Below are positions 1 through 64,000 of a stretch of 64,000 nucleotides of DNA, piece by piece. Source of the stretch: Escherichia coli (GTDB lineage Bacteria; Pseudomonadota; Gammaproteobacteria; Enterobacterales; Enterobacteriaceae). Within the stretch, counting starts at the first letter, position 1; each line of letters opens with the position of its first letter. The position numbers and the translations under genes were made by a program. The DNA is taken from NCBI RefSeq assembly GCF_002854065.1, contig NZ_CP024147.1; one strand, given 5' to 3'. The notes beneath the pieces are model-generated. The model did no database searches. It saw only the letters and a program-made list of their open reading frames with translations, and was not told where the DNA came from.

Positions 1-9577: not shown

Positions 9578-10852
9578 TTAACCCAGTAACGTGCGCAAAT
9601 GCGCGGCTACGCTATCCTGCGCAACTGCCGTTTGCTCACCAGAGCGCAAATCCTTCACTACTGCTGTGCCGTTAGCCACTTCAGACTCACCCAGCACCAC
9701 AGCAACGCGGGCACCCCATTTATCAGCACGGGCAAACTGTTTCTTAAAGTTGCCGCCGCCGTGGTTGGTCATCAATTTCACGCCCGGTAATTCATCACGC
9801 AGACGCTCAGCTAATGCCATAGCCGCAGATTGTGTATCAGCACCTGAAGCCACCAAGTATATATCGACAACAGGATCGGCTTTAAATTCCGGATTAACGG
9901 CCTGTACTAACAATACAAGACGTTCGAGGCCCATCGCAAAACCGACAGCCGGTGTTGCACGACCGCCCAGTTGTTCCACAAGACCGTCATAACGACCGCC
10001 TGCACACACGGTGCCCTGGGAGCCGAGACTGTTAGTCACCCACTCGAAAACGGTACGGTTGTAGTAATCCAGACCACGCACCAGACGCTGGTTTACGGTG
10101 TAAGCGATCCCCGCGCTCTCAAGCAGTTTGCACAGACCAGCAAAGTGCTCACGAGATTCCTCGTCCAGATAATCACCTAATGCCGGAGCGTCGTTGAGAA
10201 GCGCCTGCACTTCCGGATTTTTTGAATCCAGCACGCGCAGCGGGTTAGTGTACATGCGGCGTTTGCAGTCTTCGTCCAGCTTTTCTTTATGCTGCTCAAG
10301 GAATGCCACCAGCGCATCGCGGTAATTGGCGCGTGCTTCCAGCGAACCGATAGAATTCAGCTCAAGAGTTACGTGCTCGGAAATACCCAGCGCGCGCCAC
10401 CAGCGGGCGGTGAGCATAATCAGTTCAGCGTCGATATCCGGACCTTGCAGACCGAAAACTTCGCAGCCCAACTGATGGAACTGACGATAACGCCCTTTCT
10501 GCGGACGCTCGTGACGGAACATCGGCCCGATATACCACAGACGCTGTTCCTGATTGTACAGAAGACCATGCTCGATGCCGGCGCGTACACAGCCCGCCGT
10601 CCCTTCAGGGCGCAGAGTCAGGCTGTCGCCATTGCGATCCTCAAAGGTGTACATCTCTTTTTCAACCACGTCGGTGACTTCACCAATCGCACGTTTGAAT
10701 AGCGGGGTCTGCTCTACAATCGGCAAGCGGATTTCACTGTAACCGTAGCTGCCGAGCACGTTTTTCAGTGTGCCTTCAATGCGCTGCCAGATGGCCGTTT
10801 CGCCAGGCAGGTAATCGTTCATGCCGCGAATGGCTTGAATGTTTTTTGCCAC
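9578..10852 (-). CDS. hisS: Histidine--tRNA ligase
   Basis: ORF track 424 aa (first codon GTG); class II aaRS motifs; [18 protein letters not shown].. matches HisRS. Confidence 0.95.
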
Positions 10853-10854
10853 GT

Positions 10855-10950
10855 TTATTCTCTTTCTGAATATAAAAATGAACCCTCAACGCTTCCCTCA
10901 ATGTTTGGGGAGCCATGCGGGTTCAATCATACACGGGAAGCGAGGCGCTT
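10855..10950 (-). ncRNA. sroE: Candidate SroE-type small RNA / structured element in the ispG-hisS spacer
   Basis: 110-bp spacer between ispG stop and hisS start contains a perfect 8-bp-stem hairpin (gggaagcg-cct-cgcttccc on the minus strand) and other structure; an sRNA called SroE is reported at this position in K-12 (recollection). Ends not determinable from sequence. Confidence 0.4.
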
Positions 10951-10962
10951 CCCATCACGTTA

Positions 10963-12081
10963 TTATTTTTCGACCTGCTGAACGTCAATTCGACGCGCTT
11001 CGTCCAGCTGACTGGCTTTCGCACGAATGCGTGCTTCCAGCTGGTCGATCATATCGTTGTTGTCCAGACGGTCTTTGCGCACGCCATCTTCATAGAGGCC
11101 GCTTTTCTTGTTGCCGCCGGTGACGCCGAGTGTAGAAACCAGCGCCTCACCCGGGCCATTCACCACGCAGCCGATAATCGAAACGTCCATCGGAGTGATG
11201 ATATCTTCCAGGCGTTGCTCCAGCGCGTTAACCGTACCGATAACATCAAACTCCTGACGCGAACAGGTCGGACAGGCGATGAAGTTGATACCTCGCGAAC
11301 GGATACGAAGCGATTTCAAAATATCGAAACCGACTTTGATCTCTTCGACCGGATCGGCCGCCAGTGATACGCGCAGCGTGTCGCCGATGCCTTCAGACAG
11401 CAGCAAACCTAAACCAATGGCGGATTTTACTGCCCCGCTGCGCGCGCCACCCGCTTCGGTGATCCCCAGATGCAGCGGCTGATCGATTTGTTTTGCCAGC
11501 AAACGATAAGACTCAACAGCGAGGAAGACGTCAGACGCTTTCACGCTGACTTTGAACTGATCGAAGTTCAGGCGATCGAGATGATCAACATGACGCATGG
11601 CGGATTCCAGCAACGCCTGCGGCGTCGGTTCGCCATACTTTTCTTGCAGATCTTTTTCCAGCGATCCGGCGTTAACGCCAATACGGATCGGAATGTTTTT
11701 ATCGCGCGCACAGTCAACCACCATGCGAATACGCTCTTCATTACCGATATTGCCAGGATTAATACGCAGACAATCGACGCCGTATTCCGCTACTTTCAGC
11801 GCAATGCGATAGTCGAAGTGGATGTCAGCCACCAGCGGCACGTTAACCTGCTGTTTGATGAGTTTGAACGCTTCTGCCGCGTCCATCGTCGGTACAGATA
11901 CACGGACGATATCAGCGCCAACGCGTTCCAGCGCCTTGATTTGATTGACCGTTGCTTCGACGTCTGTCGTACGCGTATTGGTCATGGACTGTACGGCGAT
12001 GGGAGCACCATCGCCAATCGGCACATTCCCAACGTAAATACGTGTTGATTTTCTACGTTGAATTGGAGCCTGGTTATGCAT
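10963..12081 (-). CDS. ispG: 4-hydroxy-3-methylbut-2-enyl diphosphate synthase IspG (GcpE)
   Basis: ORF track 372 aa, [39 protein letters not shown].. ; MEP-pathway enzyme. Confidence 0.95.
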
Positions 12082-12107
12082 GAAAAATCTCCCGCGTTAC
12101 CCGTCTG

Positions 12108-13121
12108 TTACTGCGCCGGTGATTGTTCGGCATTGAGGGTCAGACGCGCAACCTGGTTAGTTCTGATAAAACGACTCAGATCGACAGGTTTCCCTTGATA
12201 CTGGATCTGTACTGCGGCTGGCGCACCAATTTTCAGTTTGTACGGTGCCTGGCCGGTTAAGTTCAAATTACCGTCTTTACGCTGCATACCGCTAAACAAT
12301 TTTTTACCGGTAGCATCAGTGACCTCCAGCCAGCAATCGGCAGTAAAGTTCATCACCAGCGCATTCGGATCAGCCACCGGCGTGGTCACGCCAGCCTGAT
12401 CGGTTGGCAACGGCGCAGCACCATCTGGCGTTGTTGCTGCCGTTGGTGCCGGGGTCGCGGCGGTATCAACATTTGCCTGCGAAGGCGAAACAACCGCATT
12501 CTGTTGCGGATCAACAGCTGGTGCTGGCGCAGTTACGGCAGGTGTTTGCGTGTTGGTTGCGGTAGTATCCACAGACGCTGGCGGCGTGGACGTTGTAGCC
12601 GGGTCTGTAGTTGTCGACGTATTTAACGGAACACTCTGCCCCTGCTCGCTATTACTGCTCAGTTCCGCCGAAGATTGATCGGCCATAGTGGTGATCTCTT
12701 CCTGCTGAGCTTTGTGGTCTTGCCACCACCAGGCACCGCTCAGGCCGATAACCACAAACAACACCAGCCAGGTGAAGGTCATCAGCCAGCCGTCGCGTTT
12801 TTTGCGGCGTTTACCGAGGGAAAAACTCTGCATCGGCGCAACTTTTGCAGCCCGTAGTGGAGCCTGCTTTTCCAGCCCTGGCAGCAGTTCTTCTTCTGGA
12901 ATATGTACCAGACGCGCATAAGAGCGGATATATCCGCGCAGGAATGTTGAAGCAAGATCGGCGGGTGCCTTATCTTCTTCAATGTCGCGTACCGTGGAAA
13001 CCTTCAGGCAAAGTCGCTCGGCAACGGCCTGCTGACTAAGTCCTAGTTGTTCGCGAGCATTACGCAGGCGAGCGCCGGTAGTAAGTGCTTCATTTTGGTC
13101 GTGCGTGGCTTCAGTATTCAT
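12108..13121 (-). CDS. rodZ: Cell-shape determinant RodZ
   Basis: ORF track 337 aa, ATG; N-terminal HTH, one TM segment ([21 protein letters not shown]), Pro/Thr-rich periplasmic linker. Confidence 0.93.
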
Positions 13122-13405
13122 TCGCTGCAGGTACGTTTAAATGAGAATTGAGATGCCGGTGAACCATCATGCTCACCCACACCGCGAAACATCCGTTAAG
13201 TTAACCGTTATCATACAGTATAAGACCGTCTGTGTGCTCGTGACAAAGCCCACATTCACTAAGGCTAACTTACTGTTGCATCGTTACATACTGCCTTAAA
13301 GTCAGCAAAAACGCACCGTTAATATTGACCAGACAATTGCAACTTAATACTTCATTCATAAAACATTACGCCACGGTACATAAAGTAACCGTGGCGTAAT
13401 GGCTA

Positions 13406-14560
13406 TCAGACCGCTTTAATGTCGATGGCTTCACCCTGCATCCGTTTACGCAGGGTACGTTTCGTACGGTCGATAACATCGCCCGCCAACTGACCACAGG
13501 CAGCATCGATATCATCACCACGCGTTTTACGCACAATAGTGGTGAAACCGTAGCTCATCAGCACTTTTGAGAAACGGTCGATACGGCTGTTCGAACTGCG
13601 TCCATACGGTGCGCCCGGGAACGGGTTCCACGGGATCAGGTTGATCTTACACGGCGTATCTTTCAGCAGTTCCGCCAGTTGGTGCGCGTGTTCAGTGCCG
13701 TCGTTAACGTGGTCAAGCATCACGTATTCAATAGTGACTCGGCCCTGATTGGCGTTGGATTTCTCCAGATAACGGCGCACCGCAGCAAGGAACGTTTCGA
13801 TATTGTACTTTTTGTTGATCGGCACAATTTCGTCACGAATTTCGTCGTTCGGCGCGTGCAGGGAAATTGCCAGCGCAACATCGATCATATCGCCCAGTTT
13901 ATCCAGCGCCGGAACTACACCGGAAGTGGAAAGCGTCACGCGACGTTTAGACAGACCAAAACCGAAATCATCAAGCATGATTTCCATCGCCGGAACGACG
14001 TTGTTCAGGTTGAGCAGCGGCTCGCCCATGCCCATCATCACTACGTTAGTGATCGGACGCTGACCGGTGACTTTTGCTGCGCCGACGATTTTCGCCGCAC
14101 GCCACACCTGGCCAATAATTTCCGATACCCGCAGGTTGCGGTTAAAGCCCTGCTGGGCGGTGGAACAGAATTTACACTCCAGCGCACACCCCACCTGCGA
14201 AGAGACGCAGAGCGTAGCGCGGTCGTCTTCCGGGATGTACACCGTTTCGACACGCTGGTCACCCACGGCAATCGCCCATTTAATGGTGCCGTCAGATGAA
14301 CGCTGTTCTTCAACCACTTCCGGTGCGCGGATCTCCGCCACCTCTTTCAGTTTGCCGCGCAACACTTTGTTGATGTCAGTCATCTCATCAAAGTTGTCGC
14401 AGCAATAGTGATACATCCACTTCATCACCTGATCGGCGCGGAAGGGTTTTTCACCTAAATCTTTAAAAAACTCCCGCATCTGCTGACGATTGAGATCCAG
14501 CAGGTTGATTTTTCCATCTTTGGTGGTGACGTTTTCAGGTGTGACTAATTGTTCAGACAT
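13406..14560 (-). CDS. rlmN: 23S rRNA / tRNA adenine-C2 methyltransferase RlmN (radical SAM)
   Basis: ORF track 384 aa, ATG; radical-SAM cysteine motif CALECKFC; strong hairpin (ttacgccacggt..accgtggcgtaa) immediately downstream of the stop. Confidence 0.95.
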
Positions 14561-14709
14561 ATGCTATTCCGGCCTCGTTATTACACGTTATGGCCCCTGG
14601 AGGGTTGAAAAAAGAAACGCCCCGGTGAGCGGCTGCTCGTCCGGGGGCGCTGCATTGTACAAATTCTGGCGCACGGATGCCACGTTTGCACGCGGCATTT
14701 ACGAAATTA

Positions 14710-15141
14710 TTAACGGGTGCGCGGGCACACTTCGCCTTCGCCGAAGAAATAAGCGATTTCGCGAGCGGCAGATTCGACGGAATCAGAACCGTGGGTACCA
14801 TTTTCGGTCAGGCTGTCAGCGTAATCAGCGCGCAGAGTACCGGCCAGTGCGTTTGCCGGATTGGTCGCGCCCAGCAGATCGCGGTGACGCTGAACGGCGT
14901 TTTCACCTTCCAGCACGGAAACCACGATCGGGCCAGAGGTCATGAATTCAACCAGACCATCAAAGAACGGTTTTCCATCGTGTTCAGCATAAAAGCCACG
15001 AGCCTGTTCAACGGTCAGGTGCAGCATTTTGGTGCCGACAATTTTGAACCCTGCAGCTTCAAAGCGCGCAAAGATATTACCAATGACGTTTTTTGCTACC
15101 GCGTTCGGTTTGATAATGGAAAAAGTACGTTCAATAGCCAT
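14710..15141 (-). CDS. ndk: Nucleoside diphosphate kinase
   Basis: ORF track frame 14710-15210; conserved Ndk N-terminus [15 protein letters not shown] begins at the internal ATG (15139-15141), 143 aa. Confidence 0.95.
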
Positions 15142-15288
15142 TTTTACCTCTGTAAAGTATTCGTTGTTGTCTGTACCTGCGTACGAGATGGCGCGGATTA
15201 TAAAGAGCAACAGGGCCGTTGACTATTGATGAAGGTAACATTTTTTTAAAATAAACCTAGTTTAAGCAACAATCAGGGACAAAACAGA

Positions 15289-17601
15289 CTATTGCATGAC
15301 AAATTTCACTGTCGCGATTTGCCCTACGTCATCCATCACCAGCAATTGATAATCACCTTTATCCGTCAAATGCAGGGTCACGTTGCGCCCGCGTTCAGTT
15401 AACGGTTCGCCGTTCAGAAACCACCAGCGTTCACCTGCCCCTCCACTTGATTGCAACGGCAAAGTCGCTTCCGCTGCGCCCGGTAAACGTTTAATAATCT
15501 CGCCATCGCGAACGCCTGTCAGCTGCAGCGGGAGCTGGGCATCGTGACCGTATGGCGGGCAAATTGTCGAGGCCGGTGGTAAGCGCACAGCGCGACGTTC
15601 TGATGCGGGCAACCAGGGTTCCAGCGGTAGCGGCCAGACATTTATCATTTCTTGTCGCGCTTGCGGGCAATCAGCGGCAACACGTTTGCCATTTTCATCC
15701 AGCCAGATGGGGAAACGAATGCCATTAATGCCTTCCTGCTCCGGCAGTAATAGAGTTGGCGGCTGACTCCCGTCCAGCAGCCAGGTTGCCAGGCGGCGGC
15801 GACAGTTACCGTCACCTTCCGGCAAAGACTGTCCGCCCGGCCAGCAAATAACGCCACGAGTGACTGAGTTCGGGCGCGGGTCTTCCGGCAGATTCGCACT
15901 GCGCGACAGTAAAATATTATTAACCTGATTCAACAGCGGTACAGCACTGGCAAAGCCAAACTGACCAACAACCGGCGTGCCATCCGGTCTGCCAGTCCAG
16001 ATCCCAATGACATAGCGAGCATTAACCCCAATCGCCCAGGCGTCACGATAGCCATAGCTGGTGCCCGTTTTCCATGCCAGTGGAGCGACGCGCGGCAAGG
16101 CACCATCCGGCAAGGGTTGCGCTTCATCAGCCATAATCCGGCGAATGATCCACGCAGCCCCCGACGACATTAAAGGCCGTTCAAGCAGCGGATCGTCAGG
16201 CTGTAAGCGCAATTTGCCTGCCTTGCCGTGGCGAGCAAACGCGGTATACGCTGCCGCCATATCTTCCAGTTTTGCACCAGCACCGCCGAGAATGAGCGAA
16301 AGATTGGGCGCAGCGCCGTTGGGCAGATACAACGGCAATCCAACATTGCGTAATTTTGCCGCAAACCGTTTCGGTCCATAGGCTTCCAGCACCTGCACAG
16401 CAGGTAAATTCAGCGAGCGCACCAGCGCCTCGCTCATGCTGATCGGGCCATGAAAACCGCTATCAAAGTTACCTGGTCGATAATCACCGGTGCGCCGGGG
16501 GACGTCTTGCAGCAGTGATGCCGGGTGGATCAAGCCTTCATCCAGCGCCAGACCATAAACAAACGGTTTGAGCACCGATCCTGGCGATCGGATCGCATTG
16601 ACCATATCAACATGACCAAAGCGTGAATCATCGTTGAGATCTACCGATCCCACCCAGCCGCGAACACGCATATCGGTATGATCAACCACGATCATCGCCA
16701 GTGAGCTGCGCGGTGGTAAACGTCCTTTCCAGTTTTGCGCCAGTTCTTCCAGACGTCGTTGAAGACCGGCATCCAGCGTAGTAACGATTTTGTCGCTTTT
16801 GCTTTTACCGAGCATCATGCGCGAAAACAGCGGTGCAAGTTGCGGCATTTGTCGGGGTGCCAGCCAGATGGGTTCTTCCCTTGACTCTTTTACCTGCTCA
16901 CGGGACCACACACCTTGCACGGCCATCCGTTCGAGCACTTTATTACGCGCGGCTTCGGCACGCTCCGGCCAACGATCCGGGCGCAGTCGGCTGGGCGCTT
17001 GCGGTAACACCGCCAGCATTGCCGCCTCGGAATAGCTTAAATTCGCAGGCGACTTTCCGAGATAAGCCCAACTTGCCGCACCGATCCCCTGCAACGTACC
17101 GCCAAACGGAGCGCGGTTAAGATACAAGGTCAGAATTTCACGCTTAGACAGATGCCATTCCAGTTGCAACGCGCGCCAGAGCTGGCGAATTTTGCCGCCA
17201 AATGTTTTGGGGTGAGGATCAAGCAGACGAGCAACCTGCATAGTGAGCGTGCTGCCACCGGAAATAACCCGTCCCGAAGTGAGATCTTGCCATGCTGCGC
17301 GCGCCACCGAGAATGGATTCACCCCCGGATGCTTCCAGAACCAGCGATCTTCATAATTGATCAGCGCTTCAAGGTAACGTGGAGAAACATCTTCGATTGT
17401 TACCGGATAACGCCAGATGCCGTCAGCATCGGCGAAGCGCCAGAGCGGCGTACCATCCTGCGCCACGACCACTCGTGCGGGATTGACTTCATGCAGCGGT
17501 AGAGGCCAGAGTTTATCTGCTCCCCACGCTGCAAGAAAAAGGAGAAATGGCGCAGCTGCCAGCGTTATCCAGCAGCCGCGTTTGGTTAACAAGCGAGGCA
17601 T
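15289..17601 (-). CDS. pbpC: Penicillin-binding protein 1C (bifunctional glycosyltransferase/transpeptidase)
   Basis: ORF track 770 aa, ATG; adjacent (1 bp) to yfhM stop, operonic. Confidence 0.95.
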   Translation of the reverse strand: MPRLLTKRGCWITLAAAPFLLFLAAWGADKLWPLPLHEVNPARVVVAQDGTPLWRFADADGIWRYPVTIEDVSPRYLEALINYEDRWFWKHPGVNPFSVARAAWQDLTSGRVISGGSTLTMQVARLLDPHPKTFGGKIRQLWRALQLEWHLSKREILTLYLNRAPFGGTLQGIGAASWAYLGKSPANLSYSEAAMLAVLPQAPSRLRPDRWPERAEAARNKVLERMAVQGVWSREQVKESREEPIWLAPRQMPQLAPLFSRMMLGKSKSDKIVTTLDAGLQRRLEELAQNWKGRLPPRSSLAMIVVDHTDMRVRGWVGSVDLNDDSRFGHVDMVNAIRSPGSVLKPFVYGLALDEGLIHPASLLQDVPRRTGDYRPGNFDSGFHGPISMSEALVRSLNLPAVQVLEAYGPKRFAAKLRNVGLPLYLPNGAAPNLSLILGGAGAKLEDMAAAYTAFARHGKAGKLRLQPDDPLLERPLMSSGAAWIIRRIMADEAQPLPDGALPRVAPLAWKTGTSYGYRDAWAIGVNARYVIGIWTGRPDGTPVVGQFGFASAVPLLNQVNNILLSRSANLPEDPRPNSVTRGVICWPGGQSLPEGDGNCRRRLATWLLDGSQPPTLLLPEQEGINGIRFPIWLDENGKRVAADCPQARQEMINVWPLPLEPWLPASERRAVRLPPASTICPPYGHDAQLPLQLTGVRDGEIIKRLPGAAEATLPLQSSGGAGERWWFLNGEPLTERGRNVTLHLTDKGDYQLLVMDDVGQIATVKFVMQ

Positions 17602-20600
17602 TTACGGTCTGACAATCAGCAAATCTTCAGCCGCGCCGGTCGCCCGCCATTGGGGAACATACATTGATTCCACCATCGGTTGCGGTACCTGATACGTTCC
17701 CGGCGTCACCGCCCGCGCCAGATACACCAGCGTTACCGGTTGGTATTCATCAACGGCAACCGCCGCCACAAAGCGATCGTCACGGAACTCAATGTGCTTA
17801 GTACTCGCCTGCTGCATCTGGTTCAGTAAGTTCTGCACTTCGCCACCACTTTGCTCCAGGCTGGCGCTACCGTTCGCCAGATTCTGGTTTTCCAGTTCCA
17901 GACCCGCAGGCAGCAGATCCACGACTAACGCATCCGGCACGCTGTTACTGGCTTTTACCTGCAACCAGACCAGCACCAGATCGCCGCTACGTAACGAGTC
18001 CAGCGATTTGCTCTTACCATCAGTACCAAGAATATGACGCTCGATTTGCAGCACATTGTTCGCCGGTAAAGGTGCGGATTGCGGATAACCGCTGGCATCC
18101 ACACGCAGCCATAACGGCTGATCGCCACTGTTGGTCACCTGCAAGGTAGCAAGTTGATCGCTATTCAGATTGCTGTTTTGCGCTTTCTCGCCTGTCAGCG
18201 GCTCAGCTGAGAAAGAGGTTTGCGCCTGCCATTTACCCGGTAAATCCTGAATCGTACGGGCAGCCAGGAACAACGCGTTACTTTCCTGCGTCGATAGCCA
18301 GCGTTCACCAAACGCCTGCTGCGAAAGTGTGTTCAGCAAAGTGTACTGCTCATCGGGTAGCAGTTTATTTTCTTCCAGCAAGGAGAGCATCAACGCGTTG
18401 TCGCGCAGTGGACTACCGTAATCACCCAGCCATATCCGCTCATCACTATTTCTCGGCGTTTTCAGCGCCAGCGCAATCGCTTCTTCACCACGCGTCGCAT
18501 CACCCATGGTTTTCAGCGCAACGCCAAGTTGCAGCAGCGGTAATCCAGACGCAGCATCTGCACGATGCTCCCAGATTTCACGCAGCGCACCCAGTGGTGC
18601 TTTTTGCTGACGGGCCAGCACCAGCGCAGCGTAAGACTGTACGGCGAATTTACTGGCTTTGAGATTATCCGCGTACGGGATCGACATCATGCCTGGATCT
18701 TGTAAATAGCGCAGCAGACGCTCATTACCCCGGTTAATGACGTCTGTCGGCACGCTGTAACCCTGTTCGCCTGCGCGGACCAGGAAATCCATCACGTAAG
18801 CCGTCAGCCAGTACTCTTCGTCACCGTTTTTATCCCACAGCGCAAAGCCGCCGTTATCACGTTGCATTTGCAGCAAACGGGAAATGCCGATATCGACCGA
18901 TGCACGGCGTTTCTCATCACTGTCGCCTTTGATGCCCAACGCCTGCAGTTGGGCTGCGTTGGTATAAAGTGACGGGAACAGGCCGCTGGCGGTTTGCTCA
19001 AGACAGCCGTACGGATACGCTTTTAACTCTTTGATATAACGTGCGATGTTCAGCGGTGGTTTGCCGCTCAACAACAATTGCCCTTCCAGCGTAACAGGCG
19101 AGAAGTTTTGCAATCCATCCGCCGGAATCGCCCATGTCTCACCAGGCTGCAACGCCGTACCGTAATTAACCGTTTGTGCCGGGAACGCTGGACGGACGCC
19201 GATTTTCCACTGCTTATGCTGATCGGCAACGGTTTCACCCGGTAACGCTAACCCGCTAATGGTGGCCTGAATTTCTCCATCGCCATAACCCGGCAATGCT
19301 CGCACCGGGATAAACAGCGTAGTACGCACACCTGGCGCTAATTCAACGGCTGCGGGTGAATCGCTGACCAGTTCAAGCAAACCACTGGCGGTCAGGGCAA
19401 CGTTCAGTTTTTGCGGTTTATCGGTAAGATTAGTGATATCCAGCGTCAGACGCGAGGTATCGCCACTCGCCATAAAGCGCGGCATGTTCAGTTCAGCAAT
19501 CACCGGTGCGGCAACTATCACTTTGCTTTCGTTGCTACCGAAGTCATCTGCCGTCCAGGCTTGCGCCATGACGCGCAATTCACCGTTAAAATCGCCAATC
19601 GGCAGTGTAACCGAGCCTTCGCCCTGTTCGTTGAGCGTTACCGGCAGCGCCTGCTGCGCGACAATATTGACGTGATTGACCGGCGGTTTACCACCACGTT
19701 TCAGCTCATCACCATCGCCACCGAAACGCAGAGCTGCCAGACGCCCCTGACCTTCAATAACCTGACCGTAAATATCGTAAATGTCTGCGCCATAGCGTTT
19801 CTGACCAAAGAACGCCTGCCACGGATCTGGCGTGACGTAGTCAGTAATATTCAGCACACCACTATCAACGGCAGACACCAGCACATTCACCTGTTTAGGC
19901 TTCTCGCCATTTTTAGTGCTGGCTTTAATTTTCACGGTTAATGGTTGATTGGGACGCATTTTTGCTGGTGTTTCCAGCGCCAGATCGAGGCGACGGTTTT
20001 CATCACCAAGCGGCAGATGCAACACACCAACCGCGCGTTTTGGCGTCGCGGAGCGAGATTTATCGCCAGGACGCACCACCAGCGTACTCAAATAAAGATC
20101 ATGACGATTCCAGGTTTTATCGACCGGAATCGTCAGATCCAGCCCTTGAGCCGGAACATCAATCTCTTGCCACCACAGCGGCCCTTCACTGGACTCGACC
20201 ATCGCATAACCTTTACCCGCCGTTGGCGCGGCAATATGCAACTTAATGGTATCGCCAGGGCGATAACTGGCTTTATCCAGTTTCAGCGTGACACGGTCGG
20301 GTCGCACGGCACCGCTTCCGTCGCTGTTGTCCTGCCAGCTATAGCCAGCCCAGAAACGCACACTACTGACCGCTTCATTCGGCGCTTTGACTTCCAGACG
20401 ATAAGCGCCCCACTCTACCGGAAAACTGACCTTGCCGGTTTCGTCCGCTTTCAGATCCAGAGTTTGTTCATTTTCGATCAGATCTTTTTGATCAAACTGT
20501 GACTGCCAGCCTTCATCTTCTGACCAGTTCCAGTAGTAATCGCGGCGTTCGCGAATCAGGCGCACCTGCAAGCCCGACACGGCTTTTTTCACGCCTTGCG

Positions 20601-22563
20601 CATCGCTATAAACGATGTCAAAAGCGGCGTTACTGCCCTCATCAACAATGGGCTGTTTCACCGTGCTGTCAGTGCGATAATCGTAAACCGATTTCGAGGC
20701 GAACTGCGGACGGAGCCCCGGCAATGCATCGGCAGGCCAGATAGCCTGCTCAGCGCGGCGCGTCACCGGGCGACCGCCCGATTCCAGCAAACTGCCCTGG
20801 AAAATAACCTGCAATGGGGAATGCGTTTCCTTCCACTGGCTTTCTGTAGAAACTTCGCCGCGCCCTTTATCGTCCAGCGTCAACTGAACTTCATCCAGCG
20901 TGCGGGAAAGGTTTTCGGCAGCTATATCGCCGAATTCAAAACCAGGTAAGGCTGACACAGCCTCACGCAGTGGGCGCAGGAAAAGTTGCCCTTGCAAAGT
21001 ATTACCATTAGCAGGCGCACCGTACAGGTAGTATCCCACCACGGAGAATTTCACTTCATCATTCGGCGTAAGCGGGGTTTTCTCACCGGTCAGATTCAGC
21101 GCCATACGCTCTGGCATAAAATCTTCGACGTGGAAATCCCACATCCGATACTGGTTATCGCCCGTGTTAGCGCGAATATGCCACATACCGGTTGCCGCAT
21201 TGCTATCGAGTGGCCAGGTAAAGTGGTAGAGGCCATTTTCCGGCTGACTAACGACGCTCCTGAGTACCTGCCCATCGGGTTTAATCACGTCTAACTTGAT
21301 GGGTTGATTGGGCAACGCTTTACCGTCTGCATCACGCAGCAAACCATTGAGGATTACCGTTTCACCCGGGCGATAAAGATCGCGCGGGCCAAACATGAAA
21401 AACTGTTTGCTATAGCCTGGCGCACCTGCAATGTTAAATTCTGCTAAGTCCAGCGCCGGAAGTTTTAAATCGAGTAGCGTTGTCTGACCGTCTTTACGTG
21501 CCAGCAGTAATGCCGCATTTTTATCATTTTCCAGCTGCACATGCCCCTGAGCGTCACTGGTTGCCTGAGTCAGAGTCTGCCCTTTCTCATTTAATAAAGA
21601 GACTTCAATTCCTTGCTGGGCCGCGCCGTTTTCCAGACTTTGGGTAAAGATATCCAGACGATTGTGATAACGGTGAGCTGAAACGCCGATATCACTTAAC
21701 GTAAACAGCGTCGCGGGATTACTGTAATCGTAACGTCCAGCCTGATTCATCACAGCCAGATACACGCCCGCCTGCTGAAGCGGTTTGATATCGCCCAGCG
21801 GCAGCAATAATTTTTCACGGGTGTTACGCGCAGGATTGAGATCAAACCGTCCGGTGTAGACCAGATCCGCCATCTGCAGCAGTTTGTCTGACTGCCAGTT
21901 CGCCAGCGAATTGCGGTATTCCCATTGGCTAATGAATGCTGGCAGAGATTCTGGCTTAACGCGGAAGAAGTTAACATCGACATTATTAACGTTGAGCGCC
22001 ATTACCGGCAGCCCTTCAACGACTTTACCAGGCAGCAGCGAACCACGGCTGGAAAAACCGACACTGGGTTGGATGTCGCGGGTAGTTATAGTTTTTTCGT
22101 AATCTTTACTGAAGGTTGCGTTGTTGAGTGCTTTGACCTCCTTGCCAATTGTAACGATCAAATCACGTTTCGGTTCGAGGTGGCGTAAACGCAGCTCTTT
22201 AAGATTATCTGACAGCTCCCAGGCACCATCCACTTTGCCGCTTTTTTTATCGACGACATGAATAACGCGTGAGAAATCCTGATCCGGGTCGAGAGGGATG
22301 GAGAACGTCAGCACCAGCGTGGCTGCACCATCAAGTTGGACTTCAGAGAGATCCAGCAATGTCAGCGCCTTACCGGCACTCTGTTGTGCCAGTTTTTGTC
22401 GCTCTGGCGCGGAGAGTTTTGCTGAACTCGCGTTTTCTGAAGAGGCCGCTTTAGTAACTTCAGAAGGCGCATCTTTTTTCACCGCTGTTGGCGCGTTATC
22501 GTTGTTGTCGCACCCTGCCAGCGCCAGCATTAGCATGCAGGCGGCTACGCGTAACTTTTTCAT
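17602..22563 (-). CDS. yfhM: Alpha-2-macroglobulin family lipoprotein YfhM
   Basis: ORF track 1653 aa, ATG; lipobox LALAGC; thioester motif CLEQ present (..AYPYGCLEQTASGL..). Confidence 0.95.
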   Translation of the reverse strand: MKKLRVAACMLMLALAGCDNNDNAPTAVKKDAPSEVTKAASSENASSAKLSAPERQKLAQQSAGKALTLLDLSEVQLDGAATLVLTFSIPLDPDQDFSRVIHVVDKKSGKVDGAWELSDNLKELRLRHLEPKRDLIVTIGKEVKALNNATFSKDYEKTITTRDIQPSVGFSSRGSLLPGKVVEGLPVMALNVNNVDVNFFRVKPESLPAFISQWEYRNSLANWQSDKLLQMADLVYTGRFDLNPARNTREKLLLPLGDIKPLQQAGVYLAVMNQAGRYDYSNPATLFTLSDIGVSAHRYHNRLDIFTQSLENGAAQQGIEVSLLNEKGQTLTQATSDAQGHVQLENDKNAALLLARKDGQTTLLDLKLPALDLAEFNIAGAPGYSKQFFMFGPRDLYRPGETVILNGLLRDADGKALPNQPIKLDVIKPDGQVLRSVVSQPENGLYHFTWPLDSNAATGMWHIRANTGDNQYRMWDFHVEDFMPERMALNLTGEKTPLTPNDEVKFSVVGYYLYGAPANGNTLQGQLFLRPLREAVSALPGFEFGDIAAENLSRTLDEVQLTLDDKGRGEVSTESQWKETHSPLQVIFQGSLLESGGRPVTRRAEQAIWPADALPGLRPQFASKSVYDYRTDSTVKQPIVDEGSNAAFDIVYSDAQGVKKAVSGLQVRLIRERRDYYWNWSEDEGWQSQFDQKDLIENEQTLDLKADETGKVSFPVEWGAYRLEVKAPNEAVSSVRFWAGYSWQDNSDGSGAVRPDRVTLKLDKASYRPGDTIKLHIAAPTAGKGYAMVESSEGPLWWQEIDVPAQGLDLTIPVDKTWNRHDLYLSTLVVRPGDKSRSATPKRAVGVLHLPLGDENRRLDLALETPAKMRPNQPLTVKIKASTKNGEKPKQVNVLVSAVDSGVLNITDYVTPDPWQAFFGQKRYGADIYDIYGQVIEGQGRLAALRFGGDGDELKRGGKPPVNHVNIVAQQALPVTLNEQGEGSVTLPIGDFNGELRVMAQAWTADDFGSNESKVIVAAPVIAELNMPRFMASGDTSRLTLDITNLTDKPQKLNVALTASGLLELVSDSPAAVELAPGVRTTLFIPVRALPGYGDGEIQATISGLALPGETVADQHKQWKIGVRPAFPAQTVNYGTALQPGETWAIPADGLQNFSPVTLEGQLLLSGKPPLNIARYIKELKAYPYGCLEQTASGLFPSLYTNAAQLQALGIKGDSDEKRRASVDIGISRLLQMQRDNGGFALWDKNGDEEYWLTAYVMDFLVRAGEQGYSVPTDVINRGNERLLRYLQDPGMMSIPYADNLKASKFAVQSYAALVLARQQKAPLGALREIWEHRADAASGLPLLQLGVALKTMGDATRGEEAIALALKTPRNSDERIWLGDYGSPLRDNALMLSLLEENKLLPDEQYTLLNTLSQQAFGERWLSTQESNALFLAARTIQDLPGKWQAQTSFSAEPLTGEKAQNSNLNSDQLATLQVTNSGDQPLWLRVDASGYPQSAPLPANNVLQIERHILGTDGKSKSLDSLRSGDLVLVWLQVKASNSVPDALVVDLLPAGLELENQNLANGSASLEQSGGEVQNLLNQMQQASTKHIEFRDDRFVAAVAVDEYQPVTLVYLARAVTPGTYQVPQPMVESMYVPQWRATGAAEDLLIVRP

Positions 22564-22769
22564 TTTTCATCCCTGCCACAATGGCCCGTTAGCAACGTCG
22601 AATAATTATTATGCGTGAGAATTTACGTTATGTAATTCAGTATCACGCCCATACAATCCGAATTTTAGTGAGAATTGTGGCTCAGACAGCCAAATCAGCC
22701 TCTTTTGCTTGTCGCTTTTCACTAAACATCCGACAATTTAGCCTAACCCCGGCAAAAATGGAGATGCCT

Positions 22770-23615
22770 ATGTCCACGACATGGTTTGTAGGAGCCGACT
22801 GGCTCGCCGAACATATTGATGACCCGGAAATTCAGATTATCGATGCCCGCATGGCGTCGCCTGGACAGGAAGATCGTAACGTTGCTCAGGAGTATCTGAA
22901 TGGACATATTCCCGGCGCAGTGTTTTTTGATATCGAAGCGCTTTCTGATCACACTTCCCTGCTTCCGCACATGCTGCCGCGCCCGGAAACGTTCGCCGTG
23001 GCGATGCGTGAATTAGGCGTTAACCAGGATAAGCACCTGATTGTCTATGACGAAGGTAATCTTTTCTCAGCCCCACGAGCATGGTGGATGCTGCGCACCT
23101 TTGGTGTAGAGAAAGTGTCGATTCTGGGGGGTGGACTTGCAGGCTGGCAGCGCGATGATCTGTTGTTAGAAGAAGGTGCAGTAGAGCTGCCGGAAGGAGA
23201 GTTTAACGCCGCGTTTAATCCTGAAGCAGTGGTGAAAGTAACCGATGTGTTATTGGCAAGCCATGAAAATACGGCGCAAATTATTGATGCCCGCCCGGCT
23301 GCACGTTTTAACGCAGAAGTTGATGAACCTCGCCCAGGTTTACGTCGCGGACATATTCCCGGTGCATTGAACGTTCCGTGGACGGAACTGGTGCGCGAAG
23401 GCGAACTAAAAACGACCGATGAACTGGATGCGATATTTTTTGGTCGCGGCGTCAGCTATGACAAACCGATTATCGTCAGCTGCGGCTCTGGTGTAACAGC
23501 AGCCGTGGTTTTGTTGGCACTCGCGACGCTGGATGTGCCAAACGTGAAACTGTACGACGGCGCATGGAGTGAATGGGGCGCGCGGGCAGATTTACCGGTT
23601 GAGCCATTGAAATAA
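22770..23615 (+). CDS. sseA: 3-mercaptopyruvate sulfurtransferase SseA (rhodanese)
   Basis: ORF track frame 22611-23615; conserved start MSTTWFVGADW at ATG 22770 (281 aa); catalytic-cysteine loop SCGSGVTAA. Confidence 0.93.
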   Translation: MSTTWFVGADWLAEHIDDPEIQIIDARMASPGQEDRNVAQEYLNGHIPGAVFFDIEALSDHTSLLPHMLPRPETFAVAMRELGVNQDKHLIVYDEGNLFSAPRAWWMLRTFGVEKVSILGGGLAGWQRDDLLLEEGAVELPEGEFNAAFNPEAVVKVTDVLLASHENTAQIIDARPAARFNAEVDEPRPGLRRGHIPGALNVPWTELVREGELKTTDELDAIFFGRGVSYDKPIIVSCGSGVTAAVVLLALATLDVPNVKLYDGAWSEWGARADLPVEPLK

Positions 23616-23629
23616 GCTTTTTACAGGCA

Positions 23630-23731
23630 ATAAAAAACCGCCGAATTTGGCGGTTTTTTATTGCTGGTCTGGTTCGCGGCCTTTCCAGCAGGTTGACTTG
23701 TGTTGCCGGAGCAACGCAGGCACCCCACAGT
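23630..23731 (-). ncRNA. Candidate antisense sRNA of ryfA copy 1 (TimR/RyfB-like)
   Basis: Minus-strand sigma70-like promoter (-35 TTGACA at 23761-23766, 17-bp spacer, -10 GAGTAT at 23738-23743); predicted 5' end carries the reverse complement of caggcaccccacagtg (23717-23732), which recurs at 23879-23894 in the ryfA leader; 3' end at the bidirectional terminator. Ends approximate. Confidence 0.45.
23632..23660. terminator. Bidirectional rho-independent terminator (sseA on plus; candidate antisense sRNA on minus)
   Basis: aaaaaaccgccgaatttggcggtttttta: GC stem aaccgcc/ggcggtt flanked by an A run and a T run. Confidence 0.8.
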
Positions 23732-23865
23732 GTTGAAATACTCTCTTTTATGCCTGGCTGTGTCAAGATAATAAACAGAGTAATTATTCAAACATGAGAG
23801 TATTATTCTTAATGGCCCTTTTCGCCGTCTCGCAAACGGGCGCTGGCTTTAGGAAAGGATGTTCC

Positions 23866-23961
23866 ATGACCGTAAATACAGGCACCCCACAGTGCTTGCT
23901 ATCGCGGCAATATCGCCAGTGGTGCTGTCGTGATGCGGTCTTCGCATGGACCGCACAATGA
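23866..23961 (+). CDS. Leader ORF (31 codons) with strong SD, translationally coupled to the downstream toxin-like ORF
   Basis: AGGAAAGGA 6 nt upstream of ATG; MTVNTGTPQCLLSRQYRQWCCRDAVFAWTAQ; its TGA stop overlaps the ATG of the next ORF (caATGA). Codons 5-10 coincide with the 16-nt antisense target. Coding status is inferred. Confidence 0.4.
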   Translation: MTVNTGTPQCLLSRQYRQWCCRDAVFAWTAQ

Positions 23962-24083
23962 AGATACGGTGCTTCTGTATCGTACTTATTGTTTCTGGTG
24001 CGCTGTTAACCGAGGTAAATAATAACCTGAGTCTCTCCGGCAACAATTTACTGGTGGTTAACAACCTTCAGAACAGCAGGTAA
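23958..24083 (+). CDS. Small hydrophobic toxin-like protein (41 aa), TimP/RyfA-type candidate
   Basis: MKIRCFCIVLIVSGALLTEVNNNLSLSGNNLLVVNNLQNSR; no own SD, start overlaps leader stop; identical amino-acid sequence in copy 2 with a single synonymous difference, whereas flanking DNA differs at many positions. Confidence 0.5.
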   Translation: MKIRCFCIVLIVSGALLTEVNNNLSLSGNNLLVVNNLQNSR

Positions 24084-24113
24084 GCCCGAATGCCGCCCTT
24101 TGGGGCGGCATAT

Positions 24114-24197
24114 TTAGATTATCCGATTCTGTTTAAAGTCACGCAAAAAACCACCCCAGCGACGTTCATAGAATGGCGCAATATGTTCGATATTAAA
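24114..24197 (-). pseudogene. Detached duplicate of the sseB 3' end (last ~25 codons plus stop)
   Basis: Minus-strand translation gives ..IEHIAPFYERRWGGFLRDFKQNRII*, identical to the C-terminus of the intact sseB at 24796-24880; no upstream coding continuation. Confidence 0.65.
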
Positions 24198-24311
24198 ATG
24201 ACCTGGCTTATTAGTCCGAATTCAGACAAATATAAACAAATCCCGCTCAATATTAAAAATACTAACCGGTAAAAGATATTACTTAAACATGTAAATTCAC
24301 TTTCTTTAAGC

Positions 24312-24415
24312 AACAAAAAACCGCCAAAATCAGGCGGTTATTTGTTGCCGGTTTGGTTCGCGGCCTCTCCAGCAGATTGACTTGTGTTGCATGAGCAACG
24401 CAGGTGCTTCACAGC
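24312..24415 (-). ncRNA. Candidate antisense sRNA of ryfA copy 2 (TimR/RyfB-like)
   Basis: Minus-strand promoter -35 TTGACA (24445-24450), 17-bp spacer, -10 GAATAT (24422-24427); 5' region complementary to caggtgcttcacagc (24401-24415), matching the copy-2 leader site caggtgtttcacagc (24560-24574) with one G-U wobble; terminator hairpin at 24318-24345. Confidence 0.45.
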
Positions 24416-24546
24416 AGAGCAATATTCGCCAGCAACTCTCTTTTTGTCAAGCAAAAGAGAGTAATTATTGTTTATTTAGCGTATTATCGACACCGGCCCT
24501 TTCCGCCGTCTCGCAAACGGGCGCTGGCTTTAGGAAAGGATGTTCC

Positions 24547-24642
24547 GTGGCCGTAAATGCAGGTGTTTCACAGCGCTTGCTATCGCGGCAATATCGCCAG
24601 TGGTGCTGTCGTGATGCGGTCTTCGCATGGACCGCACAATGA
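24547..24642 (+). CDS. Leader ORF of copy 2 (GTG start), coupled to the toxin-like ORF
   Basis: Same SD AGGAAAGGA; GTG instead of ATG; five amino-acid differences in the first 10 codons, all inside the antisense target; stop overlaps the next ATG. Confidence 0.35.
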   Translation: MAVNAGVSQRLLSRQYRQWCCRDAVFAWTAQ

Positions 24643-24764
24643 AGATACGGTGCTTTTGTATCGTACTTATTGTTTCTGGTGCGCTGTTAACCGAGGTAAA
24701 TAATAACCTGAGTCTCTCCGGCAACAATTTACTGGTGGTTAACAACCTTCAGAACAGCAGGTAA
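24639..24764 (+). CDS. Small hydrophobic toxin-like protein (41 aa), copy 2
   Basis: Same protein as copy 1 (MKIRCFCIVLIVSGALL..), one synonymous change (TTC to TTT). Confidence 0.5.
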   Translation: MKIRCFCIVLIVSGALLTEVNNNLSLSGNNLLVVNNLQNSR

Positions 24765-24795
24765 GCCCGAATGCCGCCCTTTGGGGCGGCATATT

Positions 24796-25572
24796 TTAGA
24801 TTATCCGGTTCTGTTTAAAGTCACGCAAAAAACCACCCCAACGACGTTCATAGAATGGCGCAATATGTTCGGTAATAAAGTGGCTAATTCCTTTTTCCCC
24901 TTTTTTCACCTGACAAATATCGATTGGTTCATCGCCAGGTAATGTATCGGTCGCTACACTTCCCGCCGCCTGAATAATTTCTTCGATATCACCATCGGCT
25001 TCAATGCCAATAAGTAAATTAGGCTGTGCCTCTTCGTTCTCTTTAATTGAACATATAAAAGCACGCTTCACCGGCTTAATAGTTTTAAATAAGGTGGTGA
25101 GTGAATCAATCATTTGTGCTGGCGGCTCTGCGACTTCCGATAATATTAGCGATTCACCGCCTTCCAGTACTTCCTGGCTACTCAGCGGATTCCCTTCTTC
25201 ACCAATCAACAAACTGATTTCACGCGGCATAAATTCTTTACCGGTTGGCAGTTTGGCATTAAGGAAGAGCGTTTCGCCAAGGGTCATCTCAAACAATGTG
25301 CGAACGGGCATTACTACAAATGCCTGTTCGTCTTCAACCGCCTGTTGAAGTGCTTCTAACGAGGTAAAAAAAGGAATGACGCTGGTGCCGTCTTCTTTTT
25401 CCCAATGCTGTAAATCAAGCGCACTATCTTCAACCACAGCCTCGCCCTGCGCCGCCGTACCAGGCACCCAGACGGTGGATCCCAGTAGAGTACGGAAAAA
25501 GGCCGGGCGGTGCGCCGGTTCGGTTGCTGCTTTTTCCAGCAGGTCTTCAAGTTCGTTTTTTGTTTCGGACAT
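24796..25572 (-). CDS. sseB: Protein SseB (enhanced serine sensitivity)
   Basis: ORF track frame 24796-25581; conserved start MSETKNELEDLLEKAATEP at ATG 25570-25572 (258 aa). Confidence 0.9.
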   Translation of the reverse strand: MSETKNELEDLLEKAATEPAHRPAFFRTLLGSTVWVPGTAAQGEAVVEDSALDLQHWEKEDGTSVIPFFTSLEALQQAVEDEQAFVVMPVRTLFEMTLGETLFLNAKLPTGKEFMPREISLLIGEEGNPLSSQEVLEGGESLILSEVAEPPAQMIDSLTTLFKTIKPVKRAFICSIKENEEAQPNLLIGIEADGDIEEIIQAAGSVATDTLPGDEPIDICQVKKGEKGISHFITEHIAPFYERRWGGFLRDFKQNRII

Positions 25573-25604
25573 AAGAACCACAATTCATTCAACGTTCGGG
25601 GCAC

Positions 25605-25710
<106 letters not shown>

Positions 25711-25714
25711 TAGT

Positions 25715-26998
25715 TTACGCCGTTAACAGATTAGCAATCGTGCGCACACCAAGTCCCGTAGCACCCGCAGACCACTGTTCAACCGGCGCTTTACGGTAAG
25801 TCGCCGAGCAGTCGATATGCAGCCAGCCTTGCTGATAGTTCTCAACAAAGTGCGACAGGAAGCCCGCTGCCGTGCTCGCGCCTGCCGGATACGCCGCGCT
25901 TCCGGTATTGTTCAGTTCGGCAAAGTTAGACGGCAGCTGGCTGCGGTGGAATTCCGCCAGCGGCAGACGCCAGAATGGTTCGTTCTCTTGTGAGGCACTC
26001 GCCAGCAAACGACCGGCAAGCGCATCGTCAAAACTGAACAGCGCGTGATAATCATTACCCAGCGCAGTTTTCGCCGCCCCGGTGAGGGTCGCCGCATCAA
26101 TGATCATTTCCGGTTTCTGCGCACTGGCATCAATCAGACCATCGGCAAGCACCAGGCGCCCTTCGGCATCAGTGTTCATCACTTCAACTTTTTTACCGTT
26201 GCGATAGGTGATGATATCGCCCAGCTTAAACGCATTGCCGCTGATCAGGTTATCCGCACAGCAGAGGAACAGCTTCACGCGCTTGTTCAGTCCGCGCGTA
26301 ATGGCAAATGCCAGCGCCCCGGTAACCGTTGCCGCGCCGCCCATGTCCGACTTCATCGAGTCCATAAACGCAGTCTGTTTGATGCTGTAGCCGCCGGAGT
26401 CAAAAGTGATACCTTTACCTACCAGGCACGCGTACACTGGCGCTTCTTTATCGCCAGTTGGGTTGTAATCCAGCGCCAGCAATACCGGAGAACGTTCTGA
26501 ACCGCGTCCGACGGTGTGCAGCCCCATATAACCTTGCTCACGCAGATCCTCACCTTTGGTGATCCGATAAGTCACACGATCGCCTGCGACGTTGTTGATC
26601 AGATCAACAGCACGCTGTGCCAGTTGCGATGGCCCCAGCTCTTCCGCCGGTGCGTTGATGGTGTCACGCACCCAGTCGATGATCATCAGGCGGTTATCCA
26701 GTTCCTGCCGCTGGGCATCGTCCAGATCCGGCCACTCCACTTTACGCGTGCCTTTCGGGGCTTTGTAACCTTGCCAGAATGCCCAGCAGCGATCCACATC
26801 CCAGCCTTCACCGCTTAGCTGAACATGCTTGATGCCCAGACCGTCAATCTTGCGCGCCGCACGCTGGATCAGCCCCAGATCGTCTGCCCCGTTCAAATGC
26901 AGAGTAATGCCATCATTATTAATGCTGTAAGTTGCTTTTTCTCCCCAGCGCGCGTCGGCAGGTTGGGTAGAGAGGGTAATTTTCATCGCTTCTGTCAT
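25715..26998 (-). CDS. pepB: Peptidase B (leucyl aminopeptidase family)
   Basis: ORF track 427 aa, ATG; M17 aminopeptidase metal-binding signature (NTDAEGRL). Confidence 0.95.
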
Positions 26999-27056
26999 TT
27001 TAGTTATCCTTATTCGTTTAACAGCAAAACGGGCTACCCCCAGGCAGCCCGTTCAT

Positions 27057-27257
27057 TCACTCGGCTTCGTCCAGCCAGACTAACAAAATCGCTTCGAGGA
27101 TTTTCTCGTTGGATGCCTGCGGGTCGTCGTCGAAATCTTCCAGATCGCAAATCCACTGATGCATATCGGTGAATCGAACCGTTTTCGGATCAAGATCGGG
27201 ATACGCATCGTACAGTGCTTCGCCAATTTCGCGGCTATCGGTCCACTTAAGTCCCAT
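27057..27257 (-). CDS. iscX: Fe-S cluster assembly protein IscX
   Basis: ORF track 66 aa, ATG; acidic small protein [21 protein letters not shown].. Confidence 0.93.
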
Positions 27258-27268
27258 ACTAACCTCTG

Positions 27269-27604
27269 TTAATGCTCACGCGCATGGTTGATCGTGTAAC
27301 GCGGGATTTCGACCACTAAATCTTCGTCGGTGACGCGCGCCTGGCAGCTTAAACGGCTTTCCGGCTCCAGTCCCCAGGCTTTGTCCAGCATGTCGTCTTC
27401 CTGCTCTGAGCTTTCTGGAAGCGAGTCAAAACCTTCACGAACGATGCAGTGGCAGGTGGTGCAAGCACAGGATTTTTCACAGGCGTGTTCAATCTCGATA
27501 CCGTTACGCAGAGCTGCGTCGAGAATGGTTTCACCGCTATTAGCTTCCAGAACAGCGCCATCAGGGCAGAGATCCTGATGAGGCAAAATAACAATCTTTG
27601 GCAT
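27269..27604 (-). CDS. fdx: [2Fe-2S] ferredoxin Fdx (isc operon)
   Basis: ORF track 111 aa, ATG; adrenodoxin-type cysteine ligands ([12 protein letters not shown] ... C). Confidence 0.95.
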
Positions 27605-27605
27605 A

Positions 27606-29456
27606 TTAAACCTCGTCCACGGAATGGCCTTTCAGCGCACGACGAACCGACTGGTCCATGCGGCGAGCGGCGAAATCCTGGGTTTGTTTGTCTACGTTTT
27701 TAATCGCTTGTTCGATGGCGTCAACGTCATCGCCCTGCGCCACTTCACTCAGGTGAGCGGCAGCATCGTCAATGACCTGACGTTCTGCGGCGCTTAACAG
27801 CGCGGCATCAGCAGCCAGCGCGCCGTGCAGACTTTCCAGCACACGCGCCGCTTCTACTTTTTGTTCTGCCAGCATTCGGGCTTTTACGTCCTGCTCGGCA
27901 TAGCTCATTGAGTCTTTGATCATCGAAGCGATTTCGCTATCGGTCAGACCGTAAGACGGTTTGACCTGAATAGACGCCTCAACGCCGGTGGATTTCTCCA
28001 TCGCCGTCACGCTCAAAAGACCGTCGGCATCGACCTGGAACGTCACGCGAATATGCGCACCGCCAGCCGGTAGCGCCGGAATACCACGCAGCGCAAAACG
28101 CGCCAGTGAGCGGCAGTCCTGCACCAGTTCGCGCTCACCCTGCATTACATGGATAGACATCGCCGTCTGACCATCTTTAAAGGTGGTGAAATCCTGAGCG
28201 CGGGCCACTGGAATAGTGGTATTACGCGGAATCACTTTCTCCACCAGGCCGCCCATCGTTTCGAGGCCCAGCGACAGTGGGATCACATCAAGCAACAGCA
28301 TTTCGCTGTCTGGCTTGTTACCCACCAGAATATCCGCCTGAATCGCCGCGCCAATAGCGACGACTTTATCCGGGTCGATGGAAGTCAGCGGTGGACGACC
28401 GAAAAATTCGCCTACCCGTTCACGCACCAGCGGCACGCGAGTAGAACCGCCCACCATCACCACTTCCAGCACTTCATCAGCTTCTACACCCGCGTCTTTC
28501 AGCGCGCGACGACAAGCCAATAAGGTTCGTTTTACCAGTGGCGCGATCAGTTCATTGAATTGTTCACGGCTGATTTCGCCCTGCCAGCCCGCAACGTTAA
28601 CGGTCACGGAGTCCGCATCGCTCAGCGCGATTTTGGCTGCAATGGCGGCATCCAGCAGTTCACGCTGAACGCGGTTATCGCTACGATCAGGAATGCCCGC
28701 CTGCTCGCGAATGTAATCCGCCAGCAGATGGTCGAAATCATCGCCGCCGAGCGCGGAATCACCGCCGGTTGCCAGCACTTCAAACACGCCGCGACTTAAG
28801 CGCAGAATGGAAATATCAAACGTCCCGCCACCGAGGTCATAAACGGCGATCACGCCTTCCTGACCGGAATCCAGCCCGTAGGCGATAGCCGCAGCGGTCG
28901 GTTCGTTAAGTAAGCGCAGGACGTGAAGGCCCGCCAGACGCGCCGCGTCTTTGGTGCCCTGACGCTGGGCATCGTCAAAGTACGCCGGAACGGTGATAAC
29001 TACACCATCCAGCTCGCCTGCCAGGGCTTCAGTTGCCCGCGCCGCCAGTGCTTTGAGGATGTCCGCAGAAACGCGCACCGGGTTCAGCAGCCCCGCCGCC
29101 GTTTCAATCATCGGCAGGCCGTTTTCGCTGGCCTGGAATTGATAAGGCAGATGCGGATAGCGTTGCTGGATATCAGCCAGCGAGCGTCCCATCAGGCGTT
29201 TAACAGAACTAATTGTGTTGGCGGTATCGAGCGCTGCATTAGTACGCGCGTCATAACCCACCGAATGCCCTTGCTGTTGATAGTGAACAACAGATGGCAG
29301 CAGGTGACGGCCTTCATGGTCGGCTAACGTTTCGGCCTGACCGCTGCGCACTGTCGCCACCAGCGAGTTGGTTGTGCCCAGGTCAATACCGGCCGCCAGA
29401 CGACGCTGATGCGGCGCAGCACTCAAACCAGGTTCACTAATTTGTAATAAGGCCAT
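27606..29456 (-). CDS. hscA: Fe-S cluster assembly chaperone HscA (Hsp70 family)
   Basis: ORF track frame 27606-29510; conserved start [10 protein letters not shown] at ATG 29454-29456 (616 aa); IDLGTTNS ATPase motif. Confidence 0.95.
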
Positions 29457-29472
29457 GTTTAGCTTCCAGAAA

Positions 29473-29988
29473 TTAAAAATCGAGCAGTTTTTCTTCGAGT
29501 TGTTCGGCACTGCTTCGCAGTTTATCGAGAAAACGCAGCTTACGCACGGTATCCGCCGCCGCGTCCCAGGTCTCGTTGTCTAACTGTTCAACCATCAACT
29601 GATGGCGGGTATCAAACATCTTTTTCACACGTTTGATAAAGCTTTCCAGCCGCGCTTCATCTTTCGCCTGTTCGATCTCGTCCAGCTCTTCGCGCAGCTC
29701 CAACTGTTCCATCAGGAACGCGGTGTCGCGCACAGTATGCTGCTCGCTGGCGAGATCAAAGCCGTGCAAAGAAAGCAAATATTCCGCGCGCATTAACGGA
29801 TGACGCAGCGTTTGCCAGGCCTGGTTAATGGTTGCAGATTGCTGTACGGCGGCGAGTTGTTCCGCCTGGCTTCCGCTGGCGAATTTATCAGGATGATACT
29901 GACGTTGTAGATCCTGAAAACGCAGGCTCAGCGCCTGGGTATCGAGTTGATAACGGGCAGGCAAGCCAAAGAGGGTGAAGTAATCCAT
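29473..29988 (-). CDS. hscB: Fe-S cluster co-chaperone HscB (J-domain)
   Basis: ORF track 171 aa, ATG; HPD motif (QRQYHPDKF). Confidence 0.95.
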
Positions 29989-30083
29989 AACATTCTCAGG
30001 GCTGCGATCCGCCGCGATAACGGCGAATCAGGTAAAACAAACCCCACGCGCAGGCGACCACGGTGGGGTTATCGGTATGCGCA

Positions 30084-30407
30084 TCAAACGTGGAAGCTTT
30101 CGCCGCAACCACACTCATCTTTAACGTTCGGGTTGGTGAATTTAAACCCTTCGTTCAGGCCTTCTTTTACGAAGTCCAGCTGCGTACCGTCCAGAAATTG
30201 CAGGCTTTTGCCATCGACCACGACTTTCACGCCTTTGTCTTCAAACACGATGTCTTCCGGCGTCGGTTCGTCAACAAATTCCAGTACATAAGCCATACCT
30301 GAACATCCGGAGGTTCTCACGCCCAGACGCAGGCCAAACCCTTTGCCGCGGTTAGCCAGAAAGGTATTTACTCGCGCTGCTGCACTGTCGCTCAGTGTAA
30401 TCGACAT
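30084..30407 (-). CDS. iscA: Fe-S cluster insertion protein IscA
   Basis: ORF track frame 30084-30413 opens on TTG; conserved [13 protein letters not shown] begins at ATG 30405-30407 (107 aa); C-terminal CGCGESF motif. Confidence 0.93.
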
Positions 30408-30423
30408 AACCAAACCTCAACTC

Positions 30424-30810
30424 TTATTTTGCTTCACGTTTGCTTTTATAGTCCGCAATGGCGGCTTTGATCGCGTCTTCTGCCAGAATAGAACAGTGAA
30501 TTTTCACCGGCGGCAGTTCAAGTTCTTCAGCAATATCGGTGTTTTTGATCGCCTGCGCTTCGTCGAGAGACTTCCCTTTCACCCATTCGGTGACCAGGGA
30601 GCTGGAAGCGATAGCGGAACCGCAGCCGTAAGTTTTAAAACGCGCGTCTTCAATGATACCTTCATCGTTGACTTTAATCTGCAACTTCATCACGTCGCCA
30701 CAGGCCGGTGCACCCACCATGCCGCTGCCGATGTTCTCGTCGTTGTTGTCAAAGGAACCCACGTTACGCGGATTCTCGTAATGGTCGATAACTTTTTCGC
30801 TGTAAGCCAT
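30424..30810 (-). CDS. iscU: Fe-S cluster scaffold IscU
   Basis: ORF track 128 aa, ATG; conserved cluster-ligand cysteines and LPPVK motif. Confidence 0.96.
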   Translation of the reverse strand: MAYSEKVIDHYENPRNVGSFDNNDENIGSGMVGAPACGDVMKLQIKVNDEGIIEDARFKTYGCGSAIASSSLVTEWVKGKSLDEAQAIKNTDIAEELELPPVKIHCSILAEDAIKAAIADYKSKREAK

Positions 30811-30837
30811 TATAAATTCTCCTGATTCCGATACCGA

Positions 30838-32052
30838 TTAATGATGAGCCCATTCGATGCTGTTCAGATCCACGCCCTGCTTGTACATTTCCCACAGCGG
30901 AGAAAGGTCACGCAGACGACCGATGGATTTACGAACTAACTCGATGGTGTAGTCGATCTCTTCTTCAGTAGTAAAACGACCTAAAGAGAAACGGATAGAG
31001 CTATGTGCCAGCTCGTCGTTCAGCCCCAGCGCGCGCAGCACGTAGGACGGTTCGAGGCTTGCTGACGTACAGGCGGAACCGGAAGAAACCGCGAGGTCTT
31101 TCAGCGCCATAATCAGCGACTCACCTTCAACGTAGTTGAAGCTGACGTTGAGAATGTTCGGCGCACCGTGTTCCAGGTCACCGTTCAGGTAAACTTCTTC
31201 GATATCTTTGATGCCGTTCCACAGACGGTTACGCAGGCCGCGCAGACGTTCCATCTCGGTCGCCATCTCTTCTTTTGCGATGCGATAGGCTTCGCCCATT
31301 CCGACGATCTGGTGAACAGGCAGAGTGCCGGAACGCATACCGCGCTCGTGACCACCGCCGTGCATTTGCGCTTCGATGCGTACGCGCGGTTTACGACGCA
31401 CATACAGCGCACCGATACCTTTCGGGCCATAGATTTTGTGACCGGAGAAAGACATCAGGTCAACTTTCAACTGGCTCAGGTCGATAGGCAGTTTGCCCAC
31501 GCTCTGGGTTGCATCAACGTGATAGATAATGCCACGAGCACGGCACATTTCGCCGATAGCCGCGATATCCTGCACCACGCCGATTTCGTTATTTACGTGC
31601 ATGATGGAAACAAGGATGGTGTCGTCACGCATCGCTGCTTCAAGTTCTTTCAGGTCGATAATGCCGTTACGCTGCGGTGCCAGGTAGGTGACTTCGAAAC
31701 CTTCGCGCTCCAGCTGACGGCAGGTATCCAGTACCGCTTTATGTTCGGTTTTGCTGGTGATGATGTGCTTGCCTTTTTTCTGATAAAAGTTGGCTGCACC
31801 TTTGATCGCCAGGTTGTCAGATTCGGTTGCACCAGAGGTAAAGACGATTTCACGCGGATCAGCGCCGACCAGATCGGCAATCTGATTACGGGCGATATCT
31901 ACCGCTTCTTCAGCCTGCCAGCCGAAACGGTGAGAACGGGAGGCCGGGTTACCAAAGGTTCCGTCCATCGTCATAAACTGCATCATTTTCTCGGCAACAC
32001 GCGGGTCCACCGGCGTGGTTGCGGAGTAGTCGAGATAAATCGGTAATTTCAT
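30838..32052 (-). CDS. iscS: Cysteine desulfurase IscS
   Basis: ORF track frame 30838-32076; conserved start [16 protein letters not shown] at ATG 32050-32052 (404 aa); PLP lysine motif SFSGHK; active-site SSGSACTS. Confidence 0.95.
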
Positions 32053-32163
32053 TGCTCTATAAACTCCGTACATCACTCAATGCAAGGAACCAGGCTACCG
32101 GCTGGATGTACGACCGTGTTTACGGAGTATTTAGCACTCCGGCCTGATTCTGAATTCTTTTTA

Positions 32164-32652
32164 TTAAGCGCGTAACTTAACGTCGATCGCGTCTTGTGTG
32201 CGGGTGCGTGGCGCGTCGTGAGTATGCTGACGTCCAGACACATCCAGCACTTCCTGGTTATTAACCAGTTCGCCTAAAGTAATGTTGTTGAGAAAACCGG
32301 TGAGACGGTCGCTCAAATCACGCCACAGCGCGTGGGTCAGGCATTTATCGCCGCCCTGGCAGCCGCCTTTACCCTGACAACGGGTGGCATCTACAGATTC
32401 GTCAACGGCGCTAATCACTTCGCCAACGGCGATGCTGCTGGCATCTTTGCCTAACAGATAACCACCGCCTGGTCCACGTACGCTGGAAACCAGACCATTT
32501 TTACGCAGACGGGAAAACAGTTGTTCCAGATAAGAAAGGGAAATTCCCTGACGTTCGGAAATATCAGCCAACGGTACCGGGCCCGCTTCAGAGTTGAGCG
32601 CAACGTCAAGCATTGCGGTCACGGCATAGCGCCCTTTAGATGTCAGTCTCAT
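32164..32652 (-). CDS. iscR: Fe-S cluster regulator IscR (Rrf2 family)
   Basis: ORF track 162 aa, ATG; Rrf2 HTH and cluster-ligand cysteines ([13 protein letters not shown]). Confidence 0.95.
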
Positions 32653-32735
32653 GTCTTACTTCACCTCAAACTCGCCCCTGCCCGGGGTTTTTTATTGTAA
32701 AAGTGGGGGTATTGCATAGCAGGGTCAAGTCTGAC

Positions 32736-32787
32736 ATTCCCGAGTAAATTGGTCAACTATTTACTTGACTGATTTAGTCGGGTATTT
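32736..32787 (-). promoter_or_regulatory. iscR promoter region with two IscR type-1 operator-like sites
   Basis: Minus-strand reads ..AAATACCCGACTAAATCAGTCAAGTAAATAGTTGACCAATTTACTCGGGAAT.., matching my recollection of the two IscR sites upstream of iscR; not verified by search. Confidence 0.55.
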
Positions 32788-32827
32788 AACCTTCAGTGCC
32801 ATTTTTTTATCGTGGCGTTTGTACCTG

Positions 32828-32916
32828 TTGTCGGATGCGGTGTGAACACCTTATCCGACCTGGGATTCCGTGCACTTACAGGCCTGATAAGACGCGTTAA
32901 GCATCGCATCAGGCAA
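32828..32916. repeat. REP/BIME palindromic units
   Basis: gtcggatgcggtgtgaacaccttatccgacc and acaggcctgataagacgcgttaagcatcgcatcaggca between trmJ stop and the iscR promoter. Confidence 0.75.
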
Positions 32917-32922
32917 CCACTG

Positions 32923-33663
32923 TTATTCGGCCTTATTACCTTTATTCTGCTGCTCTATAGAAGCCAGAATCCCGCGCAGGATATTCAATTCCTGGCTTTC
33001 CGGGCGCGCACGGGTAAACAGACGGCGCAATTTATTCATCACCTGCCCCGGATGGTTTTCACGGATAAAACCGGTTGCCAGCAGCGTTTGTTCCAGATGA
33101 CCATAAAAACGCTCCAGATCATCGGCCAGCGGATACGGCGTCTCTTCATGCTCGACCTGCTCGCCATTTTCCTGAGTTGCCAGCCAGGCCATACGCACTT
33201 CATAGGCAATAACCTGAACCGCCATCGCCAGGTTCAGCGAGCTGTATTCCGGGTTTGCCGCAATCGCGACATGATAATGACACTTCTGCAACTCTTCATT
33301 GGTCAGGCCGACACGTTCGCGACCAAACACCAGCGCCACCGGGGTATTTGCCGCTTCAGCGACGCTTTTCAGACCGCATTCGCGCGGGTCGAGCATCGGC
33401 CACGGCAGCGTGCGGGAACGTGCGCTGGTGCCCACCACCAGGCTACAACCGGCTAACGCTTCGTCGAGCGTATCGACGATGTGAGCATTACCAATCACAT
33501 CGCTGGCCCCCGCCGCCAGGGCAATCGCCTGGGAGTCAGGTTTCACCAGTGGATTAACCAGCCACAGATTGGTTAATCCCATTGTTTTCATGGCACGGGC
33601 AACAGAACCCATATTGCCGGTGTGTGACGTCTCCACCAGCACAATTCGAATATTTTGCAGCAT
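32923..33663 (-). CDS. trmJ: tRNA (cytidine/uridine-2'-O)-methyltransferase TrmJ
   Basis: ORF track 246 aa, ATG; SpoU-class methyltransferase. Confidence 0.93.
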
Positions 33664-33781
33664 TGTCTTTCTTCGTCTAAAGATTATTCGCGCATCTTAT
33701 CATAAAACGAAGACAGATGCCGATCTCGCTGCTATACTCTGCGCCGTTTTCCCGTTCTTTAACATCCAGTGAGAGAGACCG

Positions 33782-34585
33782 ATGCATCCGATGCTGAACA
33801 TCGCCGTGCGCGCAGCGCGCAAGGCGGGTAATTTAATTGCCAAAAACTATGAAACCCCGGACGCTGTAGAAGCGAGCCAGAAAGGCAGTAACGATTTCGT
33901 GACCAACGTAGATAAAGCTGCCGAAGCGGTGATTATCGACACGATTCGTAAATCTTACCCACAGCACACCATCATCACCGAAGAAAGCGGTGAACTTGAA
34001 GGTACTGATCAGGATGTTCAATGGGTTATCGATCCACTGGATGGCACTACCAACTTTATCAAACGTCTGCCGCACTTCGCGGTATCTATCGCCGTTCGTA
34101 TCAAAGGCCGCACCGAAGTTGCTGTGGTATACGATCCTATGCGTAACGAACTGTTCACCGCCACTCGCGGTCAGGGAGCACAGCTGAACGGCTACCGTCT
34201 GCGCGGCAGCACCGCTCGCGATCTCGACGGTACTATTCTGGCGACCGGCTTCCCGTTCAAAGCAAAACAGTACGCCACTACCTACATCAACATCGTCGGC
34301 AAACTGTTCAACGAATGTGCAGACTTCCGTCGTACCGGTTCTGCGGCGCTGGATCTGGCTTACGTCGCTGCGGGTCGTGTTGACGGTTTCTTTGAAATCG
34401 GTCTGCGCCCGTGGGACTTCGCTGCAGGCGAGCTGCTGGTTCGTGAAGCGGGCGGCATCGTCAGCGACTTCACCGGTGGTCATAACTATATGCTGACCGG
34501 TAACATCGTTGCTGGTAACCCGCGTGTTGTTAAAGCCATGCTGGCGAACATGCGTGACGAGTTAAGCGACGCTCTGAAGCGTTAA
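33782..34585 (+). CDS. suhB: Inositol monophosphatase family protein SuhB
   Basis: ORF track 267 aa, ATG; IMPase motifs (WVIDPLDGTTNF). Confidence 0.95.
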   Translation: MHPMLNIAVRAARKAGNLIAKNYETPDAVEASQKGSNDFVTNVDKAAEAVIIDTIRKSYPQHTIITEESGELEGTDQDVQWVIDPLDGTTNFIKRLPHFAVSIAVRIKGRTEVAVVYDPMRNELFTATRGQGAQLNGYRLRGSTARDLDGTILATGFPFKAKQYATTYINIVGKLFNECADFRRTGSAALDLAYVAAGRVDGFFEIGLRPWDFAAGELLVREAGGIVSDFTGGHNYMLTGNIVAGNPRVVKAMLANMRDELSDALKR

Positions 34586-34729
34586 TGACTCAGGCGGGTG
34601 ATATCACTCACCCGCCCTCGCCTTTCAGGCGCTATTCCGAAATACTTCCTCACCGCTTTACTTTCTTTCGTCACTCTCCCACCATCTTTCCCCGATTAAT
34701 GGATGATAAAGAAGTCGCAAGGAAAGGTT

Positions 34730-35584
34730 ATGGCACTGCCAGTGAACAAACGCGTTCCCAAAATTCTGTTTATTCTCTTTGTTGTTGCCTTCTGCGTTTA
34801 TTTAGTGCCGCGCGTTGCCATCAACTTCTTCTATTATCCTGACGATAAAATTTACGGTCCCGACCCCTGGTCGGCGGAATCCGTCGAATTTACGGCTAAG
34901 GACGGTACTCGTCTGCAAGGCTGGTTTATCCCTTCTTCGACGGGCCCTGCTGACAACGCCATCGCAACCATCATTCATGCTCACGGCAATGCCGGAAATA
35001 TGTCCGCCCACTGGCCGCTGGTCAGTTGGTTACCCGAGCGTAATTTCAACGTTTTTATGTTTGATTATCGCGGTTTTGGTAAATCAAAAGGCACGCCGTC
35101 CCAGGCCGGATTGCTGGACGATACGCAAAGCGCCATCAATGTGGTGCGCCATCGCAGTGATGTAAACCCACAACGGCTGGTGCTGTTCGGGCAGAGTATT
35201 GGCGGGGCGAATATTCTTGCTGTTATTGGTCAGGGTGATCGTGAAGGCATACGTGCGGTGATCCTCGACTCCACATTTGCCTCTTATGCAACCATCGCCA
35301 ACCAGATGATCCCCGGCAGTGGCTACTTACTTGATGAGAGTTACAGCGGCGAAAATTACATCGCCAGCGTCAGCCCGATCCCGCTTTTACTCATTCACGG
35401 TAAAGCTGATCACGTTATCCCATGGCAGCACAGCGAAAAGTTGTATAGCCTGGCAAAAGAGCCAAAACGGTTGATCCTAATCCCGGATGGCGAACACATT
35501 GATGCTTTTTCCGATCGTCACGGCGATGTTTATCGCGAACAGATGGTGGACTTTATCCTTAGCGCGTTGAATCCGCAGAACTAA
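34730..35584 (+). CDS. yfhR: Alpha/beta-hydrolase family protein YfhR
   Basis: ORF track frame 34703-35584; start at ATG 34730 preceded by AGGAAAGG SD (284 aa); N-terminal TM helix; nucleophile elbow GQSIGG. Confidence 0.88.
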   Translation: MALPVNKRVPKILFILFVVAFCVYLVPRVAINFFYYPDDKIYGPDPWSAESVEFTAKDGTRLQGWFIPSSTGPADNAIATIIHAHGNAGNMSAHWPLVSWLPERNFNVFMFDYRGFGKSKGTPSQAGLLDDTQSAINVVRHRSDVNPQRLVLFGQSIGGANILAVIGQGDREGIRAVILDSTFASYATIANQMIPGSGYLLDESYSGENYIASVSPIPLLLIHGKADHVIPWQHSEKLYSLAKEPKRLILIPDGEHIDAFSDRHGDVYREQMVDFILSALNPQN

Positions 35585-35774
35585 CCCATGATCGCTAGCA
35601 CGATAATCATTCACAAAACCACCTTAAGACATGCTAACCCACTGGTCAGAACAGTTTAAGATGAGAAAAATTCTGTGACGCTTGCCAACATTTCTGATGA
35701 TTAGCATTCCCTTCGCCATTTCCCTGAGCAAACTTTAGCTATTCTTATCAATTATGCTTATGGGAGATCTACAG

Positions 35775-37055
35775 ATGATGCCTACGCTTGCTCCACCATC
35801 TGTCCTTTCGGCTCCCCAGCGCCGCTGCCAGATCTTGCTGACGCTCTTTCAGCCGGGGTTGACCGCCACCATGGCAACCTTCAGCGAGCTTAATGGTGTG
35901 GATGATGATATTGCCAGTCTTGATATCAGCGAAACAGGACGGGAGATCCTGCGCTATCATCAACTCACACTGACGACTGGTTATGACGGTAGCTACCGGG
36001 TTGAAGGTACAGTGCTTAACCAACGTTTGTGTTTATTTCACTGGCTACGACGTGGTTTCCGTCTGTGTCCGTCATTTATTACCAGCCAATTCACCCCCGC
36101 CCTGAAGAGTGAACTGAAGCGGCGCGGAATTGCGCGTAACTTTTACGACGATACCAATCTACAAGCGTTAGTGAATCTCTGCTCCCGACGGCTGCAAAAA
36201 CGCTTTGAATCGCGCGATATTCATTTCCTGTGTCTGTATCTGCAATATTGTTTGCTGCAGCACCACGCTGGAATTACGCCTCAGTTTAATCCGCTCCAAC
36301 GTCGCTGGGCGGAATCCTGCCTTGAATTTCAGGTAGCACAGGAAATTGGACGCCACTGGCAGCGTCGGGCGCTCCAGCCTGTACCACCTGATGAGCCACT
36401 GTTTATGGCACTACTTTTTTCCATGTTGCGGGTTCCCGATCCCTTGCGGGATGCGCATCAGCGGGACAGACAATTGCGTCAGTCTATCAAACGTCTGGTA
36501 AACCATTTTCGTGAGCTGGGAAATGTTCGTTTTTATGATGAACAGGGGTTATGTGATCAGCTTTATACCCACCTCGCCCAGGCGTTAAATCGCAGTTTGT
36601 TTGCCATCGGTATTGATAATACCCTACCGGAAGAGTTCGCCAGACTGTATCCACGCCTGGTACGCACCACCCGCGCGGCGCTGGCCGGATTTGAAAGTGA
36701 ATACGGCGTCCATCTTTCTGATGAGGAAAGTGGTCTGGTCGCGGTGATTTTCGGTGCCTGGCTAATGCAGGAAAACGATCTGCATGAAAAACAGATTATT
36801 CTACTGACCGGGAATGATAGCGAGCGAGAAGCGCAGATTGAGCAGCAGTTACGCGAATTAACGTTACTGCCGCTCAACATTAAACATATGTCGGTAAAGG
36901 CATTTTTGCAGACAGGCGCTCCGCGTGGCGCGGCACTGATTATTGCTCCTTATACCATGCCGTTACCGCTCTTTTCACCACCGCTGATCTATACGGACCT
37001 GACACTGACAACACATCAACAGGAGCAGATCCGCAAAATGCTCGAATCAGCATGA
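35775..37055 (+). CDS. csiE: Stationary-phase inducible protein CsiE
   Basis: ORF track frame 35754-37055; conserved start MMPTLAPPSV at ATG 35775 (426 aa, from memory); 3' end overlaps convergent hcaT by 9 bp. Confidence 0.85.
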   Translation: MMPTLAPPSVLSAPQRRCQILLTLFQPGLTATMATFSELNGVDDDIASLDISETGREILRYHQLTLTTGYDGSYRVEGTVLNQRLCLFHWLRRGFRLCPSFITSQFTPALKSELKRRGIARNFYDDTNLQALVNLCSRRLQKRFESRDIHFLCLYLQYCLLQHHAGITPQFNPLQRRWAESCLEFQVAQEIGRHWQRRALQPVPPDEPLFMALLFSMLRVPDPLRDAHQRDRQLRQSIKRLVNHFRELGNVRFYDEQGLCDQLYTHLAQALNRSLFAIGIDNTLPEEFARLYPRLVRTTRAALAGFESEYGVHLSDEESGLVAVIFGAWLMQENDLHEKQIILLTGNDSEREAQIEQQLRELTLLPLNIKHMSVKAFLQTGAPRGAALIIAPYTMPLPLFSPPLIYTDLTLTTHQQEQIRKMLESA

Positions 37056-38186
37056 GGGAACAACTTTCGGGCGCAAAAACATTGCCGGAAACGCCACCAG
37101 CGCCATCACCCAGAACACGCCGTGGCCCAGATATTGATACAGGAAACCGGCGAAAACGGTCATGATAGCGATACTGCCGCCCATCGCGACGGCAGAGTAA
37201 ACCGCCTGTAAACGGATGACTTCGCTACCCTGGCGAGCGGCAATATAGCGCATGGCGGCCAGGTGGCAGACCGTGAAGGTGCCGCAATGCAGAATTTGCA
37301 CCACTATCAACCACGGCAACGCCGTAGTTGCTCCCATAATGCCCCAGCGCACTACGCCGCAAATCGCCGAGATCAACAGCATATCGCGTGCACTACAACG
37401 GCGGAAAAGTTTATTACTCAGTGCAAAGATAATGACTTCCGCCACCACGCCCAGCGACCACAAATACCCCACCGCCGAGGCCGAGTAGCCAGCTGCCTGC
37501 CAGTAAATGGCGCTAAAACCGTAATAGGCCGCATGCGCCCCCTGCAATAAACAAACGCAGGCCAGAAAGCGCCAGTTCTGGCGAACCAGCGCCAACCACG
37601 CTGACCAACCGGTGCTCTCCTGTTGGCGGCTTGCCCCTTGTGGCTGAATCGTCGGACGGATGAGAAAGCCGAGCAGCATGGATGCCACGCCCAACGTCAA
37701 CAGCACGAGGATCACCCGATAATCAAACATAGTGACCAGTTTGCCCGTCAGCGCCGAGCCAATGACAAACGCCACCGAGCCCCACAGTCGCACTTTGCCG
37801 TAATCAAGCGGGAACTGCTTTTGCCACGTATTCGCCAGTGCATCGGTCAACGGTACCAGCGGTGAGAAAAAGAGGTTAAAGCCAATCATCACCAGCATCA
37901 GCCACGCTACGTGCGCCCCCGCCCAGAAGGCGACAGCAAAGATAAGTGTCAGCACTGCCAGCACGCGCAAGGCGGAAATCAGGCGGGAAGGATCGCTGAC
38001 GCGGGGCGCGATGAGCAAACTCCCGAGAAAACGGGCAACCAGACCTGCCCCCAATAACAGGCCGATGGTTTCTGGCGTTAAACCAATCCCTTTAAGCCAG
38101 ACGCTCCAGAAAGGTAGAAAAATGCCGTAACTAAAAAAGTATGTGAAATAGCCGAGCGCCAACCAGCGCGTGGATTGCAAAACCAT
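37047..38186 (-). CDS. hcaT: MFS transporter HcaT (putative 3-phenylpropionate transporter)
   Basis: ORF track 379 aa, ATG; 12 predicted TM helices. Confidence 0.93.
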   Translation of the reverse strand: MVLQSTRWLALGYFTYFFSYGIFLPFWSVWLKGIGLTPETIGLLLGAGLVARFLGSLLIAPRVSDPSRLISALRVLAVLTLIFAVAFWAGAHVAWLMLVMIGFNLFFSPLVPLTDALANTWQKQFPLDYGKVRLWGSVAFVIGSALTGKLVTMFDYRVILVLLTLGVASMLLGFLIRPTIQPQGASRQQESTGWSAWLALVRQNWRFLACVCLLQGAHAAYYGFSAIYWQAAGYSASAVGYLWSLGVVAEVIIFALSNKLFRRCSARDMLLISAICGVVRWGIMGATTALPWLIVVQILHCGTFTVCHLAAMRYIAARQGSEVIRLQAVYSAVAMGGSIAIMTVFAGFLYQYLGHGVFWVMALVAFPAMFLRPKVVPSC

Positions 38187-38345
38187 GAGTCCCTCCCGTC
38201 AGGAGGCGTTAGTCTGGAGTTAATCGAATGTTGGTGCAAGTTGAAAAATAAGAATATTCGAGCCTGCTTCCCGATGTCTGTAACGCCAGTTCACAAGCAC
38301 TCAAAAACTGCGATCCGTGACGCATGTTGCAAAGATAATGTGTAA

Positions 38346-39236
38346 TTATGCCGTTACGCTTGCCAAACGTTCCTGCACAATGGCGATGAAATCGCGTAAT
38401 GCCGGCTTCATCTCCCCTTTCTTCCACGCCATCAGTAAAGCAATGGAAGGCACATTTCCGGCAATGGGACGAAAAACAACCTGCCCGGTATTAAAATTAT
38501 TCATATAACCGGGTATCAAAGTGACGCCCAGCCCCATGCCCACCAGATTCATGGTCACCAGAATATTCGTTGCCACCTGGACGATATTTGGCTGGCTATT
38601 TTCTTGCGCAAACCACGCTTTAACGATCGGCGCAAGCGAACCGGAATACGCCGGATCGGTACTGACGAAATTCACGCCATCCAGTTGCGCGGCGGTGATC
38701 TCTTTTTCATGTGCTAAAGGGTGATCAACCGGTAACACCACCACTAATGGTTCGTCAAAAAGCTCCAGATAATCAATCTCCGGGCTATAAACAGGATGGC
38801 GCATTAAGCCGACGTCGAGTTCACCACGGCGAATTTTTTCCTCCTGTTGCGTGGTGATTAAACTCACCAGCTCAATCAAGGTGTCTGGCTGTCTGAGACG
38901 AAACATCGGTAATACTTTTGGCAGTAAATTCACTTCCGCCGATGGCACAAAGCCAATGGTTAATTGTCTGTCTTCCTGAACAATTTTCCGCGCCCGTAAT
39001 TTGGCATTTTCCGCTTGTTCGAGGATTGCCAGCGCGTCCTGGAGAAAACATTCTCCCGCCGCCGTCAACGCGACTTTGCGCTTATCCCTCACCAGTAACG
39101 GAACACCGACACAGTTTTCAAGATCGCGGATCTGGCTGCTTAACGAAGGCTGTGAGGTATGCAGTTTTTCCGCCGCACGGGTAAAGTTCAGTGCCTGCGC
39201 CACTGCGACGAAATAGCGTAAATGCCGTAGTTCCAT
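38346..39236 (-). CDS. hcaR: LysR-family transcriptional activator HcaR
   Basis: ORF track frame 38346-39329; conserved start MELRHLRYFVAVAQ at ATG 39234-39236 (296 aa); divergent from hcaE. Confidence 0.93.
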   Translation of the reverse strand: MELRHLRYFVAVAQALNFTRAAEKLHTSQPSLSSQIRDLENCVGVPLLVRDKRKVALTAAGECFLQDALAILEQAENAKLRARKIVQEDRQLTIGFVPSAEVNLLPKVLPMFRLRQPDTLIELVSLITTQQEEKIRRGELDVGLMRHPVYSPEIDYLELFDEPLVVVLPVDHPLAHEKEITAAQLDGVNFVSTDPAYSGSLAPIVKAWFAQENSQPNIVQVATNILVTMNLVGMGLGVTLIPGYMNNFNTGQVVFRPIAGNVPSIALLMAWKKGEMKPALRDFIAIVQERLASVTA

Positions 39237-39335
39237 CACCTTCCCCTTGTTATCGAAAAAACGTCTCAGCTGGTAGAAATTAACTATTTCACATATTAGC
39301 AACCAACCAGCAACATCCTTATGGCACAAAAATAG

Positions 39336-41247
<1,912 letters not shown>

Positions 41248-41248
<1 letters not shown>

Positions 41249-41568
41249 TGAATCGAATTTATGCGTGTCCCGTTGCGGATGTGCCGGAGGGTGAGGCTCT
41301 CCGGATCGATACCTCGCCCGTCATCGCCCTGTTCAACGTTGGCGGCGAGTTTTATGCCATTAACGATCGTTGCAGCCATGGTAATGCGTCGATGTCAGAA
41401 GGGTATCTGGAAGATGACGCCACGGTGGAGTGCCCGCTACACGCCGCCAGTTTTTGCCTGAAAACGGGGAAAGCGTTATGCCTGCCCGCCACCGATCCGC
41501 TCACCACTTATCCAGTACACGTTGAAGGTGGTGACATTTTCATCGACTTACCGGAGGCGCAGCCATGA
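41248..41568 (+). CDS. hcaC: 3-phenylpropionate dioxygenase Rieske ferredoxin
   Basis: ORF track 106 aa; Rieske motif CSHGN..CPLHAA. Confidence 0.95.
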
Positions 41569-42377
41569 GCGATCTGCATAACGAGTCCATTTTTATTACC
41601 GGCGGCGGATCGGGATTAGGGCTGGCGCTGGTCGAGCGATTTATCGAAGAAGGCGCGCAGGTTGCCACGCTGGAACTGTCGGCGGCGAAAGTCGCCAGTC
41701 TGCGTCAGCGATTTGGTGAACATATTCTGGCGGTGGAAGGCAACGTGACCTGTTATGCCGATTATCAACGCGCGGTCGATCAGATCCTGACTCGTTCCGG
41801 CAAGCTGGATTGTTTTATCGGCAATGCGGGCATCTGGGATCACAATGCCTCACTGGTTAATACTCCCGCAGAGACGCTCGAAACCGGCTTCCACGAGCTG
41901 TTTAACGTCAACGTACTCGGTTACCTGCTGGGTGCAAAAGCCTGCGCTCCGGCGTTAATCGCCGGTGAAGGCAGCATGATTTTCACACTATCAAATGCCG
42001 CCTGGTATCCCGGCGGCGGTGGCCCGCTGTACACCGCCAGTAAACATGCCGCAACCGGACTTATTCGCCAACTGGCTTATGAACTGGCACCGAAAGTGCG
42101 GGTGAATGGCGTCGGCCCGTGTGGTATGGCCAGCGACCTGCGCGGCCCACAGGCGCTCGGGCAAAGTGAAACCTCAATAATGCAGTCTCTGACGCCGGAG
42201 AAAATTGCCGCCATTTTACCGCTGCAATTTTTCCCGCAACCGGCGGATTTTACGGGTCCGTATGTGATGTTGGCATCGCGGCGCAATAATCGCGCATTAA
42301 GCGGTGTGATGATCAACGCTGATGCGGGTTTAGCGATTCGCGGCATTCGCCACGTAGCGGCTGGGCTGGATCTTTAA
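41565..42377 (+). CDS. hcaB: cis-dihydrodiol dehydrogenase (short-chain dehydrogenase family)
   Basis: ORF track 270 aa; TGGGSGLG cofactor motif; overlaps hcaC by 4 bp. Confidence 0.95.
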
Positions 42378-43589
<1,212 letters not shown>

Positions 43590-43685
43590 CCAGGATAATT
43601 AGCGAATATCTCAACGCCTGGGGCGTGGCGAGGTACCAGAGTGTGTATTACGTTTAAATCACATTATCTTGCAAAGGGATTGGTT

Positions 43686-44108
43686 ATGAACTCACTACGT
43701 TATTTTGATTTTGGTGCTGCCCGCCCCGTTTTGTTATTAATTGCCCGTATCGCCGTGGTCCTAATTTTCATTATTTTTGGTTTTCCCAAAATGATGGGCT
43801 TTGACGGTACGGTCCAATATATGGCCTCGCTGGGCGCACCGATGCCGATGCTGGCAGCGATTATTGCGGTAGTTATGGAAGTGCCCGCCGCGATATTAAT
43901 CGTGCTTGGCTTTTTCACCCGTCCGCTGGCGGTACTGTTTATTTTCTACACGCTGGGTACGGCGGTGATTGGTCACCATTACTGGGATATGACCGGCGAT
44001 GCCGTCGGGCCAAATATGATTAATTTCTGGAAGAATGTCAGTATCGCTGGCGCGTTCTTGCTATTGGCAATTACCGGGCCGGGGGCAATTTCTCTCGATC
44101 GCCGTTAG
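43686..44108 (+). CDS. yphA: DoxX-family inner membrane protein YphA
   Basis: ORF track frame 43641-44108; conserved start [12 protein letters not shown] at ATG 43686 (140 aa); four TM segments. Confidence 0.88.
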
Positions 44109-44113
44109 GAAAG

Positions 44114-44147
44114 ATGCCGGATGCGGCGTGAACGCCTTATCCGGCAT
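44114..44147. repeat. REP palindromic unit
   Basis: atgccggatgcggcgtgaacgccttatccggcat between the convergent yphA and yphB. Confidence 0.75.
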
Positions 44148-44155
44148 TTTATAAA

Positions 44156-45028
44156 TTACAGCCACTCTACCCGCAACGACATCTCTGAGGTTGTTGATTC
44201 CCCCGGCGCAAGCGCAATGAGGTCCCCCCCTTCCGGGCGATGATGGTCATCCGGCGCATGGCTCATCGGCTCCAGACAGAAGAAATCAAACGCATATCCT
44301 TTATCAAACGCCGGGTCGGAAACAAAGATGAAATAACACGGTGCGGGTGGCGTCGTTTCTATGATGATGGCATAACCCTCCTGCGGCTGCTCGATGCGGG
44401 CCTGACCATTCCATCCGGCAAAACCATTGTTCACCCACTGGCGCGGCAACGGCGCGAGCTGGTTAAAATCCAATTCTTGCGGTAGCTGCTCGCAAAACTC
44501 ACCCGCCAGCCACTGCTCCCGCTCCAGCCAGTAACCGCTCGCCTGTGCCTGAATCCGCGTTTGCGGCGACAACGGAAAATAAGGATGCCAGCCGGTACCA
44601 AATGGCAGCGTCTCTGCCCCTTGATTGGTGACAGAGAGCGTCACCGTCAGCGTATCCGCCGTTAAATGAAACGCCTGACTTACCTGATAGTGATAGACAC
44701 CGCTGCGATGTTCATACACCAGACACAAACTATCATCGCTGTGCGAGACACATTGCCACTGCCCCAGCCAGCCGTCGCCGTGCAGATAGTGCTCATCCCA
44801 TTCAACATTCGGTTGCAGTTGATACTCACGCCCCTGCCAGACAAAACGGTTACCGCTCACCCGGTTTGCAAATGGCACCAGCGGAAAACAAGAGGCATCG
44901 GTTGCCACACCGCTTTTTTTACCAGGACGTAAGAGCGGCGTCGTATCGCGCCAGAAGCCTTCGATTACGCCGCCCTGGTCAGAAACGCCCAGCTTTAGCG
45001 ACCCGTGGGATAAGGTATAGATGGTCAT
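44156..45028 (-). CDS. yphB: Aldose 1-epimerase-family protein YphB
   Basis: ORF track 290 aa, ATG; family call by recognition of the K-12 sequence. Confidence 0.88.
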   Translation of the reverse strand: MTIYTLSHGSLKLGVSDQGGVIEGFWRDTTPLLRPGKKSGVATDASCFPLVPFANRVSGNRFVWQGREYQLQPNVEWDEHYLHGDGWLGQWQCVSHSDDSLCLVYEHRSGVYHYQVSQAFHLTADTLTVTLSVTNQGAETLPFGTGWHPYFPLSPQTRIQAQASGYWLEREQWLAGEFCEQLPQELDFNQLAPLPRQWVNNGFAGWNGQARIEQPQEGYAIIIETTPPAPCYFIFVSDPAFDKGYAFDFFCLEPMSHAPDDHHRPEGGDLIALAPGESTTSEMSLRVEWL

Positions 45029-45039
45029 CCGCTAACTCC

Positions 45040-46101
45040 TTAATCCGGGAAGTTAATCACAACTTTCCCGCATTTGCCGCTCGCCATCAGCGCATAGGCA
45101 TCACCTGCCTGTTCCAGCGAGAAGCGATGGGTAATGGCGTTACGCGGCCACAGCTTCCAGTCAGTCAAATCGTGGGCGCATTTTTCCATATGGAACAGAC
45201 TGGTCACCCAGGAGCCAATAATCCGCCGTTGATGGTGCATCAGATCGGCGCTGACCTCGAATTCCACTTTTCCGGTTTCACCAATGTAAACCACCCGCCC
45301 CCAGTCAGCAGTGGATTGCAGTGCCAGCAAGCGACCTGCGGCATTACCGGAACAATCGAGCGCAACATCCGCGCCACCGTGGGTAAGTTCAGCAATTATC
45401 TGCGGCAGACCTTCGGTGGTCGCTAAATAACCGTGATCCATCACCCCTAACTGTTTTGCCATCGCCAGACGTTCCGGCAGCATATCAACGCCGATGATCC
45501 GTTTTGCACCGCGACCTTTCGCCAGCATCATCGCCATCATGCCGACCGGCCCCAGACCGACCACCAGCACGTTATCGCTGCCGGAAACTTCGCCGCGCAA
45601 AATCCCTTCATAGGCCGTGCCAACGCCGCAACTGATAAACGCACCATCTTCGTAGCTCAGCGCATCCGGCAGGAGGATCAGATCTTTTTCTTCCGCCAGC
45701 AGATATTCGGCATGACCGCCGTCACGCTGCCAGCCGTAAGCCGCTTTTCCTTTGCCAGTACAAGAGATAGGAAAGCCGCGGCGGCAGTTCGGGCAAAAAC
45801 CACAGCCAGAAATGTGATACACCAGCACGCGATCACCCTCTTTAAAATGGCGGCAGCCTTGCCCCATCGCCACAATCTGCCCGCACGGTTCATGACCGTT
45901 GATAAATCCCTGGTACAACGGTTTATCGGGTGCCGCCGCCGTAGCGCGGTGCTGGTGGTAGATATAGTGGACATCGCTTCCGCAAATTCCGGAGGATTTC
46001 ATTTTGATCAGTACCTGGTTAATCCCCGGCGTCGGCACTGCAACTTCCCGCAGATCGACGGTCGAATTTCCTGGTAAATAAGCTGCCAGCATCGTTTTCA
46101 T
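45040..46101 (-). CDS. yphC: Zinc-dependent alcohol/polyol dehydrogenase-family protein YphC
   Basis: ORF track frame 45040-46134; likely start MKTMLAAYL at ATG 46099-46101 (353 aa); zinc-ligand motifs GHEPCG and CGFCPNC. Confidence 0.88.
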   Translation of the reverse strand: MKTMLAAYLPGNSTVDLREVAVPTPGINQVLIKMKSSGICGSDVHYIYHQHRATAAAPDKPLYQGFINGHEPCGQIVAMGQGCRHFKEGDRVLVYHISGCGFCPNCRRGFPISCTGKGKAAYGWQRDGGHAEYLLAEEKDLILLPDALSYEDGAFISCGVGTAYEGILRGEVSGSDNVLVVGLGPVGMMAMMLAKGRGAKRIIGVDMLPERLAMAKQLGVMDHGYLATTEGLPQIIAELTHGGADVALDCSGNAAGRLLALQSTADWGRVVYIGETGKVEFEVSADLMHHQRRIIGSWVTSLFHMEKCAHDLTDWKLWPRNAITHRFSLEQAGDAYALMASGKCGKVVINFPD

Positions 46102-46166
46102 AAATCCCTCATTAACAATACGATTAATTTTCATCCCTGCCGCACCCGCGCCAGGGGCGTTAAGGT

Positions 46167-47165
46167 TTAGCGTTTCGCTTTACTGCTACGCTGGGTCAGC
46201 AAGATATTCGCCAGCACCGCCACCACGATGATGACGCCGCGCACCACCTGCTGGAAAAAGGAGTTAATCCCGAGCAGCACCAGACCGTTACCGATTAGCG
46301 TAATCACCAGTACGCCAAGCAGCGTACCGAACAACGAGCCGCGACCACCGGAAAGCGCCGTACCGCCGACCACGACCGCGGCGATGACGTCAAACTCCAG
46401 ACCGTTTGCGGCACCTGCGTTACCGGAACCGAGGCGCGCCGCCAACAAAATGCCGGTCACCGCCGCTAATAATCCCGAAAGGGTAAAGATAAGAATGCGT
46501 ACCCGACGAACGTTAATACCGCACAACTGCGCCGCCGTGGCATTACCGCCAACGGCAAAAACCGAGCGCCCGAAGGCGGTTTTGCGGCTAATGAACACAA
46601 ACAGCGCAAACAGCACCATCATGATCAGCGCGGATACCGGCACACCGAGAAATTGTCCGCCCAGCCAGTCCAGCACCTCGTTTTCGTCAATCGGCACTGG
46701 CAGGGCGTTGGTCATAAACAAGCCCATTCCGCGCAGGGCGCTCCACAGCCCCAGCGTGGCCACGAAACTTGGCACGTTAAACACGCCACGCAGCACCCCG
46801 GCGAGCGTTCCCATCAGCGCGCCTAACAGCAACACCAGCAGACAAGCAATCGCCAACGGAACTTCAAATTGCAGCAAAAATGCCAGGCACACCGAGACAA
46901 AAGCCACCATCGGCCCAACGCTGACATCAATTTCACCGGAGATAATAATCAGCGTCATCGCCCAGGCGGCAATCCCAATGGTGGCGGCATCGCGCAGCAC
47001 GTTCATCTGGTTATTCAATGAGATAAAGCCAGGCGCGTTCAGGGAGAAGACCAGATAAAGAATGGCAATCACCACCAGCAAACCGATCTCATTAATATGG
47101 CGACTGACAAATTGTTTGAGCGAGACGCTCTTGCCCTGCGGCAATGGTAATGACGAAGCAGACAT
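46167..47165 (-). CDS. yphD: Sugar ABC transporter permease YphD
   Basis: ORF track 332 aa, ATG; ribose/xylose-type permease with multiple TM helices. Confidence 0.9.
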   Translation of the reverse strand: MSASSLPLPQGKSVSLKQFVSRHINEIGLLVVIAILYLVFSLNAPGFISLNNQMNVLRDAATIGIAAWAMTLIIISGEIDVSVGPMVAFVSVCLAFLLQFEVPLAIACLLVLLLGALMGTLAGVLRGVFNVPSFVATLGLWSALRGMGLFMTNALPVPIDENEVLDWLGGQFLGVPVSALIMMVLFALFVFISRKTAFGRSVFAVGGNATAAQLCGINVRRVRILIFTLSGLLAAVTGILLAARLGSGNAGAANGLEFDVIAAVVVGGTALSGGRGSLFGTLLGVLVITLIGNGLVLLGINSFFQQVVRGVIIVVAVLANILLTQRSSKAKR

Positions 47166-47189
47166 CTTCAGGTTCCTCGGTAAAATTCA

Positions 47190-48701
47190 TCAGTGCACAG
47201 ACAGAATGGCGGACATCAGCTCATCCACATTGACCGGAGCGTGAAACTCCTGCGAGAACGTGCCGTGCTGTAATAACAGGATGCGGTCACACACCAACGG
47301 CAACTCCTCCACTTCACTGGAGATAAACACCACGCTTTTTCCTTCGGCAGCCAGCTCACGGACAATACGGTAAATCTGCTGTTTGGCTTCGATATCGACG
47401 CCGCGCGTTGGCTCGTCGAGCAACAAAATCTGGCTGGCGGCATAGACCCAACGACCGATCACTACTTTTTGCTGATTGCCGCCAGAAAGCGTGCCGATGG
47501 GCGTTTCGCTACTGGCGGCCTTGACCGTCATCCGCTGCATCACTTCTTCGGTCAGGCGGCGGATGGTGGACCATTGCAGCACTCCGTTGGCGCTGATTTT
47601 TTGCCGATTGGTCAGCACTGTATTTTCGTCAACGCCCAACCAGGGAATGATCCCCGCTTCTTTGCGGTTTTCTGGCGTATAGCCAATGCCGCGTTTCAGC
47701 ATGTCGCCGTAATCGGGGCGCGTGATTTTCTCGCCGTTGATAACAATTTCGCCCTGTTCATACGTCTCCAGCCCAACAATCGCCTTCAGCAATTCACTGC
47801 GCCCTGCCCCCAGCAGACCAGCAATGCCGAGCACTTCGCCACGACGTAGCGTAAAGCTGATATCCTCCAGCTTGGGCTTATGGCGTAACGCACGGACTTC
47901 CAGCACGGCCTGATCCACAATTTCCTGAGGTGCAACCGGCGCAATATCAACGTGATCGCGCCCTAGCATTAGCGACACAATATGATGCGTGGAAGTGTTT
48001 TCGAGCATCACATCGCCAGCCACCTGCCCGTCGCGCATAACGGTGGCACAGGAGGCAATGCGGCGAATTTCTTCCATCCGGTGGCTGACATAAATCACCG
48101 CCACGCCCAGTGCTGACATCTTTTTCACCGCTCTGATCACCAGTTCAACTTCCGCACTCGCAAGCGAACTGGTAGGTTCATCAAGAATGACCACGCGCGG
48201 CTCGCCCTTCATCACCCGCGCAATTTCCACCAGCTGCTTATGCGCCGGGCTTAGTGTTGAAACAAGTTGTTCAGGACTAACGTCAACGCCCAGCGCCTGT
48301 AAGCAACGTTGGGCATCCTGCGCCATTTGCAGGTAATCAATCATGCCGTTGCGGCGGGGCCACTGACCGAGGCAGAGGTTTTCCGCCACCGTCAGCCCTT
48401 CCACCAGACTTAACTCCTGATAAACCGCGCGTACCCCCAGTTCAGCGGCACGGCGAGTCAGCGTAGCTTCGTCACCTTCCAGTCGCGTCTCGCCAATCCA
48501 GATTTCACCGCTATCCGGACGTTCACTGCCGGTAAGCATTCGAATGAGGGTCGATTTGCCCGCGCCGTTTTTGCCTAACAGCGCACGAACCTCGCCTTTA
48601 TTGAGCGTGAAGTTAACGTTATCCAACGCAACGACGCCGGGATAACGCTTATTTCCTGCCACCACTTTTGCTACCGGGACTGCCTCTGTTGCCGTGAACA
48701 T
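47190..48701 (-). CDS. yphE: Sugar ABC transporter ATP-binding protein YphE (two nucleotide-binding domains)
   Basis: ORF track 503 aa, ATG; Walker A GKNGAGKST, signature LSGGNQQK, second NBD present. Confidence 0.92.
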   Translation of the reverse strand: MFTATEAVPVAKVVAGNKRYPGVVALDNVNFTLNKGEVRALLGKNGAGKSTLIRMLTGSERPDSGEIWIGETRLEGDEATLTRRAAELGVRAVYQELSLVEGLTVAENLCLGQWPRRNGMIDYLQMAQDAQRCLQALGVDVSPEQLVSTLSPAHKQLVEIARVMKGEPRVVILDEPTSSLASAEVELVIRAVKKMSALGVAVIYVSHRMEEIRRIASCATVMRDGQVAGDVMLENTSTHHIVSLMLGRDHVDIAPVAPQEIVDQAVLEVRALRHKPKLEDISFTLRRGEVLGIAGLLGAGRSELLKAIVGLETYEQGEIVINGEKITRPDYGDMLKRGIGYTPENRKEAGIIPWLGVDENTVLTNRQKISANGVLQWSTIRRLTEEVMQRMTVKAASSETPIGTLSGGNQQKVVIGRWVYAASQILLLDEPTRGVDIEAKQQIYRIVRELAAEGKSVVFISSEVEELPLVCDRILLLQHGTFSQEFHAPVNVDELMSAILSVH

Positions 48702-48723
48702 AGGGACCTCTGCGAATCAGCGA

Positions 48724-49707
48724 TTAGGGCAGACCATCAACGTGCGTTGCCAGCCACTGTTTACCGTCTTCCGTTTTGGTATAGAGATCGATAGGCACCT
48801 GAATCACTTTTTCACCGTCGGCTTGTTTATTGATAACCTTCAATGTTTGCGCGAAAACAGCATTGCCCATTTTCTTACCGGAAATATCCACTACCGCTTT
48901 CAGCACCTGATTGTTTTCCAGCTCCTGAGCAATTTCGGTTGTCATATCCGAACCGAAAACAGCAATTTTTCCGGCCTGATTTTGATTACGTACCGCTTTT
49001 ACCGCGCCGAGTGTCGCACCGCCCGATTCCCCCATAATGGCGTTGAGATCCGGCGTGGAGATAATCAGTTTTTCACCAACGGAAATCGCTTTATCTAAAA
49101 CAGTCCCTTCCTGATTAGCGACAATTTGCGCGCCGGGAACGCGGGATTTTAATACTTCTTCAAATCCTTTACGTCGCTGCACACAAACTTCAAAGGCTTC
49201 GCAATTGATGACGGCAATTTTCGGCTGGTCAATTTTATTGGCAATAAAATAATCGGCGGCAGCGTTACCCAGTTTTTTACCAAATTCCAGCGGGTCACCC
49301 ACCAGATACGCCGAGACATATTTATCGACCCCCTTTTGATTAATACAGGTGTTGTAGCAAATCACCGGAATACCCGCTTCACTGGCGCGACGAACGGTAC
49401 GGCTACTGCCATTTTCAGACACTGCCGATAAAATAATAGCATCGACATTACGCGCCACGAGGGTATCAACAAAGGTACTTTCTTTCGAAATATCACCCTG
49501 GGCGTTAGTTTCAATTAACTGTACCTGTACTGAAGAATCTTTTGCCGCATCCTGAACGCCCTGACGCACTCCAGCGTAATATCCCTGAGTATCAAGGTAT
49601 ATTGCGCCAATGGTCATTTCTTTATCCGCAGCTCTGGCAAATAGTGCGCTACCTAATAGCGTAGCCATTAATAATAGATTACGGGTTGTTCTCATTTTTT
49701 TAGGCAT
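48724..49707 (-). CDS. yphF: Periplasmic sugar-binding protein YphF
   Basis: ORF track 327 aa, ATG; signal peptide MPKKMRTTRNLLLMATLLGSALFARA; type-I periplasmic binding fold. Confidence 0.9.
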   Translation of the reverse strand: MPKKMRTTRNLLLMATLLGSALFARAADKEMTIGAIYLDTQGYYAGVRQGVQDAAKDSSVQVQLIETNAQGDISKESTFVDTLVARNVDAIILSAVSENGSSRTVRRASEAGIPVICYNTCINQKGVDKYVSAYLVGDPLEFGKKLGNAAADYFIANKIDQPKIAVINCEAFEVCVQRRKGFEEVLKSRVPGAQIVANQEGTVLDKAISVGEKLIISTPDLNAIMGESGGATLGAVKAVRNQNQAGKIAVFGSDMTTEIAQELENNQVLKAVVDISGKKMGNAVFAQTLKVINKQADGEKVIQVPIDLYTKTEDGKQWLATHVDGLP

Positions 49708-49803
49708 AGAGCCTCCTGTAGGGTTTTTATTAACAACGGCTTATTCTAATTATTTTGTGATGAGCGGCAGCGCGTGCCGCTCAAATATTACAGTTAATAG
49801 GGT

Positions 49804-52800
49804 TTAGTGAACGTAGTTAAAAATAAAAGGCATCACGGTGGTGAATAATGCCGCTTTCGGCCAGGCCGGATTAATCGCCGTCAATTCAGCGCGAGCAGAT
49901 TCGTATTGCGCAATCTCGCCTAATCCCGCGGCCGCCAGCATCGCCACCATCAGGCATTTTTCTTTATGCTGCTGTTGTAAATCGCCATACAGCGACAACA
50001 AGTCAGGCTGCGAGACGGCAAAGAAATCCGCTTCGATACTGGTTTTCGCCATCTCTTGCGCCCACTGTTTCATTTCACTAAACAGTTGCTGTGCGGTGTG
50101 TTGTTCGCCCAGTAATCGCAGCGCCATTCCTTGCCAGAAGAGGTAATCAACCGGCTGATCGTTGTAATAGCTGTGGATGTTAATGGTGCGATCGCCGGTC
50201 GCCGCCAGATGTAAACAGCGCGTCGCTTCAGTTTCATCGCCCTGGGCTTTGGCGCATATCGCCTGCCAGAACCAGATGTCGTTATCAGTTTGCCCCGGTA
50301 AACGGCCTTCGCTTAAATTCTCCGGATAATGCAGCGCGGCATGAAGCAGTTCGCTGGCCTGCTGCGGCTCTCTGGCATCAAGATGCTGCCAGGCGCGTAA
50401 TAACTGGTTGAGGATAAACTGACTGGTGACCTTCCCTTCCCCGCCTTCCCACGGGTGGAATTTGCGCGTGGCGAGAATGTCCGCCGCTTTGTCTGCCTGC
50501 CCCGTGAGATGCCACAAATTGAGCAGTTCTGCGGTCATGTCGTCGCGTTTCAGCGCAATTTCCAGATTATTTTCCAGACGCGCCAGTCGTTTCTCCGGTG
50601 TGGTTCCACTTAGCTTATCAAGCAAATCCCGTTCGAAAAGCAGACGTGCATCCTGCGGCGCAAGCTGATAAGCATTATCAAGATAACGCGCGGCCAGCTC
50701 ATAATCGTGTTGCTTATTCCACGCATGGATCGCTAACCCGCGCCAGCCGTCGGCAAACTCCGGCGACATCTCTACGCAACGTTGCCATAAGGCAATGGCT
50801 TCGTTGTAGCTACGTTTGTTGTAGTAGAAGCAGGCCAGTAAATGGCGAGCAAACCAGCACTCTTCAATACTCTCCAGCGCCGCCACTTCTTCCAGCGTAT
50901 TCGGGAAACGGACAAACTGCGGGAAGACATCAATGGCTTTTGCGACCAGTTCGCCACGTTCGGCTTTCGGCAGCAAGCTGGCTTGCAGGTAAAGCGGCAG
51001 CGTGCGCTGGCAGTCCAGTGCGTTCAGCATCTCTGCCGCGAGGGTGGGCATTCCCCAGTTAATCAGTTGCCCGGCAGTCATCAGGGCGTTAACGTCGCGT
51101 CCCTGACACAGACCGCGCCACTGCGCGAGAGCTGATTCGCTACGACCATCGAACCAGTTCAGCCACCACAGAGTGGCGTTCAGCGGATGATCGCGCAGCA
51201 GTTTCTCGCGCTGCAAACGCGCGTTGTCCTGACGACCACTTAACACCAGCAGCAGATTATGCAGGCAAAGCACTTCCTGATTGGTTGGGCAGGCGCGAAG
51301 ACTTTGTTGGCAAAAATCCAGACCCGCGTCGAAGTTACCATTACGCGCCGCCAGTCGTGTCAGACCATAATAGCCTCCGGCTTTACTGTTGCCGCTCCAG
51401 ACCGCACGCCAGAAATCCTCTTCGGCTTGTTGATATTGTCCCTGACGTTCGTAAGCACTGGCGCGAATCAAACTGGCCTGTCCGCACTGCGGATTTTTGT
51501 TCAGCGCATGTGCGCGTTTCAGCGCCTGAGTGGCATACGCCACCGCTTGCGGGAAATCTGCGCGGTTATACTCCAGCATCGCCAGCGCCAGATTACAGCG
51601 GTAATCCAGCGGATCCAGCGCCACGCCGCGCAGGTAGTAATCGAACGGTGAACGGCTAGCGTGATGATATTGCTCCAGATGCTGACCGATAAACCAGGCT
51701 TCATCTGTACTGGTAATGTCTTGTGCTGCCAGTGGCGCTTTGGCGACGTCCGGCAACGGCAACTCTTGCGGCTGATGTTCCTGATAACTCAGTACAATAT
51801 TGCCGTCGGCATCGGAGAGCTCAATGGTCAGCCTTTCAGGATTGATACCGTGCAACACGCCCTGGATGGCGGTCGCAGGCATCAGTGCCACGGCATCATC
51901 AAGTAACGCGTTGCATTTGCCGATTTCGCGGATCGCCAGGCGGTATCCGTTCAACGGAGAGATGGCATACAACCCCCACTCAATCCCCCGCTCACTACGC
52001 TGGAGTTTTATCACCGCATCGCGGGAGGCATTTTGCACCATGCCCAAAGAATGATAAGGCAGGAAATACTGCTCAAAACGCTTCTCTTCGTAAGCATCAA
52101 GCCAGGTAAAATCGGGCTGGTTATCGGCAAAAATACCGGTCATCAGTTCGATATACGGGCCGTTATTATCAGTTAGGCTCTTATCCCACGCCTGGCCAAA
52201 TTCACTGTGTCCCCAGCTCCACTGCTTTTTACCTGGCGCAATATGGTGGTTGGCAACGTGTAGCAAACCGCCATCTTCATCGTGACACCACGCGCCAACA
52301 AAATCGTACTGTGATTTTTCAGCCATATATGAGGTTGGAACGGGCACATTTTTATAGCGAGAAATGTCCACTCCAGCGGAGTAGTCCACTTTGTAGTAAG
52401 TGCCGGTGGCGATAGGGAAAGCGGAGACGGCCCGTTTGCCGTGATCAAACACCGCCGTTACATCCGGCGGGAAGACGCTCTGATGCCCTTCCCCCCCTTT
52501 CACTGCCGGGTTGGCCCACCACAAGAAATGACGCGGCGTGGCGTTGCCGTTATAGACGCGGCTGGCGATTTCCAGCGCCGCCCGGTCAGGGCGCAGGGTG
52601 AAACCTGTCATCACCTGTAAACCATGCATCGGCTCCGTTTCGCCTACCCACACCGTCTGTGCGCCGTCTTCATGGGCTTCGAGGGTGAAATCAACGGGCA
52701 TAAAGGTGGTCGGGCGATGGTGTTGCGGCCAGTTAAACTCAATCCCGCCGGAGATCCACGGTCCCAGCAGCCCCACCAGCGCAGGTTTAATGACTTCATT

Positions 52801-53085
52801 GTGATAGACAAAATCGCGCTGTTTCACTTTATCCCATGCGCGATGCACCCGACCGCCCAATTCCGGCAGGATCATCACTTTGATGTAGTCGTTTTCCAGC
52901 CACACCGCCTGCCAGGATTTCAGGGTTTTCTGCTCGCTCAGCGTATCGGTCACGCCGTAGGGATAAACCGCGCCGGACGATCCCTGATAAACGCGATTTT
53001 CCAGGAACATGGGATGTATATCCTGCGGCCCGGTTTCATAGGTCGGGATCTCAACGCGCTCTTGCCACACTTTTACTGGAGTCAT
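49804..53085 (-). CDS. yphG: Large cytoplasmic TPR-repeat protein YphG
   Basis: ORF track frame 49804-53178 opens on TTG (1124 codons); first ATG (53083-53085) has a GAGGG SD and gives 1093 aa starting MTPVKVWQER; K-12 annotation may use the longer form (uncertain). C-terminal half is rich in TPR-like helical repeats. Confidence 0.8.
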   Translation of the reverse strand: MTPVKVWQERVEIPTYETGPQDIHPMFLENRVYQGSSGAVYPYGVTDTLSEQKTLKSWQAVWLENDYIKVMILPELGGRVHRAWDKVKQRDFVYHNEVIKPALVGLLGPWISGGIEFNWPQHHRPTTFMPVDFTLEAHEDGAQTVWVGETEPMHGLQVMTGFTLRPDRAALEIASRVYNGNATPRHFLWWANPAVKGGEGHQSVFPPDVTAVFDHGKRAVSAFPIATGTYYKVDYSAGVDISRYKNVPVPTSYMAEKSQYDFVGAWCHDEDGGLLHVANHHIAPGKKQWSWGHSEFGQAWDKSLTDNNGPYIELMTGIFADNQPDFTWLDAYEEKRFEQYFLPYHSLGMVQNASRDAVIKLQRSERGIEWGLYAISPLNGYRLAIREIGKCNALLDDAVALMPATAIQGVLHGINPERLTIELSDADGNIVLSYQEHQPQELPLPDVAKAPLAAQDITSTDEAWFIGQHLEQYHHASRSPFDYYLRGVALDPLDYRCNLALAMLEYNRADFPQAVAYATQALKRAHALNKNPQCGQASLIRASAYERQGQYQQAEEDFWRAVWSGNSKAGGYYGLTRLAARNGNFDAGLDFCQQSLRACPTNQEVLCLHNLLLVLSGRQDNARLQREKLLRDHPLNATLWWLNWFDGRSESALAQWRGLCQGRDVNALMTAGQLINWGMPTLAAEMLNALDCQRTLPLYLQASLLPKAERGELVAKAIDVFPQFVRFPNTLEEVAALESIEECWFARHLLACFYYNKRSYNEAIALWQRCVEMSPEFADGWRGLAIHAWNKQHDYELAARYLDNAYQLAPQDARLLFERDLLDKLSGTTPEKRLARLENNLEIALKRDDMTAELLNLWHLTGQADKAADILATRKFHPWEGGEGKVTSQFILNQLLRAWQHLDAREPQQASELLHAALHYPENLSEGRLPGQTDNDIWFWQAICAKAQGDETEATRCLHLAATGDRTINIHSYYNDQPVDYLFWQGMALRLLGEQHTAQQLFSEMKQWAQEMAKTSIEADFFAVSQPDLLSLYGDLQQQHKEKCLMVAMLAAAGLGEIAQYESARAELTAINPAWPKAALFTTVMPFIFNYVH

Positions 53086-53202
53086 GGTGCCCTCAATATT
53101 AACAAGACATACTGAATTAAAAGATTTGTGGCAGTGTATTGAACAATCTGGCAATGTTTTCGCGGAATAATCACGCAATTAACTAAACAAGGTTTAGTGA
53201 AG

Positions 53203-54396
53203 ATGAGAGCCTGCATTAACAATCAACAGATTCGCCACCATAACAAATGCGTGATTCTGGAACTGCTGTACCGGCAAAAGCGCGCCAATAAATCAACGCT
53301 GGCCCGGCTGGCGCAAATTTCGATTCCGGCAGTCAGTAATATTTTGCAGGAACTGGAAAGCGAAAAACGGGTGGTGAATATCGACGATGAAAGCCAGACG
53401 CGCGGGCATAGTAGCGGTACATGGCTGATTGCGCCGGAAGGTGACTGGACGCTGTGTCTGAACGTGACGCCCACCAGTATTGAGTGTCAGGTTGCTAATG
53501 CTTGTTTAAGTCCGAAAGGTGAATTTGAGTATTTACAGATTGATGCACCGACGCCGCAGGCGCTGCTGTCCGAAATCGAAAAATGCTGGCATCGCCACCG
53601 TGAATTGTGGCCGGACCGCACCATCAATCTGGCGCTGGCAATCCACGGTCAGGTTGATCCTGTGACCGGAGTGTCGCAAACCATGCCGCAAGCGCCCTGG
53701 ACAACGCCGGTTGAGGTGAAGTATCTGCTGGAAGAGAAGCTCGGCATTCGGGTGATGGTCGATAATGACTGCGTGATGCTGGCGCTGGCGGAAAAATGGC
53801 AAAATAATTCGCAGGAACGGGATTTCTGCGTGATCAACGTTGATTACGGCATTGGCTCGTCGTTCGTGATTAACGAGCAAATTTATCGCGGCAGTTTGTA
53901 TGGTAGCGGACAGATTGGTCACACCATCGTTAATCCGGATGGCGTCGTCTGCGACTGTGGACGTTACGGCTGCCTGGAAACCGTCGCCTCGTTAAGTGCA
54001 TTAAAAAAACAGGCGCGGGTATGGCTAAAATCACAACCGGTTAATACTCAGCTTGATCCTGAAAAACTGACAACCGCGCAGTTAATCGCTGCCTGGCAGA
54101 GTGGAGAACCGTGGATCACCAGCTGGGTTGACCGCAGTGCCAATGCCATTGGTTTGAGTCTGTATAACTTCCTCAACATCCTCAATATTAATCAGATTTG
54201 GGTGTACGGTCGCAGTTGTGCCTTTGGTGAGAACTGGCTTAATACTATTATTCGCCAGACAGGATTTAACCCGTTCGACCGCGACGAAGGACCGAGCGTG
54301 AAAGCGACGCAAATTGGCTTCGGGCAATTAAGCCGCGCACAACAGGTGCTGGGAATTGGCTATTTGTATGTTGAGGCGCAGTTACGACAGATTTGA
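53203..54396 (+). CDS. yphH: ROK-family (NagC/Mlc-like) transcriptional regulator YphH
   Basis: ORF track frame 53197-54396 opens on GTG; first ATG at 53203 (397 aa); N-terminal HTH; ROK zinc motif CDCGRYGCLE. Confidence 0.88.
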   Translation: MRACINNQQIRHHNKCVILELLYRQKRANKSTLARLAQISIPAVSNILQELESEKRVVNIDDESQTRGHSSGTWLIAPEGDWTLCLNVTPTSIECQVANACLSPKGEFEYLQIDAPTPQALLSEIEKCWHRHRELWPDRTINLALAIHGQVDPVTGVSQTMPQAPWTTPVEVKYLLEEKLGIRVMVDNDCVMLALAEKWQNNSQERDFCVINVDYGIGSSFVINEQIYRGSLYGSGQIGHTIVNPDGVVCDCGRYGCLETVASLSALKKQARVWLKSQPVNTQLDPEKLTTAQLIAAWQSGEPWITSWVDRSANAIGLSLYNFLNILNINQIWVYGRSCAFGENWLNTIIRQTGFNPFDRDEGPSVKATQIGFGQLSRAQQVLGIGYLYVEAQLRQI

Positions 54397-54412
54397 TGGC
54401 GCGATAACGTAG

Positions 54413-54440
54413 AAAGGCTTCCCGAAGGAAGCCTTTTTCA
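54413..54440. terminator. Bidirectional terminator between convergent yphH and glyA
   Basis: aaggcttcc-cgaa-ggaagcctt followed by ttttca. Confidence 0.75.
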
Positions 54441-54458
54441 ACAGATTAACCGTTTCGC

Positions 54459-55712
54459 TTATGCGTAAACCGGGTAACGTGCGCAGATGTCGAGAACTTT
54501 ACCTTTGATACGCTCGATAACGGCTTCATCATTGATGCTGTCCAGCACGTCACACATCCAGCCAGCCAGTTCTTTCGCTTCTGCTTCTTTGAAGCCGCGA
54601 CGCGTAATCGCCGGAGTACCCACGCGAATACCGGAGGTCACAAACGGGCTCTTCGGATCGTTCGGTACGCTGTTTTTGTTGACGGTGATGTTAGCACGGC
54701 CCAGAGCGGCGTCTGCTTCTTTACCGGTCAGGTTTTTATCTACCAGATCAACCAGGAACAGATGGTTATCAGTACCGCCGGAAACCACTTTGTAGCCGCG
54801 TTCCAGGAACACTTCTACCATCGCTTTAGCGTTTTTAGCGACCTGCTGCTGGTAAGTTTTGAACTCAGGCTCCATCGCTTCTTTCAGAGCAACCGCTTTA
54901 CCGGCGATTACGTGCATCAACGGACCGCCCTGACCACCAGGGAAAACGGCAGAGTTCAGTTTTTTGTACAGCTCTTCGCTACCACCTTTCGCCAGGATCA
55001 GGCCGCCGCGCGGACCCGCCAGGGTTTTGTGAGTGGTGGTAGTAACAACGTGAGCATGAGGAACCGGGTTCGGGTAGACGCCAGCAGCAACCAGGCCCGC
55101 AACGTGCGCCATATCAACGAACAGGTAAGCGCCGATGCTGTCAGCGATTTCACGCATTTTCGCCCAGTCCACCACGCCGGAATATGCAGAGAAGCCACCG
55201 ATAATCATTTTCGGTTTGTGTTCTTTGGCTTGTTTTTCCAGATCGGCGTAGTCGATATGACCGGTAGCATCAATACCGTAAGGAACGATGTTGTACAGTT
55301 TACCGGAGAAGTTAACCGGAGAACCGTGAGTCAGGTGACCGCCATGCGCCAGGTTCATACCCAGAACGGTATCACCTGGTTCCAGCAGCGCGGTGTAGAC
55401 CGCAAAGTTAGCCTGGGAGCCGGAGTGCGGCTGGACGTTAGCGTAGTCAGCGCCGAACAGTTCTTTCGCACGATCGATCGCCAGTTGTTCAACGATATCA
55501 ACATACTCGCAACCGCCGTAGTAGCGTTTGCCCGGATAACCTTCAGCATATTTGTTGGTCAGCTGAGAACCCTGCGCCTGCATTACGCGCGGGCTGGTGT
55601 AGTTTTCGGAGGCGATCAGTTCGATGTGCTCTTCCTGACGTACTTTTTCCTGCTCCATAGCCTGCCACAGTTCGGCATCATAATCGGCAATGTTCATTTC
55701 ACGCTTTAACAT
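54459..55712 (-). CDS. glyA: Serine hydroxymethyltransferase
   Basis: ORF track frame 54459-55718; conserved start [12 protein letters not shown] at ATG 55710-55712 (417 aa); PLP site ..TTTTHKTL... Confidence 0.96.
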
Positions 55713-55990
55713 CCGCATCTCCTGACTCAGCTAACAATAAAATTTTTGGCCTTTATAGGCGGTCCTGTTGGACAACGGCGAACAGTATAACCGAATCATT
55801 GTGCGATAACAGGTCTTGACAAAGGAATTTACGCAAACGATTACCTTCAGGCTACGCAAGGCTTTGGAGAATAAAGAGCTTGCAACCGGAAACGGATTTC
55901 TTTTCAGGTTTGTGATGCAAATTTTTCACTTCATCACATTCTTTCTGAAAAACACCAAAGAACCATTTACATTGCAGGGCTATTTTTTAT

Positions 55991-56013
55991 AAGATGCATT
56001 TGAGATACATCAA
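55991..56013 (+). promoter_or_regulatory. NsrR operator-like inverted repeat in the hmp promoter
   Basis: aagatgcatttgagatacatcaa, an AT-rich inverted repeat (AAGATGCATTT / inverse) 27 bp upstream of the hmp ATG; matches my recollection of the NsrR site at hmp. Confidence 0.55.
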
Positions 56014-56039
56014 TTAAGATGCAAAAAAAGGAAGACCAT

Positions 56040-57230
56040 ATGCTTGACGCTCAAACCATCGCTACAGTAAAAGCCACCATCCCTTTACTGGTGGAAACGG
56101 GGCCAAAGTTAACCGCCCATTTCTACGACCGTATGTTTACTCATAACCCAGAACTCAAAGAAATTTTTAACATGAGTAACCAGCGTAATGGCGATCAACG
56201 TGAAGCCCTGTTTAACGCTATTGCCGCCTACGCCAGTAATATTGAAAACCTGCCTGCGCTGCTGCCAGCGGTAGAAAAAATCGCGCAGAAGCACACCAGT
56301 TTCCAGATCAAACCGGAACAGTACAACATCGTCGGTGAACACCTGTTGGCAACGCTGGACGAAATGTTCAGCCCGGGGCAGGAAGTGCTGGACGCGTGGG
56401 GTAAAGCCTATGGTGTACTGGCTAATGTATTTATCAATCGCGAGGCGGAAATCTATAACGAAAACGCCAGCAAAGCCGGTGGTTGGGAAGGTACTCGCGA
56501 TTTCCGCATTGTGGCTAAAACACCGCGCAGCGCGCTTATCACCAGCTTCGAACTGGAGCCGGTCGACGGTGGCGCAGTGGCAGAATACCGTCCGGGGCAA
56601 TATCTCGGCGTCTGGCTGAAGCCGGAAGGTTTCCCGCATCAGGAAATTCGTCAGTACTCTTTGACTCGCAAACCGGATGGCAAAGGCTATCGTATTGCGG
56701 TGAAACGCGAAGAGGGTGGGCAGGTATCCAACTGGTTGCACAATCACGCCAATGTTGGCGATGTCGTGAAACTGGTCGCTCCGGCAGGTGATTTCTTTAT
56801 GGCTGTCGCAGATGACACACCAGTGACGTTAATCTCTGCCGGTGTTGGTCAAACGCCAATGCTGGCAATGCTCGACACGCTGGCAAAAGCAGGCCACACA
56901 GCACAAGTGAACTGGTTCCATGCGGCAGAAAATGGCGATGTTCACGCCTTTGCCGATGAAGTTAAGGAACTGGGGCAGTCACTGCCGCGCTTTACCGCGC
57001 ACACCTGGTATCGTCAGCCGAGCGAAGCCGATCGCGCTAAAGGTCAGTTTGATAGCGAAGGTCTGATGGATTTGAGCAAACTGGAAGGTGCGTTCAGCGA
57101 TCCGACAATGCAGTTCTATCTCTGCGGCCCGGTTGGCTTCATGCAGTTTGCCGCGAAACAGTTAGTGGATCTGGGCGTGAAGCAGGAAAACATTCATTAC
57201 GAATGCTTTGGCCCGCATAAGGTGCTGTGA
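56040..57230 (+). CDS. hmp: Flavohemoglobin (nitric oxide dioxygenase)
   Basis: ORF track frame 56019-57230; conserved start [15 protein letters not shown] at ATG 56040 (396 aa) with AAGGAAG SD; globin plus FAD/NAD reductase domains. Confidence 0.96.
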
Positions 57231-57274
57231 TTTGATGTTGCCGGATGGAAACATCCGGCAACCCTTGACGCGGT

Positions 57275-57649
<375 letters not shown>

Positions 57650-57673
57650 CTAAACGTAACACATAACGCCAAT

Positions 57674-59008
57674 TCATTCCTTGAAATCGTTTGCATCCAG
57701 CTCGTGTCGGGAAAGCAGTTTATAAAATTCTGTCCGGTTGCGCCCCGCCATTCTCGCCGCGTGGGTGACGTTGCCTTTGGTAATTTGCAGCAGCTTACGC
57801 AAATAGTTGAGTTCAAACTGATTACGTGCCTCAACAAAGGTTGGCAGCGCCGTGTTTTCGCCCTCCAGCGCCTGCTCTACTAATGCATCACTAATCACCG
57901 GAGATGAGGTCAGCGCCACGCACTGTTCAATCACGTTGACCAACTGGCGCACATTACCCGGCCAGCTCGCGGTCATCAGGCGTTTCATCGCATCGGTAGA
58001 GAACGCGCGGACAAACGGTTTATGTCGCTCTGCCGCCTGGCGCAACAGGTGATTTGCCAGTAGCGGAATGTCTTCTGTGCGCTCCGCCAGTGCCGGAATT
58101 TTCAGGCTGACAACGTTGAGGCGGTAATAGAGATCTTCGCGGAATTCCCCGCGCGCCATCGCTTTTGGCAGATCACGGTGAGTGGCAGAAATAATCCGCA
58201 CATTGATATCAATATCGTGGTTACTGCCCAACGGGCGCACTTTACGCTCCTGCAACACGCGCAACAGTTTGACCTGCAACGGCGCAGGCATATCGCCAAT
58301 CTCATCGAGAAATAGCGTTCCGCCTTCCGCCGCCTGGAATAAACCTTCGCGATTGCTGACAGCGCCAGTAAACGCGCCACGCGCATGACCAAACAGCTCC
58401 GACTCCAGCAATTGCTCGGGCAATGCACCACAGTTAATAGCAATAAATGGTTTGCTATTGCGCGGGCTGGCGTTGTGGATAGCCTGGGCGAAAATCTCTT
58501 TCCCGGTGCCGCTCTGGCCATTAATCAAAACGCTGACGTCTGATTGCGCCACCAGCCGCGCCTGTTCCAGCAAACGCAGCATCAGCGGGCTGCGGGTGAC
58601 AATCGCCTCGCGCCAGCGTTCGTCGGTGGCTGGCGCGGATTGTTCCAGCGCATCATCAATTGCCTGATATAGCGCGTCTTTATCGACAGGCTTGGTGAGG
58701 AAACTAAAAACGCCCTGCTGTGTTGCAGCAACGGCATCAGGAATAGAACCATGCGCGGTAAGAATAATTACCGGCATTCCCGGCTGCACTTTCTGGATTT
58801 CAGCAAACAGCTGCATACCGTCCATTTCATCCATCCGCAGGTCGCTGATAACTAAATCTACTTTTTCGCGATTCAGTACCCGTAATCCTTCAGCGCCACT
58901 TTCCGCCGTGACCACACTGTAGCCTTCGCTGGTCAGGCGCAGGCCAAGCAGTTTCAGCAATCCCGGATCGTCATCGACCAATAATAAATGCGCAGGTTTA
59001 TGGCTCAT
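57674..59008 (-). CDS. glrR: Sigma54-dependent two-component response regulator GlrR
   Basis: ORF track frame 57674-59110; conserved start MSHKPAHLLLVDDDPG at ATG 59006-59008 (444 aa); receiver domain, AAA+ sigma54-activation domain (GQSGTGKE, GAFTGA), C-terminal HTH. Confidence 0.93.
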   Translation of the reverse strand: MSHKPAHLLLVDDDPGLLKLLGLRLTSEGYSVVTAESGAEGLRVLNREKVDLVISDLRMDEMDGMQLFAEIQKVQPGMPVIILTAHGSIPDAVAATQQGVFSFLTKPVDKDALYQAIDDALEQSAPATDERWREAIVTRSPLMLRLLEQARLVAQSDVSVLINGQSGTGKEIFAQAIHNASPRNSKPFIAINCGALPEQLLESELFGHARGAFTGAVSNREGLFQAAEGGTLFLDEIGDMPAPLQVKLLRVLQERKVRPLGSNHDIDINVRIISATHRDLPKAMARGEFREDLYYRLNVVSLKIPALAERTEDIPLLANHLLRQAAERHKPFVRAFSTDAMKRLMTASWPGNVRQLVNVIEQCVALTSSPVISDALVEQALEGENTALPTFVEARNQFELNYLRKLLQITKGNVTHAARMAGRNRTEFYKLLSRHELDANDFKE

Positions 59009-59711
59009 CAGGAGTGACCTCATGGGTGGATGGCGCGGGCTTTTCACCCTCGTGCGGCGTATCCGGCGAGAAATTTCCAGCCGGTTTGCGGGTCGAGAGC
59101 TGGCGTTCAATATCAGTCAGGTTTTCCAGCTTGCGGGTGGTGAGTTCCAGTTGCTGCTGTAGAACGTGATGTTGCTGGCGCAATATATCCAGCTCGCTGT
59201 CGCTGGACTGCTGGAGTTTACTGTAGCGTTGGCGCTCTTCCGCCAGTTGCAGTTGCAGCGCCTGACCGTCGCGCCAGAGTTGATACAGTGGGCGAACCTG
59301 TGCCGGGATCTCGGTACTTAACGCTTCAATACGCGCGACCAGCTGGCGGCGCTCATATGGCGTAATTTTGGCGTCGGCGAGCAAAATCCCTTGTTTAAAG
59401 GTATTTTGCCAGCTGCCGTCGTCATATTGGCGAGCTTGCTGACGCGACTGCGCAGGCATTAAACGATCAGCACAATCCATCGCCCGCAGCCAGTAAAGCG
59501 GATTGGTTTCGGTTGATTTACCTTGCAGCGCCCAGATGTCGCTACATTCAGTAGAAAGATAGTCAGCCAGTTGATAAACCGGAATTTTTTCTTCTGCTGG
59601 CGTATCAATGGCTGGCTTATTGTGATTCTGCACGCAACCTAGCAATGCCAGACATGGCAGCCCTGCCAGCCACAGCCGTCGGGGCAATAATCGTTGAAAA
59701 ATGTGTCGCAT
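58998..59711 (-). CDS. qseG: Outer-membrane lipoprotein QseG
   Basis: ORF track frame 58998-59717; start MRHIFQRLLPRR at ATG 59709-59711 (237 aa); lipobox LALLGC; 3' end overlaps the glrR start by 11 bp. Confidence 0.88.
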   Translation of the reverse strand: MRHIFQRLLPRRLWLAGLPCLALLGCVQNHNKPAIDTPAEEKIPVYQLADYLSTECSDIWALQGKSTETNPLYWLRAMDCADRLMPAQSRQQARQYDDGSWQNTFKQGILLADAKITPYERRQLVARIEALSTEIPAQVRPLYQLWRDGQALQLQLAEERQRYSKLQQSSDSELDILRQQHHVLQQQLELTTRKLENLTDIERQLSTRKPAGNFSPDTPHEGEKPAPSTHEVTPDEP

Positions 59712-59875
59712 ATTCACCAGACTTAAAGCCTATCCCAGTGGGCGTAATTGTTGCAGACAGTTTGGACATGGACAGCGCGGAGAAACCGGAGCGTACATGT
59801 CGTACGTGAGGATTTCGAGCACTGCCCGGGGCCGAACTGACAAATAAAATAGCCTGATGGGATAGGCTGTTAGCA

Positions 59876-61303
59876 TTATTTCGTGTTTTTCGACGACGGT
59901 AATTCAATGCGGAAACAAACGTCTTGCCCGCTCTCGTCGACCAGATACAGTTCCCCTTGCATACGGCGAATACAATCCCTGGCAATGCTTAATCCCAGAC
60001 CGCTGCCCTTCACCGCCCCTTTTCGCTGGTGGCTTCCCTGAAAAAAGGGTTCGAAGATCATGGCGCGTTCCTCTTGCGGAATGGGCGTGCCTGTATTGAT
60101 GACATCAATATAAACCCGCGCACCATGTAAACTGCTGCGAAGGCAAATGTTACCGGATTCAGCCCCGTAGTGCACCGCATTGGAGTAAAGATTATCCAGT
60201 ACGCTCATCAGCAGCATTGGCTCCGCCAGGCAAGCTGTTGCTTTGAGATCGACGTCGGTATGCATCATTTTAGCCCGTGCGGGCAGGCTATGAGCAGAAA
60301 CTACTGTCTCCACCAGCGGTGCTAACTCAACATTATCTAGTTCCACCGCACTGTCCGCCTGTTTACGGTTGTAATCAAGCAGTTGTTCGATCAGTTTTTG
60401 CAAATTGCGGCTGCTGCTATCAAGAATGCTCACCACCTCTTTTTGCTCTGGCGTAAGCGGCCCGACAACCTGATCAGCCAGTAATTCAGTGCCCTCGCGC
60501 ATACTCGCCAGTGGCGTTTTTAATTCATGAGATAAATGTCTTAAAAATTGATGGCGTTGGGATTCCAGCCATGACAGGCGCTCACTTAACCAAAGAATAC
60601 GTTGCCCAACCGAGCGTAACTCGCTCGGTCCACTGAACGAAACGCTATTGCCCAGAGAACGCCCTTCCCCCAACCGATTGATCATCCGTTCAATATTTTT
60701 CACCGGCCCGATAATCATCCGCGTGAAAAGCAGTACCATTACCAGACTCACCAGAAATAGCACCAGCGATTGCCAACCAAAATATTGCCCACGTTCGGCG
60801 ATTTCACGCTGAAGTTGCTGCCCACGAGAGAACACTACTGTGCGCGTGGCCTGTACCATTTCGGTATTGGCACTGGCAAAGGCTTCCAGACGCGCGGCAG
60901 CAGCAGCATCGGGACCACTGTTGTTGCACTGAAGTTGGGCCAGATTGTTCAAGTCCTGACGCAATGCCTGGTAAAGTTTATTGTCTGGCAGTACGCCTGC
61001 GTGGGCATCGAGCATTTCGCTGTAACGCTTGCGCTGGCTTTGATAAACCTTCGCAAGCGTAGGGTCATCCAGCACGCAATACTGACGGTAGCTACGCTCC
61101 ATCTCCAGCGCCGCGTTGGTCATTGCTTCGCTGCGCCGGGCATCGATAAGCGTGGTGCGGTTGACCAGCGCCGCCTGGTCGCTAAGCGCATTCAGGCTTT
61201 GCCAGGCTTGCCATGCCAGCACCAACAGGGGCAGCAGAATCAGCAAAAATGCCAGCATTACCAGTTGTCGTAATGAGCGGGGAAAAACGGGCCAGCGTTT
61301 CAA
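59876..61303 (-). CDS. glrK: Sensor histidine kinase GlrK (QseE)
   Basis: ORF track frame 59876-61366 would run through the glmY terminator; conserved N-terminus (M)KRWPVFPRSLRQLV begins at a TTG codon (61301-61303), giving 475 aa; HAMP region and HELKTP phospho-acceptor box. Confidence 0.85.
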   Translation of the reverse strand: MKRWPVFPRSLRQLVMLAFLLILLPLLVLAWQAWQSLNALSDQAALVNRTTLIDARRSEAMTNAALEMERSYRQYCVLDDPTLAKVYQSQRKRYSEMLDAHAGVLPDNKLYQALRQDLNNLAQLQCNNSGPDAAAAARLEAFASANTEMVQATRTVVFSRGQQLQREIAERGQYFGWQSLVLFLVSLVMVLLFTRMIIGPVKNIERMINRLGEGRSLGNSVSFSGPSELRSVGQRILWLSERLSWLESQRHQFLRHLSHELKTPLASMREGTELLADQVVGPLTPEQKEVVSILDSSSRNLQKLIEQLLDYNRKQADSAVELDNVELAPLVETVVSAHSLPARAKMMHTDVDLKATACLAEPMLLMSVLDNLYSNAVHYGAESGNICLRSSLHGARVYIDVINTGTPIPQEERAMIFEPFFQGSHQRKGAVKGSGLGLSIARDCIRRMQGELYLVDESGQDVCFRIELPSSKNTK

Positions 61304-61360
61304 GGTGTTACTCTCGTCAGACGCGAATAGCCTGATGCTAACCGAGGGGAAGTTCAGATA

Positions 61361-61545
61361 CAACAAAGCCGGGAATTACCCGGCTTTGTTATGGAATAAG
61401 GCGGTGCCTAACTCGACGTTTCGCCCGATGGTTGATATAGCTACGCTGATATCAGAAGTTGGACGGCAGGCACCTTGTTGTGCGTCATTCGAATTTTATG
61501 TAGCACGTCCCGAAGGGGCTGACATAAGTCGGTGAATGAGCCACT
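61361..61545 (-). ncRNA. glmY: Small RNA GlmY
   Basis: Minus-strand sequence AGTGGCTCATTCACCGACTTATGTCAGCCCCTTCGGGACGTGC...AAAGCCGGGTAATTCCCGGCTTTGTTG matches my recollection of GlmY (about 184 nt); terminator hairpin at 61365-61387 plus U-rich tail; sits 58 bp upstream of glrK. Confidence 0.85.
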
Positions 61546-61555
61546 GGTTACTATT

Positions 61556-61573
61556 ATGCAGTAACTGTGCCAA
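61556..61573 (-). promoter_or_regulatory. Sigma54 (-24/-12) promoter of glmY
   Basis: Minus strand reads TGGCAC-agtta-CTGCA with the GC element 12 nt upstream of the GlmY 5' end; overlapping cataat could serve as a sigma70 -10. Confidence 0.8.
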
Positions 61574-61661
61574 TAAAGAAAATAGTTTGGTAACGTACTG
61601 ATTATACGCTGCTTTGAGGGGTTTATGGCTTCTTCGCTATTTGAATGTAAATCAGCCAGTG

Positions 61662-61679
61662 TGTCGCTAAAAAGAGACA
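61662..61679 (-). promoter_or_regulatory. GlrR binding site (TGTC-N10-GACA), distal to glmY promoter: site 1 of 3
   Basis: tgtcgctaaaaagagaca. Confidence 0.7.
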
Positions 61680-61724
61680 ACTTAAGATAAACTTATTAGA
61701 TAACATTAAAATCAATGAGTTAAA

Positions 61725-61742
61725 TGTCACCAAAAAGCGACA
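61725..61742 (-). promoter_or_regulatory. GlrR binding site (TGTC-N10-GACA): site 2 of 3
   Basis: tgtcaccaaaaagcgaca. Confidence 0.7.
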
Positions 61743-61757
61743 CAGCAAACCACCCAT

Positions 61758-61775
61758 TGTCGTGATTTACAGACA
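61758..61775 (-). promoter_or_regulatory. GlrR binding site (TGTC-N10-GACA): site 3 of 3
   Basis: tgtcgtgatttacagaca; abuts the purL terminator. Confidence 0.7.
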
Positions 61776-61803
61776 CAAAAAAGCTCCCTGAGTTGGGAGC
61801 TTA
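61776..61803 (-). terminator. Rho-independent terminator of purL
   Basis: aagctccc-tgagtt-gggagctt preceded on the plus strand by aaaaa (T run on the minus strand). Confidence 0.75.
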
Positions 61804-61822
61804 TAATAGCGGTTGGTATTTA

Positions 61823-61855
61823 ATGCCGGATGCGGCGTGAATGCCTCATCCGGGC
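61823..61855. repeat. REP palindromic unit
   Basis: atgccggatgcggcgtgaatgcctcatccgggc just downstream of the purL stop. Confidence 0.75.
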
Positions 61856-61878
61856 TGCAAAACCAATGGGCTGACGAC

Positions 61879-64000
61879 TTACCCCAACTGCTTACGTGCA
61901 TTGCGGAAAATGCGCATCCATGGACCATCCTCGCCCCAGTTTTCCGGATGCCAGGAGTTGCTGACAGTACGGAAAACACGTTCCGGGTGCGGCATCATAA
62001 TGGTAACTCGACCACTTTCAGTCGTGACTGCCGTAATACCATTCGGAGAACCGTTCGGGTTAGCCGGGTAGGTTTCAGTGACCTTGCCGAAGTTATCGAC
62101 ATAGCGCAGTGCCACCAGCCCTTTACTTTCCAGCGCCGCCAGATGCGCCGCATCACGCACTTCCACGCGCCCTTCACCATGAGAGACAGCAATCGGCATT
62201 TGCGAGCCCACCATCCCCTGCAACAGCAGCGACGGGCTTTGGGTCACTTCAACCAGGCTGAAACGCGCTTCAAAGCGATCGGAGGTATTGCGCACAAAAC
62301 GTGGCCACAACTCACTACCTGGGATCAGTTCACGCAGATTAGACATCATCTGGCAACCGTTACATACCCCCAGCGCCAGCGTTTGCGGACGGTGGAAGAA
62401 GGTTGCAAACTCATCGCGTACACGGTCATTGAACAGGATAGACTTCGCCCAACCTTCACCGGCACCCAGCACATCACCGTAGGAGAAACCACCGCACGCG
62501 ACCAGGGCGTGGAAATCCTCCAGTCCCGTGCGTCCAGTCAGCAGGTCGCTCATATGCACATCGATAGCATCAAAGCCCGCACGGTGGAAAGCTGCCGCCA
62601 TTTCAACATGCGAGTTCACGCCCTGCTCACGCAGTACGGCAACTTTCGGACGTGCGCCAGTGGCAATATACGGTGCTGCCACATCTTCGTTGATATCGAA
62701 CGACAGTTTTACATTCAGGCCCGGATCGGCGTCGTTTGATTTCGCCTGATGCTCCTGATCGGCACACTCCGGGTTGTCACGCAGGCGCTGCATCTGCCAG
62801 GTAGTTTCTGCCCACCAGACACGCAACGTAGTGCGGCTTTCGCTGAATACAGTCTGCCCATTGGCGGTAATCACAAAACGGTCACCGGAAACCGCCTGCC
62901 CAACATAATGGACGCAATCCGCAAGCCCATGCTGTGCCAGTACGGATTCGACCGCTTCACGGTCAGCGGCACGAACCTGAATCACCGCACCCAGTTCTTC
63001 GTTAAACAACGCCGCCAGGCGATCGTCACCCAGAGTGGCTATATCCGCGTCAATGCCGCAATGACCAGCAAAGGCCATTTCCGCCAGCGTTACCAGCAGG
63101 CCGCCATCAGAGCGGTCGTGATACGCCAGCAGCTTACGCTGTGCAACCAGCGCCTGAATCGCGTCATAGAAGCCTTTCAGTTGCGCGACATCGCGTACAT
63201 CTGCCGGTTTGTCGCCAAGCTGACGATAAACCTGCGCCAGCGCCGTTGCGCCCAGCGCGTTATTGCCTTTGCCCAAATCAATCAGCAGCAGTGCGTTATC
63301 TTCGGTAGAAAGCTGCGGCGTGATGGTGTGACGTACATCTTCCACGCGGGCAAATGCAGAAATCACCAGCGACAGCGGCGACGTCATTTCGCGCTCTTCG
63401 TTACCTTCCTGCCAGCGGGTTTTCATCGACATAGAGTCTTTACCCACCGGGATCGTCAGGCCCAGCGCCGGACAAAGCTCTTCGCCCACGGCTTTAACGG
63501 CTTCATACAGGCCCGCATCTTCACCAGGGTGGCCTGCCGCCGCCATCCAGTTGGCGGAAAGTTTAATGCGTTTGATATCGCCAATCTGTGTTGCGGCAAT
63601 ATTGGTTAACGCTTCACCGACCGCCAGACGGGCAGAGGCGGCGAAATCCAGCAGCGCAACCGGCGCACGCTCGCCAATCGCCATCGCTTCACCGTAGTAG
63701 CTGTCGAGGCTGGCGGTAGTGACAGCGCAGTTAGCGACCGGCACCTGCCACGGCCCCACCATCTGATCGCGCGCCACCATGCCGGTTACGCTGCGGTCAC
63801 CGATGGTCACCAGGAAAGTTTTCTCCGCCACGGTCGGCAGATGCAGTACGCGTTTCACCGCGTCTGCAATGGTGATCCCTTCACGGACCAGCGCATCGCC
63901 CTTCGCTTTCAGCGTTTGTACATCGCGGGTCATCTTCGGCGTTTTACCAAGCAGGACGTCCAGCGGCAGATCGATCGGCTGATTATCAAAATGACGATCG
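61879..64000 (-). CDS. purL: Phosphoribosylformylglycinamidine synthase PurL, C-terminal ~707 codons (glutaminase domain); gene continues past window end
   Basis: ORF track 61879-63933 starts at an internal Met; the frame stays open to the window edge; glutamine amidotransferase catalytic region (..[13 protein letters not shown]..). Confidence 0.93.

Follow-up and report, generated by a model that had tools for sequence, protein, structure and literature searches.

The window analysed here, a stretch of 64,000 nucleotides of Escherichia coli DNA, carries ispG and hisS next to each other on the minus strand, separated by a spacer of 110 nt at positions 10853-10962 (Table 1). The remaining intergenic distances of the same-strand cluster rodZ-ispG-hisS-yfgM-bamB amount to just 10-26 nt (rodZ-ispG 26 nt, hisS-yfgM 17 nt, yfgM-bamB 10 nt) and thus the ispG-hisS spacer stands out. 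A first-pass annotation of the sequence had drawn attention to exactly this interval as an unusual spacer in a tightly packed operon, and the ORF coordinates and the neighbouring gaps agree with it in full. Using a 451-nt query around the spacer we found matches in 5425 of 5426 complete E. coli genomes, and a 113-nt stretch is present as a single copy at an identity of at least 95% in 5425/5426. At the hisS translation start the arrangement AGAGAA...ACGTG is kept across the Enterobacterales.

Table 1: Features of the ispG-hisS spacer and its borders, given in window coordinates and in the order of transcription.
Feature	Position	Strand	Remarks
ispG	10963..12081	(-)	ORF; stop codon TAA 10965-10963, the last base of which is the annotated 5' end of SroE
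SroE small RNA, 92 nt	10872..10963	(-)	5' end at the last ispG stop codon base, 3' end in the U-run that follows hairpin 2
-35-like hexamer TGGGAA (3/6)	10949..10954	(-)	weak, putative; located in the hairpin 1 5' arm, with 17 nt between it and TATGAT
Hairpin 1	10935..10953	(-)	perfect 8-bp stem: GGGAAGCG (10953-10946), loop CCU, CGCUUCCC (10942-10935)
-10 hexamer TATGAT (5/6)	10926..10931	(-)	in the single-stranded linker between the hairpins, 7 nt upstream of the transcription start site
Hairpin 2, 47 nt	10879..10925	(-)	basal stem UGAACCC/GGGUUCA around a variable, self-complementary interior; putative intrinsic terminator
Transcription start site (G)	10918	(-)	SroE position 46; site of Kim et al. 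2012 mapped to the window by sequence
Sole difference from K-12 SroE	10907	(-)	C in the window against G in K-12 (alignments); located in the hairpin 2 apical part
U-run UUUUUAU	10872..10878	(-)	directly 3' of hairpin 2; SroE 3' end (Rfam and K-12 boundary)
hisS translation start	10850..10864	(-)	Shine-Dalgarno-like AAGAG (10864-10860), 7-nt gap, GTG (10852-10850)
hisS	9578..10852	(-)	ORF; start codon GTG 10852-10850

The spacer is the already catalogued sroE locus and adds no new element. SroE reportedly goes back to a discovery paper by Vogel et al. from 2003. The first-pass annotation had suspected an SroE-type sRNA at this place and had named an Rfam search as the way to check it. We searched positions 10700-11100 on both strands against all 4227 Rfam families (E <= 1) and obtained a match to RF00371 (sroE) on the minus strand that covers the model positions 1-92 of 92 with 113.1 bits and E = 2e-27, well above the curated gathering score of 51 bits. 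The suspicion is further borne out by the record of K-12 MG1655, in which the ncRNA sroE (b4761) is annotated at the corresponding place, and both the ORFs and the K-12 annotation place it between ispG (gcpE) and hisS in the orientation of these two genes. The SroE sequence in the window is identical to K-12 sroE at 91 of 92 positions and has the locus, the strand, the boundaries and the two-hairpin structure in common with it. For K-12, secondary sources report SroE as a discrete RNA of about 90 nt. On the opposite strand a sub-threshold sroE match at 10836-10932 (+) was observed (20.5 bits, E = 0.023), which results from the palindromic nature of the hairpins and not from a second gene.

Elsewhere in the window, the ryfA region is tandemly duplicated at 23812-24797 (+), where two full-length ryfA matches of about 315 bits each (23812-24116 and 24493-24797, both on the plus strand) flank a match to the IS128 RNA at 24147-24357. 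K-12 presumably carries a single ryfA. The remaining Rfam matches above cut-off in the window are ES036 at 2351-2393 (+), the iscRS stability element at 32054-32163 (-) and GlmY at 61398-61545 (-).

The spacer RNA of the minus strand folds with -42.4 kcal/mol compared to -24.0 +/- 3.4 kcal/mol for 200 dinucleotide shuffles, none of which was as good (z = -5.41, 0/200), and the 92-nt SroE stretch gives a z of -5.61. The fold contains two hairpins, and the minimum free energy structure adds a few more pairs to the 8-bp stem of hairpin 1. The perfect 8-bp-stem hairpin and the further secondary structure that had been read from the sequence beforehand are therefore real features of the predicted fold, at a z of about -5.5. 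Because the hairpins are palindromic, the plus strand of the spacer reaches a comparable fold (z = -5.72), so the fold alone cannot tell the strand, which we took from the gene orientation and the Rfam match. RNA from position 10918 onward is ordinary in structure (z = -0.22).

Position 10918 is where a transcription start site falls within SroE. Table S1 of Kim et al. 2012 (PMC3415461), which is based on 5'-triphosphate enrichment, contains a start site at 2638663 (-) in NC_000913.2 that is assigned to sroE and supported by 6 reads in this single data set. The upstream 51-mer printed for this site ends with ...GTGTATGATTGAACCCG / ...GCTTCCCGTGTATGATTGAACCCG. In Table S2 of the same work the triphosphate start site of sroE bears the flag 'upstream'. 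This disagrees with the sequence as printed, and we placed the site by the sequence and not by the flag. Read in this way the start is preceded by a -10 hexamer matching the consensus in five of six positions, and according to our own calculation a hexamer of at least 5/6 occurs by chance at 6-8 nt from a start site with a probability of about 1.4%. The 7-nt discriminator TGAACCC is at the same time the 5' arm of hairpin 2, and the resulting hisS 5' UTR has a length of 66 nt (10918-10853). The same tables report another start site inside ispG, 377 nt upstream of the hisS start codon, at 2638974 in the old K-12 coordinates with 4 reads, which corresponds to about 11229 (-) in the window according to our own conversion.

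A consensus promoter scan of the window did not call the spacer, TGGGAA and TATGAT together matching 8/12 positions under a rule of 9/12. Coordinates 2638662-2638664 and 2640640-2640642 are absent from the Cappable-seq supplement, and literature searches for a hisS promoter and for start sites at hisS and ispG gave no result. Two further promoter candidates were rejected. The promoter TTGAAn-N18-TATAAT of other families (see below) is absent from E. coli, which has CGTTGA at the corresponding hexamer, and TATATT at 10873-10868 is without a -35 element, would leave a leader of about 12 nt and is not accompanied by a reported start site. The spacer appears to hold both the stop signal of ispG and the start signal of hisS. 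The first-pass annotation had recognized SroE correctly and had missed the nested hisS promoter.

To compare the locus between species we compiled 80 loci from a HisS scan with one genome per species, each with ispG as the immediate upstream neighbour of hisS. The block TGGGAAGC-N5-GCTTCCCGTGTATGATTGAACCC is almost invariant and of constant length in 21 species of Enterobacteriaceae, with the discriminator being 1 nt shorter in one clade. None of the 23 Enterobacteriaceae loci lacks TATGAT, not even the two with large insertions, and the distance of this hexamer to TGGGAA is a constant 17 nt in every locus free of insertions. The stem sequence of hairpin 1 is invariant in 20/21 Enterobacteriaceae, the remaining one showing a compensatory change from G-C to U-A; as the stems are nearly invariant, covariation inside the family is minimal. 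Also kept in Enterobacteriaceae is GGGTTCA followed by a run of T5-T8 directly after the stem. In hairpin 2 the conserved basal stem encloses 6-35 nt that defy alignment between genera, and the hairpin still beats its own versions with shuffled interior in all 20 species (z from -0.35 to -2.89). It is compact in Enterobacter, where the terminator scan called it in the one locus scanned (Enterobacter asburiae, L008). Among seven E. coli strains and E. albertii polymorphisms are confined to the hairpin 1 loop and the hairpin 2 interior and spare the hexamers, the stems and the T-run. The Rfam cut-off for sroE is reached in Enterobacteriaceae only.

Insertions of about 75-300 nt break the SroE homologue or the hisS leader in four loci (L006 1316-1500, L054 1261-1500, L048 1256-1500 and L076 1090-1500). 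In Pseudocitrobacter the insertion lies inside hairpin 1, where TGGGAA is displaced and ATGACG forms a new -35-like hexamer, and in Klebsiella sp. it sits in the interior of hairpin 2. Both of these loci stay below the Rfam cut-off, with 36.8 and 26.6 bits. Photorhabdus and Yersinia thracica have insertions at the SroE homologue or hisS leader as well. The inserted sequences resemble ERIC/IRU repeats.

In the other families of the Enterobacterales the same synteny is found with a different promoter. In Yersiniaceae, Pectobacteriaceae, Hafniaceae, Morganellaceae and Budviciaceae the hisS promoter is of the near-consensus form TTGAAn-N18-TATAAT. Its usual distance from the hisS start codon is 34-38 nt, and in most of these families CGG(G)TTCATTTTTT comes after it (loci L022, L025-L029, L031-L033, L036, L040, L041, L044, L045, L047-L053 and L076, with the site about 30-100 nt before position 1501 of the locus). 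The promoter scan calls it in Serratia and Proteus, with a terminator-like hairpin 1 upstream of the promoter, and in Rahnella, Serratia and Pectobacterium it lies inside a long hairpin with a UGAACCC/GGGUUCA base. The predicted hisS leader of three Yersinia species (L031, L032, L076) contains an additional palindrome, …GAUGUUGCxGCCGACAxCGCUGCAACAUC…, with a length of about 60 nt, by which the distance from the -10 element to the start codon grows to about 97 nt. The spacers of Serratia, Yersinia, Pectobacterium, Proteus and others thus have in common with E. coli a terminator-like hairpin and then a sigma-70 hisS promoter, a T-run 24-32 nt before the start codon and AGAGAA...ACGTG, but their TTGAAn-N18-TATAAT lies inside or after hairpin 2 whereas TGGGAA-N17-TATGAT of the Enterobacteriaceae is located upstream of it. 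No sroE match was obtained in these families at E <= 1, and RNAalifold recovered no hairpin from the spacers outside Enterobacteriaceae, the 5' halves of which MAFFT could not align. A test of 7-mer arm complementarity was not used, as a 7/7 score arises by chance in about 15% of shuffles and the test suffers from register problems. Judged by these sequences, the general plan of the spacer is ispG, one or more predicted terminator hairpins, a putative hisS promoter, a T-rich leader and a weak Shine-Dalgarno sequence, with the place of the promoter varying by family. In Vibrionaceae and Orbaceae (L059-L075 and L077-L080) the ispG-hisS spacer is mostly 17-50 nt long and free of stable structure, which makes the structured spacer a feature of the Enterobacterales and suggests that co-transcription of ispG and hisS is the older arrangement.

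As for the ends of SroE, its 3' boundary lies exactly in the U-run after the stem of hairpin 2. In the window, hairpin 2 escaped the rule-based terminator scan, the loop limit of which is smaller than the 33-nt interior. The Term-seq tables of Adams et al. 2021 contain no 3' end in 2640500-2640699 (K-12 coordinates) and do include 3' ends inside hisS and inside ispG; this may point to inefficient termination at hairpin 2 or to a low abundance of SroE in the conditions used. At the 5' end of SroE no 5'-triphosphate start is given in the tables of Kim et al. 2012, in whose Table S2 the method labelled '5' monophosphate' is the only one with an end at this place, and a later paper places SroE among sRNAs processed from longer transcripts. 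A primary SroE transcript from a promoter in the 3' end of ispG (TTGACG-N15-AATAAT or TTGACG-N17-TAATAA, about 10988-10960) was considered and set aside as improbable, since spacing or hexamers are poor, the predicted start misses the 5' end of SroE and no triphosphate start site is reported there. Of the two origins that the first-pass annotation had offered for the RNA, the processed 3'-UTR fragment agrees best with the data, namely the monophosphate-only 5' end and the list of processed sRNAs, and the attenuator is not supported for the transcripts of hisS itself, as their mapped start falls within the terminator hairpin.

CpxQ and SroC are examples of 3'-UTR-derived sRNAs that are released by processing of the parent mRNA. 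Like such RNAs, SroE starts at the upstream stop codon, ends at a terminator-like hairpin, shows no primary 5' end and is associated with Hfq in one data set. It differs from them in having no validated target or seed and in that the same DNA also serves as promoter of the essential gene that follows, which means that the conservation of SroE is not attributable to the RNA alone.

Alternatively, ispG and hisS might be mainly co-transcribed and the hairpins might serve as processing or stability signals instead of terminating transcription, with SroE being cut out of the polycistronic RNA endonucleolytically at both ends. The listing of SroE among processed sRNAs, the lack of a reported Term-seq 3' end at the U-run and the short unstructured spacer of 17-50 nt in Vibrionaceae, which fits an ancestral ispG-hisS operon, would all be compatible with this. 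A processed 3' end should show up in Term-seq as well, however, and its absence favours neither reading. Moreover, the 3' end falls exactly into a U-run behind a stem, the Enterobacter orthologues are textbook terminators, and with a conserved promoter and a mapped start site in the spacer co-transcription is not needed. We therefore consider excision from a common transcript unlikely.

As the element always lies directly 5' of hisS, a terminator-like hairpin in front of an aminoacyl-tRNA synthetase gene, one could also think of a cis-acting leader or attenuator that tunes hisS to tRNA-His charging or histidine supply, with hairpin 2 as a conditional terminator. T-box and leader-peptide attenuators likewise sit upstream of tRNA synthetase genes and have a terminator-like hairpin before the coding region, transcripts reading through from ispG must pass the element before reaching hisS, and Barquist et al. 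2013, in whose Salmonella transposon libraries SroE came out as 'required', put forward a T-box-like element that regulates hisS in cis. In contrast to these systems, SroE is without an Rfam match of this kind, without a conserved His-rich leader ORF and without an obvious anti-terminator, and the hisS start lies inside the terminator. Neither T-box nor His-leader nor any other cis-regulatory Rfam family matched at E <= 1 within 10700-11100 on both strands, and a T-box or other riboswitch was rejected on this ground. The mapped start lies behind hairpin 1 and behind the hairpin 2 5' arm, so hisS mRNA from its own promoter cannot form the terminator; its leader from 10918 is no more structured than expected by chance and holds no complete terminator within the hisS 5' UTR. 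An alternative anti-terminator pairing was not noticed, the hypervariable interior of hairpin 2, reduced to a 5-nt loop in Enterobacter, leaves no room for a sensor, and the intolerance to insertions in Salmonella is already explained by the nested promoter. A leader peptide rich in histidine codons was rejected too: the only small ORF, AUG(10929)...UGA, encodes MIEPAWLPKH* with one His codon, is not preceded by a Shine-Dalgarno-like sequence and is not conserved, its counterpart being MIEPAWRPYCSG* in Citrobacter and having no stop before hisS in Enterobacter. Taken together, control of hisS by such an attenuator is very unlikely.

SroE could further be a trans-acting, Hfq-dependent sRNA derived from the ispG 3' UTR, whose linker GUGUAUGAUU or hairpin loops pair with target mRNAs. 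Its layout, in which a first hairpin is followed by an AU-rich linker, the terminator hairpin and a tail of U residues, is typical of Hfq-binding sRNAs, and it has been published among the 26 Hfq-associated sRNAs of cells starved of nitrogen for 24 h, which fits such a role better than that of a mere by-product. Mihailovic et al. 2018, who treated SroE as uncharacterised, observed binding of one of ten predicted targets (ligB) in EMSA; this binding was weak, and the other nine targets were not bound. According to published work, overexpression of SroE causes no biofilm, motility or fimbriae phenotype and its expression is unchanged across nutrient conditions. One paper records 'REP' in sroE, to which we gave no weight. 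With a trans-acting RNA the invariant sequence would reflect a seed region in addition to the promoter, which is compatible with the model described below, but the promoter and the two stems explain the invariant bases fully, and the linker sequence is not kept outside the Enterobacteriaceae. We regard regulation of mRNA targets by SroE as possible but rather doubtful, and infer that SroE is without a major trans function.

The model that we favour, with a probability of roughly two in three, combines a terminator of ispG with a nested promoter of hisS and sees SroE as a product of the ispG 3' UTR. Transcripts of ispG would form hairpin 1 and then hairpin 2 with the U-run, the latter two probably acting in vivo as intrinsic terminator and thereby setting the 3' end of SroE. 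The released tail would be trimmed or cleaved at the ispG stop codon, giving the 92-nt SroE, which could accumulate as it would be shielded by a hairpin at each end. The same DNA would serve as sigma-70 promoter of the essential hisS, with TGGGAA as the likely -35 element, TATGAT and a start at G10918. This start would lie past the 5' arm of hairpin 2, so that hisS mRNA would lack half of the terminator stem and would not be terminated. SroE would then most likely be a stable by-product, with a minor Hfq-associated role in trans being possible. In this model the arms of hairpin 1 and the linker are invariant because they carry the promoter hexamers and have to pair, the hairpin 2 interior is free to vary, and insertions in Salmonella sroE are not tolerated because the hisS promoter is nested there.

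In hisS mRNA made at the internal promoter, the weak Shine-Dalgarno sequence is closely preceded by GGGUUCAUUUUU, a 3' arm without its partner; the complementary UGAACCC arm is present in the RNAs that come from ispG, SroE among them. It is conceivable, and in our view highly improbable, that hairpin 2 acts as a conditional terminator and that SroE, read-through RNA, HisRS or tRNA-His exploits the complementarity of the two arms to couple hisS expression to ispG transcription or histidine charging. If true, enterobacteria would possess a novel mode of synthetase control.

In summary our analysis of the spacer is mainly a point of annotation, as it identifies the spacer as the known sRNA gene sroE. 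Much of the conservation of SroE and its 'required' status in transposon libraries can be explained by the promoter of the essential hisS in its hairpins, and a function of the RNA is not needed for this. As a caution, conservation or insertion intolerance of 3'-UTR sRNAs should not be equated with evidence of RNA function, and with the nested hisS promoter sroE cannot be deleted cleanly for its study. Finally, the shift of the hisS promoter between families around a conserved terminator-like hairpin and T-run represents a small case of promoter turnover.

What the first reader, a model, noticed from the sequence alone, without database searches (positions are those of the whole stretch)
15289..22563. 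Alpha-2-macroglobulin (intact CLEQ thioester) operonic with PBP1c
yfhM encodes a lipoprotein with the CLEQ thioester motif and is separated by 0 bp from pbpC. The pairing is a known conserved periplasmic module thought to trap proteases and repair peptidoglycan. It is intact here and flanked by the ndk terminator region, so presumably functional.
Basis: established knowledge. Interest (0 to 1): 0.25.

Follow-up and report, generated by a model that had tools for sequence, protein, structure and literature searches.

The report
E. coli yfhM-pbpC operon, intact
This is the ordinary, well-studied E. coli gene pair for a periplasmic protease trap (alpha-2-macroglobulin, YfhM/ECAM) and the cell-wall synthase PBP1c; it is intact here, present in almost every E. 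coli genome, and not a new finding.

Summary
Window 17602-22563 (-) is an uninterrupted 1653-aa yfhM. It has a lipobox (LAGC, Cys18, Asp19), an unchanged bait region, and the thioester motif CLEQ at aa 1187-1190. Window 15289-17601 (-) is an uninterrupted 770-aa pbpC. The two genes join as TAA-ATG with no spacer.

Pfam finds the full bacterial macroglobulin domain set. PDB entries for E. coli ECAM (4rtd, 4ziq, 5a42) match along the whole length. NCBIfam scores PbpC well above its equivalog cut-off.

The layout is identical in K-12, and 5423 of 5426 complete E. coli genomes hold most of the locus. Differences from K-12 are mostly synonymous.

An independent scan of species genomes found a PbpC-like gene directly downstream of a PYGCLEQT-type macroglobulin gene in 52 of 72 informative loci, across many phyla. 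This confirms the published pairing.

One detail is wrong. ndk lies downstream of pbpC, and the 147-nt spacer holds an ndk promoter-like site, not a terminator.

The "trap proteases, repair wall" partnership is still a literature hypothesis. Novelty: already known. Interest: low.

Side notes: PBP1c has Gln where PBP1b has catalytic Glu290, and ryfA/timP is duplicated next door.

The parts
17602..22563 (-). yfhM CDS: alpha-2-macroglobulin (ECAM), 1653 aa plus stop
   Evidence: ORF list and translation without internal stop. Pfam finds bMG1, A2M_bMG2, bMG3, MG2, bMG5, bMG6, A2M_BRD, A2M, TED_complement, CUB_A2MG and bMG10. PDB 4rtd/4ziq/5a42 match at E = 0 over the full length. It has 14 aa differences from K-12. 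RefSeq annotates the 100%-identical strain as 'yfhM: alpha2-macroglobulin'.
22510..22563 (-). Signal peptide and lipobox (aa 1-18: MKKLRVAACMLMLALAGC); Cys18 is the predicted lipidated residue, followed by Asp19
   Evidence: Read directly from the translation. Asp at +2 is the classical inner-membrane retention (Lol-avoidance) signal (established knowledge). The literature places ECAM at the inner membrane (PMC4498604).
19690..19797 (-). Bait region (aa 923-958), the protease-sensitive disordered loop
   Evidence: Residue numbering comes from PMC4498604: Arg923-Leu942 are disordered after elastase cleavage, and Arg956 contacts Met1634. R923, L942 and R956 sit at those positions in the alignment. 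No aa differences from K-12 fall in this span.
18733..19038 (-). Pfam TED_complement match (aa 1176-1277), the N-terminal part of the thioester domain
   Evidence: PF07678, E = 5.7e-08, above the gathering score.
18994..19005 (-). Thioester motif Cys1187-Leu-Glu-Gln1190
   Evidence: Regex on the translation. Cys1187 and Gln1190 are the thioester residues in ECAM (PMC4498604).
17650..18051 (-). C-terminal MG domain (bMG10, aa 1505-1638), containing the RDDR and E-S-M-Y (Met1634) motifs that shield the thioester
   Evidence: Pfam PF17973. The motifs are read in the translation and their role comes from PMC4498604.
17599..17604 (-). Gene junction TAAATG: yfhM stop directly followed by the pbpC start, with no Shine-Dalgarno-like purine run in the 30 nt upstream
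   Evidence: upstream sequence GCTGAAGATTTGCTGATTGTCAGACCGTAA. The coordinates of the junction are the same in K-12. Translational coupling is an inference.
15289..17601 (-). pbpC CDS: class A penicillin-binding protein PBP1c, 770 aa plus stop
   Evidence: NCBIfam equivalog NF008414 scores 1568.6 bits (cut-off 1121) and TIGR02073 PBP_1c scores 919 bits (cut-off 494). It has 5 aa differences from K-12.
16924..17421 (-). GT51 glycosyltransferase domain (aa 61-226): motif 1 E84-DRWFWKHPG, motif 2 GGSTLTMQ, motif 3 GKIRQ (Gln140 where PBP1b has Glu290)
   Evidence: Pfam PF00912, E = 3.6e-52. Motifs. Alignments to Aquifex PBP1a (2oqo) and E. coli PBP1b.
16045..16614 (-). Transpeptidase domain (aa 330-519) with S342-VLK, S396-LN and K511-TG
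   Evidence: Pfam PF00905; motifs.
15301..15543 (-). BiPBP_C C-terminal domain (aa 687-767), seen here in PBP1c but not in the PBP1a/1b chains that the protein matches
   Evidence: Pfam PF06832, E = 5.2e-17.
22564..22769 (.). yfhM-sseA divergent intergenic region. It holds a weak sigma-70-like site for yfhM at 22636-22608 (-) and the GGGA Shine-Dalgarno-like sequence before the yfhM ATG
   Evidence: The region is 100% identical to K-12. The promoter is a consensus match only, and the number of sites in the region is no higher than in shuffles.
15142..15288 (-). pbpC-ndk spacer. It holds an ndk promoter-like site TAGTCA-17-TATAAT at 15225-15197 and no terminator-like hairpin
   Evidence: The RNA fold is no more stable than shuffles (z = 0.01).

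Best explanation
The region is the chromosomal yfhM-pbpC gene pair of Escherichia coli, intact and in its usual place between sseA and ndk.

Shown here: YfhM has every sequence hallmark of the type I bacterial alpha-2-macroglobulin ECAM. These are the signal peptide with lipobox, Asp at +2 for inner-membrane retention, the macroglobulin domains, an unchanged bait loop, the CLEQ thioester in the TED, and the C-terminal MG domain with RDDR/ESMY. PbpC has a GT51 glycosyltransferase domain, a transpeptidase domain with SxxK/SxN/KTG, and the BiPBP_C domain.

Known from published biochemistry and structures of the near-identical K-12 protein: a protease that reaches the periplasm cuts the bait loop. 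The cut releases the C-terminal MG domain from the TED, exposes the Cys1187-Gln1190 thioester, and the protease becomes covalently bound and trapped.

Inferred: the two genes are co-transcribed from a promoter upstream of yfhM. pbpC translation is probably coupled to termination of yfhM translation, because the junction is TAA-ATG and no Shine-Dalgarno sequence is present.

Hypothesis from the literature, not shown: PBP1c supplies extra peptidoglycan synthesis to repair the wall where proteases and other agents have breached the envelope.
For: - Exact ORFs with no stops, and a 0-nt junction.
- Full Pfam domain set for YfhM, and Transgly, Transpeptidase and BiPBP_C for PbpC.
- NCBIfam PbpC equivalog at 1568.6 bits against a cut-off of 1121.
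- PDB ECAM entries 4rtd, 4ziq and 5a42 at E = 0 over the full length, and Salmonella A2M 4u48 at 3042 bits.
- CLEQ at 1187-1190, the lipobox, and the GT and TP motifs. The RDDR/ESMY and bait residues sit at the positions published for ECAM.
- Identical gene order and lengths in K-12 and in the RefSeq annotation of a 100%-identical strain.
- 5423 of 5426 complete E. coli genomes hold at least 80% of the 7.8-kb query in one place, always on the chromosome.
- Codon differences from K-12 are 57 synonymous to 14 non-synonymous in yfhM and 38 to 5 in pbpC, which indicates purifying selection.
- Cross-phylum pairing: 52 of 72 informative loci, and 50 of 61 where the A2M is full-length YfhM-like, have a PbpC-like gene immediately downstream on the same strand.
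- The literature states the pairing, the inner-membrane anchoring and the thioester trapping (PMC4498604; PMC3328433; PMC3735191; PMC7554673).
Against: - Nothing argues against the identity of the genes.
- The functional partnership is less secure. PBP1c has no known role in peptidoglycan synthesis under laboratory conditions and cannot replace PBP1a and PBP1b (PMC7554673).
- The first phenotype reported for PBP1c needed overproduction together with LdtD (PMC6131605).
- 20 of the 72 informative loci lack a PbpC-like gene next to the A2M gene, so the pairing is frequent but not obligatory.
- PBP1c carries Gln140 at the position of the catalytic Glu290 of PBP1b.
- The upstream promoter is only a weak consensus match, and consensus hits in this region are no more frequent than in shuffled sequence.
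- No transcript data were available here.
Confidence: 0.93

Rival explanations
1. The genes are adjacent and co-expressed but functionally independent. YfhM is a stand-alone periplasmic protease inhibitor. PBP1c is an auxiliary glycosyltransferase used under other conditions, for example with L,D-transpeptidases. On this reading the linkage reflects shared regulation or joint horizontal transfer rather than a trap-and-repair partnership.
For: PBP1c's only reported phenotype involves LdtD-dependent labelling and does not involve YfhM (PMC6131605). 20 of 72 informative A2M loci lack a neighbouring PbpC-like gene. No published interaction between the two proteins turned up in the literature searches.
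Against: Same-strand, immediately downstream pairing occurs in 72-82% of loci across Proteobacteria, Bacteroidota, Verrucomicrobiota, Planctomycetota, Poribacteria, Synergistota and others. That is far more than chance adjacency would give. Selection of this kind usually points to a joint function. The 0-nt junction also ties the expression of the two proteins together.
Confidence: 0.25
2. YfhM is the cognate lipoprotein regulator of PBP1c, analogous to LpoA and LpoB for PBP1a and PBP1b. Protease-triggered rearrangement of YfhM would switch on PBP1c locally.
For: This is inference only. PBP1a and PBP1b need lipoprotein activators, whereas none is known for PBP1c (PMC7554673). Both proteins are anchored at the inner membrane. 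The genetic coupling is tight and conserved. YfhM undergoes a large conformational change on cleavage.
Against: There is no experimental hint in the papers read. Published work (Schiffer and Holtje 1999, not read here; only cited) is recalled as reporting PBP1c transglycosylase activity in vitro without YfhM. Some A2M loci lack pbpC.
Confidence: 0.08
3. The locus in this strain is a silent or decaying remnant: intact reading frames by chance, with no function.
For: There is no known laboratory phenotype for pbpC, and the promoter consensus is weak.
Against: 7.3 kb of open reading frame has no stop. Substitutions against K-12 are strongly biased towards synonymous changes (57:14 and 38:5). All catalytic and structural motifs are kept. 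The locus is retained in 5423 of 5426 genomes.
Confidence: 0.02

Closest known systems
E. coli K-12 YfhM / ECAM (b2520; PDB 4rtd, 4ziq, 5a42), a type I bacterial alpha-2-macroglobulin
   Same: Same length (1653 aa), same locus, same domain order, and the same lipobox, bait region, CLEQ at 1187-1190 and RDDR/ESMY motifs.
   Different: 14 amino-acid substitutions (V52A, V66A, A171S, K501N, I617L, R804P, V969A, A1275V, S1385P, Q1455P, V1472A, S1477T, M1488V, I1588T). None falls in the bait loop 923-958 or the CLEQ motif.
E. coli K-12 PBP1c (pbpC, b2519), a class A penicillin-binding protein
   Same: Same length (770 aa) and the same 0-nt junction with yfhM. It keeps the GT51, transpeptidase and BiPBP_C domains and all motifs, and scores above the NCBIfam equivalog cut-off.
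   Different: 5 substitutions (T273V, S336A, S500G, S680I, A701E), none in a catalytic motif.
Salmonella enterica alpha-2-macroglobulin (SaA2M; PDB 4u48, 4u59, 4u4j)
   Same: Full-length homologue (3042 bits, aa 18-1653 aligned). Its native structure shows the thioester shielded by the C-terminal MG domain (PMC4498604).
   Different: An orthologue from another genus, with a lower score than the E. coli entries.
Type II bacterial macroglobulins (P. aeruginosa MagD; E. coli YfaS class)
   Same: Same superfamily fold, periplasmic and associated with the inner membrane (PMC3735191).
   Different: MagD lacks both the lipobox Cys and the CXEQ thioester. It sits in a six-gene mag operon, not next to pbpC. 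The window protein has both cysteines and the pbpC neighbour, so it is type I, not type II.
Human alpha-2-macroglobulin, complement C3 and CD109
   Same: They share MG domains and a TED with a CXEQ thioester, and activation by bait cleavage.
   Different: Sequence similarity is only weak and local (E around 1e-06). The bacterial protein is a monomeric, lipid-anchored form with two extra N-terminal MG domains.
E. coli PBP1b (mrcB) and PBP1a, the major class A PBPs
   Same: The GT51 and transpeptidase architecture. Glu84 of PBP1c aligns with Glu233 of PBP1b.
   Different: PBP1c has Gln140 where PBP1b has the catalytic Glu290 (GKIRQ against RKANE). It carries a BiPBP_C domain. It cannot replace PBP1a and PBP1b (PMC7554673).

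Membership tests
Type I bacterial alpha-2-macroglobulin (ECAM/YfhM class) | N-terminal signal peptide with a lipobox cysteine | tested here: met
   The N-terminus is MKKLRVAACMLMLALAG-C18, with L-A-G-C fitting the lipobox. The class definition is in PMC3735191.
Type I bacterial alpha-2-macroglobulin (ECAM/YfhM class) | A series of macroglobulin (MG) domains, including the two extra N-terminal bacterial ones, plus CUB and a C-terminal MG domain | tested here: met
   Pfam finds bMG1, A2M_bMG2, bMG3, MG2, bMG5, bMG6, A2M, CUB_A2MG and bMG10, all above their gathering scores.
Type I bacterial alpha-2-macroglobulin (ECAM/YfhM class) | Bait-region domain with a protease-sensitive loop | tested here: met
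   PF07703 A2M_BRD matches aa 759-905. Residues 923-958 are identical to K-12 ECAM. Actual cleavage is not testable here.
Type I bacterial alpha-2-macroglobulin (ECAM/YfhM class) | Thioester domain with a CXEQ motif | tested here: met
   CLEQ is at aa 1187-1190, inside the PF07678 TED match.
Type I bacterial alpha-2-macroglobulin (ECAM/YfhM class) | A formed internal thioester that reacts with methylamine or with proteases | not testable with these tools
   This is a biochemical property. It has been shown for K-12 ECAM (PMC3328433).
Type I bacterial alpha-2-macroglobulin (ECAM/YfhM class) | Gene juxtaposed to pbpC | tested here: met
   The spacer is 0 nt and the genes are on the same strand. 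The pairing recurs in 52 of 72 informative loci elsewhere.
PBP1c (class A penicillin-binding protein, TIGR02073 / NF008414) | Whole-protein score above the curated equivalog cut-off | tested here: met
   NF008414 scores 1568.6 bits against a cut-off of 1121, and TIGR02073 scores 919 against 494.2. The PBP1a and PBP1b models score below their cut-offs.
PBP1c (class A penicillin-binding protein, TIGR02073 / NF008414) | GT51 glycosyltransferase domain with the motif-1 catalytic Glu | tested here: met
   PF00912 matches at E = 3.6e-52. E84 in EDRWFWKHPG aligns with E233 of PBP1b.
PBP1c (class A penicillin-binding protein, TIGR02073 / NF008414) | Canonical GT51 motif 3, RKxxE (second Glu). This defines canonical GT51 enzymes, not PBP1c specifically. 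| tested here: not met
   The motif reads GKIRQ, so Gln140 aligns with Glu290 of PBP1b. The same holds in K-12 and in 36 of 52 A2M-linked PbpC homologues. It is therefore a trait of the PBP1c clade, not a defect of this copy.
PBP1c (class A penicillin-binding protein, TIGR02073 / NF008414) | Transpeptidase domain with SxxK, SxN and KTG | tested here: met
   S342-VLK, S396-LN and K511-TG lie within the PF00905 match.
PBP1c (class A penicillin-binding protein, TIGR02073 / NF008414) | C-terminal BiPBP_C domain | tested here: met
   PF06832 matches aa 687-767 at E = 5.2e-17.
PBP1c (class A penicillin-binding protein, TIGR02073 / NF008414) | Moenomycin-sensitive transglycosylase activity and restricted beta-lactam binding | not testable with these tools
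   These are biochemical properties attributed to Schiffer and Holtje 1999, which is cited. That paper was not read here.
yfhM-pbpC operon (single transcription unit) | Co-transcription of both genes | not testable with these tools
   Supported only indirectly: same strand, a 0-nt junction, and only one weak terminator-like pattern on the coding strand inside yfhM, at a frequency no higher than in shuffles. Transcript data are needed.

The most novel reading that the evidence does not exclude
YfhM may not only be a protease trap. It could be the missing lipoprotein partner or activator of PBP1c, an inner-membrane counterpart of LpoA and LpoB. Bait cleavage and the resulting conformational change would then locally switch on a PBP1c whose glycosyltransferase site is atypical (Gln140 in place of the second catalytic Glu). 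That would couple damage sensing directly to wall repair. The evidence here does not exclude this: the pairing is tight across phyla, the junction suggests translational coupling, and both proteins are at the inner membrane. But nothing here supports it directly either.
Probability: 0.08. Interest if true: 0.6.

Novelty: already known. Interest (0 to 1): 0.08.

Why it matters
For a genome scan, the finding matters mainly as a correct annotation: an intact core-genome envelope-defence locus of E. coli. The wider open question is old and remains unanswered. It asks what PBP1c is for and whether it really cooperates with the macroglobulin. This window adds no new leverage on that question beyond confirming that the pairing is strongly conserved and that both genes are under purifying selection.

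Tried and rejected
- **Word-indexed protein search.** Searching with YfhM returned only close enterobacterial relatives (84% identical Citrobacter and E. fergusonii among the 120 listed). It was useless for a broad co-occurrence test. I replaced it with a degenerate DNA pattern for PYGCLEQT scanned over species genomes.
- **NCBIfam for YfhM.** It has no model that hits YfhM (0 families), so Pfam and PDB carried that identification.
- **Budd et al. 2004 (PMC463071).** The primary source for the pairing is not held in the library, so it is cited only through papers that cite it.
- **Terminator after pbpC.** I looked for the 'ndk terminator' of the finding. The scan found no terminator-like site in 15142-15288, and the fold is no better than shuffles. 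The only terminator-like site near ndk is downstream of it, at 14631-14618 (-).
- **Promoter and terminator counts.** Counts across 14400-23800 are no higher than in shuffled sequence (9 against 7.4, and 13 against 12.3). No promoter claim rests on them.
- **Possible decay.** I considered a frameshift or a lost motif, and rejected both.
- **Type II (MagD/YfaS-like) macroglobulin.** I considered this class and rejected it, because both diagnostic cysteines and the pbpC neighbour are present.
- **PBP1c structure.** No solved structure was found by sequence. The nearest match is PBP1a, PDB 4oon. I ran no structure prediction because it would not change the verdict.
Full report

Yes, to the base. 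The ORF list gives 17602..22563 (-), 1653 aa, and 15289..17601 (-), 770 aa, both starting with ATG. The translations have no internal stop.

On the minus strand the junction reads ccg-TAA-ATG-cct. The stop codon of the first gene is followed at once by the start codon of the second, with a 0-nt spacer.

The first protein begins MKKLRVAACMLMLALAGCDNND. That is a basic n-region, a hydrophobic core, and a lipobox L-A-G-C with Cys18, followed by Asp19. It contains AYPYGCLEQTASG, with CLEQ at residues 1187-1190, window 18994-19005.

**2. What the two genes are.**

- **YfhM, domains.** Pfam finds the complete bacterial macroglobulin architecture: bMG1, A2M_bMG2, bMG3, MG2, bMG5, bMG6, the bait-region domain, A2M, the TED, the CUB domain and bMG10. 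All score above their gathering cut-offs.
- **YfhM, structures.** The solved structures of E. coli alpha-2-macroglobulin (PDB 4rtd, 4ziq, 5a42, deposited as 'lipoprotein YfhM') match over the whole mature protein at E = 0. The Salmonella orthologue 4u48 matches at 3042 bits. Human A2M, C3 and CD109 appear only as weak local matches.
- **PbpC.** It has Transgly (GT51), Transpeptidase and BiPBP_C domains. It scores 1568.6 bits against the NCBIfam equivalog 'peptidoglycan glycosyltransferase PbpC' (cut-off 1121) and 919 bits against TIGR02073 PBP_1c (cut-off 494). It stays below the cut-offs of the PBP1a and PBP1b models. No PBP1c structure is found by sequence.
- **PbpC motifs.** Present are E84-DRWFWKHPG, GGSTLTMQ, S342-VLK, S396-LN and K511-TG.

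**3. Where it comes from and how ordinary it is.**

The 7.8 kb around the pair matches 5425 of 5426 complete E. coli genomes. In 5423 of them one place covers at least 80% of the query, always on the chromosome. Two strains match at 100% identity: strain 100416 from stool in Gambia, and strain CUWW06 from wastewater. RefSeq annotates the identical strain as ndk, pbpC, yfhM (all minus strand) and sseA (plus strand).

K-12 MG1655 has the same order (b2518, b2519, b2520, b2521), the same gene lengths of 2313 and 4962 nt, and the same abutting coordinates.

| Gene | Nucleotide difference from K-12 | Amino-acid changes | Codon differences, synonymous : non-synonymous |
|---|---|---|---|
| yfhM | 1.49% | 14 | 57 : 14 |
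| pbpC | 1.90% | 5 | 38 : 5 |

This is the pattern of genes under purifying selection. No substitution touches the lipobox, the bait loop (923-958), CLEQ, the RDDR or E-S-M(1634)-Y motifs, or any PbpC catalytic motif.

**4. The flanks.**

The finding says the pair is 'flanked by the ndk terminator region'. That is not what the sequence shows.

- ndk is 14710-15141 (-), so it lies downstream of pbpC.
- The 147-nt spacer (15142-15288) contains the best sigma-70-like match of the whole scanned region, TAGTCA-17-TATAAT at 15225-15197. It sits in the right place to be the ndk promoter.
- The spacer has no terminator-like hairpin. Folded as RNA it is no more stable than shuffled sequence (z = 0.01).
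- The only terminator-like site near ndk is downstream of it, at 14631-14618 (-).

Where the yfhM-pbpC transcript ends is therefore unknown, and read-through into ndk is possible.

Upstream of yfhM, the 206-nt region shared with the divergent sseA gene is 100% identical to K-12. It has only a weak promoter-like match (ATTACA-17-CATAAT, 22636-22608) and a GGGA seven bases before the ATG. Promoter-like and terminator-like hits in the region are no more numerous than in shuffles, so none of these is evidence on its own.

pbpC has no Shine-Dalgarno-like purine run in the 30 nt before its ATG. Together with the TAA-ATG junction, this suggests translational coupling. That is an inference.

**5. Is the pairing conserved?**

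The literature says so. [quoted passage not shown] Similar statements are in PMC3328433, PMC3735191 and PMC7554673, all tracing back to Budd et al. 2004, which the library does not hold.

I tested the pairing independently. A degenerate DNA pattern for the peptide PYGCLEQT was scanned across one genome per GTDB species.

- In 111 loci the motif lies inside a YfhM-like gene (tblastn).
- 72 loci hold enough downstream DNA to judge.
- 52 of those 72 (72%) have a PbpC-like gene immediately downstream on the same strand. The estimated spacer runs from -70 to +758 nt.
- Among loci whose A2M aligns to the end of YfhM, the figure is 50 of 61.
- The 20 negative loci have no PbpC-like hit anywhere in the DNA held.

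The positive loci include Enterobacterales, Pseudomonas, Pseudoalteromonas, Neisseriaceae, Alphaproteobacteria, Magnetococcales, Hymenobacter and other Bacteroidota, Verrucomicrobiota, Lentisphaerae, Phycisphaerales, Poribacteria, Synergistales and Myxococcales. A genome carries only a handful of class A PBP genes, so this is far beyond chance adjacency.

The sample is the first 120 hits of one motif variant. It is not a census.

**6. How it most likely works.**

- **Shown for the near-identical K-12 protein by others.** The thioester is real and reacts with methylamine and proteases (PMC3328433). After elastase cleavage the bait loop (Arg923-Leu942 disordered) displaces the C-terminal MG domain from the TED, using the RDDR and EXMY motifs. 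This exposes Cys1187-Gln1190 towards the attacking protease (PMC4498604).
- **Shown here.** Every residue named in that mechanism is present and unchanged.
- **Inferred.** Lipidation at Cys18 with inner-membrane retention through Asp19, co-transcription, and translational coupling.
- **Hypothesis only.** PBP1c repairs peptidoglycan in concert with the trap. PBP1c has no known role under laboratory conditions and cannot replace PBP1a and PBP1b. Its first reported phenotype required overproduction with LdtD (PMC6131605).

**7. Comparison with known systems and verdict.**

The locus meets every sequence-testable defining feature of the type I bacterial alpha-2-macroglobulin class and of PBP1c. 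It is not the type II (MagD-like) class, which lacks both cysteines and sits in a six-gene operon.

It is already known: a core-genome E. coli operon with solved structures. Interest is low.

**8. Things seen in passing.**

- **Gln140 in PBP1c.** PbpC has GKIRQ where canonical GT51 enzymes have RKxxE. Gln140 aligns with the catalytic Glu290 of PBP1b (E290 is called catalytic in PMC7400108) and with the RKIKE of Aquifex PBP1a. K-12 has the same residue. Among the 52 A2M-linked homologues, 36 have Gln and 16 have Glu. All identifiable Proteobacteria have Gln except one Halothiobacillaceae genome (L047) and one metagenome bin labelled only 'Proteobacteria' (L050), and several Lentisphaerae also have Gln. 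Bacteroidota, Verrucomicrobiota, Poribacteria and others have Glu. I found no paper discussing this, but the search was limited.
- **ryfA/timP duplication.** Just beyond sseA the window carries two full ryfA/timP copies (23812-24116 and 24493-24797) around an 'IS128' RNA match and a fragment of the 3' end of sseB. K-12 has one copy. Sampled genomes further down the ranking show one timP and a match span of about 590-710 nt.

Noticed in passing
window 17182-17196 (-), PbpC aa 136-140: GT51 motif 3 reads GKIRQ instead of RKxxE. Gln140 aligns with the catalytic Glu290 of E. coli PBP1b and with RKIKE of Aquifex PBP1a. K-12 has the same residue. Among 52 PbpC-like genes next to A2M genes, 36 have Gln and 16 have Glu. 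All identifiable Proteobacteria have Gln except one Halothiobacillaceae genome (L047) and one bin labelled only 'Proteobacteria' (L050), and some Lentisphaerae have Gln too. Bacteroidota, Verrucomicrobiota, Poribacteria and others have Glu. This may bear on why PBP1c cannot replace PBP1a and PBP1b.
   Followed up: partly
window 23812-24797 (+): There are two complete ryfA sRNA / timP small-toxin copies (Rfam 315.7 and 313.8 bits). They are separated by an 'IS128' RNA match (24147-24357) and an 87-nt fragment of the 3' end of sseB. K-12 has one copy. In a spread sample of E. coli genomes, most show one timP and a match span of about 590-710 nt. Only 365 of 5425 records match at 95% identity or more. 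This looks like a tandem duplication of about 681 nt found in a minority of strains.
   Followed up: partly
window 22564-22769: The yfhM-sseA divergent intergenic region (206 nt) is 100% identical to K-12, while the flanking coding sequences differ by 1.4-1.9%. About 3 differences would be expected, so this is only weak evidence for constraint on regulatory sequence.
   Followed up: no
window 17602-22563, inside yfhM: PMC5493296 lists a genomic-SELEX peak for a minor sigma holoenzyme inside yfhM. It is a type D (intragenic) site at K-12 position 2649866, between pbpC and sseA, in the section on the extracytoplasmic-stress sigma. It could be an internal promoter for pbpC. I did not map it onto the window.
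   Followed up: no
L011, L036, L039, L040, L072, L079, L106, L120 (Pseudomonas loci): In Pseudomonas species the estimated gap between the A2M gene and the PbpC-like gene is about 440-760 nt, against 0-60 nt in Enterobacterales. That leaves room for a small extra gene or a regulatory region.
   Followed up: no
window about 49912 onward, compared with L123: The window is collinear with E. coli strain 100416, with only 14 mismatches, from 22517 to 49541. It loses register at 49912, where that strain has an IS1A inserted in yphG. The window therefore differs from that strain there, probably by lacking the IS1.
   Followed up: no
window 61398-61545 (-), 32054-32163 (-), 10872-10963 (-), 2351-2393 (+): Other Rfam matches at gathering score are GlmY sRNA, the iscRS stability element, SroE sRNA and ES036. 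These are the expected features of this K-12-like chromosomal region.
   Followed up: no
window 17605-22563 (-): NCBIfam release 20 has no model that hits YfhM (0 families), although RefSeq names the protein 'alpha2-macroglobulin'.
   Followed up: no

Follow-up and report, generated by a model that had tools for sequence, protein, structure and literature searches.

In the Escherichia coli strain EC1515, the sseA-sseB region carries, with high probability, two units of the timP/timR (ryfA/ryfB) type I toxin-antitoxin system in tandem; each toxin mRNA would be under the control of its cognate antitoxin sRNA, and the present form of this array would go back to shuffling and homogenization of units. 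According to the mechanism we envisage, each unit would give rise to a ~305-nt ryfA mRNA encoding the 41-aa inner-membrane toxin TimP and, divergently, to a ~100-nt sRNA, TimR, whose 5’ end would anneal, over 16–19 nt, to a 5’UTR hairpin of the mRNA situated ~64 nt ahead of the start codon, thereby blocking translation. The founding join presumably connected a unit end carrying ~81–84 nt of sseB, via a filler of ~110 nt, to the terminator of the next unit; later unequal recombination and allele exchange would have produced arrays of one, two, and three units as well as deleted remnants across E. coli, and in EC1515 the two mRNA bodies may have been homogenized by gene conversion. The tandem arrangement is real but not new, as it has been published for S. 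dysenteriae (PMC5333039) and is annotated by RefSeq in EC1515. The finding as such is thus a correct rediscovery of a published and annotated locus from raw sequence and adds little by itself; its side results could be useful to the type I toxin-antitoxin field.

Results

The window, a stretch of 64,000 nucleotides, matches the complete EC1515 genome with 100% identity; on the identical genome, RefSeq annotates timP twice together with a partial sseB. The sseA-sseB gap (Table 1) contains two homologous units of ~570 nt with a period of 681–684 nt, seen as direct repeats at this spacing (23605–23645 = 24288–24328; 23632–23743 = 24316–24427; 23773–24072 = 24454–24753; 24113–24200 = 24795–24882). 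Each unit comprises a bidirectional terminator, a ~100-nt divergent sRNA gene of the TimR/RyfB type, a 305-nt ryfA RNA with the 41-aa TimP reading frame, and a 3’ end of sseB. This composition had been proposed in outline in an earlier note on this DNA and is borne out by the Rfam and NCBIfam matches, the terminators, and the homology to timR; a duplication of the sseB-proximal unit was also read correctly, inasmuch as the locus is a tandem repeat of a native unit with an sseB 3’ fragment. There are indeed two units, but they do not lie strictly head to tail: the end of copy 1 does not abut the start of copy 2, as it would in a simple tandem segmental duplication, and an AT-rich spacer of 114 nt (24198–24311) intervenes.

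Table 1. Annotated and predicted features of the sseA-sseB region in window coordinates.
Feature	Position	Strand	Basis
sseA (3-mercaptopyruvate sulfurtransferase), left flank	22770..23615	+	RefSeq annotation of identical record NZ_CP021844.1; ORF
Bidirectional terminator hairpin T_A, ends sseA (+) and unit-1 sRNA (-)	23627..23664	.	inverted repeat; 19-nt arms, 95% complementary, no loop gap
timR-1 (RyfB1-type antitoxin sRNA, ~101 nt), specificity type 1	23632..23732	-	homology to MG1655 timR b4811
timR-1 5’-end pairing box (+ strand reads CAGGCACCCCACAGTG)	23717..23732	-	exact 16-nt direct repeat of ryfA1 box
Putative divergent promoter region, unit 1 (type-1 allele)	23733..23811	.	58% vs unit 2; 100% vs O157:H7
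ryfA1 / timP-1 mRNA	23812..24116	+	Rfam RF00126, 315.7 bits, E = 4.5e-88, full-length model
TimR-binding box of ryfA1, RNA nt 68–83, ‘CACCC’ variable region	23879..23894	+	classes per PMC5333039
timP-1 CDS, 41 aa, MKIRCFCIVLIVSGALLTEVNNNLSLSGNNLLVVNNLQNSR	23958..24083	+	NCBIfam NF040796; RefSeq WP_001491247.1
Detached sseB 3’ fragment (pseudogene), sseB homology ends ~24194	24114..24200	-	94–95% identical to 24796–24882; RefSeq partial SseB pseudogene
Rfam ‘IS128 RNA’ match over array junction (sseB fragment, spacer, unit-2 terminator)	24147..24357	+	RF00125, 227.2 bits, E = 2.1e-51
AT-rich junction spacer, 114 nt, 30% GC	24198..24311	.	no counterpart in unit 1 or sseA 3’ end
Bidirectional terminator hairpin T_S, unit 2	24309..24347	.	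terminator-like sites, both strands, 24319–24339; 84% identical to T_A
timR-2 (RyfB2-type antitoxin sRNA), specificity type 2	24315..24415	-	MG1655 timR b4811 homology; shared box GCAGGTGCTTCACAGC
timR-2 5’-end pairing box	24400..24415	-	cognate duplex -35.7 kcal/mol
Putative divergent promoter region, unit 2 (type-2 allele)	24416..24492	.	95–96% identical to ATCC 25922 and MG1655
ryfA2 / timP-2 mRNA	24493..24797	+	Rfam RF00126, 313.8 bits, E = 1.6e-87
TimR-binding box of ryfA2, ‘TGTTT’ variable region, GCAGGTGTTTCACAGC	24559..24574	+	classes per PMC5333039
timP-2 CDS, 41 aa, protein identical to timP-1	24639..24764	+	RefSeq annotation; NCBIfam NF040796
sseB intact, right flank	24796..25572	-	RefSeq annotation; ORF

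Both ryfA matches span positions 1–296 of the 296 positions of RF00126, whose gathering score is 80 bits. Likewise, both TimP reading frames align with residues 1–39 to positions 1–39 of the 40-position profile NF040796 (toxic_TimP), scoring 77.7 bits (E = 5.7e-22) against a curated cut-off of 45 bits, and the frame was intact in all E. coli alleles translated (9 alleles from 6 loci). The sRNA genes on the minus strand are homologous to the annotated K-12 timR (b4811), which starts exactly at the pairing box and whose terminator is homologous to T_A. The sRNA ends and promoters of both units were assigned by homology and consensus only, namely a TTGACA -35 element at 23766–23761 (-) for timR-1, which is predicted to fold into a terminal hairpin with a U-run, and a σ70-like promoter TTGACA-18-AATATT at 24450–24421 (-) for timR-2. 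The unit-1 promoter region shows a conserved GTATTAT -10 element at 23800–23806 and TTGACA (reverse complement) at 23761–23766; the corresponding region of unit 2 (24416–24492) gave no alignable match to O157:H7.

In a pairwise alignment, the two units differ at ~14% of positions, and they do so unevenly. Identity amounts to 84% in the terminator, 88% in the sRNA body, 69% in the sRNA pairing box, and 58% in the divergent promoters; along ryfA, it is 92% in nt 1–66, 61% in the variable box, and 100% in the remaining 5’UTR, followed by 125/126 identical positions in the timP CDS and 100% identity in the ryfA terminator. The sseB 3’ fragment is 94–95% identical to sseB, and past 24197 identity falls to ~46%, which is the random level. 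With segment-wise values ranging from 58% to 100%, divergence is therefore clearly non-uniform (ryfA body 99–100%, promoters ~58%, pairing boxes 61–69%).

The timP ATG follows the TimR-binding box of ryfA1 (CAGGCACCCCACAGTG) at a distance of 64 nt. At mRNA nt 68–83, with the ATG at nt 147, complementarity to the sRNA 5’ end is perfect over 16 nt in unit 1 and covers 16–19 nt including G-U pairs in unit 2. Both units thus have the timPR structure, a divergent upstream sRNA with its 5’ end complementary to the far 5’UTR, followed by a terminator (PMC7667032). They also represent a sibling pair in the sense of Fris et al., who distinguished a ryfA1-like class (CACCC, CCCCC, or CGCGT) from ryfA2 (TGTTT): unit 1 belongs to the former (CACCC) and unit 2 to the latter (PMC5333039). 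Since the two units fall into different specificity classes, each antitoxin should mainly control its own toxin mRNA. This would be in line with S. dysenteriae, where RyfB1 reduces RyfA1 but not RyfA2, specificity having been shown for RyfB1 only (PMC5333039), and with the inhibition of translation by TimR, which pairs over 18 nt with a stretch of the timP 5’UTR that precedes the RBS by more than 60 nt (PMC7667032) in a mechanism that includes a pseudoknot (Eleftheraki and Holmqvist 2024, PMC11228461).

Predicted energies favor the cognate duplexes (-37.4 kcal/mol for unit 1 and -35.7 kcal/mol for unit 2) over the non-cognate ones by 11–22 kcal/mol, the values being derived from a core-window calculation, as long inputs (160 nt vs. 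45 nt) gave over-extended, unrealistic helices. Orthogonality is not absolute in silico: timR-2 and ryfA1 reach a predicted -15.1 kcal/mol, but for the type-1 sRNA and the type-2 mRNA, the calculation allows a duplex rich in G-U pairs (-25.0 kcal/mol, 7 such pairs). In 12 further loci, each timP mRNA has a cognate sRNA gene, with energies of -35 to -39 kcal/mol. In a comparison of nine units (E. coli, E. whittamii, Escherichia sp., and Citrobacter), both partners vary at 8 of 17 intermolecular pairs; the fraction of paired cells is 96.1%, versus 84.4% in shuffles, and 0 of 500 shuffles attain the observed value. The notion that the two copies are distinct modules thus finds its basis in matched sRNA/mRNA boxes, predicted duplex energies, and covariation.

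Translation of the detached sseB fragment yields HFNIEHIAPFYERRWGGFLRDFKQNRII, that of the real SseB C-terminus HFITEHIAPFYERRWGGFLRDFKQNRII; the two had been described as identical, which holds for the last 24 residues but not for the two residues just before. The fragment had further been taken to fix the end-points of the duplication, a view that is not supported because the junction is not clean but holds ~110 nt of filler. A tandem duplication with a period of 682 would lead one to expect a degenerate sseA 3’ fragment at this place, and this origin of the spacer was rejected, gapless identity at offsets 676–691 being 17–30% and thus random. Mobile DNA was rejected as well: the spacer had no match among phages, its sole match among plasmids was a 4.9-Mb record that is evidently a mislabelled chromosome, and no second E. 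coli locus was found, as the spacer occurred at 2,248 places in 2,241 of 5,426 E. coli genomes, solely at the sseA-sseB locus. We therefore agree with the earlier note that no foreign element was inserted, there being no IS, phage, or plasmid origin.

The same junction accounts for a match to IS128 RNA, a predicted K-12 sRNA whose full Rfam model is matched in the window by the stretch that runs from the sseB fragment through the spacer into the terminator of timR-2. Of the sseB fragment, the K-12 junction retains the final 13 nt. Among strains, IS128 is distributed in a patchy manner (Skippington and Ragan 2012); judged from the sequences compared, this distribution appears to follow the presence of the array or an array remnant. 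These results suggest that the ‘IS128’ Rfam family represents a scar of the junction rather than a gene in its own right.

Copy numbers in the population were estimated by subtracting genome counts from counts of BLAST places, not by inspection of each genome. On this basis, the comparison of one versus two copies across genomes suggested in the earlier note was made for E. coli, with an estimated ~170 of 5,426 complete genomes carrying two or three full units and ~2,070, K-12 among them, a deleted remnant; the ryfA body was found at 5,601 places in 5,425 genomes. The three specificity classes are found singly, in pairs of different order, and as a triple: types 1 and 2 are combined in EC1515, types 3 and 2 in 23CRST026, and types 1-2-3 form a three-unit array in GF4-3. 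Unit 1 is 99–100% identical to the single-copy O157:H7 allele, and over unit 1 plus the final 300 nt of sseA, identity to O157:H7 is 100%; ATCC 25922 carries the type-2 allele, and the 5’ half of unit 2 matches the type-2 allele of K-12 and ATCC 25922. The third class is found in APEC O18 and E. whittamii, and types 1 and 3 occur in other Escherichia species as well. The outgroup species sampled were single-copy and lacked the spacer, in a small sample of seven loci from a contig pattern scan with GCGGTCNNNGCANNGACCGCACNNNNAAG, a strict pattern that missed Salmonella, E. albertii, and E. fergusonii. The diverged promoter and pairing regions are old allelic classes, which also exist as single-copy alleles elsewhere, and not the outcome of divergence after a duplication in this lineage.

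The near identity of the ryfA bodies, which differ at 1 of 213 positions here, was correctly noted before, but it does not reflect unusual conservation, as all E. coli alleles differ there by just 1–3%, like the flanking genes. In two other arrays, the bodies of the two units differ at 6 of 213 positions. This comparison, together with the private R24L change shared by both TimP copies of EC1515, points to gene conversion between the copies as the probable cause of the near-identical bodies in this strain.

Discussion

How the array came about can be viewed in more than one way. A recent, selectively neutral tandem duplication in the EC1515 lineage, with drift having just begun, would account for the nearly identical ryfA bodies and for the 95% identity of the sseB fragment to sseB, yet it is very improbable in view of the mosaic identity profile, with unit 5’ halves at 58–69% versus bodies at 99–100%. 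Moreover, unit 1 matches a single-copy O157:H7 allele at 99–100% identity and the unit-2 5’ half a K-12/ATCC 25922 allele, changes in sRNA and mRNA boxes are compensatory, and the identical junction is present in 2,241 genomes. That the duplication is an assembly artefact has next to no probability: short-read assemblers can collapse or expand tandem repeats of ~680 nt, but units differing at ~14% of positions are not mis-joined identical repeats, the same structure is present in dozens of complete genomes listed from different laboratories and hosts (~170 in total by extrapolation), and it was verified by RT-PCR in S. dysenteriae (PMC5333039). The balance is about even for the idea that pre-existing alleles were assembled side by side instead of being duplicated and diverging in situ, either because a second allele, gained horizontally, was taken up beside the one already present or because an old array was re-populated by allele replacement and unit loss; in the latter case, the single-copy ‘alleles’ of today may partly be different surviving paralogues. 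The occurrence of the three classes as single copies, pairs in different orders, and a triple would fit in here, as would the presence of types 1 and 3 in other Escherichia species, the perfect match of unit 1 and the adjoining sseA end to O157:H7, and a junction with non-homologous filler, typical of an illegitimate join. Nonetheless, sseB fragment and spacer are common to every junction seen, which speaks for one founding event with subsequent homologous shuffling rather than for repeated captures, and the single-copy, spacer-free state of the sampled outgroups does not support an array older than the genus. Assembly from existing alleles thus refines, and does not contradict, our preferred explanation of a shuffled and homogenized tandem array.

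A different question is whether RyfA1 and RyfA2 act mainly in trans as regulatory sRNAs (e.g., on ompC, stress, or fimbrial genes), with target sets determined by the variable region and with the RyfB RNAs serving as anti-sRNAs instead of antitoxins. Overproduction of RyfA1 abolished the ompC transcript and cell-to-cell spread while a protein from ryfA1 was not detected (Fris et al. 2017, PMC5333039), and in UPEC, ryfA phenotypes outlast disruption of the TimP ORF and were attributed to the RNA itself, not the peptide (Bessaiah et al.). On these grounds, the ryfA RNA may have a regulatory role beyond, or in place of, toxin coding. As an account of the main function, we nevertheless consider it rather unlikely, since both copies have an identical, intact TimP ORF that scores above the curated family cut-off, since the frame is intact in every E. 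coli allele translated, and since in Salmonella TimP is translated and is toxic or membrane-damaging when overproduced, with TimR repressing its translation (PMC7667032). Regulatory and toxin roles are, moreover, not mutually exclusive.

The closest counterpart of the toxin-antitoxin array proposed here is the ryfA1/ryfA2-ryfB1/ryfB2 ‘sibling’ locus of S. dysenteriae (Fris et al. 2017, Genes 8:50, PMC5333039), where two ryfA genes occupy the corresponding chromosomal position in tandem, each preceded by a divergent sRNA of ~100 nt, and where the copies are ~95% identical and differ mainly in a 5-nt variable region of the sRNA-complementary stretch. The variable regions, CACCC and TGTTT, and their order are those of the window; the host, here a uropathogenic E. 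coli, is different. The text of PMC5333039 does not mention sseB, and that study did not look for the features added here, namely the spacer, the connection with IS128, and the remnant in K-12. With Salmonella enterica timP/timR (Andresen et al. 2020, PMC7667032; PMC11228461), the locus shares the RNA family RF00126 and the TimP protein family, as well as the divergent sRNA with a 5’ end complementary to the distal 5’UTR and an intrinsic terminator. Its reading frame begins at nt 147, versus +145 in Salmonella. Salmonella, however, has one unit and an extra gene, STM2534, between sseA and timR, in contrast to the two units of different specificity in EC1515, and its TimP was reported to have 38 aa versus 41 aa as annotated here.

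A broader reading, which we put forward tentatively as possible rather than probable, is that timP/timR cassettes, one to three in number and mutually orthogonal, make up an expandable array in the sseA-sseB gap and come from at least three classes that appear to be older than E. coli, which selection against cross-reacting antitoxins may keep apart. Single-copy alleles, the K-12 layout, and IS128 would then be states or scars of the array; in K-12, the cognate TimR would reside in the distal remnant, with an unannotated type-3 antitoxin gene lacking a matching toxin mRNA beside timP, and the direct-repeat boxes would allow both promoters to be deleted at once. This would explain why the annotated K-12 timR and timP are ~400 nt apart and flank a second, non-cognate sRNA gene, and bears on how K-12 deletion mutants are to be read. 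In K-12 coordinates, the distal timR (b4811) occupies 2653356–2653455 and the proximal type-3 sRNA candidate ~2653681–2653777. A limited literature search found no paper on the population-level picture of an expandable timP/timR array. Tandem duplications of chromosomal type I loci are known from zor-orz, ibs/sib, and ldr/rdl, where a small hydrophobic toxin is accompanied by a nearby sRNA antitoxin with no or partial overlap, and where the antitoxins of paralogous copies discriminate between toxin mRNAs via a short variable pairing region. The timPR sequences are unrelated to these; unlike them, timPR forms one array with a fixed junction scar, and its classes also segregate as alleles of a single locus. 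A resemblance to zorO-orzO/zorP-orzP of E. coli O157:H7 was noted by Fris et al. (PMC5333039). The three matched antitoxin/target pairs provide a natural set for testing how sRNA specificity evolves.

As regards nomenclature, ‘RyfB1’ as used in Shigella has no relation to the ryfB of K-12. K-12 ryfB and ryfC are presumably shoB and ohsC, at another locus. K-12 ryfB was excluded from one list of sRNAs on the grounds that it codes for a small protein (Skippington and Ragan 2012).

Two tandem cassettes between sseA and sseB

The 1,180-nt gap between sseA and sseB holds two homologous units whose start-to-start period, obtained by repeat finding and pairwise alignment, is 681-684 nt. The segment 23560-24900 is 100% identical to the chromosome of E. 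coli EC1515 (NZ_CP021844.1), a urinary-tract isolate from Taiwan, whose RefSeq annotation already includes timP twice and a partial SseB pseudogene. The observation of a tandem duplication made in the earlier note is confirmed with small corrections, and its interpretation is partly supported. The description "head to tail" is only roughly right, because the units are separated by a spacer that has no counterpart in unit 1 when both units are aligned. Likewise, the 81-84 nt sseB 3' copy at the far end of unit 1 translates to HFNIEHIAPFYERRWGGFLRDFKQNRII and the real sseB C-terminus to HFITEHIAPFYERRWGGFLRDFKQNRII; these are not identical throughout, as had been stated, but share the final 24 residues and differ in the two that adjoin the breakpoint.

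Features of the duplicated locus and of its K-12 counterpart (window positions unless a MG1655 position is stated)
Feature	Position	Strand	Remarks
sseA	22770-23615	+	left flank
unit 1	~23627-24197
timR-1 (sRNA gene)	23632-23732	-	ends by homology to MG1655 timR b4811
unit-1 boxes	23717-23732 and 23879-23894	+	16-nt direct repeat CAGGCACCCCACAGTG
ryfA1 (timP mRNA)	23812-24116		Rfam ryfA, full length, 315.7 bits
timP-1 ORF	23958-24083		41 aa, within ryfA1
sseB 3' copy ending unit 1	24114-24200		RefSeq: partial SseB pseudogene
inter-unit spacer	24198-24311		114 nt, 30% GC
unit 2	~24309-24880
timR-2 (sRNA gene)	24315-24415	-	ends by homology to MG1655 timR b4811
unit-2 boxes	24400-24415 and 24559-24574		GCAGGTGCTTCACAGC and GCAGGTGTTTCACAGC
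ryfA2 (timP mRNA)	24493-24797		Rfam ryfA, full length, 313.8 bits
timP-2 ORF	24639-24764		41 aa, within ryfA2
sseB	24796-25572	-	right flank, intact
K-12 timR b4811	NC_000913.3 2653356-2653455		truncated upstream unit, ~400 nt from ryfA, type-2 box
K-12 junction	NC_000913.3 2653550-2653579
K-12 proximal sRNA candidate	NC_000913.3 ~2653681-2653777		type 3, directly upstream of ryfA, unannotated

Against a gathering score of 80, both ryfA copies are full members of the Rfam family. Upstream of each, on the opposite strand, lies a ~100-nt gene with a bidirectional terminator hairpin at its end; both are homologous to the annotated timR (b4811) of K-12 MG1655, whose annotated 5' end falls exactly at the pairing box. 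Both units keep putative promoter elements, TTGACA as the -35 of the sRNA and TATTAT as the -10 of ryfA, despite the strongly differing DNA around them. As a separate observation, the sseB-pepB spacer (25600-25735) carries a REP-like palindromic element with sub-threshold Rfam matches to naRNA4 (40.3 bits versus a gathering score of 59.5) and ES036.

Identity between the units is strongly non-uniform, against the even divergence that would have refuted the earlier note: 84% in the terminator hairpin, 88% in the sRNA body, 69% in the sRNA pairing box, 58% in the divergent promoter region, 92% in ryfA nt 1-66, 61% in the ryfA variable box, 100% in the remaining 5'UTR, 125/126 in the timP CDS, 100% in the ryfA terminator and 95% in the sseB fragment, falling to random level past 24197.

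Antitoxin specificity

Fris et al. (PMC5333039) described in Shigella dysenteriae a tandem of ryfA1 and ryfA2, 95% identical, with a 5-nt variable region of CACCC type or TGTTT and, upstream of each copy, a ~100-nt divergent RyfB whose complementarity spans that region; RyfB1 reduces RyfA1, not RyfA2. The window carries this arrangement, with both variable regions in matching order, and the observation is therefore a correct rediscovery of a kind of system already published and annotated. These authors found both copies in few isolates and speculated on a duplication; their text does not mention sseB. What we add is modest and provisional, namely the view of the locus, at population level, as an expandable array of orthogonal cassettes, and an interpretation of the K-12 layout.

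timR-1 begins with 16 nt that form a perfect complement of ryfA1 nt 68-83; in unit 2, one position differs between the boxes, giving a G-U pair. Predicted core-window duplex energies are -37.4 (timR-1 with ryfA1) and -35.7 kcal/mol (timR-2 with ryfA2) for the cognate pairs, versus -25.0 kcal/mol with 7 G-U pairs for timR-1 with ryfA2 and -15.1 kcal/mol for timR-2 with ryfA1. In nine units registered by hand, covering the three E. coli classes, E. whittamii, Escherichia sp. E1V33 and two Citrobacter genomes, both partners have changed in 8/17 pairs of the intermolecular helix; pairing is intact in 96.1% of cells versus 84.4% in shuffles (0/500 as high), and the value falls to 21-49% when the partner strand is slid. 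The timP start codon lies 64 nt downstream of the mRNA box, in agreement with Salmonella, where an 18-nt pairing of TimR with the timP 5'UTR, >60 nt ahead of the RBS, prevents translation (PMC7667032) by destabilising a pseudoknot that initiation needs (PMC11228461). The units very probably represent two type I toxin-antitoxin cassettes whose antitoxins have, for the most part, separate specificities; that both would be expressed in EC1515, with toxic products repressed by their sRNAs, we take from the literature or infer.

Origin of the array

The earlier note took the diverged promoter and pairing region as a sign that the copies are maintained as distinct modules. The diverged regions predate the array: across the last 300 nt of sseA and unit 1, identity to the single-copy O157:H7 allele (type 1, CACCC; also present in Escherichia sp. 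E1V33) is 99-100%, and the 5' half of unit 2 matches the type-2 (TGTTT) allele of K-12 and ATCC 25922. A third class with the box GCAAGCGCGTCTCAGCG, the CGCGT class of Fris et al., is the single-copy allele in APEC O18, O111:H8 and others, and in E. whittamii.

The ryfA bodies, said to be nearly identical, are so within EC1515 (1/213 positions differ), yet this is not exceptional conservation, as all E. coli alleles differ by ~1-3%, comparable to sseA and sseB; it is the sRNA 5' end, the promoters and the 5' part of the mRNA that diverge to an exceptional degree. The two bodies differ at 6/213 positions in 23CRST026 and also in GF4-3 (two of its three, matched by pattern). TimP position 24 is leucine (NNNLSLSG) in both EC1515 copies and arginine in the other nine E. 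coli TimP translated, and because this private R24L change is common to both copies, the near-identity in EC1515 looks like gene conversion between the units.

The detached fragment had been thought to fix the duplication end-points. The junction is not clean, since it holds the spacer, which resembles neither the sseA 3' end nor anything else in the window and has no match in phages or real plasmids. The Rfam family IS128 (RF00125), a predicted K-12 sRNA of unassigned function, matches 24147-24357 at 227 bits, that is, the array junction of sseB fragment, spacer and next terminator. The family may describe a scar, not a gene; its patchy distribution was noted earlier without the array-junction explanation (PMC3318445). 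The three junctions aligned (EC1515, 23CRST026 and K-12) share the spacer and the sseB fragment or its last 13 nt, which speaks for a single founding event, with unequal recombination and allele exchange thereafter, in an order that we infer; in SY019 the spacer is present without the sseB fragment, and at both GF4-3 junctions the annotation gives an sseB pseudogene.

The K-12 layout

Judged from its sequence, the 817-nt sseA-sseB region of K-12 reads as a deleted array. From the upstream unit there remain the terminator, the annotated timR (an sRNA gene of type 2), the promoters and ~17 nt of the ryfA start; there the sequence skips to the final 13 nt of the sseB fragment (CCGCCGT/GTTCGGTAATAAA/ATAACCTGG...), followed by the spacer and a complete second unit. 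Because this second unit combines a type-3 sRNA gene with a type-2 box in its ryfA mRNA, the cognate antitoxin is the distal timR (predicted -35.3 kcal/mol), the proximal candidate being non-cognate (predicted -25.4). The latter is 87/96 identical to the O111:H8 type-3 timR and its TTGACA element and terminator look intact; the K-12 locus has no matching mRNA box for it.

Distribution and decayed loci

By estimates from BLAST place counts in 5,426 complete E. coli genomes, the ryfA body occupies 5,601 places in 5,425 genomes, and 2,241 genomes have the spacer, which is confined to this locus and present twice in 7 of them. Two or three full units would be carried by roughly 170 genomes (about 3%), the spacer with one ryfA only by about 2,070 (38%), and a plain single unit by about 3,180 (59%). 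Among the matches listed, array-bearing genomes came from humans, poultry, pigs, mink, wild animals and water. The single unit is probably ancestral, since the outgroups sampled (E. whittamii, Escherichia sp. E1V33 and three Citrobacter) are single-copy and lack the spacer. Arrays vary in content and order, with types 1 + 2 in EC1515, 3 + 2 in 23CRST026 and, in that order, 1 + 2 + 3 in GF4-3 (NZ_CP053258.1, 1416-3276), the last including three timP genes and two pseudogene fragments of sseB; by predicted duplex energy, each GF4-3 sRNA is cognate to its own mRNA only (-35 to -37 versus -12 to -25 kcal/mol for the others).

In E. coli 06-00048 (NZ_CP015229.1, 61-1600) and Citrobacter amalonaticus AUH_CA_2023_1 (~8050-8130), the sRNA box is joined straight to the mRNA box, with both promoters and ryfA nt 1-67 gone, suggestive of a deletion between the pairing boxes, which on one DNA strand form a direct repeat of 16-18 nt; 06-00048 also has the IS3-family element ISEcB1 in the terminator hairpin. 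The upstream remnant unit of SY019 (NZ_CM185153.1, 412-530) contains a further sRNA-like sequence (GTTGTATTACTGCAAGTGTATCTCGTCTACTC...) outside the three classes, followed by the spacer with no ryfA or sseB fragment between; a fourth class and a decayed gene are both conceivable. E. coli P276M (NZ_CP044293.1, ~1050017-1050658) combines a diverged spacer (85% identity) with only part of the ryfA body (39% of the query) and seems to show a further decayed form of the locus. In Escherichia whittamii Sa2BVA5, ~170 nt (3258-3429) that E. coli lacks separate the ryfA terminator from the stop codon of sseB.

What the first reader, a model, noticed from the sequence alone, without database searches (positions are those of the whole stretch)
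23717..24574. Co-varying 15-16-nt direct repeats predict two orthogonal antisense/target pairs
Within copy 1 the 16-mer caggcaccccacagtg occurs twice on the plus strand (23717-23732 near the divergent sRNA 5' end, and 23879-23894 inside the ryfA leader). Within copy 2 the two corresponding sites are caggtgcttcacagc (24401-24415) and caggtgtttcacagc (24560-24574). Each copy's two sites match each other (copy 2 with a single C/T difference that becomes a G-U wobble in an RNA duplex) but differ from the other copy at about five central positions. Direct repeats transcribed from opposite strands yield complementary RNAs, so this is the signature of a trans-acting antisense sRNA and its target, and the compensatory changes imply each sRNA is specific for its own ryfA copy.
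Basis: seen in the sequence. Interest (0 to 1): 0.75.

Follow-up and report, generated by a model that had tools for sequence, protein, structure and literature searches.

The report
Duplicated TimP toxin / TimR antisense locus
The repeats are real: they are the base-pairing sites of two side-by-side copies of a known toxin gene (timP, inside the ryfA RNA), each with its own matching repressor RNA (TimR, also called RyfB), but this arrangement and its copy-specific repression were already published for Shigella dysenteriae and Salmonella.

Summary
Both repeat pairs sit exactly where stated, and none is expected by chance.

The window is E. coli, 100% identical to strain EC1515. The region lies between sseA and sseB and holds two tandem units of about 682 bp. 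Each unit has a divergent minus-strand TimR (RyfB) gene and a plus-strand ryfA/timP gene. The upstream repeat is the extreme 5' end of TimR. The downstream repeat lies in stem-loop 2 of the timP leader, about 65 nt upstream of the start codon.

Predicted duplexes favour the cognate pairs: -40 and -39 kcal/mol, against -31 and -24 for the crosses.

- Fris et al. 2017 described ryfA1/ryfA2 with ryfB1/ryfB2, the 5-nt variable region, and RyfB1 lowering only RyfA1.
- Andresen et al. 2020 proved the pairing by compensatory mutations.

Orthogonality is predicted to be asymmetric. TimR1 can still pair with timP2 through five consecutive G·U wobbles.

A survey of 5,426 E. coli genomes added detail:
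- There are at least three matched specificity classes, in arrays of one to three units.
- One genome was found (class C) whose timP lacks a cognate TimR.
- Extra TimR genes without a matching target are common, including in K-12.

The parts
23630..23732 (-). TimR1 (RyfB1-type) antitoxin sRNA gene, about 103 nt, specificity class A. From 5' to 3': pairing site, a 5-bp stem-loop, a middle stem-loop, and a rho-independent terminator shared with sseA.
   Evidence: The 5' end is taken from the Fris 2017 RyfB1 cloning primer CACTGTGGGGTGCCTG, the reverse complement of 23717-23732. The terminator inverted repeat is 23627-23645/23646-23664. The consensus structure has compensatory changes between alleles. 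Expression was not measured in this strain.
23717..23732 (-). TimR1 5'-terminal pairing site. The RNA reads 5'-CACUGUGGGGUGCCUG.
   Evidence: It is an exact 16-nt direct repeat of 23879-23894. The in-register pairing is 16 Watson-Crick pairs.
23738..23766 (-). Putative TimR1 promoter: -35 TTGACA (23766-23761), 17-nt spacer, -10 GAGTAT (23743-23738). The proposed start at 23732 lies 6 nt downstream.
   Evidence: Read directly from the sequence. The -10 matches only 3 of 6 consensus positions, so the consensus scan did not list it. The aligned copy-2 promoter was listed.
23812..24116 (+). ryfA1 / timP1 mRNA, with a leader of about 145 nt, the ORF and a terminator.
   Evidence: Rfam RF00126: 315.7 bits, full length 1-296. 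Terminator at 24090-24111.
23879..23894 (+). TimR1 target in the timP1 leader, about +65 to +80. It covers the 5' arm and loop of stem-loop 2. The variable nucleotides CACCC bridge the arm and the loop.
   Evidence: loop nucleotides have P(unpaired) of about 1.0. Salmonella SL2 holds the TimR site (PMC11228461).
23958..24083 (+). timP1 ORF, 41 aa: MKIRCFCIVLIVSGALLTEVNNNLSLSGNNLLVVNNLQNSR.
   Evidence: Translation. NCBIfam NF040796 toxic_TimP: 77.7 bits against a cut-off of 45. RefSeq annotates timP here in the identical strain EC1515.
24113..24200 (-). Duplicated 3' fragment of sseB that marks the end of repeat unit 1. It is 94% identical to 24795-24882 in the intact sseB.
   Evidence: Repeat family D3. 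RefSeq annotates an sseB pseudogene fragment here.
24313..24416 (-). TimR2 (RyfB2-type) antitoxin sRNA gene, specificity class B.
   Evidence: It aligns to TimR1. Terminator at 24339-24319 on the minus strand and a promoter-like site, TTGACA 18 nt AATATT, at 24450-24421.
24401..24415 (-). TimR2 5'-terminal pairing site. The RNA reads 5'-(U)GCUGUGAAGCACCUG.
   Evidence: In register it pairs with the timP2 target over 17 positions, 15 Watson-Crick and 2 G·U.
24493..24797 (+). ryfA2 / timP2 mRNA.
   Evidence: Rfam RF00126: 313.8 bits.
24560..24574 (+). TimR2 target in the timP2 leader, with variable nucleotides TGTTT.
   Evidence: The sequence is identical to the Fris 2017 ryfA2 probe TAAATGCAGGTGTTTCACAGCGCTT.
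24639..24764 (+). timP2 ORF, encoding the same 41-aa protein as timP1.
   Evidence: Both copies carry the same RefSeq protein, WP_001491247.1.

Best explanation
The locus is a tandem duplication of the enterobacterial timPR type I toxin-antitoxin module, historically called ryfA/ryfB.

Each unit transcribes a timP mRNA of about 300 nt on the + strand. [quoted passage not shown] Each unit also transcribes, divergently and without overlap, a TimR sRNA of about 100 nt.

The first ~16 nt of TimR are complementary to stem-loop 2 of the timP 5'UTR, about 65 nt upstream of the start codon. Pairing there does not occlude the ribosome-binding site. In Salmonella it opens SL2, destabilises an SL1-SL3 pseudoknot that translation initiation needs, and keeps the Shine-Dalgarno sequence locked in SL4.

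The two units carry different specificity alleles of the pairing site: class A (CACCC) in unit 1 and class B (TGCTT in TimR, TGTTT in the target) in unit 2. Each TimR therefore preferentially silences its own timP.

Shown here: the anatomy, the complementarity, the energetic preference for cognate pairs, and the co-variation across E. coli. Shown in the literature for orthologues: expression of both RNAs, direct pairing, translational repression, and RyfB1 acting on RyfA1 but not RyfA2. Inferred for this strain: expression, TimP toxicity, and the specificity of TimR2.
For: - Rfam ryfA matches twice at full length.
- TimP matches NF040796 above its cut-off, and the two ORFs are identical. RefSeq annotates timP twice between sseA and sseB in the 100%-identical strain EC1515.
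- The repeats are exact and none is expected by chance.
- TimR anatomy is conserved, with compensatory stem changes between alleles and a terminator.
- Local hybrid energy followed by total after opening energies, in kcal/mol: TimR1 x timP1 -40.1 / -14.0; TimR2 x timP2 -39.0 / -14.8; TimR1 x timP2 -31.1 / -5.8; TimR2 x timP1 -24.1 / +9.3.
- The target lies in the 5' arm and loop of SL2.
- A 7-bp SL1/SL3 complementarity, CGCUGGC/GCCAGUG, is present in both copies.
- In the E. coli population, class A had both sites in 578 of 578 genomes that had either.
- Only 1 genome carries a class-C target next to TimR-B with no TimR-C (216 against 215).
- Literature: PMC5333039, PMC7667032, PMC11228461, PMC13000454.
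Against: - There are no transcript data for this strain.
- The TimR1 -10 element (GAGTAT) matches the consensus poorly.
- Whether TimP is made in Escherichia or Shigella is contested. Fris 2017 saw no translation from a leader fusion, although that fusion tested the upstream ATG and not the timP ATG. PMC13188913 reports that the ORF is not needed for the ryfA phenotypes in APEC, and that loss of timR has little effect.
- Predicted discrimination is only about 9 kcal/mol for TimR1 against timP2, because five consecutive G·U pairs keep a 15-bp run.
- Co-occurrence of alleles 160 bp apart is partly explained by linkage. The real co-variation evidence is that the same substitutions are mirrored at both sites.
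Confidence: 0.9

Rival explanations
1. RyfA acts mainly as a non-coding regulatory RNA and RyfB/TimR is its antagonist, so this is sRNA-on-sRNA control. The variable SL2 loop would be RyfA's own seed for trans targets such as ompC. The two siblings would then have different regulons, each switched off by its own RyfB.
For: - Fris 2017: RyfA1 overproduction abolishes ompC mRNA and blocks cell-to-cell spread, and the variable region is predicted single-stranded.
- UPEC and APEC ryfA deletion phenotypes are reported as independent of the ORF, and they are suppressed in the ryfA timR double mutant.
- My folds put the variable nucleotides in the SL2 loop.
Against: - The TimP ORF is intact, identical in both copies, and scores well above the NCBIfam cut-off. 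The ORF is 99.2% identical between units while the regulatory sites are 62.5%.
- TimP toxicity, membrane location and TimR-dependent translational repression were shown directly in Salmonella.
- The two roles are not mutually exclusive.
Confidence: 0.25
2. The two pairs are not truly orthogonal. TimR1 (G-rich seed) also represses timP2 through G·U wobble pairing, so the system is a one-way hierarchy and not two insulated circuits.
For: - TimR-A against the class-B target gives 11 Watson-Crick pairs, 5 G·U and 1 mismatch, with a 15-bp uninterrupted run.
- That hybrid is -31.1 kcal/mol and stays favourable (-5.8) after opening energies.
- All differences between classes A and B are transitions, which is what allows wobble in one direction.
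Against: - Fris 2017 found that RyfB1 overproduction did not change RyfA2 levels. That assay measured RNA abundance, not translation.
- Five tandem G·U pairs sit in the nucleating loop region and should slow association.
Confidence: 0.25
3. The short repeats are inert by-products of the duplication or of local gene conversion, with no pairing function.
For: The region is a tandem duplication with many repeats.
Against: - The repeats lie within one unit, not between units.
- They sit at the sRNA 5' end and in a leader loop in every allele class.
- The same substitutions are mirrored at both sites in three classes.
- Compensatory mutagenesis in Salmonella proves the function.
Confidence: 0.02

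Closest known systems
ryfA1/ryfA2 with ryfB1/ryfB2 of Shigella dysenteriae (Fris et al. 2017, PMC5333039)
   Same: - Same chromosomal locus and the same tandem two-unit layout, with a ~100-nt RNA divergent from each ryfA.
- The same 5-nt variable region overlaps the complementarity.
- The RyfB1 5' sequence is identical to window 23732-23717, and the ryfA2 site is identical (TGTTT).
   Different: - S. dysenteriae RyfA1 carries CCCCC, one mismatch to RyfB1. This E. coli carries CACCC, a perfect 16-mer.
- Fris et al. interpreted the RNAs as non-coding regulators.
timP/TimR type I toxin-antitoxin system of Salmonella Typhimurium (Andresen et al. 2020; Holmqvist-lab follow-up papers of 2024 and 2026: PMC11228461, PMC13000454)
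   Same: - Orthologous ryfA RNA family and TimP protein family.
- A divergent, non-overlapping sRNA whose 5' end pairs with SL2 of the 5'UTR, far upstream of the ribosome-binding site.
- The 7-bp SL1-SL3 complementarity is present.
   Different: - The Salmonella studies describe one timP-timR pair, with an 18-nt pairing of different sequence.
- The genomic context differs: STM2534 lies between sseA and timP.
- The mechanism has been tested only in Salmonella.
zorO-orzO / zorP-orzP tandem type I loci of E. coli O157:H7 (compared by Fris 2017; details partly from my own knowledge of Wen et al. 2014)
   Same: A tandemly duplicated type I toxin gene with a divergent, non-overlapping antitoxin sRNA that pairs over about 18 nt in the 5'UTR. 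A few nucleotide differences in the pairing region give copy specificity.
   Different: The toxin and RNA sequences are unrelated. zorO mRNA needs 5' processing for translation, whereas timP uses a structural switch.
tisB/istR-1 and shoB/ohsC (trans-encoded, divergent type I systems of E. coli K-12; from my own knowledge)
   Same: The antitoxin is encoded divergently, does not overlap the toxin gene, and pairs in the 5'UTR away from the ribosome-binding site. tisB also uses a pseudoknot/standby element.
   Different: Each is present once in K-12, the families are different, and both require mRNA processing.

Membership tests
timPR (ryfA/ryfB) type I toxin-antitoxin system | The toxin transcript matches the ryfA RNA family (Rfam RF00126). 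| tested here: met
   Two full-length matches, 315.7 and 313.8 bits, against a gathering score of 80.
timPR (ryfA/ryfB) type I toxin-antitoxin system | A small ORF encodes TimP (NCBIfam NF040796). | tested here: met
   Both 41-aa ORFs score 77.7 bits against a cut-off of 45. They are identical.
timPR (ryfA/ryfB) type I toxin-antitoxin system | A divergent, non-overlapping sRNA gene lies upstream and ends in an intrinsic terminator. | tested here: met
   - Each unit has a -35 TTGACA with a -10 element, and a terminator.
- The structure is conserved, with compensatory pairs.
- Transcription itself cannot be tested with these tools.
timPR (ryfA/ryfB) type I toxin-antitoxin system | The sRNA 5' end is complementary over about 16-18 nt to SL2 of the timP 5'UTR, well upstream of the ribosome-binding site. 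| tested here: met
   - 16 of 16 Watson-Crick pairs in unit 1.
- 17 paired positions (15 Watson-Crick, 2 G·U) in unit 2.
- The site lies at about +65 to +80, in the SL2 arm and loop.
timPR (ryfA/ryfB) type I toxin-antitoxin system | An SL1-SL3 pseudoknot is required for translation and is destabilised by TimR. | tested here: inconclusive
   A 7-bp complementarity, CGCUGGC (+27..+33) with GCCAGUG (+101..+107), is present and identical in both copies. I could not compare it with the published figure, and its function cannot be tested here.
timPR (ryfA/ryfB) type I toxin-antitoxin system | TimP is toxic and TimR represses its translation. | not testable with these tools
   Shown only for Salmonella. 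It is contested or untested in E. coli.
Sibling ryfA1/ryfA2 locus as defined by Fris et al. 2017 | Two tandem ryfA copies differ mainly in a 5-nt variable region: a ryfA1-like GC-rich version against ryfA2 TGTTT. | tested here: met
   CACCC at 23883-23887 against TGTTT at 24564-24568. Both versions are listed by Fris. The ryfA2 probe sequence is identical to copy 2.
Sibling ryfA1/ryfA2 locus as defined by Fris et al. 2017 | Each copy is preceded by its own divergent ryfB, and RyfB1 acts on RyfA1 only. | tested here: inconclusive
   Both ryfB/TimR genes are present, and the RyfB1 primer equals the reverse complement of 23717-23732. Specificity is supported only by predicted energies. The experimental test exists for S. 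dysenteriae RyfB1 only.

The most novel reading that the evidence does not exclude
E. coli keeps a polymorphic 'specificity code' at this one locus. There are at least three mutually mismatched TimR/timP classes: A (CACCC), B (TGCTT in TimR, TGTTT in the target) and C (CGCGT). A fourth TimR version, D, has no known target. The classes occur singly or stacked in tandem arrays of two or three units.

A toxin gene with no cognate TimR was found in only one genome, for class C; classes A and B gave no clear case. Extra TimR genes without a matching target are common (about a third of genomes).

In K-12 the TimR gene next to timP is an unannotated class-C paralogue, and the cognate class-B TimR (annotated b4811) lies about 480 bp upstream. 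This would mean selection acts on the pairing code itself: diversification together with forced retention of the cognate antitoxin. The U-rich class-B target would be a wobble-tolerant acceptor for non-cognate TimRs.

The genome counts are solid. What is uncertain is whether this is already described somewhere I could not search, and whether selection rather than linkage and recombination history explains it.
Probability: 0.45. Interest if true: 0.45.

Novelty: already known. Interest (0 to 1): 0.2.

Why it matters
It does not open a new question.

Three modest points remain open:
- The reciprocal specificity test (TimR2/RyfB2 against both copies) has apparently not been done.
- Predicted orthogonality is one-directional because all allele differences are transitions.
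- The E. coli population survey suggests that matched toxin-antitoxin RNA specificity classes are kept together, while spare antitoxin RNAs accumulate.

These points matter for how type I toxin-antitoxin paralogues avoid or exploit cross-talk, and for interpreting K-12 timR experiments.

Tried and rejected
- RNA.duplexfold on the full-length RNAs gave meaningless long duplexes of -70 kcal/mol for all four combinations, because intramolecular structure is ignored. I replaced it with local duplexes plus opening energies.
- Fixed-anchor regular expressions missed the class-C loci, and one script failed. A multiple alignment then revealed the third allele.
- Megablast of the whole locus gave architecture classes but no allele counts. 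A query made of concatenated 46-nt allele-specific pieces solved this.
- A literature search for 'ryfC' returned nothing relevant.
- The 'RyfB' of Bak et al. 2015 is, to my knowledge, the K-12 shoB transcript and not TimR, so I did not use it.
- My first ORF coordinates were off by one and were corrected.
- I considered a cross-species scan of genome contigs to re-test TimR/timP co-variation between genera. I did not run it, because Andresen 2020 Fig. 8B already reports this and it would not change the verdict.
- The chance-repeat and duplication-relic explanations were rejected (see the rival explanations).
Full report
**Observation.** The 16-mer CAGGCACCCCACAGTG occurs exactly twice in the window, at 23717-23732 and 23879-23894 on the + strand. 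CAGGTGYTTCACAGC also occurs exactly twice, at 24401-24415 and 24560-24574. No dinucleotide-preserving shuffle produced a single match to either.

**Context.** Rfam finds two full-length ryfA RNAs, at 23812-24116 and 24493-24797 on the + strand. The window is E. coli, and this stretch is 100% identical to strain EC1515, a urinary isolate. RefSeq annotates that strain as sseA, timP, an sseB 3' fragment, timP, sseB.

The region is a tandem repeat with a period of about 682 bp. Each unit runs from the 3' end of a minus-strand sRNA gene to a piece of the sseB 3' end. Both ORFs (23958-24083 and 24639-24764) encode the same 41-aa protein, which matches NCBIfam NF040796 'toxic_TimP' at 77.7 bits against a cut-off of 45.

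**The upstream repeat is the 5' end of an sRNA gene.** On the minus strand of each unit there is:
- a perfect -35 TTGACA;
- a 17-18-nt spacer and a -10 element (GAGTAT in unit 1; GAATAT or AATATT in unit 2);
- then the repeat, a 5-bp stem-loop, a second stem-loop and a rho-independent terminator.

Between E. coli alleles the first stem shows compensatory changes: GUUGC/GCAAC becomes AUUAC/GUAAU. The RyfB1 expression clone of Fris et al. starts with CACTGTGGGGTGCCTG, the exact reverse complement of 23717-23732.

**The downstream repeat lies in the timP leader.** It sits at about +65 to +80, roughly 65 nt upstream of the start codon. In minimum-free-energy folds it forms the 5' arm and loop of a hairpin, and the variable nucleotides fall largely in the loop. 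This corresponds to stem-loop 2 of Salmonella timP, which holds the TimR-binding site.

**Pairing and specificity.** The in-register pairing tables give:

| Combination | Watson-Crick | G·U | Mismatches | Note |
|---|---|---|---|---|
| TimR1 x timP1 | 16 | 0 | 1 | the 16 pairs are contiguous |
| TimR2 x timP1 | 10 | 2 | 5 | longest paired run 7 |
| TimR1 x timP2 | 11 | 5 | 1 | five consecutive G·U; uninterrupted run of 15 |

Local hybrid energies, followed by totals after adding opening energies for both RNAs, are as follows (an earlier version with slightly different 5' ends is):

| Combination | Hybrid (kcal/mol) | Total (kcal/mol) |
|---|---|---|
| TimR1 x timP1 | -40.1 | -14.0 |
| TimR2 x timP2 | -39.0 | -14.8 |
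| TimR1 x timP2 | -31.1 | -5.8 |
| TimR2 x timP1 | -24.1 | +9.3 |

Cognate preference is therefore clear, but it is asymmetric. Every difference between the two alleles is a transition. This lets the G-rich TimR1 wobble-pair with the U-rich timP2 site, but not the reverse.

**Divergence is focused on the sites.** Identity between the two units, by segment:

| Segment | Identity |
|---|---|
| TimR body | 86% |
| Each pairing site | 62.5% |
| Divergent promoter region | 56% |
| First 64 nt of the leader | 94% |
| Rest of the leader | 100% |
| ORF | 99.2% |

The target is thus an island of change inside an almost invariant transcript, mirrored by the same changes at the sRNA 5' end.

**What is known.**
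- Fris et al. 2017 (PMC5333039) described tandem ryfA1 and ryfA2 in Shigella dysenteriae, each preceded by a divergent ~100-nt transcript (ryfB1, ryfB2) seen by RNA-seq.
- They reported 16 of 18 complementary nucleotides between RyfB1 and RyfA1, overlapping a 5-nt 'variable region'.
- They listed four versions of that region among Escherichia and Shigella: TGTTT, CGCGT, CCCCC and CACCC.
- They showed that overproduced RyfB1 lowers RyfA1 but not RyfA2. Their probes show ryfA2 with TGTTT, as in copy 2 here, and ryfA1 with CCCCC; copy 1 here has CACCC.
- Andresen et al. 2020 (PMC7667032) showed that ryfA encodes the toxic inner-membrane protein TimP. They showed that TimR pairs with the timP 5'UTR through its 5' region, using compensatory mutants and in vitro translation. 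They also reported that TimR-like complementary sequences accompany timP in all the enterobacteria they analysed.
- Later work showed that the site is in SL2, about 50 nt upstream of the ribosome-binding site. TimR binding destabilises an SL1-SL3 pseudoknot needed for initiation and favours the inactive fold.
- A 7-bp SL1/SL3 complementarity is present and identical in both copies here.

The reciprocal test of RyfB2/TimR2 specificity does not appear in the papers I read.

**A caveat on function in E. coli.** Work on UPEC and APEC treats RyfA as a regulatory RNA and reports little effect of deleting timR. It also notes that no TimP protein has been detected in E. coli. The GFP fusion of Fris et al. 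tested the leader ATG at 23866, not the timP ATG. A dual role for the RNA remains possible.

**Population survey (beyond the finding).** Aligning the sseA-timP region from a spread of E. coli genomes revealed three matched specificity classes:

| Class | TimR-side site | timP target | Example loci |
|---|---|---|---|
| A | GCAGGCACCCCACAG | same | O157, O145, unit 1 here |
| B | GCAGGTGCTTCACAGC | GCAGGTGTTTCACAGC | K-12 timP, unit 2 here |
| C | GCAAGCGCGTCTCAGCG | identical | L003, L008, L009 |

I then used queries made of concatenated 46-nt allele-specific pieces against 5,426 complete genomes. Each pair query holds one TimR-side piece and one target piece.

| Query | Genomes with any piece | Genomes with all pieces |
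|---|---|---|
| Class A pair | 578 | 578 |
| Class B pair | 2,149 | 1,941 |
| Class C pair | 4,541 | 2,981 |
| TimR-B + class-C target | 4,902 | 216 |
| TimR-B + TimR-C + class-C target | 4,906 | 215 |
| Tandem A+B, as in the window | 2,664 | 60 |

- For class B, three of the four sampled single-piece rows held the TimR piece. The one row with only the target had a second place in the record.
- For class C, all 14 sampled single-piece genomes carried only the TimR piece.
- The 216 against 215 comparison leaves one genome, NZ_CP148423, with a class-C timP and only a non-cognate TimR.
- Tandem C+B arrays occur (L011, L013).
- Four genomes carry a triple A+B+C array, for example strain GF4-3.

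Toxin genes without a cognate TimR therefore appear to be very rare, while spare TimR genes are common.

**K-12.** K-12 MG1655 belongs to the spare-TimR group. Its annotated timR (b4811) is the class-B gene next to sseA, about 480 bp upstream of the class-B target. An unannotated class-C TimR paralogue with an intact promoter and terminator lies directly upstream of timP. TimR-C is predicted to pair moderately with the class-B target: -33.4 kcal/mol against -39.3 for the cognate.

**Limits of the survey.** Sites 160 bp apart are linked, so co-occurrence alone is weak evidence. The mirrored substitutions are the stronger evidence. The counts also depend on BLAST thresholds and may miss rare variants.

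**Verdict.** The system is the known timPR (ryfA/ryfB) type I toxin-antitoxin module in its known 'sibling' tandem form, so it is not novel. The residual open points are the untested TimR2 specificity, the predicted one-way wobble cross-talk, and the allele and array polymorphism with orphan TimR genes.

Noticed in passing
L010 (K-12 MG1655, NC_000913.3 2653356-2654158); the same layout in L002 and L004: K-12 has two TimR genes and one timP. The annotated timR (b4811, class B, cognate) lies next to sseA. After it come a timP promoter with only about 18 nt of timP, an sseB fragment and a spacer. Then comes an unannotated class-C TimR paralogue directly upstream of the class-B timP. About 1,560 of 5,426 genomes carry a TimR-C without a class-C target.
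   Followed up: partly
L012 (E. coli GF4-3, NZ_CP053258.1 4320763-4323124): A triple tandem array of cognate units, A, B and C, with three timP genes and two sseB fragments. Only 4 genomes covered at least 80% of the 7-piece query. C+B double arrays occur in L011 and L013.
   Followed up: partly
L007 (E. coli Z1323CEC0015, NZ_CP148423.1 784194-785409): The only genome found in which a class-C timP target has just a class-B TimR beside it: 4 mismatches, longest paired run 5, total energy +8.5 kcal/mol. It looks like a deletion or recombination product of a B-C array. Assembly correctness was not checked.
   Followed up: partly
L003 (E. coli FDAARGOS_1291, NZ_CP069980.1), TimR-like gene next to sseA: A fourth TimR version, D, with site GCAAGTGTATCTCGTC. 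It lacks the first stem-loop (13-nt gap), and no matching timP target was seen. It accompanies a normal C/C pair. The layout appeared in 4 of 60 sampled genomes.
   Followed up: no
window 24147-24357 (+): Rfam IS128 RNA (RF00125, 227 bits) covers the junction between the two units: the sseB fragment, an AT-rich spacer and the bidirectional terminator of TimR2. The same segment separates the two TimR genes in K-12. Whether IS128 is a real + strand RNA or reflects the neighbouring TimR terminator was not examined.
   Followed up: no
window 23866-23961 (+) and 24547-24642 (+): A leader reading frame starts at ATG 23866 in copy 1 and GTG 24547 in copy 2. It runs through the TimR target and ends at a TGA that overlaps the timP ATG (ATGA). 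This is the ATG that Fris et al. fused to GFP without seeing translation. In Salmonella, mutating the start of a shorter leader uORF had no effect.
   Followed up: partly
window 23879-23894 against 24560-24574; TimR sites 23717-23732 against 24401-24416: All substitutions between classes A and B are transitions. The 5' arm of SL2 keeps pairing with a nearly constant 3' arm (G(U/C)GCUUGC) through G·U pairs. The site seems constrained by both the hairpin and TimR pairing. The U-rich class-B target is predicted to tolerate non-cognate TimR-A and TimR-C by wobble.
   Followed up: partly
window 2351-2393, 10872-10963, 32054-32163, 61398-61545: Other Rfam matches above the gathering score are ES036 (CssrF), sroE, the iscRS stability element and GlmY. 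They were not examined further.
   Followed up: no

Follow-up and report, generated by a model that had tools for sequence, protein, structure and literature searches.

Tandem timPR toxin-antitoxin units in Escherichia coli: the 31-codon frame upstream of TimP as a likely by-product of a structured 5′UTR

In Escherichia coli EC974, a 31-codon frame runs into a 41-codon hydrophobic ORF, and a second copy of the arrangement lies a short distance downstream. Does translation of the first frame control that of the second? A sequence-only reading of the window (the whole stretch of 64,000 nt analysed here, from contig NZ_CP024147.1) proposed that it does: the leader, initiated from a strong Shine-Dalgarno sequence (SD), would be translationally coupled to a membrane-toxin-like peptide, and an antisense RNA pairing at the leader start would silence both, as in mok/hok. 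The alternative examined here is that the region ahead of the 41-codon ORF acts as RNA and that the frame within it is incidental.

The locus is the enterobacterial type I toxin-antitoxin system timPR (formerly ryfA/ryfB), present in two tandem copies. Sequence and RefSeq annotation together place both timPR units between sseA and sseB (Table 1). The ryfA covariance model of Rfam (RF00126, gathering score 80 bits) gives full-length matches at 23812-24116 (315.7 bits) and 24493-24797 (313.8 bits). In RefSeq, 23958-24083 and 24639-24764 carry the annotation "small toxic inner membrane protein TimP", and the NCBIfam profile toxic_TimP (NF040796, cut-off 45 bits) matches the 41-codon ORF with 77.7 bits over profile positions 1-39, starting from residue 1; named TimP homologs are also retrieved for the 41-aa product. 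The membrane-toxin-like peptide is therefore TimP itself. In Salmonella, ryfA encodes the inner-membrane toxin TimP from an ORF at +145..+261, which is the sole conserved ORF found by RNAcode on the Rfam alignment, and the divergent sRNA TimR blocks timP translation through an 18-nt pairing with the 5′UTR (Andresen 2020, PMC7667032). Comparison with the published protein, a check that the sequence-only reading had called for, shows that the 41-codon ORF corresponds to TimP, at +145, and that the leader does not. timP is found in 5,425 of 5,426 complete E. coli genomes, and its ORF is intact in 24 of 24 copies from six genera, with start and stop kept, indels in-frame only and homolog lengths of 38, 39 or 41 aa. 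The toxin, the antitoxin RNA, the tandem siblings, the variable region and the translation mechanism have all been published already.

Table 1. Features of the two timPR units, in coordinates of the window
Feature	Coordinates	Strand	Remarks
TimR1 (RyfB1-type) sRNA	23631-23730	-	divergent from timP1; inferred ends; terminator shared with sseA
timP1 mRNA (ryfA1-type, variable region CACCC)	23814-24116	+	RF00126; 144-nt structured 5′UTR, TimP ORF, intrinsic terminator
SL1	23818-23857	+	lower stem +5..+10 with +39..+44, holds SD-like GGAAAG
Pseudoknot site 1, CGCUGGC	23841-23847	+	in SL1
AGGAAAGGA, the "strong SD" of the sequence-only reading	23851-23859	+	mostly 3′ strand of SL1 lower stem
Leader frame, 31 codons, MTVNTGTPQCLLSRQYRQWCCRDAVFAWTAQ	23866-23961	+	ATG...TGA; judged incidental, not a conserved gene
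Site 2, GACCGU (+55..+60)	23868-23873	+	pairs with GCGGUC 23935-23940
TimR1 binding site (predicted)	23875-23894	+	5′ strand/loop of SL2, +62..+81; variable region CACCC 23883-23887
SL2	23879-23898	+	5′ strand and loop are the TimR1 target
SL3	23901-23934	+	loop/upper stem GCCAGUG 23915-23921 is pseudoknot site 3
SL4	23935-23954	+	sequesters TimP SD core GGA; 5′ strand 23935-23940 is site 4
timP1 CDS, 41 aa, MKIRCFCIVLIVSGALLTEVNNNLSLSGNNLLVVNNLQNSR	23958-24083	+	RefSeq WP_001491247.1, exact coordinates; NF040796
timP1 terminator hairpin	24090-24111	+	from the sequence
sseB 3′ remnant (pseudogene)	24114-24200	-	edge of the tandem duplication unit; RefSeq annotation of EC974
TimR2 (RyfB2-type) sRNA	24313-24414	-	aligns with TimR1; terminator 24339-24319
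timP2 mRNA (ryfA2-type, variable region TGTTT)	24495-24797	+	RF00126 313.8 bits; RefSeq CDS
Copy 2 leader frame	24547-24642	+	GTG start; copy 2 ORF 24639-24764
timP2 CDS	24639-24764	+	RefSeq

The frame upstream of TimP exists as described: the window sequence contains AGGAAAGGA at 23851-23859 and an ATG at 23866, and after 31 codons the TGA (23959-23961) overlaps the TimP ATG (23958-23960). However, the overlap is not remarkable. Because TimP begins Met-Lys (ATGAA, invariant in 20/20 aligned homologs, those from outside E. coli being among the matches listed), a TGA at this position is forced, and 34% of mononucleotide shuffles of leader codons 2-31 are free of stops; overlap and open frame together amount to no more than chance. 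The leader peptide matches no NCBIfam family and is missing from a collection of 15 billion proteins. Variable sites in the frame are distributed 16/13/17 over codon positions 1/2/3, with no excess at the third position. Pooled pN/pS (Nei-Gojobori) spans 0.57-0.75 in the leader frame and 0.53-1.19 in TimP, with 0.74 in a control frame; these values are uninformative, due to the fast evolution of the C-terminal half of TimP and the RNA-structure constraint on both regions, and are given no weight.

The natural variation of the codon at +53 bears directly on coupling. Exact-match oligonucleotide counts over the 5,426 complete E. coli genomes give GCG in 2,806 (52%), GTG in 1,646 and ATG in 230 + 32 + 321. 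That GCG takes the place of the start codon in about half of E. coli argues, at the level of populations, for a dispensable leader frame; strain FDAARGOS_944 carries GCG at +53, yet its TimP protein is identical to the one encoded here (WP_001491247.1). Since half of the species lacks the start codon, coupling is not the basic design of the timP system. Among the matches listed, 18 homologous copies have ATG (8), GTG (2) or ACG/GCG (8) at this position, and only those from Escherichia, Citrobacter and Superficieibacter keep the frame free of stops as far as the TimP AUG. In the other genera among these matches it meets a stop at codon 9 (Pantoea and two Rahnella), codon 15 (Erwinia and Y. pekkanenii), codon 21 (two Rahnella) or codon 26 (three Yersinia). 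In Salmonella, for which +48..+79 was rebuilt from published oligonucleotides, the upstream frame reaches a UAG at codon 9 (+77..79), in agreement with the published text (PMC11228461). The mechanistic experiments were all performed on this Salmonella allele, with an upstream frame of 8 codons vs. 31 here.

Two features of the hok/mok design are an upstream start codon that is conserved and an upstream ORF that stays open in relatives. The first is lacking both across the E. coli genomes and in the 18 homologous copies among the matches listed, and the second is lost through the stops outside Escherichia, Citrobacter and Superficieibacter. In Salmonella, changing AUG +53 to AAG leaves timP translation unaffected, and its authors ruled out coupling (Eleftheraki and Holmqvist, 2024, PMC11228461). 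In view of this null mutant, the GCG alleles and the stops in other genera, the proposal of mok/hok-style coupling via the leader is not supported. The 31-codon frame is judged incidental, an allele-specific by-product of a structured leader.

The structure of that leader is known from Salmonella. Translation of timP requires a pseudoknot between SL1 and SL3, while the SD is trapped in SL4 (PMC11228461); the M7/M7′ and M2/M2′ mutants demonstrate that the pairings themselves are the requirement (PMC11228461), and sequestration of the SD in SL4 is backed by probing and by ΔSL4 and "open SD" mutants (PMC11228461, PMC13000454). The mRNA undergoes no processing, and truncation from its 5′ end abolishes translation (PMC11228461). 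The SD is freed when site 2 (C57, C58, G59) base-pairs to the 5′ strand of SL4 (Eleftheraki 2026, PMC13000454), a pairing supported by the compensatory mutants S2*/S4*; an alternative pairing of site 1 with site 2 yields an inactive, locked RNA (PMC13000454).

These elements can be placed in the window one by one. With +1 set at 23814 by homology to the start of the Salmonella in vitro transcript GGCCCTTTCCGCCGTC, the published landmarks map base for base: AUG53 to 23866, C57-G59 to 23870-23872, G102/C103 (M2′) to 23915/23916, G125:C138 to 23938:23951 and AUG145 to 23958, and position G131 also maps exactly. Both copies are able to form every pair of the published four-stem architecture. Conservation was assessed in an alignment of 20 distinct 5′UTRs comprising Escherichia alleles, Citrobacter, Superficieibacter, Yersinia, Pantoea, Erwinia and Rahnella, the loci from other genera having been retrieved with the SL4 pattern GCGGTCNNNGCANNGACCGCAC (18 enterobacterial loci among the matches listed, no Salmonella). 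Comparative pair counts were used in place of single-sequence MFE folding, which mixes alternative conformations and is not significant alone for this 5′UTR (z = -1.4). SL1-SL4 are 96.2% paired across the 20 homologs, vs. 38-46% after a shift of the 3′ partners by 1-3 columns. The lower stem of SL1 is paired in 96.7% of cells and includes one compensatory pair. The SL1-SL3 pseudoknot (23841-23847 with 23915-23921) is 100% paired in the 20 homologs, 3 of its 7 pairs being compensatory, and the site 2-4 helix is likewise 100% paired; the A/G difference between the two copies at +56 preserves this helix, as A-U or G-U. All seven pairs of SL4 are invariant, in part by construction, given that the homologs were found with the SL4 pattern. 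In 18/18 homologs among the matches listed, the +53 codon and the TimP AUG are 92 nt apart.

The same structure bears on the two SD-like elements. The element AGGAAAGG upstream of the leader is conserved in 20/20 homologs (those other than E. coli among the matches listed), both in those with and in those lacking a start codon after it, because, as the 3′ strand of stem SL1, it is the pairing partner of CCUUUC (+5..+10). The statement that the 41-codon ORF has no SD of its own proved overstated: a GGA core lies 7 nt upstream of its AUG (23948-23950), hidden in SL4. Experiments in Salmonella identify the homologous AAGGA as the SD that timP requires (PMC11228461, PMC13000454), and the E. coli core, UGGA, is weaker. 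In terms of predicted anti-SD duplexes, the leader ribosome binding site (RBS) is the better of the two (-6.2 vs. -3.0 kcal/mol for that of TimP), and it is also predicted to be the more accessible (unpaired probability ~0.6 vs. 0.01 for the TimP GGA core).

These predictions speak for a restricted form of coupling, in which alleles with ATG or GTG at +53 would translate the leader, unwinding SL2-SL4, terminate at the UGA and re-initiate at the TimP AUG, so that a second TimR-sensitive route would operate beside the switch. The ATGA overlap, the weak SD core (GGA) of E. coli TimP, an open frame in all copies examined from Escherichia, Citrobacter and Superficieibacter (among the matches listed) and a TimR duplex that starts at leader codon 4-5, near the region covered by an initiating 30S subunit, are all in keeping with it. 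However, coupling cannot be required where 52% of E. coli genomes combine GCG at +53 with an intact timP, and the Salmonella start-codon mutant is without effect (PMC11228461). In addition, the ATGA is imposed by Met-Lys, an open frame is to be expected in about a third of shuffles, and the SL1 stem explains the SD-like element. Moreover, the variable sites lack a third-position excess, the leader peptide has never been annotated, and ribosomes translating the 5′UTR would destroy the very pseudoknot that is essential for initiation (PMC11228461). We regard allele-specific coupling of this kind as very unlikely, and hardly expect that, in ATG (possibly GTG) alleles, a termination-reinitiation route to TimP is superimposed on the switch. 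If it were true, basal toxin levels or sensitivity to TimR would differ between the ATG, GTG and GCG alleles.

The predicted antisense pairing follows the published arrangement in both copies. The position of the TimR1 5′ end is derived from homology to the TimR transcript of Salmonella, CTACGGTGTGCCTGCGTTGC; the RNA has a terminator hairpin and a fold z-score of -3.9. Assignments of TimR1 to AgrB (30.7 bits), sraL (32.2) or OhsC (26.1) were rejected, all three scores falling below the Rfam gathering scores, and in the printed alignment it is mainly the terminator hairpin that accounts for the sraL match. The antisense site that the sequence-only reading had predicted on leader codons 5-10, shortly 3′ of the leader start, is borne out by a 16-nt exact complement to TimR1 at 23879-23894 (+66..+81). 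The full predicted duplex covers +62..+81 (codons 4-10) and is therefore located 3′ of the leader SD and start codon, at the edge of the range in which 30S binding would be blocked. In the second copy, the complementarity of TimR2 to timP2 comprises 18 pairs, including 2 G-U.

Divergence between the two copies is concentrated in this region. Over 303 nt, the timP1 and timP2 mRNAs show 12 differences, of which 9 fall within +53..+80; the others are +9, +303 and a synonymous change in TimP (Phe6, TTC to TTT), which is, as had been claimed, the only difference between the two 41-aa ORFs. Within the leader frame the nine differences turn the start codon from ATG (23866) to GTG (24547) and produce five amino-acid changes (T2A, T5A, T7V, P8S and C10R) and one synonymous change. 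The earlier count of five replacements is correct; their placement entirely within the pairing site is not, as T2A (+56) is outside the antisense site and inside the published site 2. The suggestion that the leader is selected at the nucleotide level holds, since toxin mRNA and antitoxin RNA co-evolve: the copy differences coincide with the published variable region, and each copy is matched by its own TimR. In Shigella dysenteriae, where tandem ryfA1/ryfA2 are accompanied by divergent ryfB1/ryfB2 (Fris 2017, PMC5333039), the 5-nt variable region is CACCC, TGTTT, CGCGT or CCCCC (PMC5333039), and RyfB1 lowers the level of RyfA1 but not of RyfA2 (PMC5333039). In E. coli the target classes are CACCC, TGTTT and CGCGT, each normally adjoining the matching TimR. 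Predicted duplexes over local windows are stronger for the cognate combinations (TimR1-timP1 -38.5, TimR2-timP2 -39.8 kcal/mol) than for the crossed ones (TimR2-timP1 -20.7, TimR1-timP2 -26.4 kcal/mol). G-U pairing would let TimR1 act in part on timP2, and TimR2 would have no action on timP1. With CACCC and TGTTT targets, each with its own TimR, the window contains two largely separate toxin-antitoxin pairs.

The published structural switch accounts for the conserved elements of the region, including the supposed SD, site 2 and the divergent patch, and we consider it highly probable that timPR works here through this switch, with the leader frame as a by-product. The identity of all parts, the conservation and covariation of the pairings, the complementarity within cognate pairs and the non-conservation of the leader frame are observed in E. 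coli and its relatives; experiments in Salmonella are the source for the mechanism of the switch, for the toxicity and for the null upstream start mutant, and to these the E. coli copies would presumably conform. Each copy would produce an mRNA of ~300 nt encoding the 41-aa inner-membrane toxin from +145, preceded by a 144-nt 5′UTR that would serve as an RNA switch rather than as a coding leader. SL4 would lock the TimP SD. For TimP to be translated, the SL1-SL3 pseudoknot would have to form and site 2 (+55..+60) would, in addition, have to pair with the 5′ strand of SL4 and so free the SD, while the alternative pairing of sites 1 and 2 would hold the RNA inactive. TimR would use its 5′ end to pair with +62..+81, the 5′ strand and loop of SL2, so destabilizing the pseudoknot and blocking TimP initiation. 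Ribosomes may scan the frame at +53 in ATG and GTG alleles, but it would be dispensable both for TimP expression and for control by TimR.

A different view of the transcript, derived from work in Shigella and in pathogenic E. coli, treats RyfA mainly as a trans-acting RNA with roles in stress resistance, ompC expression, fimbriae and virulence; the reading frames would then be of minor importance, and TimR/RyfB would act as sponge or antagonist. ryfA alleles with a disrupted TimP ORF still complemented the phenotypes of a ΔryfA uropathogenic E. coli (PMC8205139), and a study of avian pathogenic E. coli describes toxicity of the E. coli peptide as still to be determined (PMC13188913). In S. dysenteriae, the peptide was not detected and overproduction of RyfA1 did not slow growth (PMC5333039). 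Against this view stand a TimP ORF that is intact in every one of the 24 copies from six genera, the presence of timP in all but one of the E. coli genomes, a match to the curated TimP family well above its cut-off and the conservation of all the elements of the translation switch. Furthermore, Salmonella TimP is toxic when expressed from the E. coli chromosome (PMC13000454), and a dual function of the RNA would be compatible with the structural switch. A mainly trans-acting role at the expense of the toxin appears very unlikely.

The main yield of the analysis is that each element in the window can be assigned cleanly; as a discovery it carries little weight. For those who study the timP switch, the natural ATG/GTG/GCG polymorphism, together with the 31-codon extension present only in Escherichia and close relatives, offers a cheap experiment.

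Among known systems, timP/TimR of Salmonella is the closest. The two share the sseA-sseB locus, RF00126, an ORF at +145, an upstream AUG at +53, the SL1-SL4 architecture with its pseudoknot, the site 2-4 and site 1-2 pairings and a divergent antisense RNA acting on SL2. They differ in the length of TimP (38 aa there, 41 aa here) and in the upstream frame, which stops at +77..79 in Salmonella whereas here it runs 31 codons to the TimP AUG. Unlike in Salmonella, the locus here is a tandem duplication with two target specificities. The arrangement in S. dysenteriae is also tandem, with CACCC in copy 1 and TGTTT in copy 2, and its divergent ryfB RNAs of ~100 nt have 16-18 nt of complementarity over the variable region (PMC5333039). 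That study treated the RNAs as non-coding regulators, without TimP or a translation switch (PMC5333039), and the host differs, EC974 being a uropathogenic E. coli (urinary isolate). The hok/mok/sok system of plasmid R1, on which the coupling proposal was modeled, resembles timPR in its small membrane toxin, buried SD, overlapping upstream frame and antisense RNA acting upstream. However, hok depends on mok translation, with the mok RBS as the site blocked by Sok, and on 3′ processing of its mRNA; in timP, Salmonella can dispense with the upstream start, which most E. coli lack, the antisense RNA has its binding site within SL2 and not at an RBS, and the mRNA is unprocessed. The tisB/istR-1 system of E. 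coli also combines a sequestered toxin RBS with the need for an upstream element containing a pseudoknot, and with an antisense RNA acting far upstream of the RBS. In contrast to tisB, where a standby site has to be exposed by 5′ processing, timP is translated as a primary transcript by a purely structural switch.

In the E. coli collection, 5,425 complete genomes contain 5,601 matches to the 3' two-thirds of timP, at most three in any one genome, so a second or third timP copy, as in EC974, is confined to about 3% of these genomes. In E. coli generally, the first codon of the 31-codon leader frame (+53 of the timP mRNA) follows the target class among the sampled loci: ATG goes with CACCC, GCG with CGCGT (2,806 genomes), and either GTG or, as in Nissle 1917, ATG with TGTTT. 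The A or G at +56 alters the strength of the site 1-2 pairing, the published inactive state of the RNA switch, as C34 pairs with G56 and not with A56. Because of this change in pairing, some alleles may switch on more easily than others.

The leader/target regions of the two copies differ at nine positions. Because all nine differences are transitions, TimR1 is still predicted to pair with timP2 in the same register, through a G-U-rich duplex of 25 pairs (-26.4 kcal/mol), while the predicted pairing of TimR2 with timP1 contains A-C mismatches. On these modeled duplexes any cross-talk should be one-directional. In Shigella dysenteriae, RyfA2 (a timP RNA) is reported not to be lowered by RyfB1 (a TimR RNA; Fris 2017, PMC5333039).

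The locus of K-12 and J6 is a mosaic when compared with the two units of the window. Its timP has a TGTTT target, yet the neighboring divergent TimR is CGCGT-class, with a duplex of -30.5 kcal/mol. Farther upstream, adjoining sseA, lies the TGTTT-class TimR that fits this target (duplex -37.6 kcal/mol); after it comes just 16 nt of a deleted first timP copy. Since the matching TimR is distal and a CGCGT-class TimR adjoins timP, the cognate antitoxin of K-12 timP appears to be the distal "orphan" TimR.

An in-frame ATG 12 nt 5' of the TimP start would give a 45-aa form (MDRT-MKIR...), the version used in a UPEC study (PMC8205139) and also carried by some Shigella GenBank entries. Within SL4 (the 5'UTR stem hiding the TimP SD), this ATG occupies positions of the loop and the 3' stem; it lacks an SD, and Salmonella, Rahnella and Erwinia have AAG in its place. 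In NCBIfam, the TimP profile begins at the 41-aa start, not at the upstream ATG.

Features and compared regions (window coordinates unless another locus is named)
Feature	Coordinates	Strand	Remark
Partial IS128 match	23600-23673		On sseA/TimR1 terminator
TimR1 region scored against AgrB	23629-23710	-	
Codon +53	23866; copy 2, 24547		
Leader/target regions	23883-23893; 24564-24574		
45-aa extension	23946-23957; copy 2, 24627-24638		
NCBIfam TimP profile start	23958		
IS128 (RF00125) match	24147-24357	+	Rfam, 227 bits; spans spacer between two timP copies
K-12 mosaic locus	L002 1300-2113		Compared with 23629-24797
Pantoea latae TimR-position RNA	L098 1439-1519	+	

E. coli TimR itself matches no Rfam family at threshold. 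The 3' end of the longer IS128 match overlaps the opposite-strand TimR2 terminator; because the IS128 matches overlap the terminators of both TimR1 and TimR2, the "IS128 RNA" family appears to be modeled in part on the strand opposite TimR. In Pantoea latae, the RNA at the TimR position scores 40.7 bits against Rfam AgrB (RF02891; gathering score 40), the RNA antitoxin to dinQ, compared with 30.7 bits for E. coli TimR1. The AgrB match may be driven by the terminator; a distant kinship of the TimR and AgrB antitoxin RNAs is possible.

What the first reader, a model, noticed from the sequence alone, without database searches (positions are those of the whole stretch)
32053..32800. isc operon regulatory architecture appears intact
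Two IscR type-1-like sites lie upstream of iscR, and a structured 111-bp iscR-iscS spacer is present (reported in K-12 as the site of RyhB-mediated discoordinate regulation). Nothing unusual; noted because it confirms the operon is wild-type in organisation.
Basis: established knowledge. Interest (0 to 1): 0.2.

Follow-up and report, generated by a model that had tools for sequence, protein, structure and literature searches.

The report
Standard E. coli isc operon control region
This is the ordinary, already well-studied control region of the E. coli iron-sulfur cluster assembly (isc) operon, with two IscR repressor sites before iscR and the known RNA stability element between iscR and iscS, and it is intact and unremarkable here.

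Summary
All features lie on the minus strand.

- **Gene layout:** iscR is 32164-32652, iscS starts at 32052, and the spacer between them is exactly 111 nt (32053-32163).
- **IscR sites:** The published type-1 consensus matches only twice in the 64 kb window, against 0.01 expected by chance. The two matches abut at 32761-32785 (site A, 1 mismatch) and 32736-32760 (site B, 3 mismatches). Both are kept in all 57 Enterobacteriaceae species sampled.
- **Spacer:** It is a full-length member of Rfam RF01517, the "iscR stability element" (136 bits against a cutoff of 40). Its long hairpin is backed by compensatory changes in 7 base pairs across 53 distinct sequences. The last 34 nt before the iscS AUG are 96% conserved, against 77% at iscS third codon positions. 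This fits a RyhB and ribosome binding site.
- **Comparison with known strains:** The region is 100% identical to an O157:H7 strain and differs from K-12 at 3 bases. One of these turns a U-A stem pair into U·G.
- **Operon:** iscRSUA-hscBA-fdx-iscX is complete.

The spacer is single-copy, so it is not a true REP repeat.

Verdict: already known, low interest.

The parts
32761..32785 (-). IscR type-1 binding site A (ATACCCGACTAAATCAGTCAAGTAA)
   Evidence: It has 1 mismatch to the published type-1 consensus. It is one of only 2 hits in 64 kb, against 0.01 expected. A counterpart with 3 or fewer mismatches is present in all 57 species sampled, 127-134 nt upstream of the iscR ATG.
32736..32760 (-). 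[quoted passage not shown]
   Evidence: It has 3 mismatches to the consensus. It is conserved in all 57 species, 102-109 nt upstream of the ATG. That TTGACC is the promoter -35 element is inferred from the sequence and from my memory of Giel et al. 2006/2013. Those papers could not be read here.
32653..32720 (-). iscR 5' leader (start point inferred). It contains the hairpin CCCCGGGCAGGGG (32675-32687), a GAGG Shine-Dalgarno (32664-32667), FnrS complementarity GAAGUAAGACA (32652-32662, whose last base is the A of the AUG) and OxyS complementarity CGGGCAG (32678-32684)
Evidence: The sequence is identical to K-12, O157 TR01 and UTME-2. FnrS and OxyS regulation through this leader is published (PMC11572966). 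The 5' end at about 32720 rests on remembered site coordinates (site B at -40 to -16) and was not verified.
32164..32652 (-). iscR coding sequence (162 aa), with cluster ligands C92, C98, C104, H107 and residue E43 present
   Evidence: NCBIfam NF008110 IscR equivalog, 344.7 bits against a cutoff of 275. The protein is identical to K-12 WP_001241357.1. The ligand residues were checked.
32053..32163 (-). 111-nt iscR-iscS spacer, the iscRS 'iscR stability element'
   Evidence: Rfam RF01517, positions 1-110 of 110, 136.4 bits against a gathering score of 40, E = 2e-35. MFE is -30.9 kcal/mol with z = -2.16. It is single-copy in 5424 of 5426 E. coli genomes.
32087..32150 (-). Long branched hairpin of the spacer (spacer nt 14-77), the part proposed to protect the iscR 3' end. 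It includes the one non-coding difference from K-12 (G at 32090, A in K-12)
   Evidence: Helices 2 and 3 are 100% and 99% paired across 53 distinct sequences. Seven pairs show changes on both sides, and 0 of 500 shuffles reach the covariation score. The window's G pairs with U17 as U·G, a state seen in 15 of 53 sequences (37 have U-A). The cost is 0.6 kcal/mol.
32053..32086 (-). Invariant 3' third of the spacer, containing the iscS ribosome binding region (GGAG at 32064-32067) and the predicted RyhB pairing region. The predicted pairing registers extend beyond it, over 32049-32100
   Evidence: Mean identity across species is 95.7%, against 77% at iscS third codon positions. Two RyhB duplex registers are predicted, at -27.0 and -23.9 kcal/mol. 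The second includes GAGCAAUG with RyhB CAUUGCUC across the AUG. The literature places the RyhB site in this intergenic region and describes repression of iscS translation initiation.
30838..32052 (-). iscS coding sequence (404 aa); the true start is the ATG at 32052, not the upstream in-frame GTG at 32076 given by the mechanical ORF list
   Evidence: NCBIfam NF010611 IscS, 817 bits against a cutoff of 548. RefSeq annotation of the identical K-12 and O157 sequence agrees.

Best explanation
This is the canonical control region of the E. coli iscRSUA-hscBA-fdx-iscX operon, read on the minus strand, and it works at two levels.

1. **Transcription.** [2Fe-2S]-IscR binds two abutting 25-bp type-1 sites (A and B) that cover the promoter and represses its own operon. 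When Fe-S demand rises, or the cluster is oxidised or lost, IscR leaves these sites and the operon is derepressed.

2. **mRNA.** Under iron starvation the small RNA RyhB pairs with the 3' end of the 111-nt iscR-iscS spacer at the iscS translation start. This blocks iscS translation and triggers decay of the downstream iscSUA part. The long hairpin in the spacer shields the 3' end of the upstream iscR fragment. IscR, mostly in its apo form, therefore keeps being made and can switch on suf.

The iscR leader adds a further layer. FnrS pairs at the iscR ribosome binding site and represses translation. OxyS pairs with the leader stem-loop and activates it.

**Shown here:** the presence, position, statistics and conservation of the sites; family membership of the spacer; covariation of its hairpin; conservation of the 3' third; and complementarity to the sRNAs.

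**Taken from the literature or inferred:** IscR binding, repression, RyhB-induced decay, protection by the hairpin, and the exact transcription start.
For: - **IscR sites:** 2 hits against 0.01 expected, with both sites kept adjacent in 57 species. The consensus and the type-1/holo-IscR repression model come from PMC3899308, PMC6599224 and PMC12594620.
- **Spacer:** Rfam RF01517 at 136.4 bits, full length. Covariation supports helices 2 and 3. The 3' third is more conserved than synonymous sites.
- **RyhB:** the sequence was verified and is complementary to 32049-32100. The RyhB mechanism and the role of the intergenic structure are stated in PMC12533949, PMC11572966 and PMC7038943, all citing Desnoyers 2009.
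- **Identity to studied strains:** the region is 99.6% identical to K-12 MG1655 and 100% identical to O157:H7 TR01. The promoter and leader are identical in all four strains aligned.
- **Operon:** all eight isc genes score as NCBIfam equivalogs (HscA's top hit is a subfamily model) and the IscR ligand residues are intact.
Against: - Nothing contradicts the model.
- Thermodynamic support for the fold is only moderate, with z = -2.16 and 7 of 200 shuffles folding as well.
- The outer helix 1 of the Rfam structure is paired in only 81% of cells and shows no covariation.
- Helices 4 and 5 never vary and so give no evidence either way. Helix 4 lies inside the pattern used to fetch the loci.
- Two RyhB registers are predicted and I could not read the paper that maps the real one.
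- The reported minor IscR site C is not detectable with the consensus. The third-best match upstream of iscR has 10 mismatches.
- The sigma-70 consensus scan finds no promoter. The proposed -10 (CAGACT) is weak.
Confidence: 0.95

Rival explanations
1. The conserved 3' third of the spacer is constrained only by iscS translation initiation (Shine-Dalgarno, standby site, start codon context), and RyhB pairing adds no constraint of its own.
For: The block contains GGAG and ends at the AUG. Its 95.7% conservation would be expected for a ribosome binding region of an essential, highly expressed gene. The duplex predictions are ambiguous between two registers.
Against: The invariant stretch is 34 nt, much longer than a ribosome binding site needs. 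It holds an 8-bp perfect match (GAGCAAUG with CAUUGCUC) and a 10-bp match to the RyhB core. Published work reports RyhB action at this site. The two constraints are not mutually exclusive.
Confidence: 0.15
2. The spacer hairpin is a REP repeat or an internal transcription terminator or attenuator that produces an iscR-only transcript, rather than a dedicated RNA stability element.
For: The literature calls it a REP-like secondary structure. True REP palindromes sit 700 nt away, between trmJ and iscR.
Against: The spacer is single-copy per genome even under sensitive blastn. It gets no REP-type (naRNA4) hit, whereas the trmJ-iscR REPs do. No U-run follows the hairpin, and no terminator-like site is found on the minus strand in the spacer. 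iscS is co-transcribed with iscR according to the literature.
Confidence: 0.04
3. The two IscR-motif matches are chance resemblances with no function.
For: Site B has 3 mismatches. The motif is AT-rich and palindromic.
Against: The expected number of hits is 0.01 and none of 100 shuffles gave two. The sites abut exactly and sit at a fixed distance from the iscR ATG in 57 species. The sequences are identical to the K-12 promoter, where the literature reports IscR binding and repression through type-1 sites.
Confidence: 0.01

Closest known systems
E. coli K-12 PiscR with IscR type-1 sites A and B (Schwartz 2001; Giel 2006, 2013)
   Same: The sequence from at least 170 nt upstream of the iscR ATG through the start codon is identical to K-12. 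The same two abutting 25-bp sites are present.
   Different: Nothing within the promoter differs. Further upstream the trmJ-iscR intergenic region is about 180 bp shorter than in K-12 because K-12 has two extra REP-type units.
Rfam RF01517 iscRS, the iscR stability element (Desnoyers et al. 2009, RyhB-induced differential degradation of iscRSUA)
   Same: The match is full length with no indels at 136.4 bits. The length (111 nt) and position are the same.
   Different: There is one base difference from K-12 (G at 32090 instead of A). It changes a U-A stem pair to U·G, costs 0.6 kcal/mol, and is a state shared by 15 of 53 sequences sampled.
FnrS and OxyS control of the iscR 5' UTR (Baussier et al. 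2024, PMC11572966)
   Same: The leader is identical to K-12. The FnrS-complementary GAAGUAAGACA lies at the ribosome binding site, and the OxyS-complementary CGGGCAG lies in the leader hairpin.
   Different: None detected. The exact published pairing diagrams could not be checked against my predicted blocks.
REP / BIME extragenic palindromes
   Same: The spacer has a stable GC-rich stem-loop at the 3' end of a cistron, proposed to block 3'-to-5' decay, as REPs do.
   Different: The spacer hairpin is single-copy and unrelated in sequence to REPs. It works like a REP stabiliser but is not a member of the repeat family.
Pseudomonas aeruginosa PiscR (sites A and B)
   Same: Two adjacent type-1 sites overlap the promoter.
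   Different: P. aeruginosa is reported to lack the RyhB site between iscR and iscS, to lack site C, and to bind IscR stepwise or cooperatively rather than independently.

Membership tests
IscR type-1 binding site | 25-bp match to ATASYYGACTRWWWYAGTCRRSTAT | tested here: met
   Site A has 1 mismatch and site B has 3. These are the only 2 hits in 64 kb against 0.01 expected. The consensus is quoted.
IscR type-1 binding site | Located at or over the core promoter of an IscR-repressed gene, and conserved in orthologous promoters | tested here: met
   The sites lie 84-133 nt upstream of the iscR ATG and abut each other. They are conserved at the same distance in 57 species. Overlap with the -35 element is inferred, because the transcription start was not verified.
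IscR type-1 binding site | Bound preferentially by [2Fe-2S]-IscR, not apo-IscR | not testable with these tools
   The literature reports this for the K-12 isc promoter's type-1 sites, and the window's promoter sequence is identical to K-12.
Rfam RF01517 iscRS (iscR stability element) | Covariance-model score above the curated gathering threshold, full length | tested here: met
   136.4 bits against 40, model positions 1-110 of 110, E = 2e-35.
Rfam RF01517 iscRS (iscR stability element) | Position between the iscR stop codon and the iscS start codon on the coding strand | tested here: met
   The hit at 32054-32163 (-) lies between iscR (32164-32652) and iscS (start 32052).
Rfam RF01517 iscRS (iscR stability element) | Consensus secondary structure maintained by compensatory change | tested here: met
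   Helices 2 and 3 are met, with 7 covarying pairs and 99-100% pairing. Helix 1 is not supported (81% paired, no covariation). Helices 4 and 5 are invariant and so uninformative.
Rfam RF01517 iscRS (iscR stability element) | Stabilises the iscR fragment after RyhB-induced cleavage | not testable with these tools
   This is stated in the literature. The primary paper (Desnoyers 2009) is not held in the library.
RyhB target site | Complementarity to the single-stranded core of RyhB at the translation initiation region | tested here: met
   Two registers are predicted, at -27.0 and -23.9 kcal/mol, within 32049-32100. The second includes an 8-bp perfect match across the AUG. The RyhB sequence was verified. 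Which register is used remains unresolved.
RyhB target site | Conservation of the target region beyond neutral expectation | tested here: met
   95.7% identity against 77% at iscS third codon positions. This is confounded with ribosome binding site constraint.
REP (repetitive extragenic palindrome) family | Many dispersed copies per genome sharing a consensus sequence | tested here: not met
   There is one place per genome in 5424 genomes under blastn 'distant' mode. The spacer gets no naRNA4/REP-type hit, whereas the trmJ-iscR palindromes do.

The most novel reading that the evidence does not exclude
Nothing in the window itself is novel. The most novel reading left open concerns the locus in other strains. 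The position directly after the iscR stop codon is a recurrent landing site for small palindromic elements. These include a 129-nt ERIC-like unit in 490 of 5426 complete E. coli genomes and 40-130 nt of extra sequence in most other Enterobacteriaceae sampled. Such inserts could change how well the iscR 3' end is protected, and so tune the RyhB-driven uncoupling of IscR from IscSUA between lineages. The window would then represent the short allele of a functional polymorphism.
Probability: 0.15. Interest if true: 0.35.

Novelty: already known. Interest (0 to 1): 0.07.

Why it matters
The finding matters only as a quality check. It shows that Fe-S cluster homeostasis control in this strain is expected to behave as in K-12. 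That covers IscR autorepression, RyhB uncoupling of iscR from iscSUA, and FnrS/OxyS input on the leader. No new biology follows from it. The spacer-length polymorphism seen in other strains and genera is a minor lead for anyone studying strain differences in iron-starvation responses.

Tried and rejected
- **Primary papers.** I tried to read Desnoyers 2009 (PMC2693151), Giel 2013 (PMC4108476), Nesbit 2009 (PMC2709974), Mettert and Kiley 2024 (PMC11309008) and Balasubramanian and Vanderpool 2013 (PMC3672274). None is held. The exact RyhB pairing diagram, the transcription start and the site C coordinates therefore rest on secondary citations or my memory.
- **Promoter scan.** The sigma-70 consensus scan of 31900-33000 found no promoter. 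The proposed TTGACC-17 nt-CAGACT promoter falls below that tool's threshold.
- **Full-length duplex prediction.** Unconstrained RyhB, OxyS and FnrS duplex predictions over-extend into terminator hairpins and coding sequence. I used only the core-restricted RyhB prediction and the short perfect complementary blocks.
- **REP membership.** I considered that the spacer might be a REP copy and rejected it because it is single-copy and has no REP-type hit.
- **Internal terminator.** I considered that the spacer might terminate transcription and rejected it because there is no U-run and no terminator-like hit on the minus strand.
- **Site C.** I looked for a third type-1 site (site C) with the consensus. 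The best remaining match has 10 mismatches, so it cannot be located this way.
- **ERIC literature.** A search for ERIC insertions at iscR-iscS found nothing relevant.

Full report
**Locus and strand.** The interval 32053-32800 lies in the E. coli isc locus, and everything relevant is on the minus strand.
- iscR occupies 32164-32652.
- iscS starts at the ATG at 32052. The mechanical ORF list extends it to an upstream in-frame GTG at 32076, which is not the annotated start.
- The non-coding gap between the two genes is 32053-32163, exactly 111 nt.
- RefSeq annotation of identical sequence in K-12 and O157:H7 gives the same gene layout.
- Upstream lie trmJ (32923-33663, minus strand) and suhB (plus strand).
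- Downstream, iscU, iscA, hscB, hscA, fdx and iscX all score above the curated cutoffs of their NCBIfam models, equivalogs in every case except HscA's top hit, which is a subfamily model.
- IscR carries E43, C92, C98, C104 and H107.

**How common the sequence is.** The 748-nt interval occurs once in 5424 of 5426 complete E. coli genomes.
- It is 100% identical to O157:H7 strain TR01 and 99.6% identical to K-12 MG1655.
- Alignment shows three differences from K-12. Two are third-position changes in iscR (GTG/GTA and GGA/GGT); the protein is identical to K-12's.
- The third is in the spacer, G at 32090 where K-12 has A.
- From about 170 nt upstream of the iscR ATG to the ATG itself, all four strains aligned are identical.

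**IscR sites.** The type-1 consensus 5'-ATASYYGACTRWWWYAGTCRRSTAT-3' is quoted in PMC3899308 and PMC6599224.
- Allowing 3 mismatches, it matches only twice in the 64 kb window, at 32761-32785 (1 mismatch) and 32736-32760 (3 mismatches).
- Shuffles give an expectation of 0.01, and none of 100 shuffles yields two hits.
- The two sites abut without a gap.
- I fetched the same locus from 57 other Enterobacteriaceae species. Both sites are present in every one with 3 or fewer mismatches, at 127-134 and 102-109 nt upstream of the iscR ATG.
[quoted passage not shown] It also states that E. coli has a third, minor and non-conserved site C.
- The consensus does not find site C here. The next best match has 10 mismatches.
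- The TTGACC inside site B (32751-32756), followed 17 nt later by CAGACT, is my inferred promoter, with a start near 32720. This rests on remembered coordinates for the sites and was not verified. The generic promoter scan finds nothing.

**The spacer.** Folding gives -30.9 kcal/mol with z = -2.16, and 7 of 200 shuffles fold as well. Energy alone is therefore modest evidence.
- The decisive result is a full-length match to Rfam RF01517, "iscR stability element". It scores 136.4 bits against a gathering score of 40 and covers 32054-32163 on the minus strand.
- To test the structure independently I aligned 53 distinct spacer cores from 51 further Enterobacteriaceae sequences (one an E. coli strain) plus the window and K-12 (alignment A2). 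I then counted pairs for the Rfam structure.
- The long stem (helices 2 and 3, window 32087-32150) is 100% and 99% paired. Seven pairs change on both sides, and 0 of 500 shuffles reach the observed covariation score. Sliding the partners by 1 to 3 columns drops pairing to 31-49%.
- Outer helix 1 is only 81% paired and shows no covariation.
- Helices 4 and 5 never vary. Helix 4 lies inside the DNA pattern I used to fetch the loci, so its invariance is by construction.
- The window's G at 32090 pairs with U17 of the spacer. This pair is U-A in 37 sequences, U·G in 15 and C-G in 1. The G costs 0.6 kcal/mol relative to K-12. It is a structure-preserving variant.

**RyhB.** My remembered RyhB sequence matches E. 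coli genomes at 100%. It lies between yhhX and yhhY and is recognised by Rfam RF00057.
- With RyhB restricted to its core (nt 28-69), two duplex registers are predicted on 32049-32100, at -27.0 and -23.9 kcal/mol.
- The second register includes a perfect 8-bp match, GAGCAAUG with CAUUGCUC, across the iscS start codon.
- I could not read the primary paper to learn which register was mapped.
- Independently of the fetch pattern, the last 34 nt of the spacer (32053-32086) are 95.7% identical across species. iscS third codon positions are 77% identical and the apical loop 29%. This region is therefore under constraint, as expected for a combined ribosome and RyhB binding site.
- Three papers that I could read state the mechanism. 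[quoted passage not shown] The iscSUA part is degraded, and the structured intergenic region accounts for accumulation of the iscR fragment.

The iscR leader is itself a regulatory target. FnrS represses iscR translation and OxyS activates it, both by pairing with the 5' UTR (PMC11572966).
- The leader here is identical to K-12.
- It contains GAAGUAAGACA (32652-32662), complementary to FnrS UGUCUUACUUC.
- It also contains CGGGCAG (32678-32684), within the hairpin CCCCGGGCAGGGG and complementary to OxyS CUGCCCG.
- The sRNA sequences were verified and the complementary blocks seen.

**Is the hairpin a REP?** The literature calls it REP-like.
- The spacer is single-copy per genome even under sensitive blastn.
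- It draws no REP-type Rfam hit, whereas the genuine palindromes between trmJ and iscR do, weakly.
- It therefore behaves like a REP stabiliser but is not a member of that repeat family.

**Verdict.** Both the observation and the interpretation are correct. The region is textbook, already curated and essentially identical to the studied K-12 sequence. Novelty is "already known" and interest is low.

The only mildly interesting by-product lies outside the window. The spacer length is polymorphic, being 110-124, 149-182 or 217-242 nt across genera. All the extra DNA is inserted right after the iscR stop codon. In addition, 490 of 5426 complete E. coli genomes carry a 129-nt ERIC-like insert there.

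Noticed in passing
L003:938-1066 (E. coli UTME-2); the equivalent position in the window is between 32163 and 32164: Some strains carry a 129-nt ERIC-like insertion directly after the iscR stop codon, which makes the iscR-iscS spacer 240 nt. 490 of 5426 complete E. coli genomes have it, including ATCC 8739. The ERIC assignment rests on remembered ERIC1R/ERIC2 primer cores. No paper on this was found.
   Followed up: partly
Loci L005-L081 (iscR-iscS spacers of other Enterobacteriaceae): Spacer length falls into classes of 110-124, 149-182 and 217-242 nt. All the extra sequence is inserted 5' of a conserved core of about 105 nt, immediately after iscR. This position looks like a recurrent insertion site for small palindromic elements.
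   Followed up: partly
window 32125-32141 (apical hairpin of the spacer): Within E. coli the 111-nt spacer falls into distinct identity bands: 99% or more in 3160 genomes, 90-95% in 1460 and 80-90% in 455. At least part of this divergence sits in a second allele of the apical hairpin (GGGGCGUAUCGCGCUCC, as in UTME-2 and E. albertii), which still pairs. The spacer is far more divergent than the flanking genes.
   Followed up: partly
window 32797-32947: REP-type palindromes lie between trmJ and iscR, giving weak sub-threshold naRNA4 hits. Copy number varies between strains. K-12 has two extra tandem units (the intergenic region is about 180 bp longer than the window's 270 bp), and O157:H7 TR01 has a 29-bp insert, CCCTTCGGGGAGAGGGTTAGGGTGAGGGG, that the window lacks. 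So the window is not TR01 despite 100% identity over the finding interval. The 401-nt stretch 32600-33000 is 100% identical to strains 100416, CUWW06 and one unnamed isolate.
   Followed up: partly
window 32674-32698, + strand: A terminator-like hairpin plus T-run sits on the plus strand (GCCCCTGCCCGGGGT followed by TTTTTATTGT). It is the reverse complement of the iscR leader hairpin preceded by an A-run. There is no plus-strand gene upstream for it to terminate. Whether it stops antisense transcription is unknown.
   Followed up: no
window 23812-24797, + strand: Two full-length ryfA copies (23812-24116 and 24493-24797) flank an IS128 sRNA match (24147-24357). From memory, K-12 has a single ryfA, so this looks like a tandem duplication.
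   Followed up: no
window 2351-2393 (+), 10872-10963 (-), 61398-61545 (-): Other curated small RNAs are present in the window: ES036/CssrF, sroE and GlmY.
   Followed up: no
window 32053-32076, - strand: The mechanical ORF list extends iscS to an in-frame GTG at 32076, inside the spacer. The annotated and family-supported start is the ATG at 32052.
   Followed up: yes
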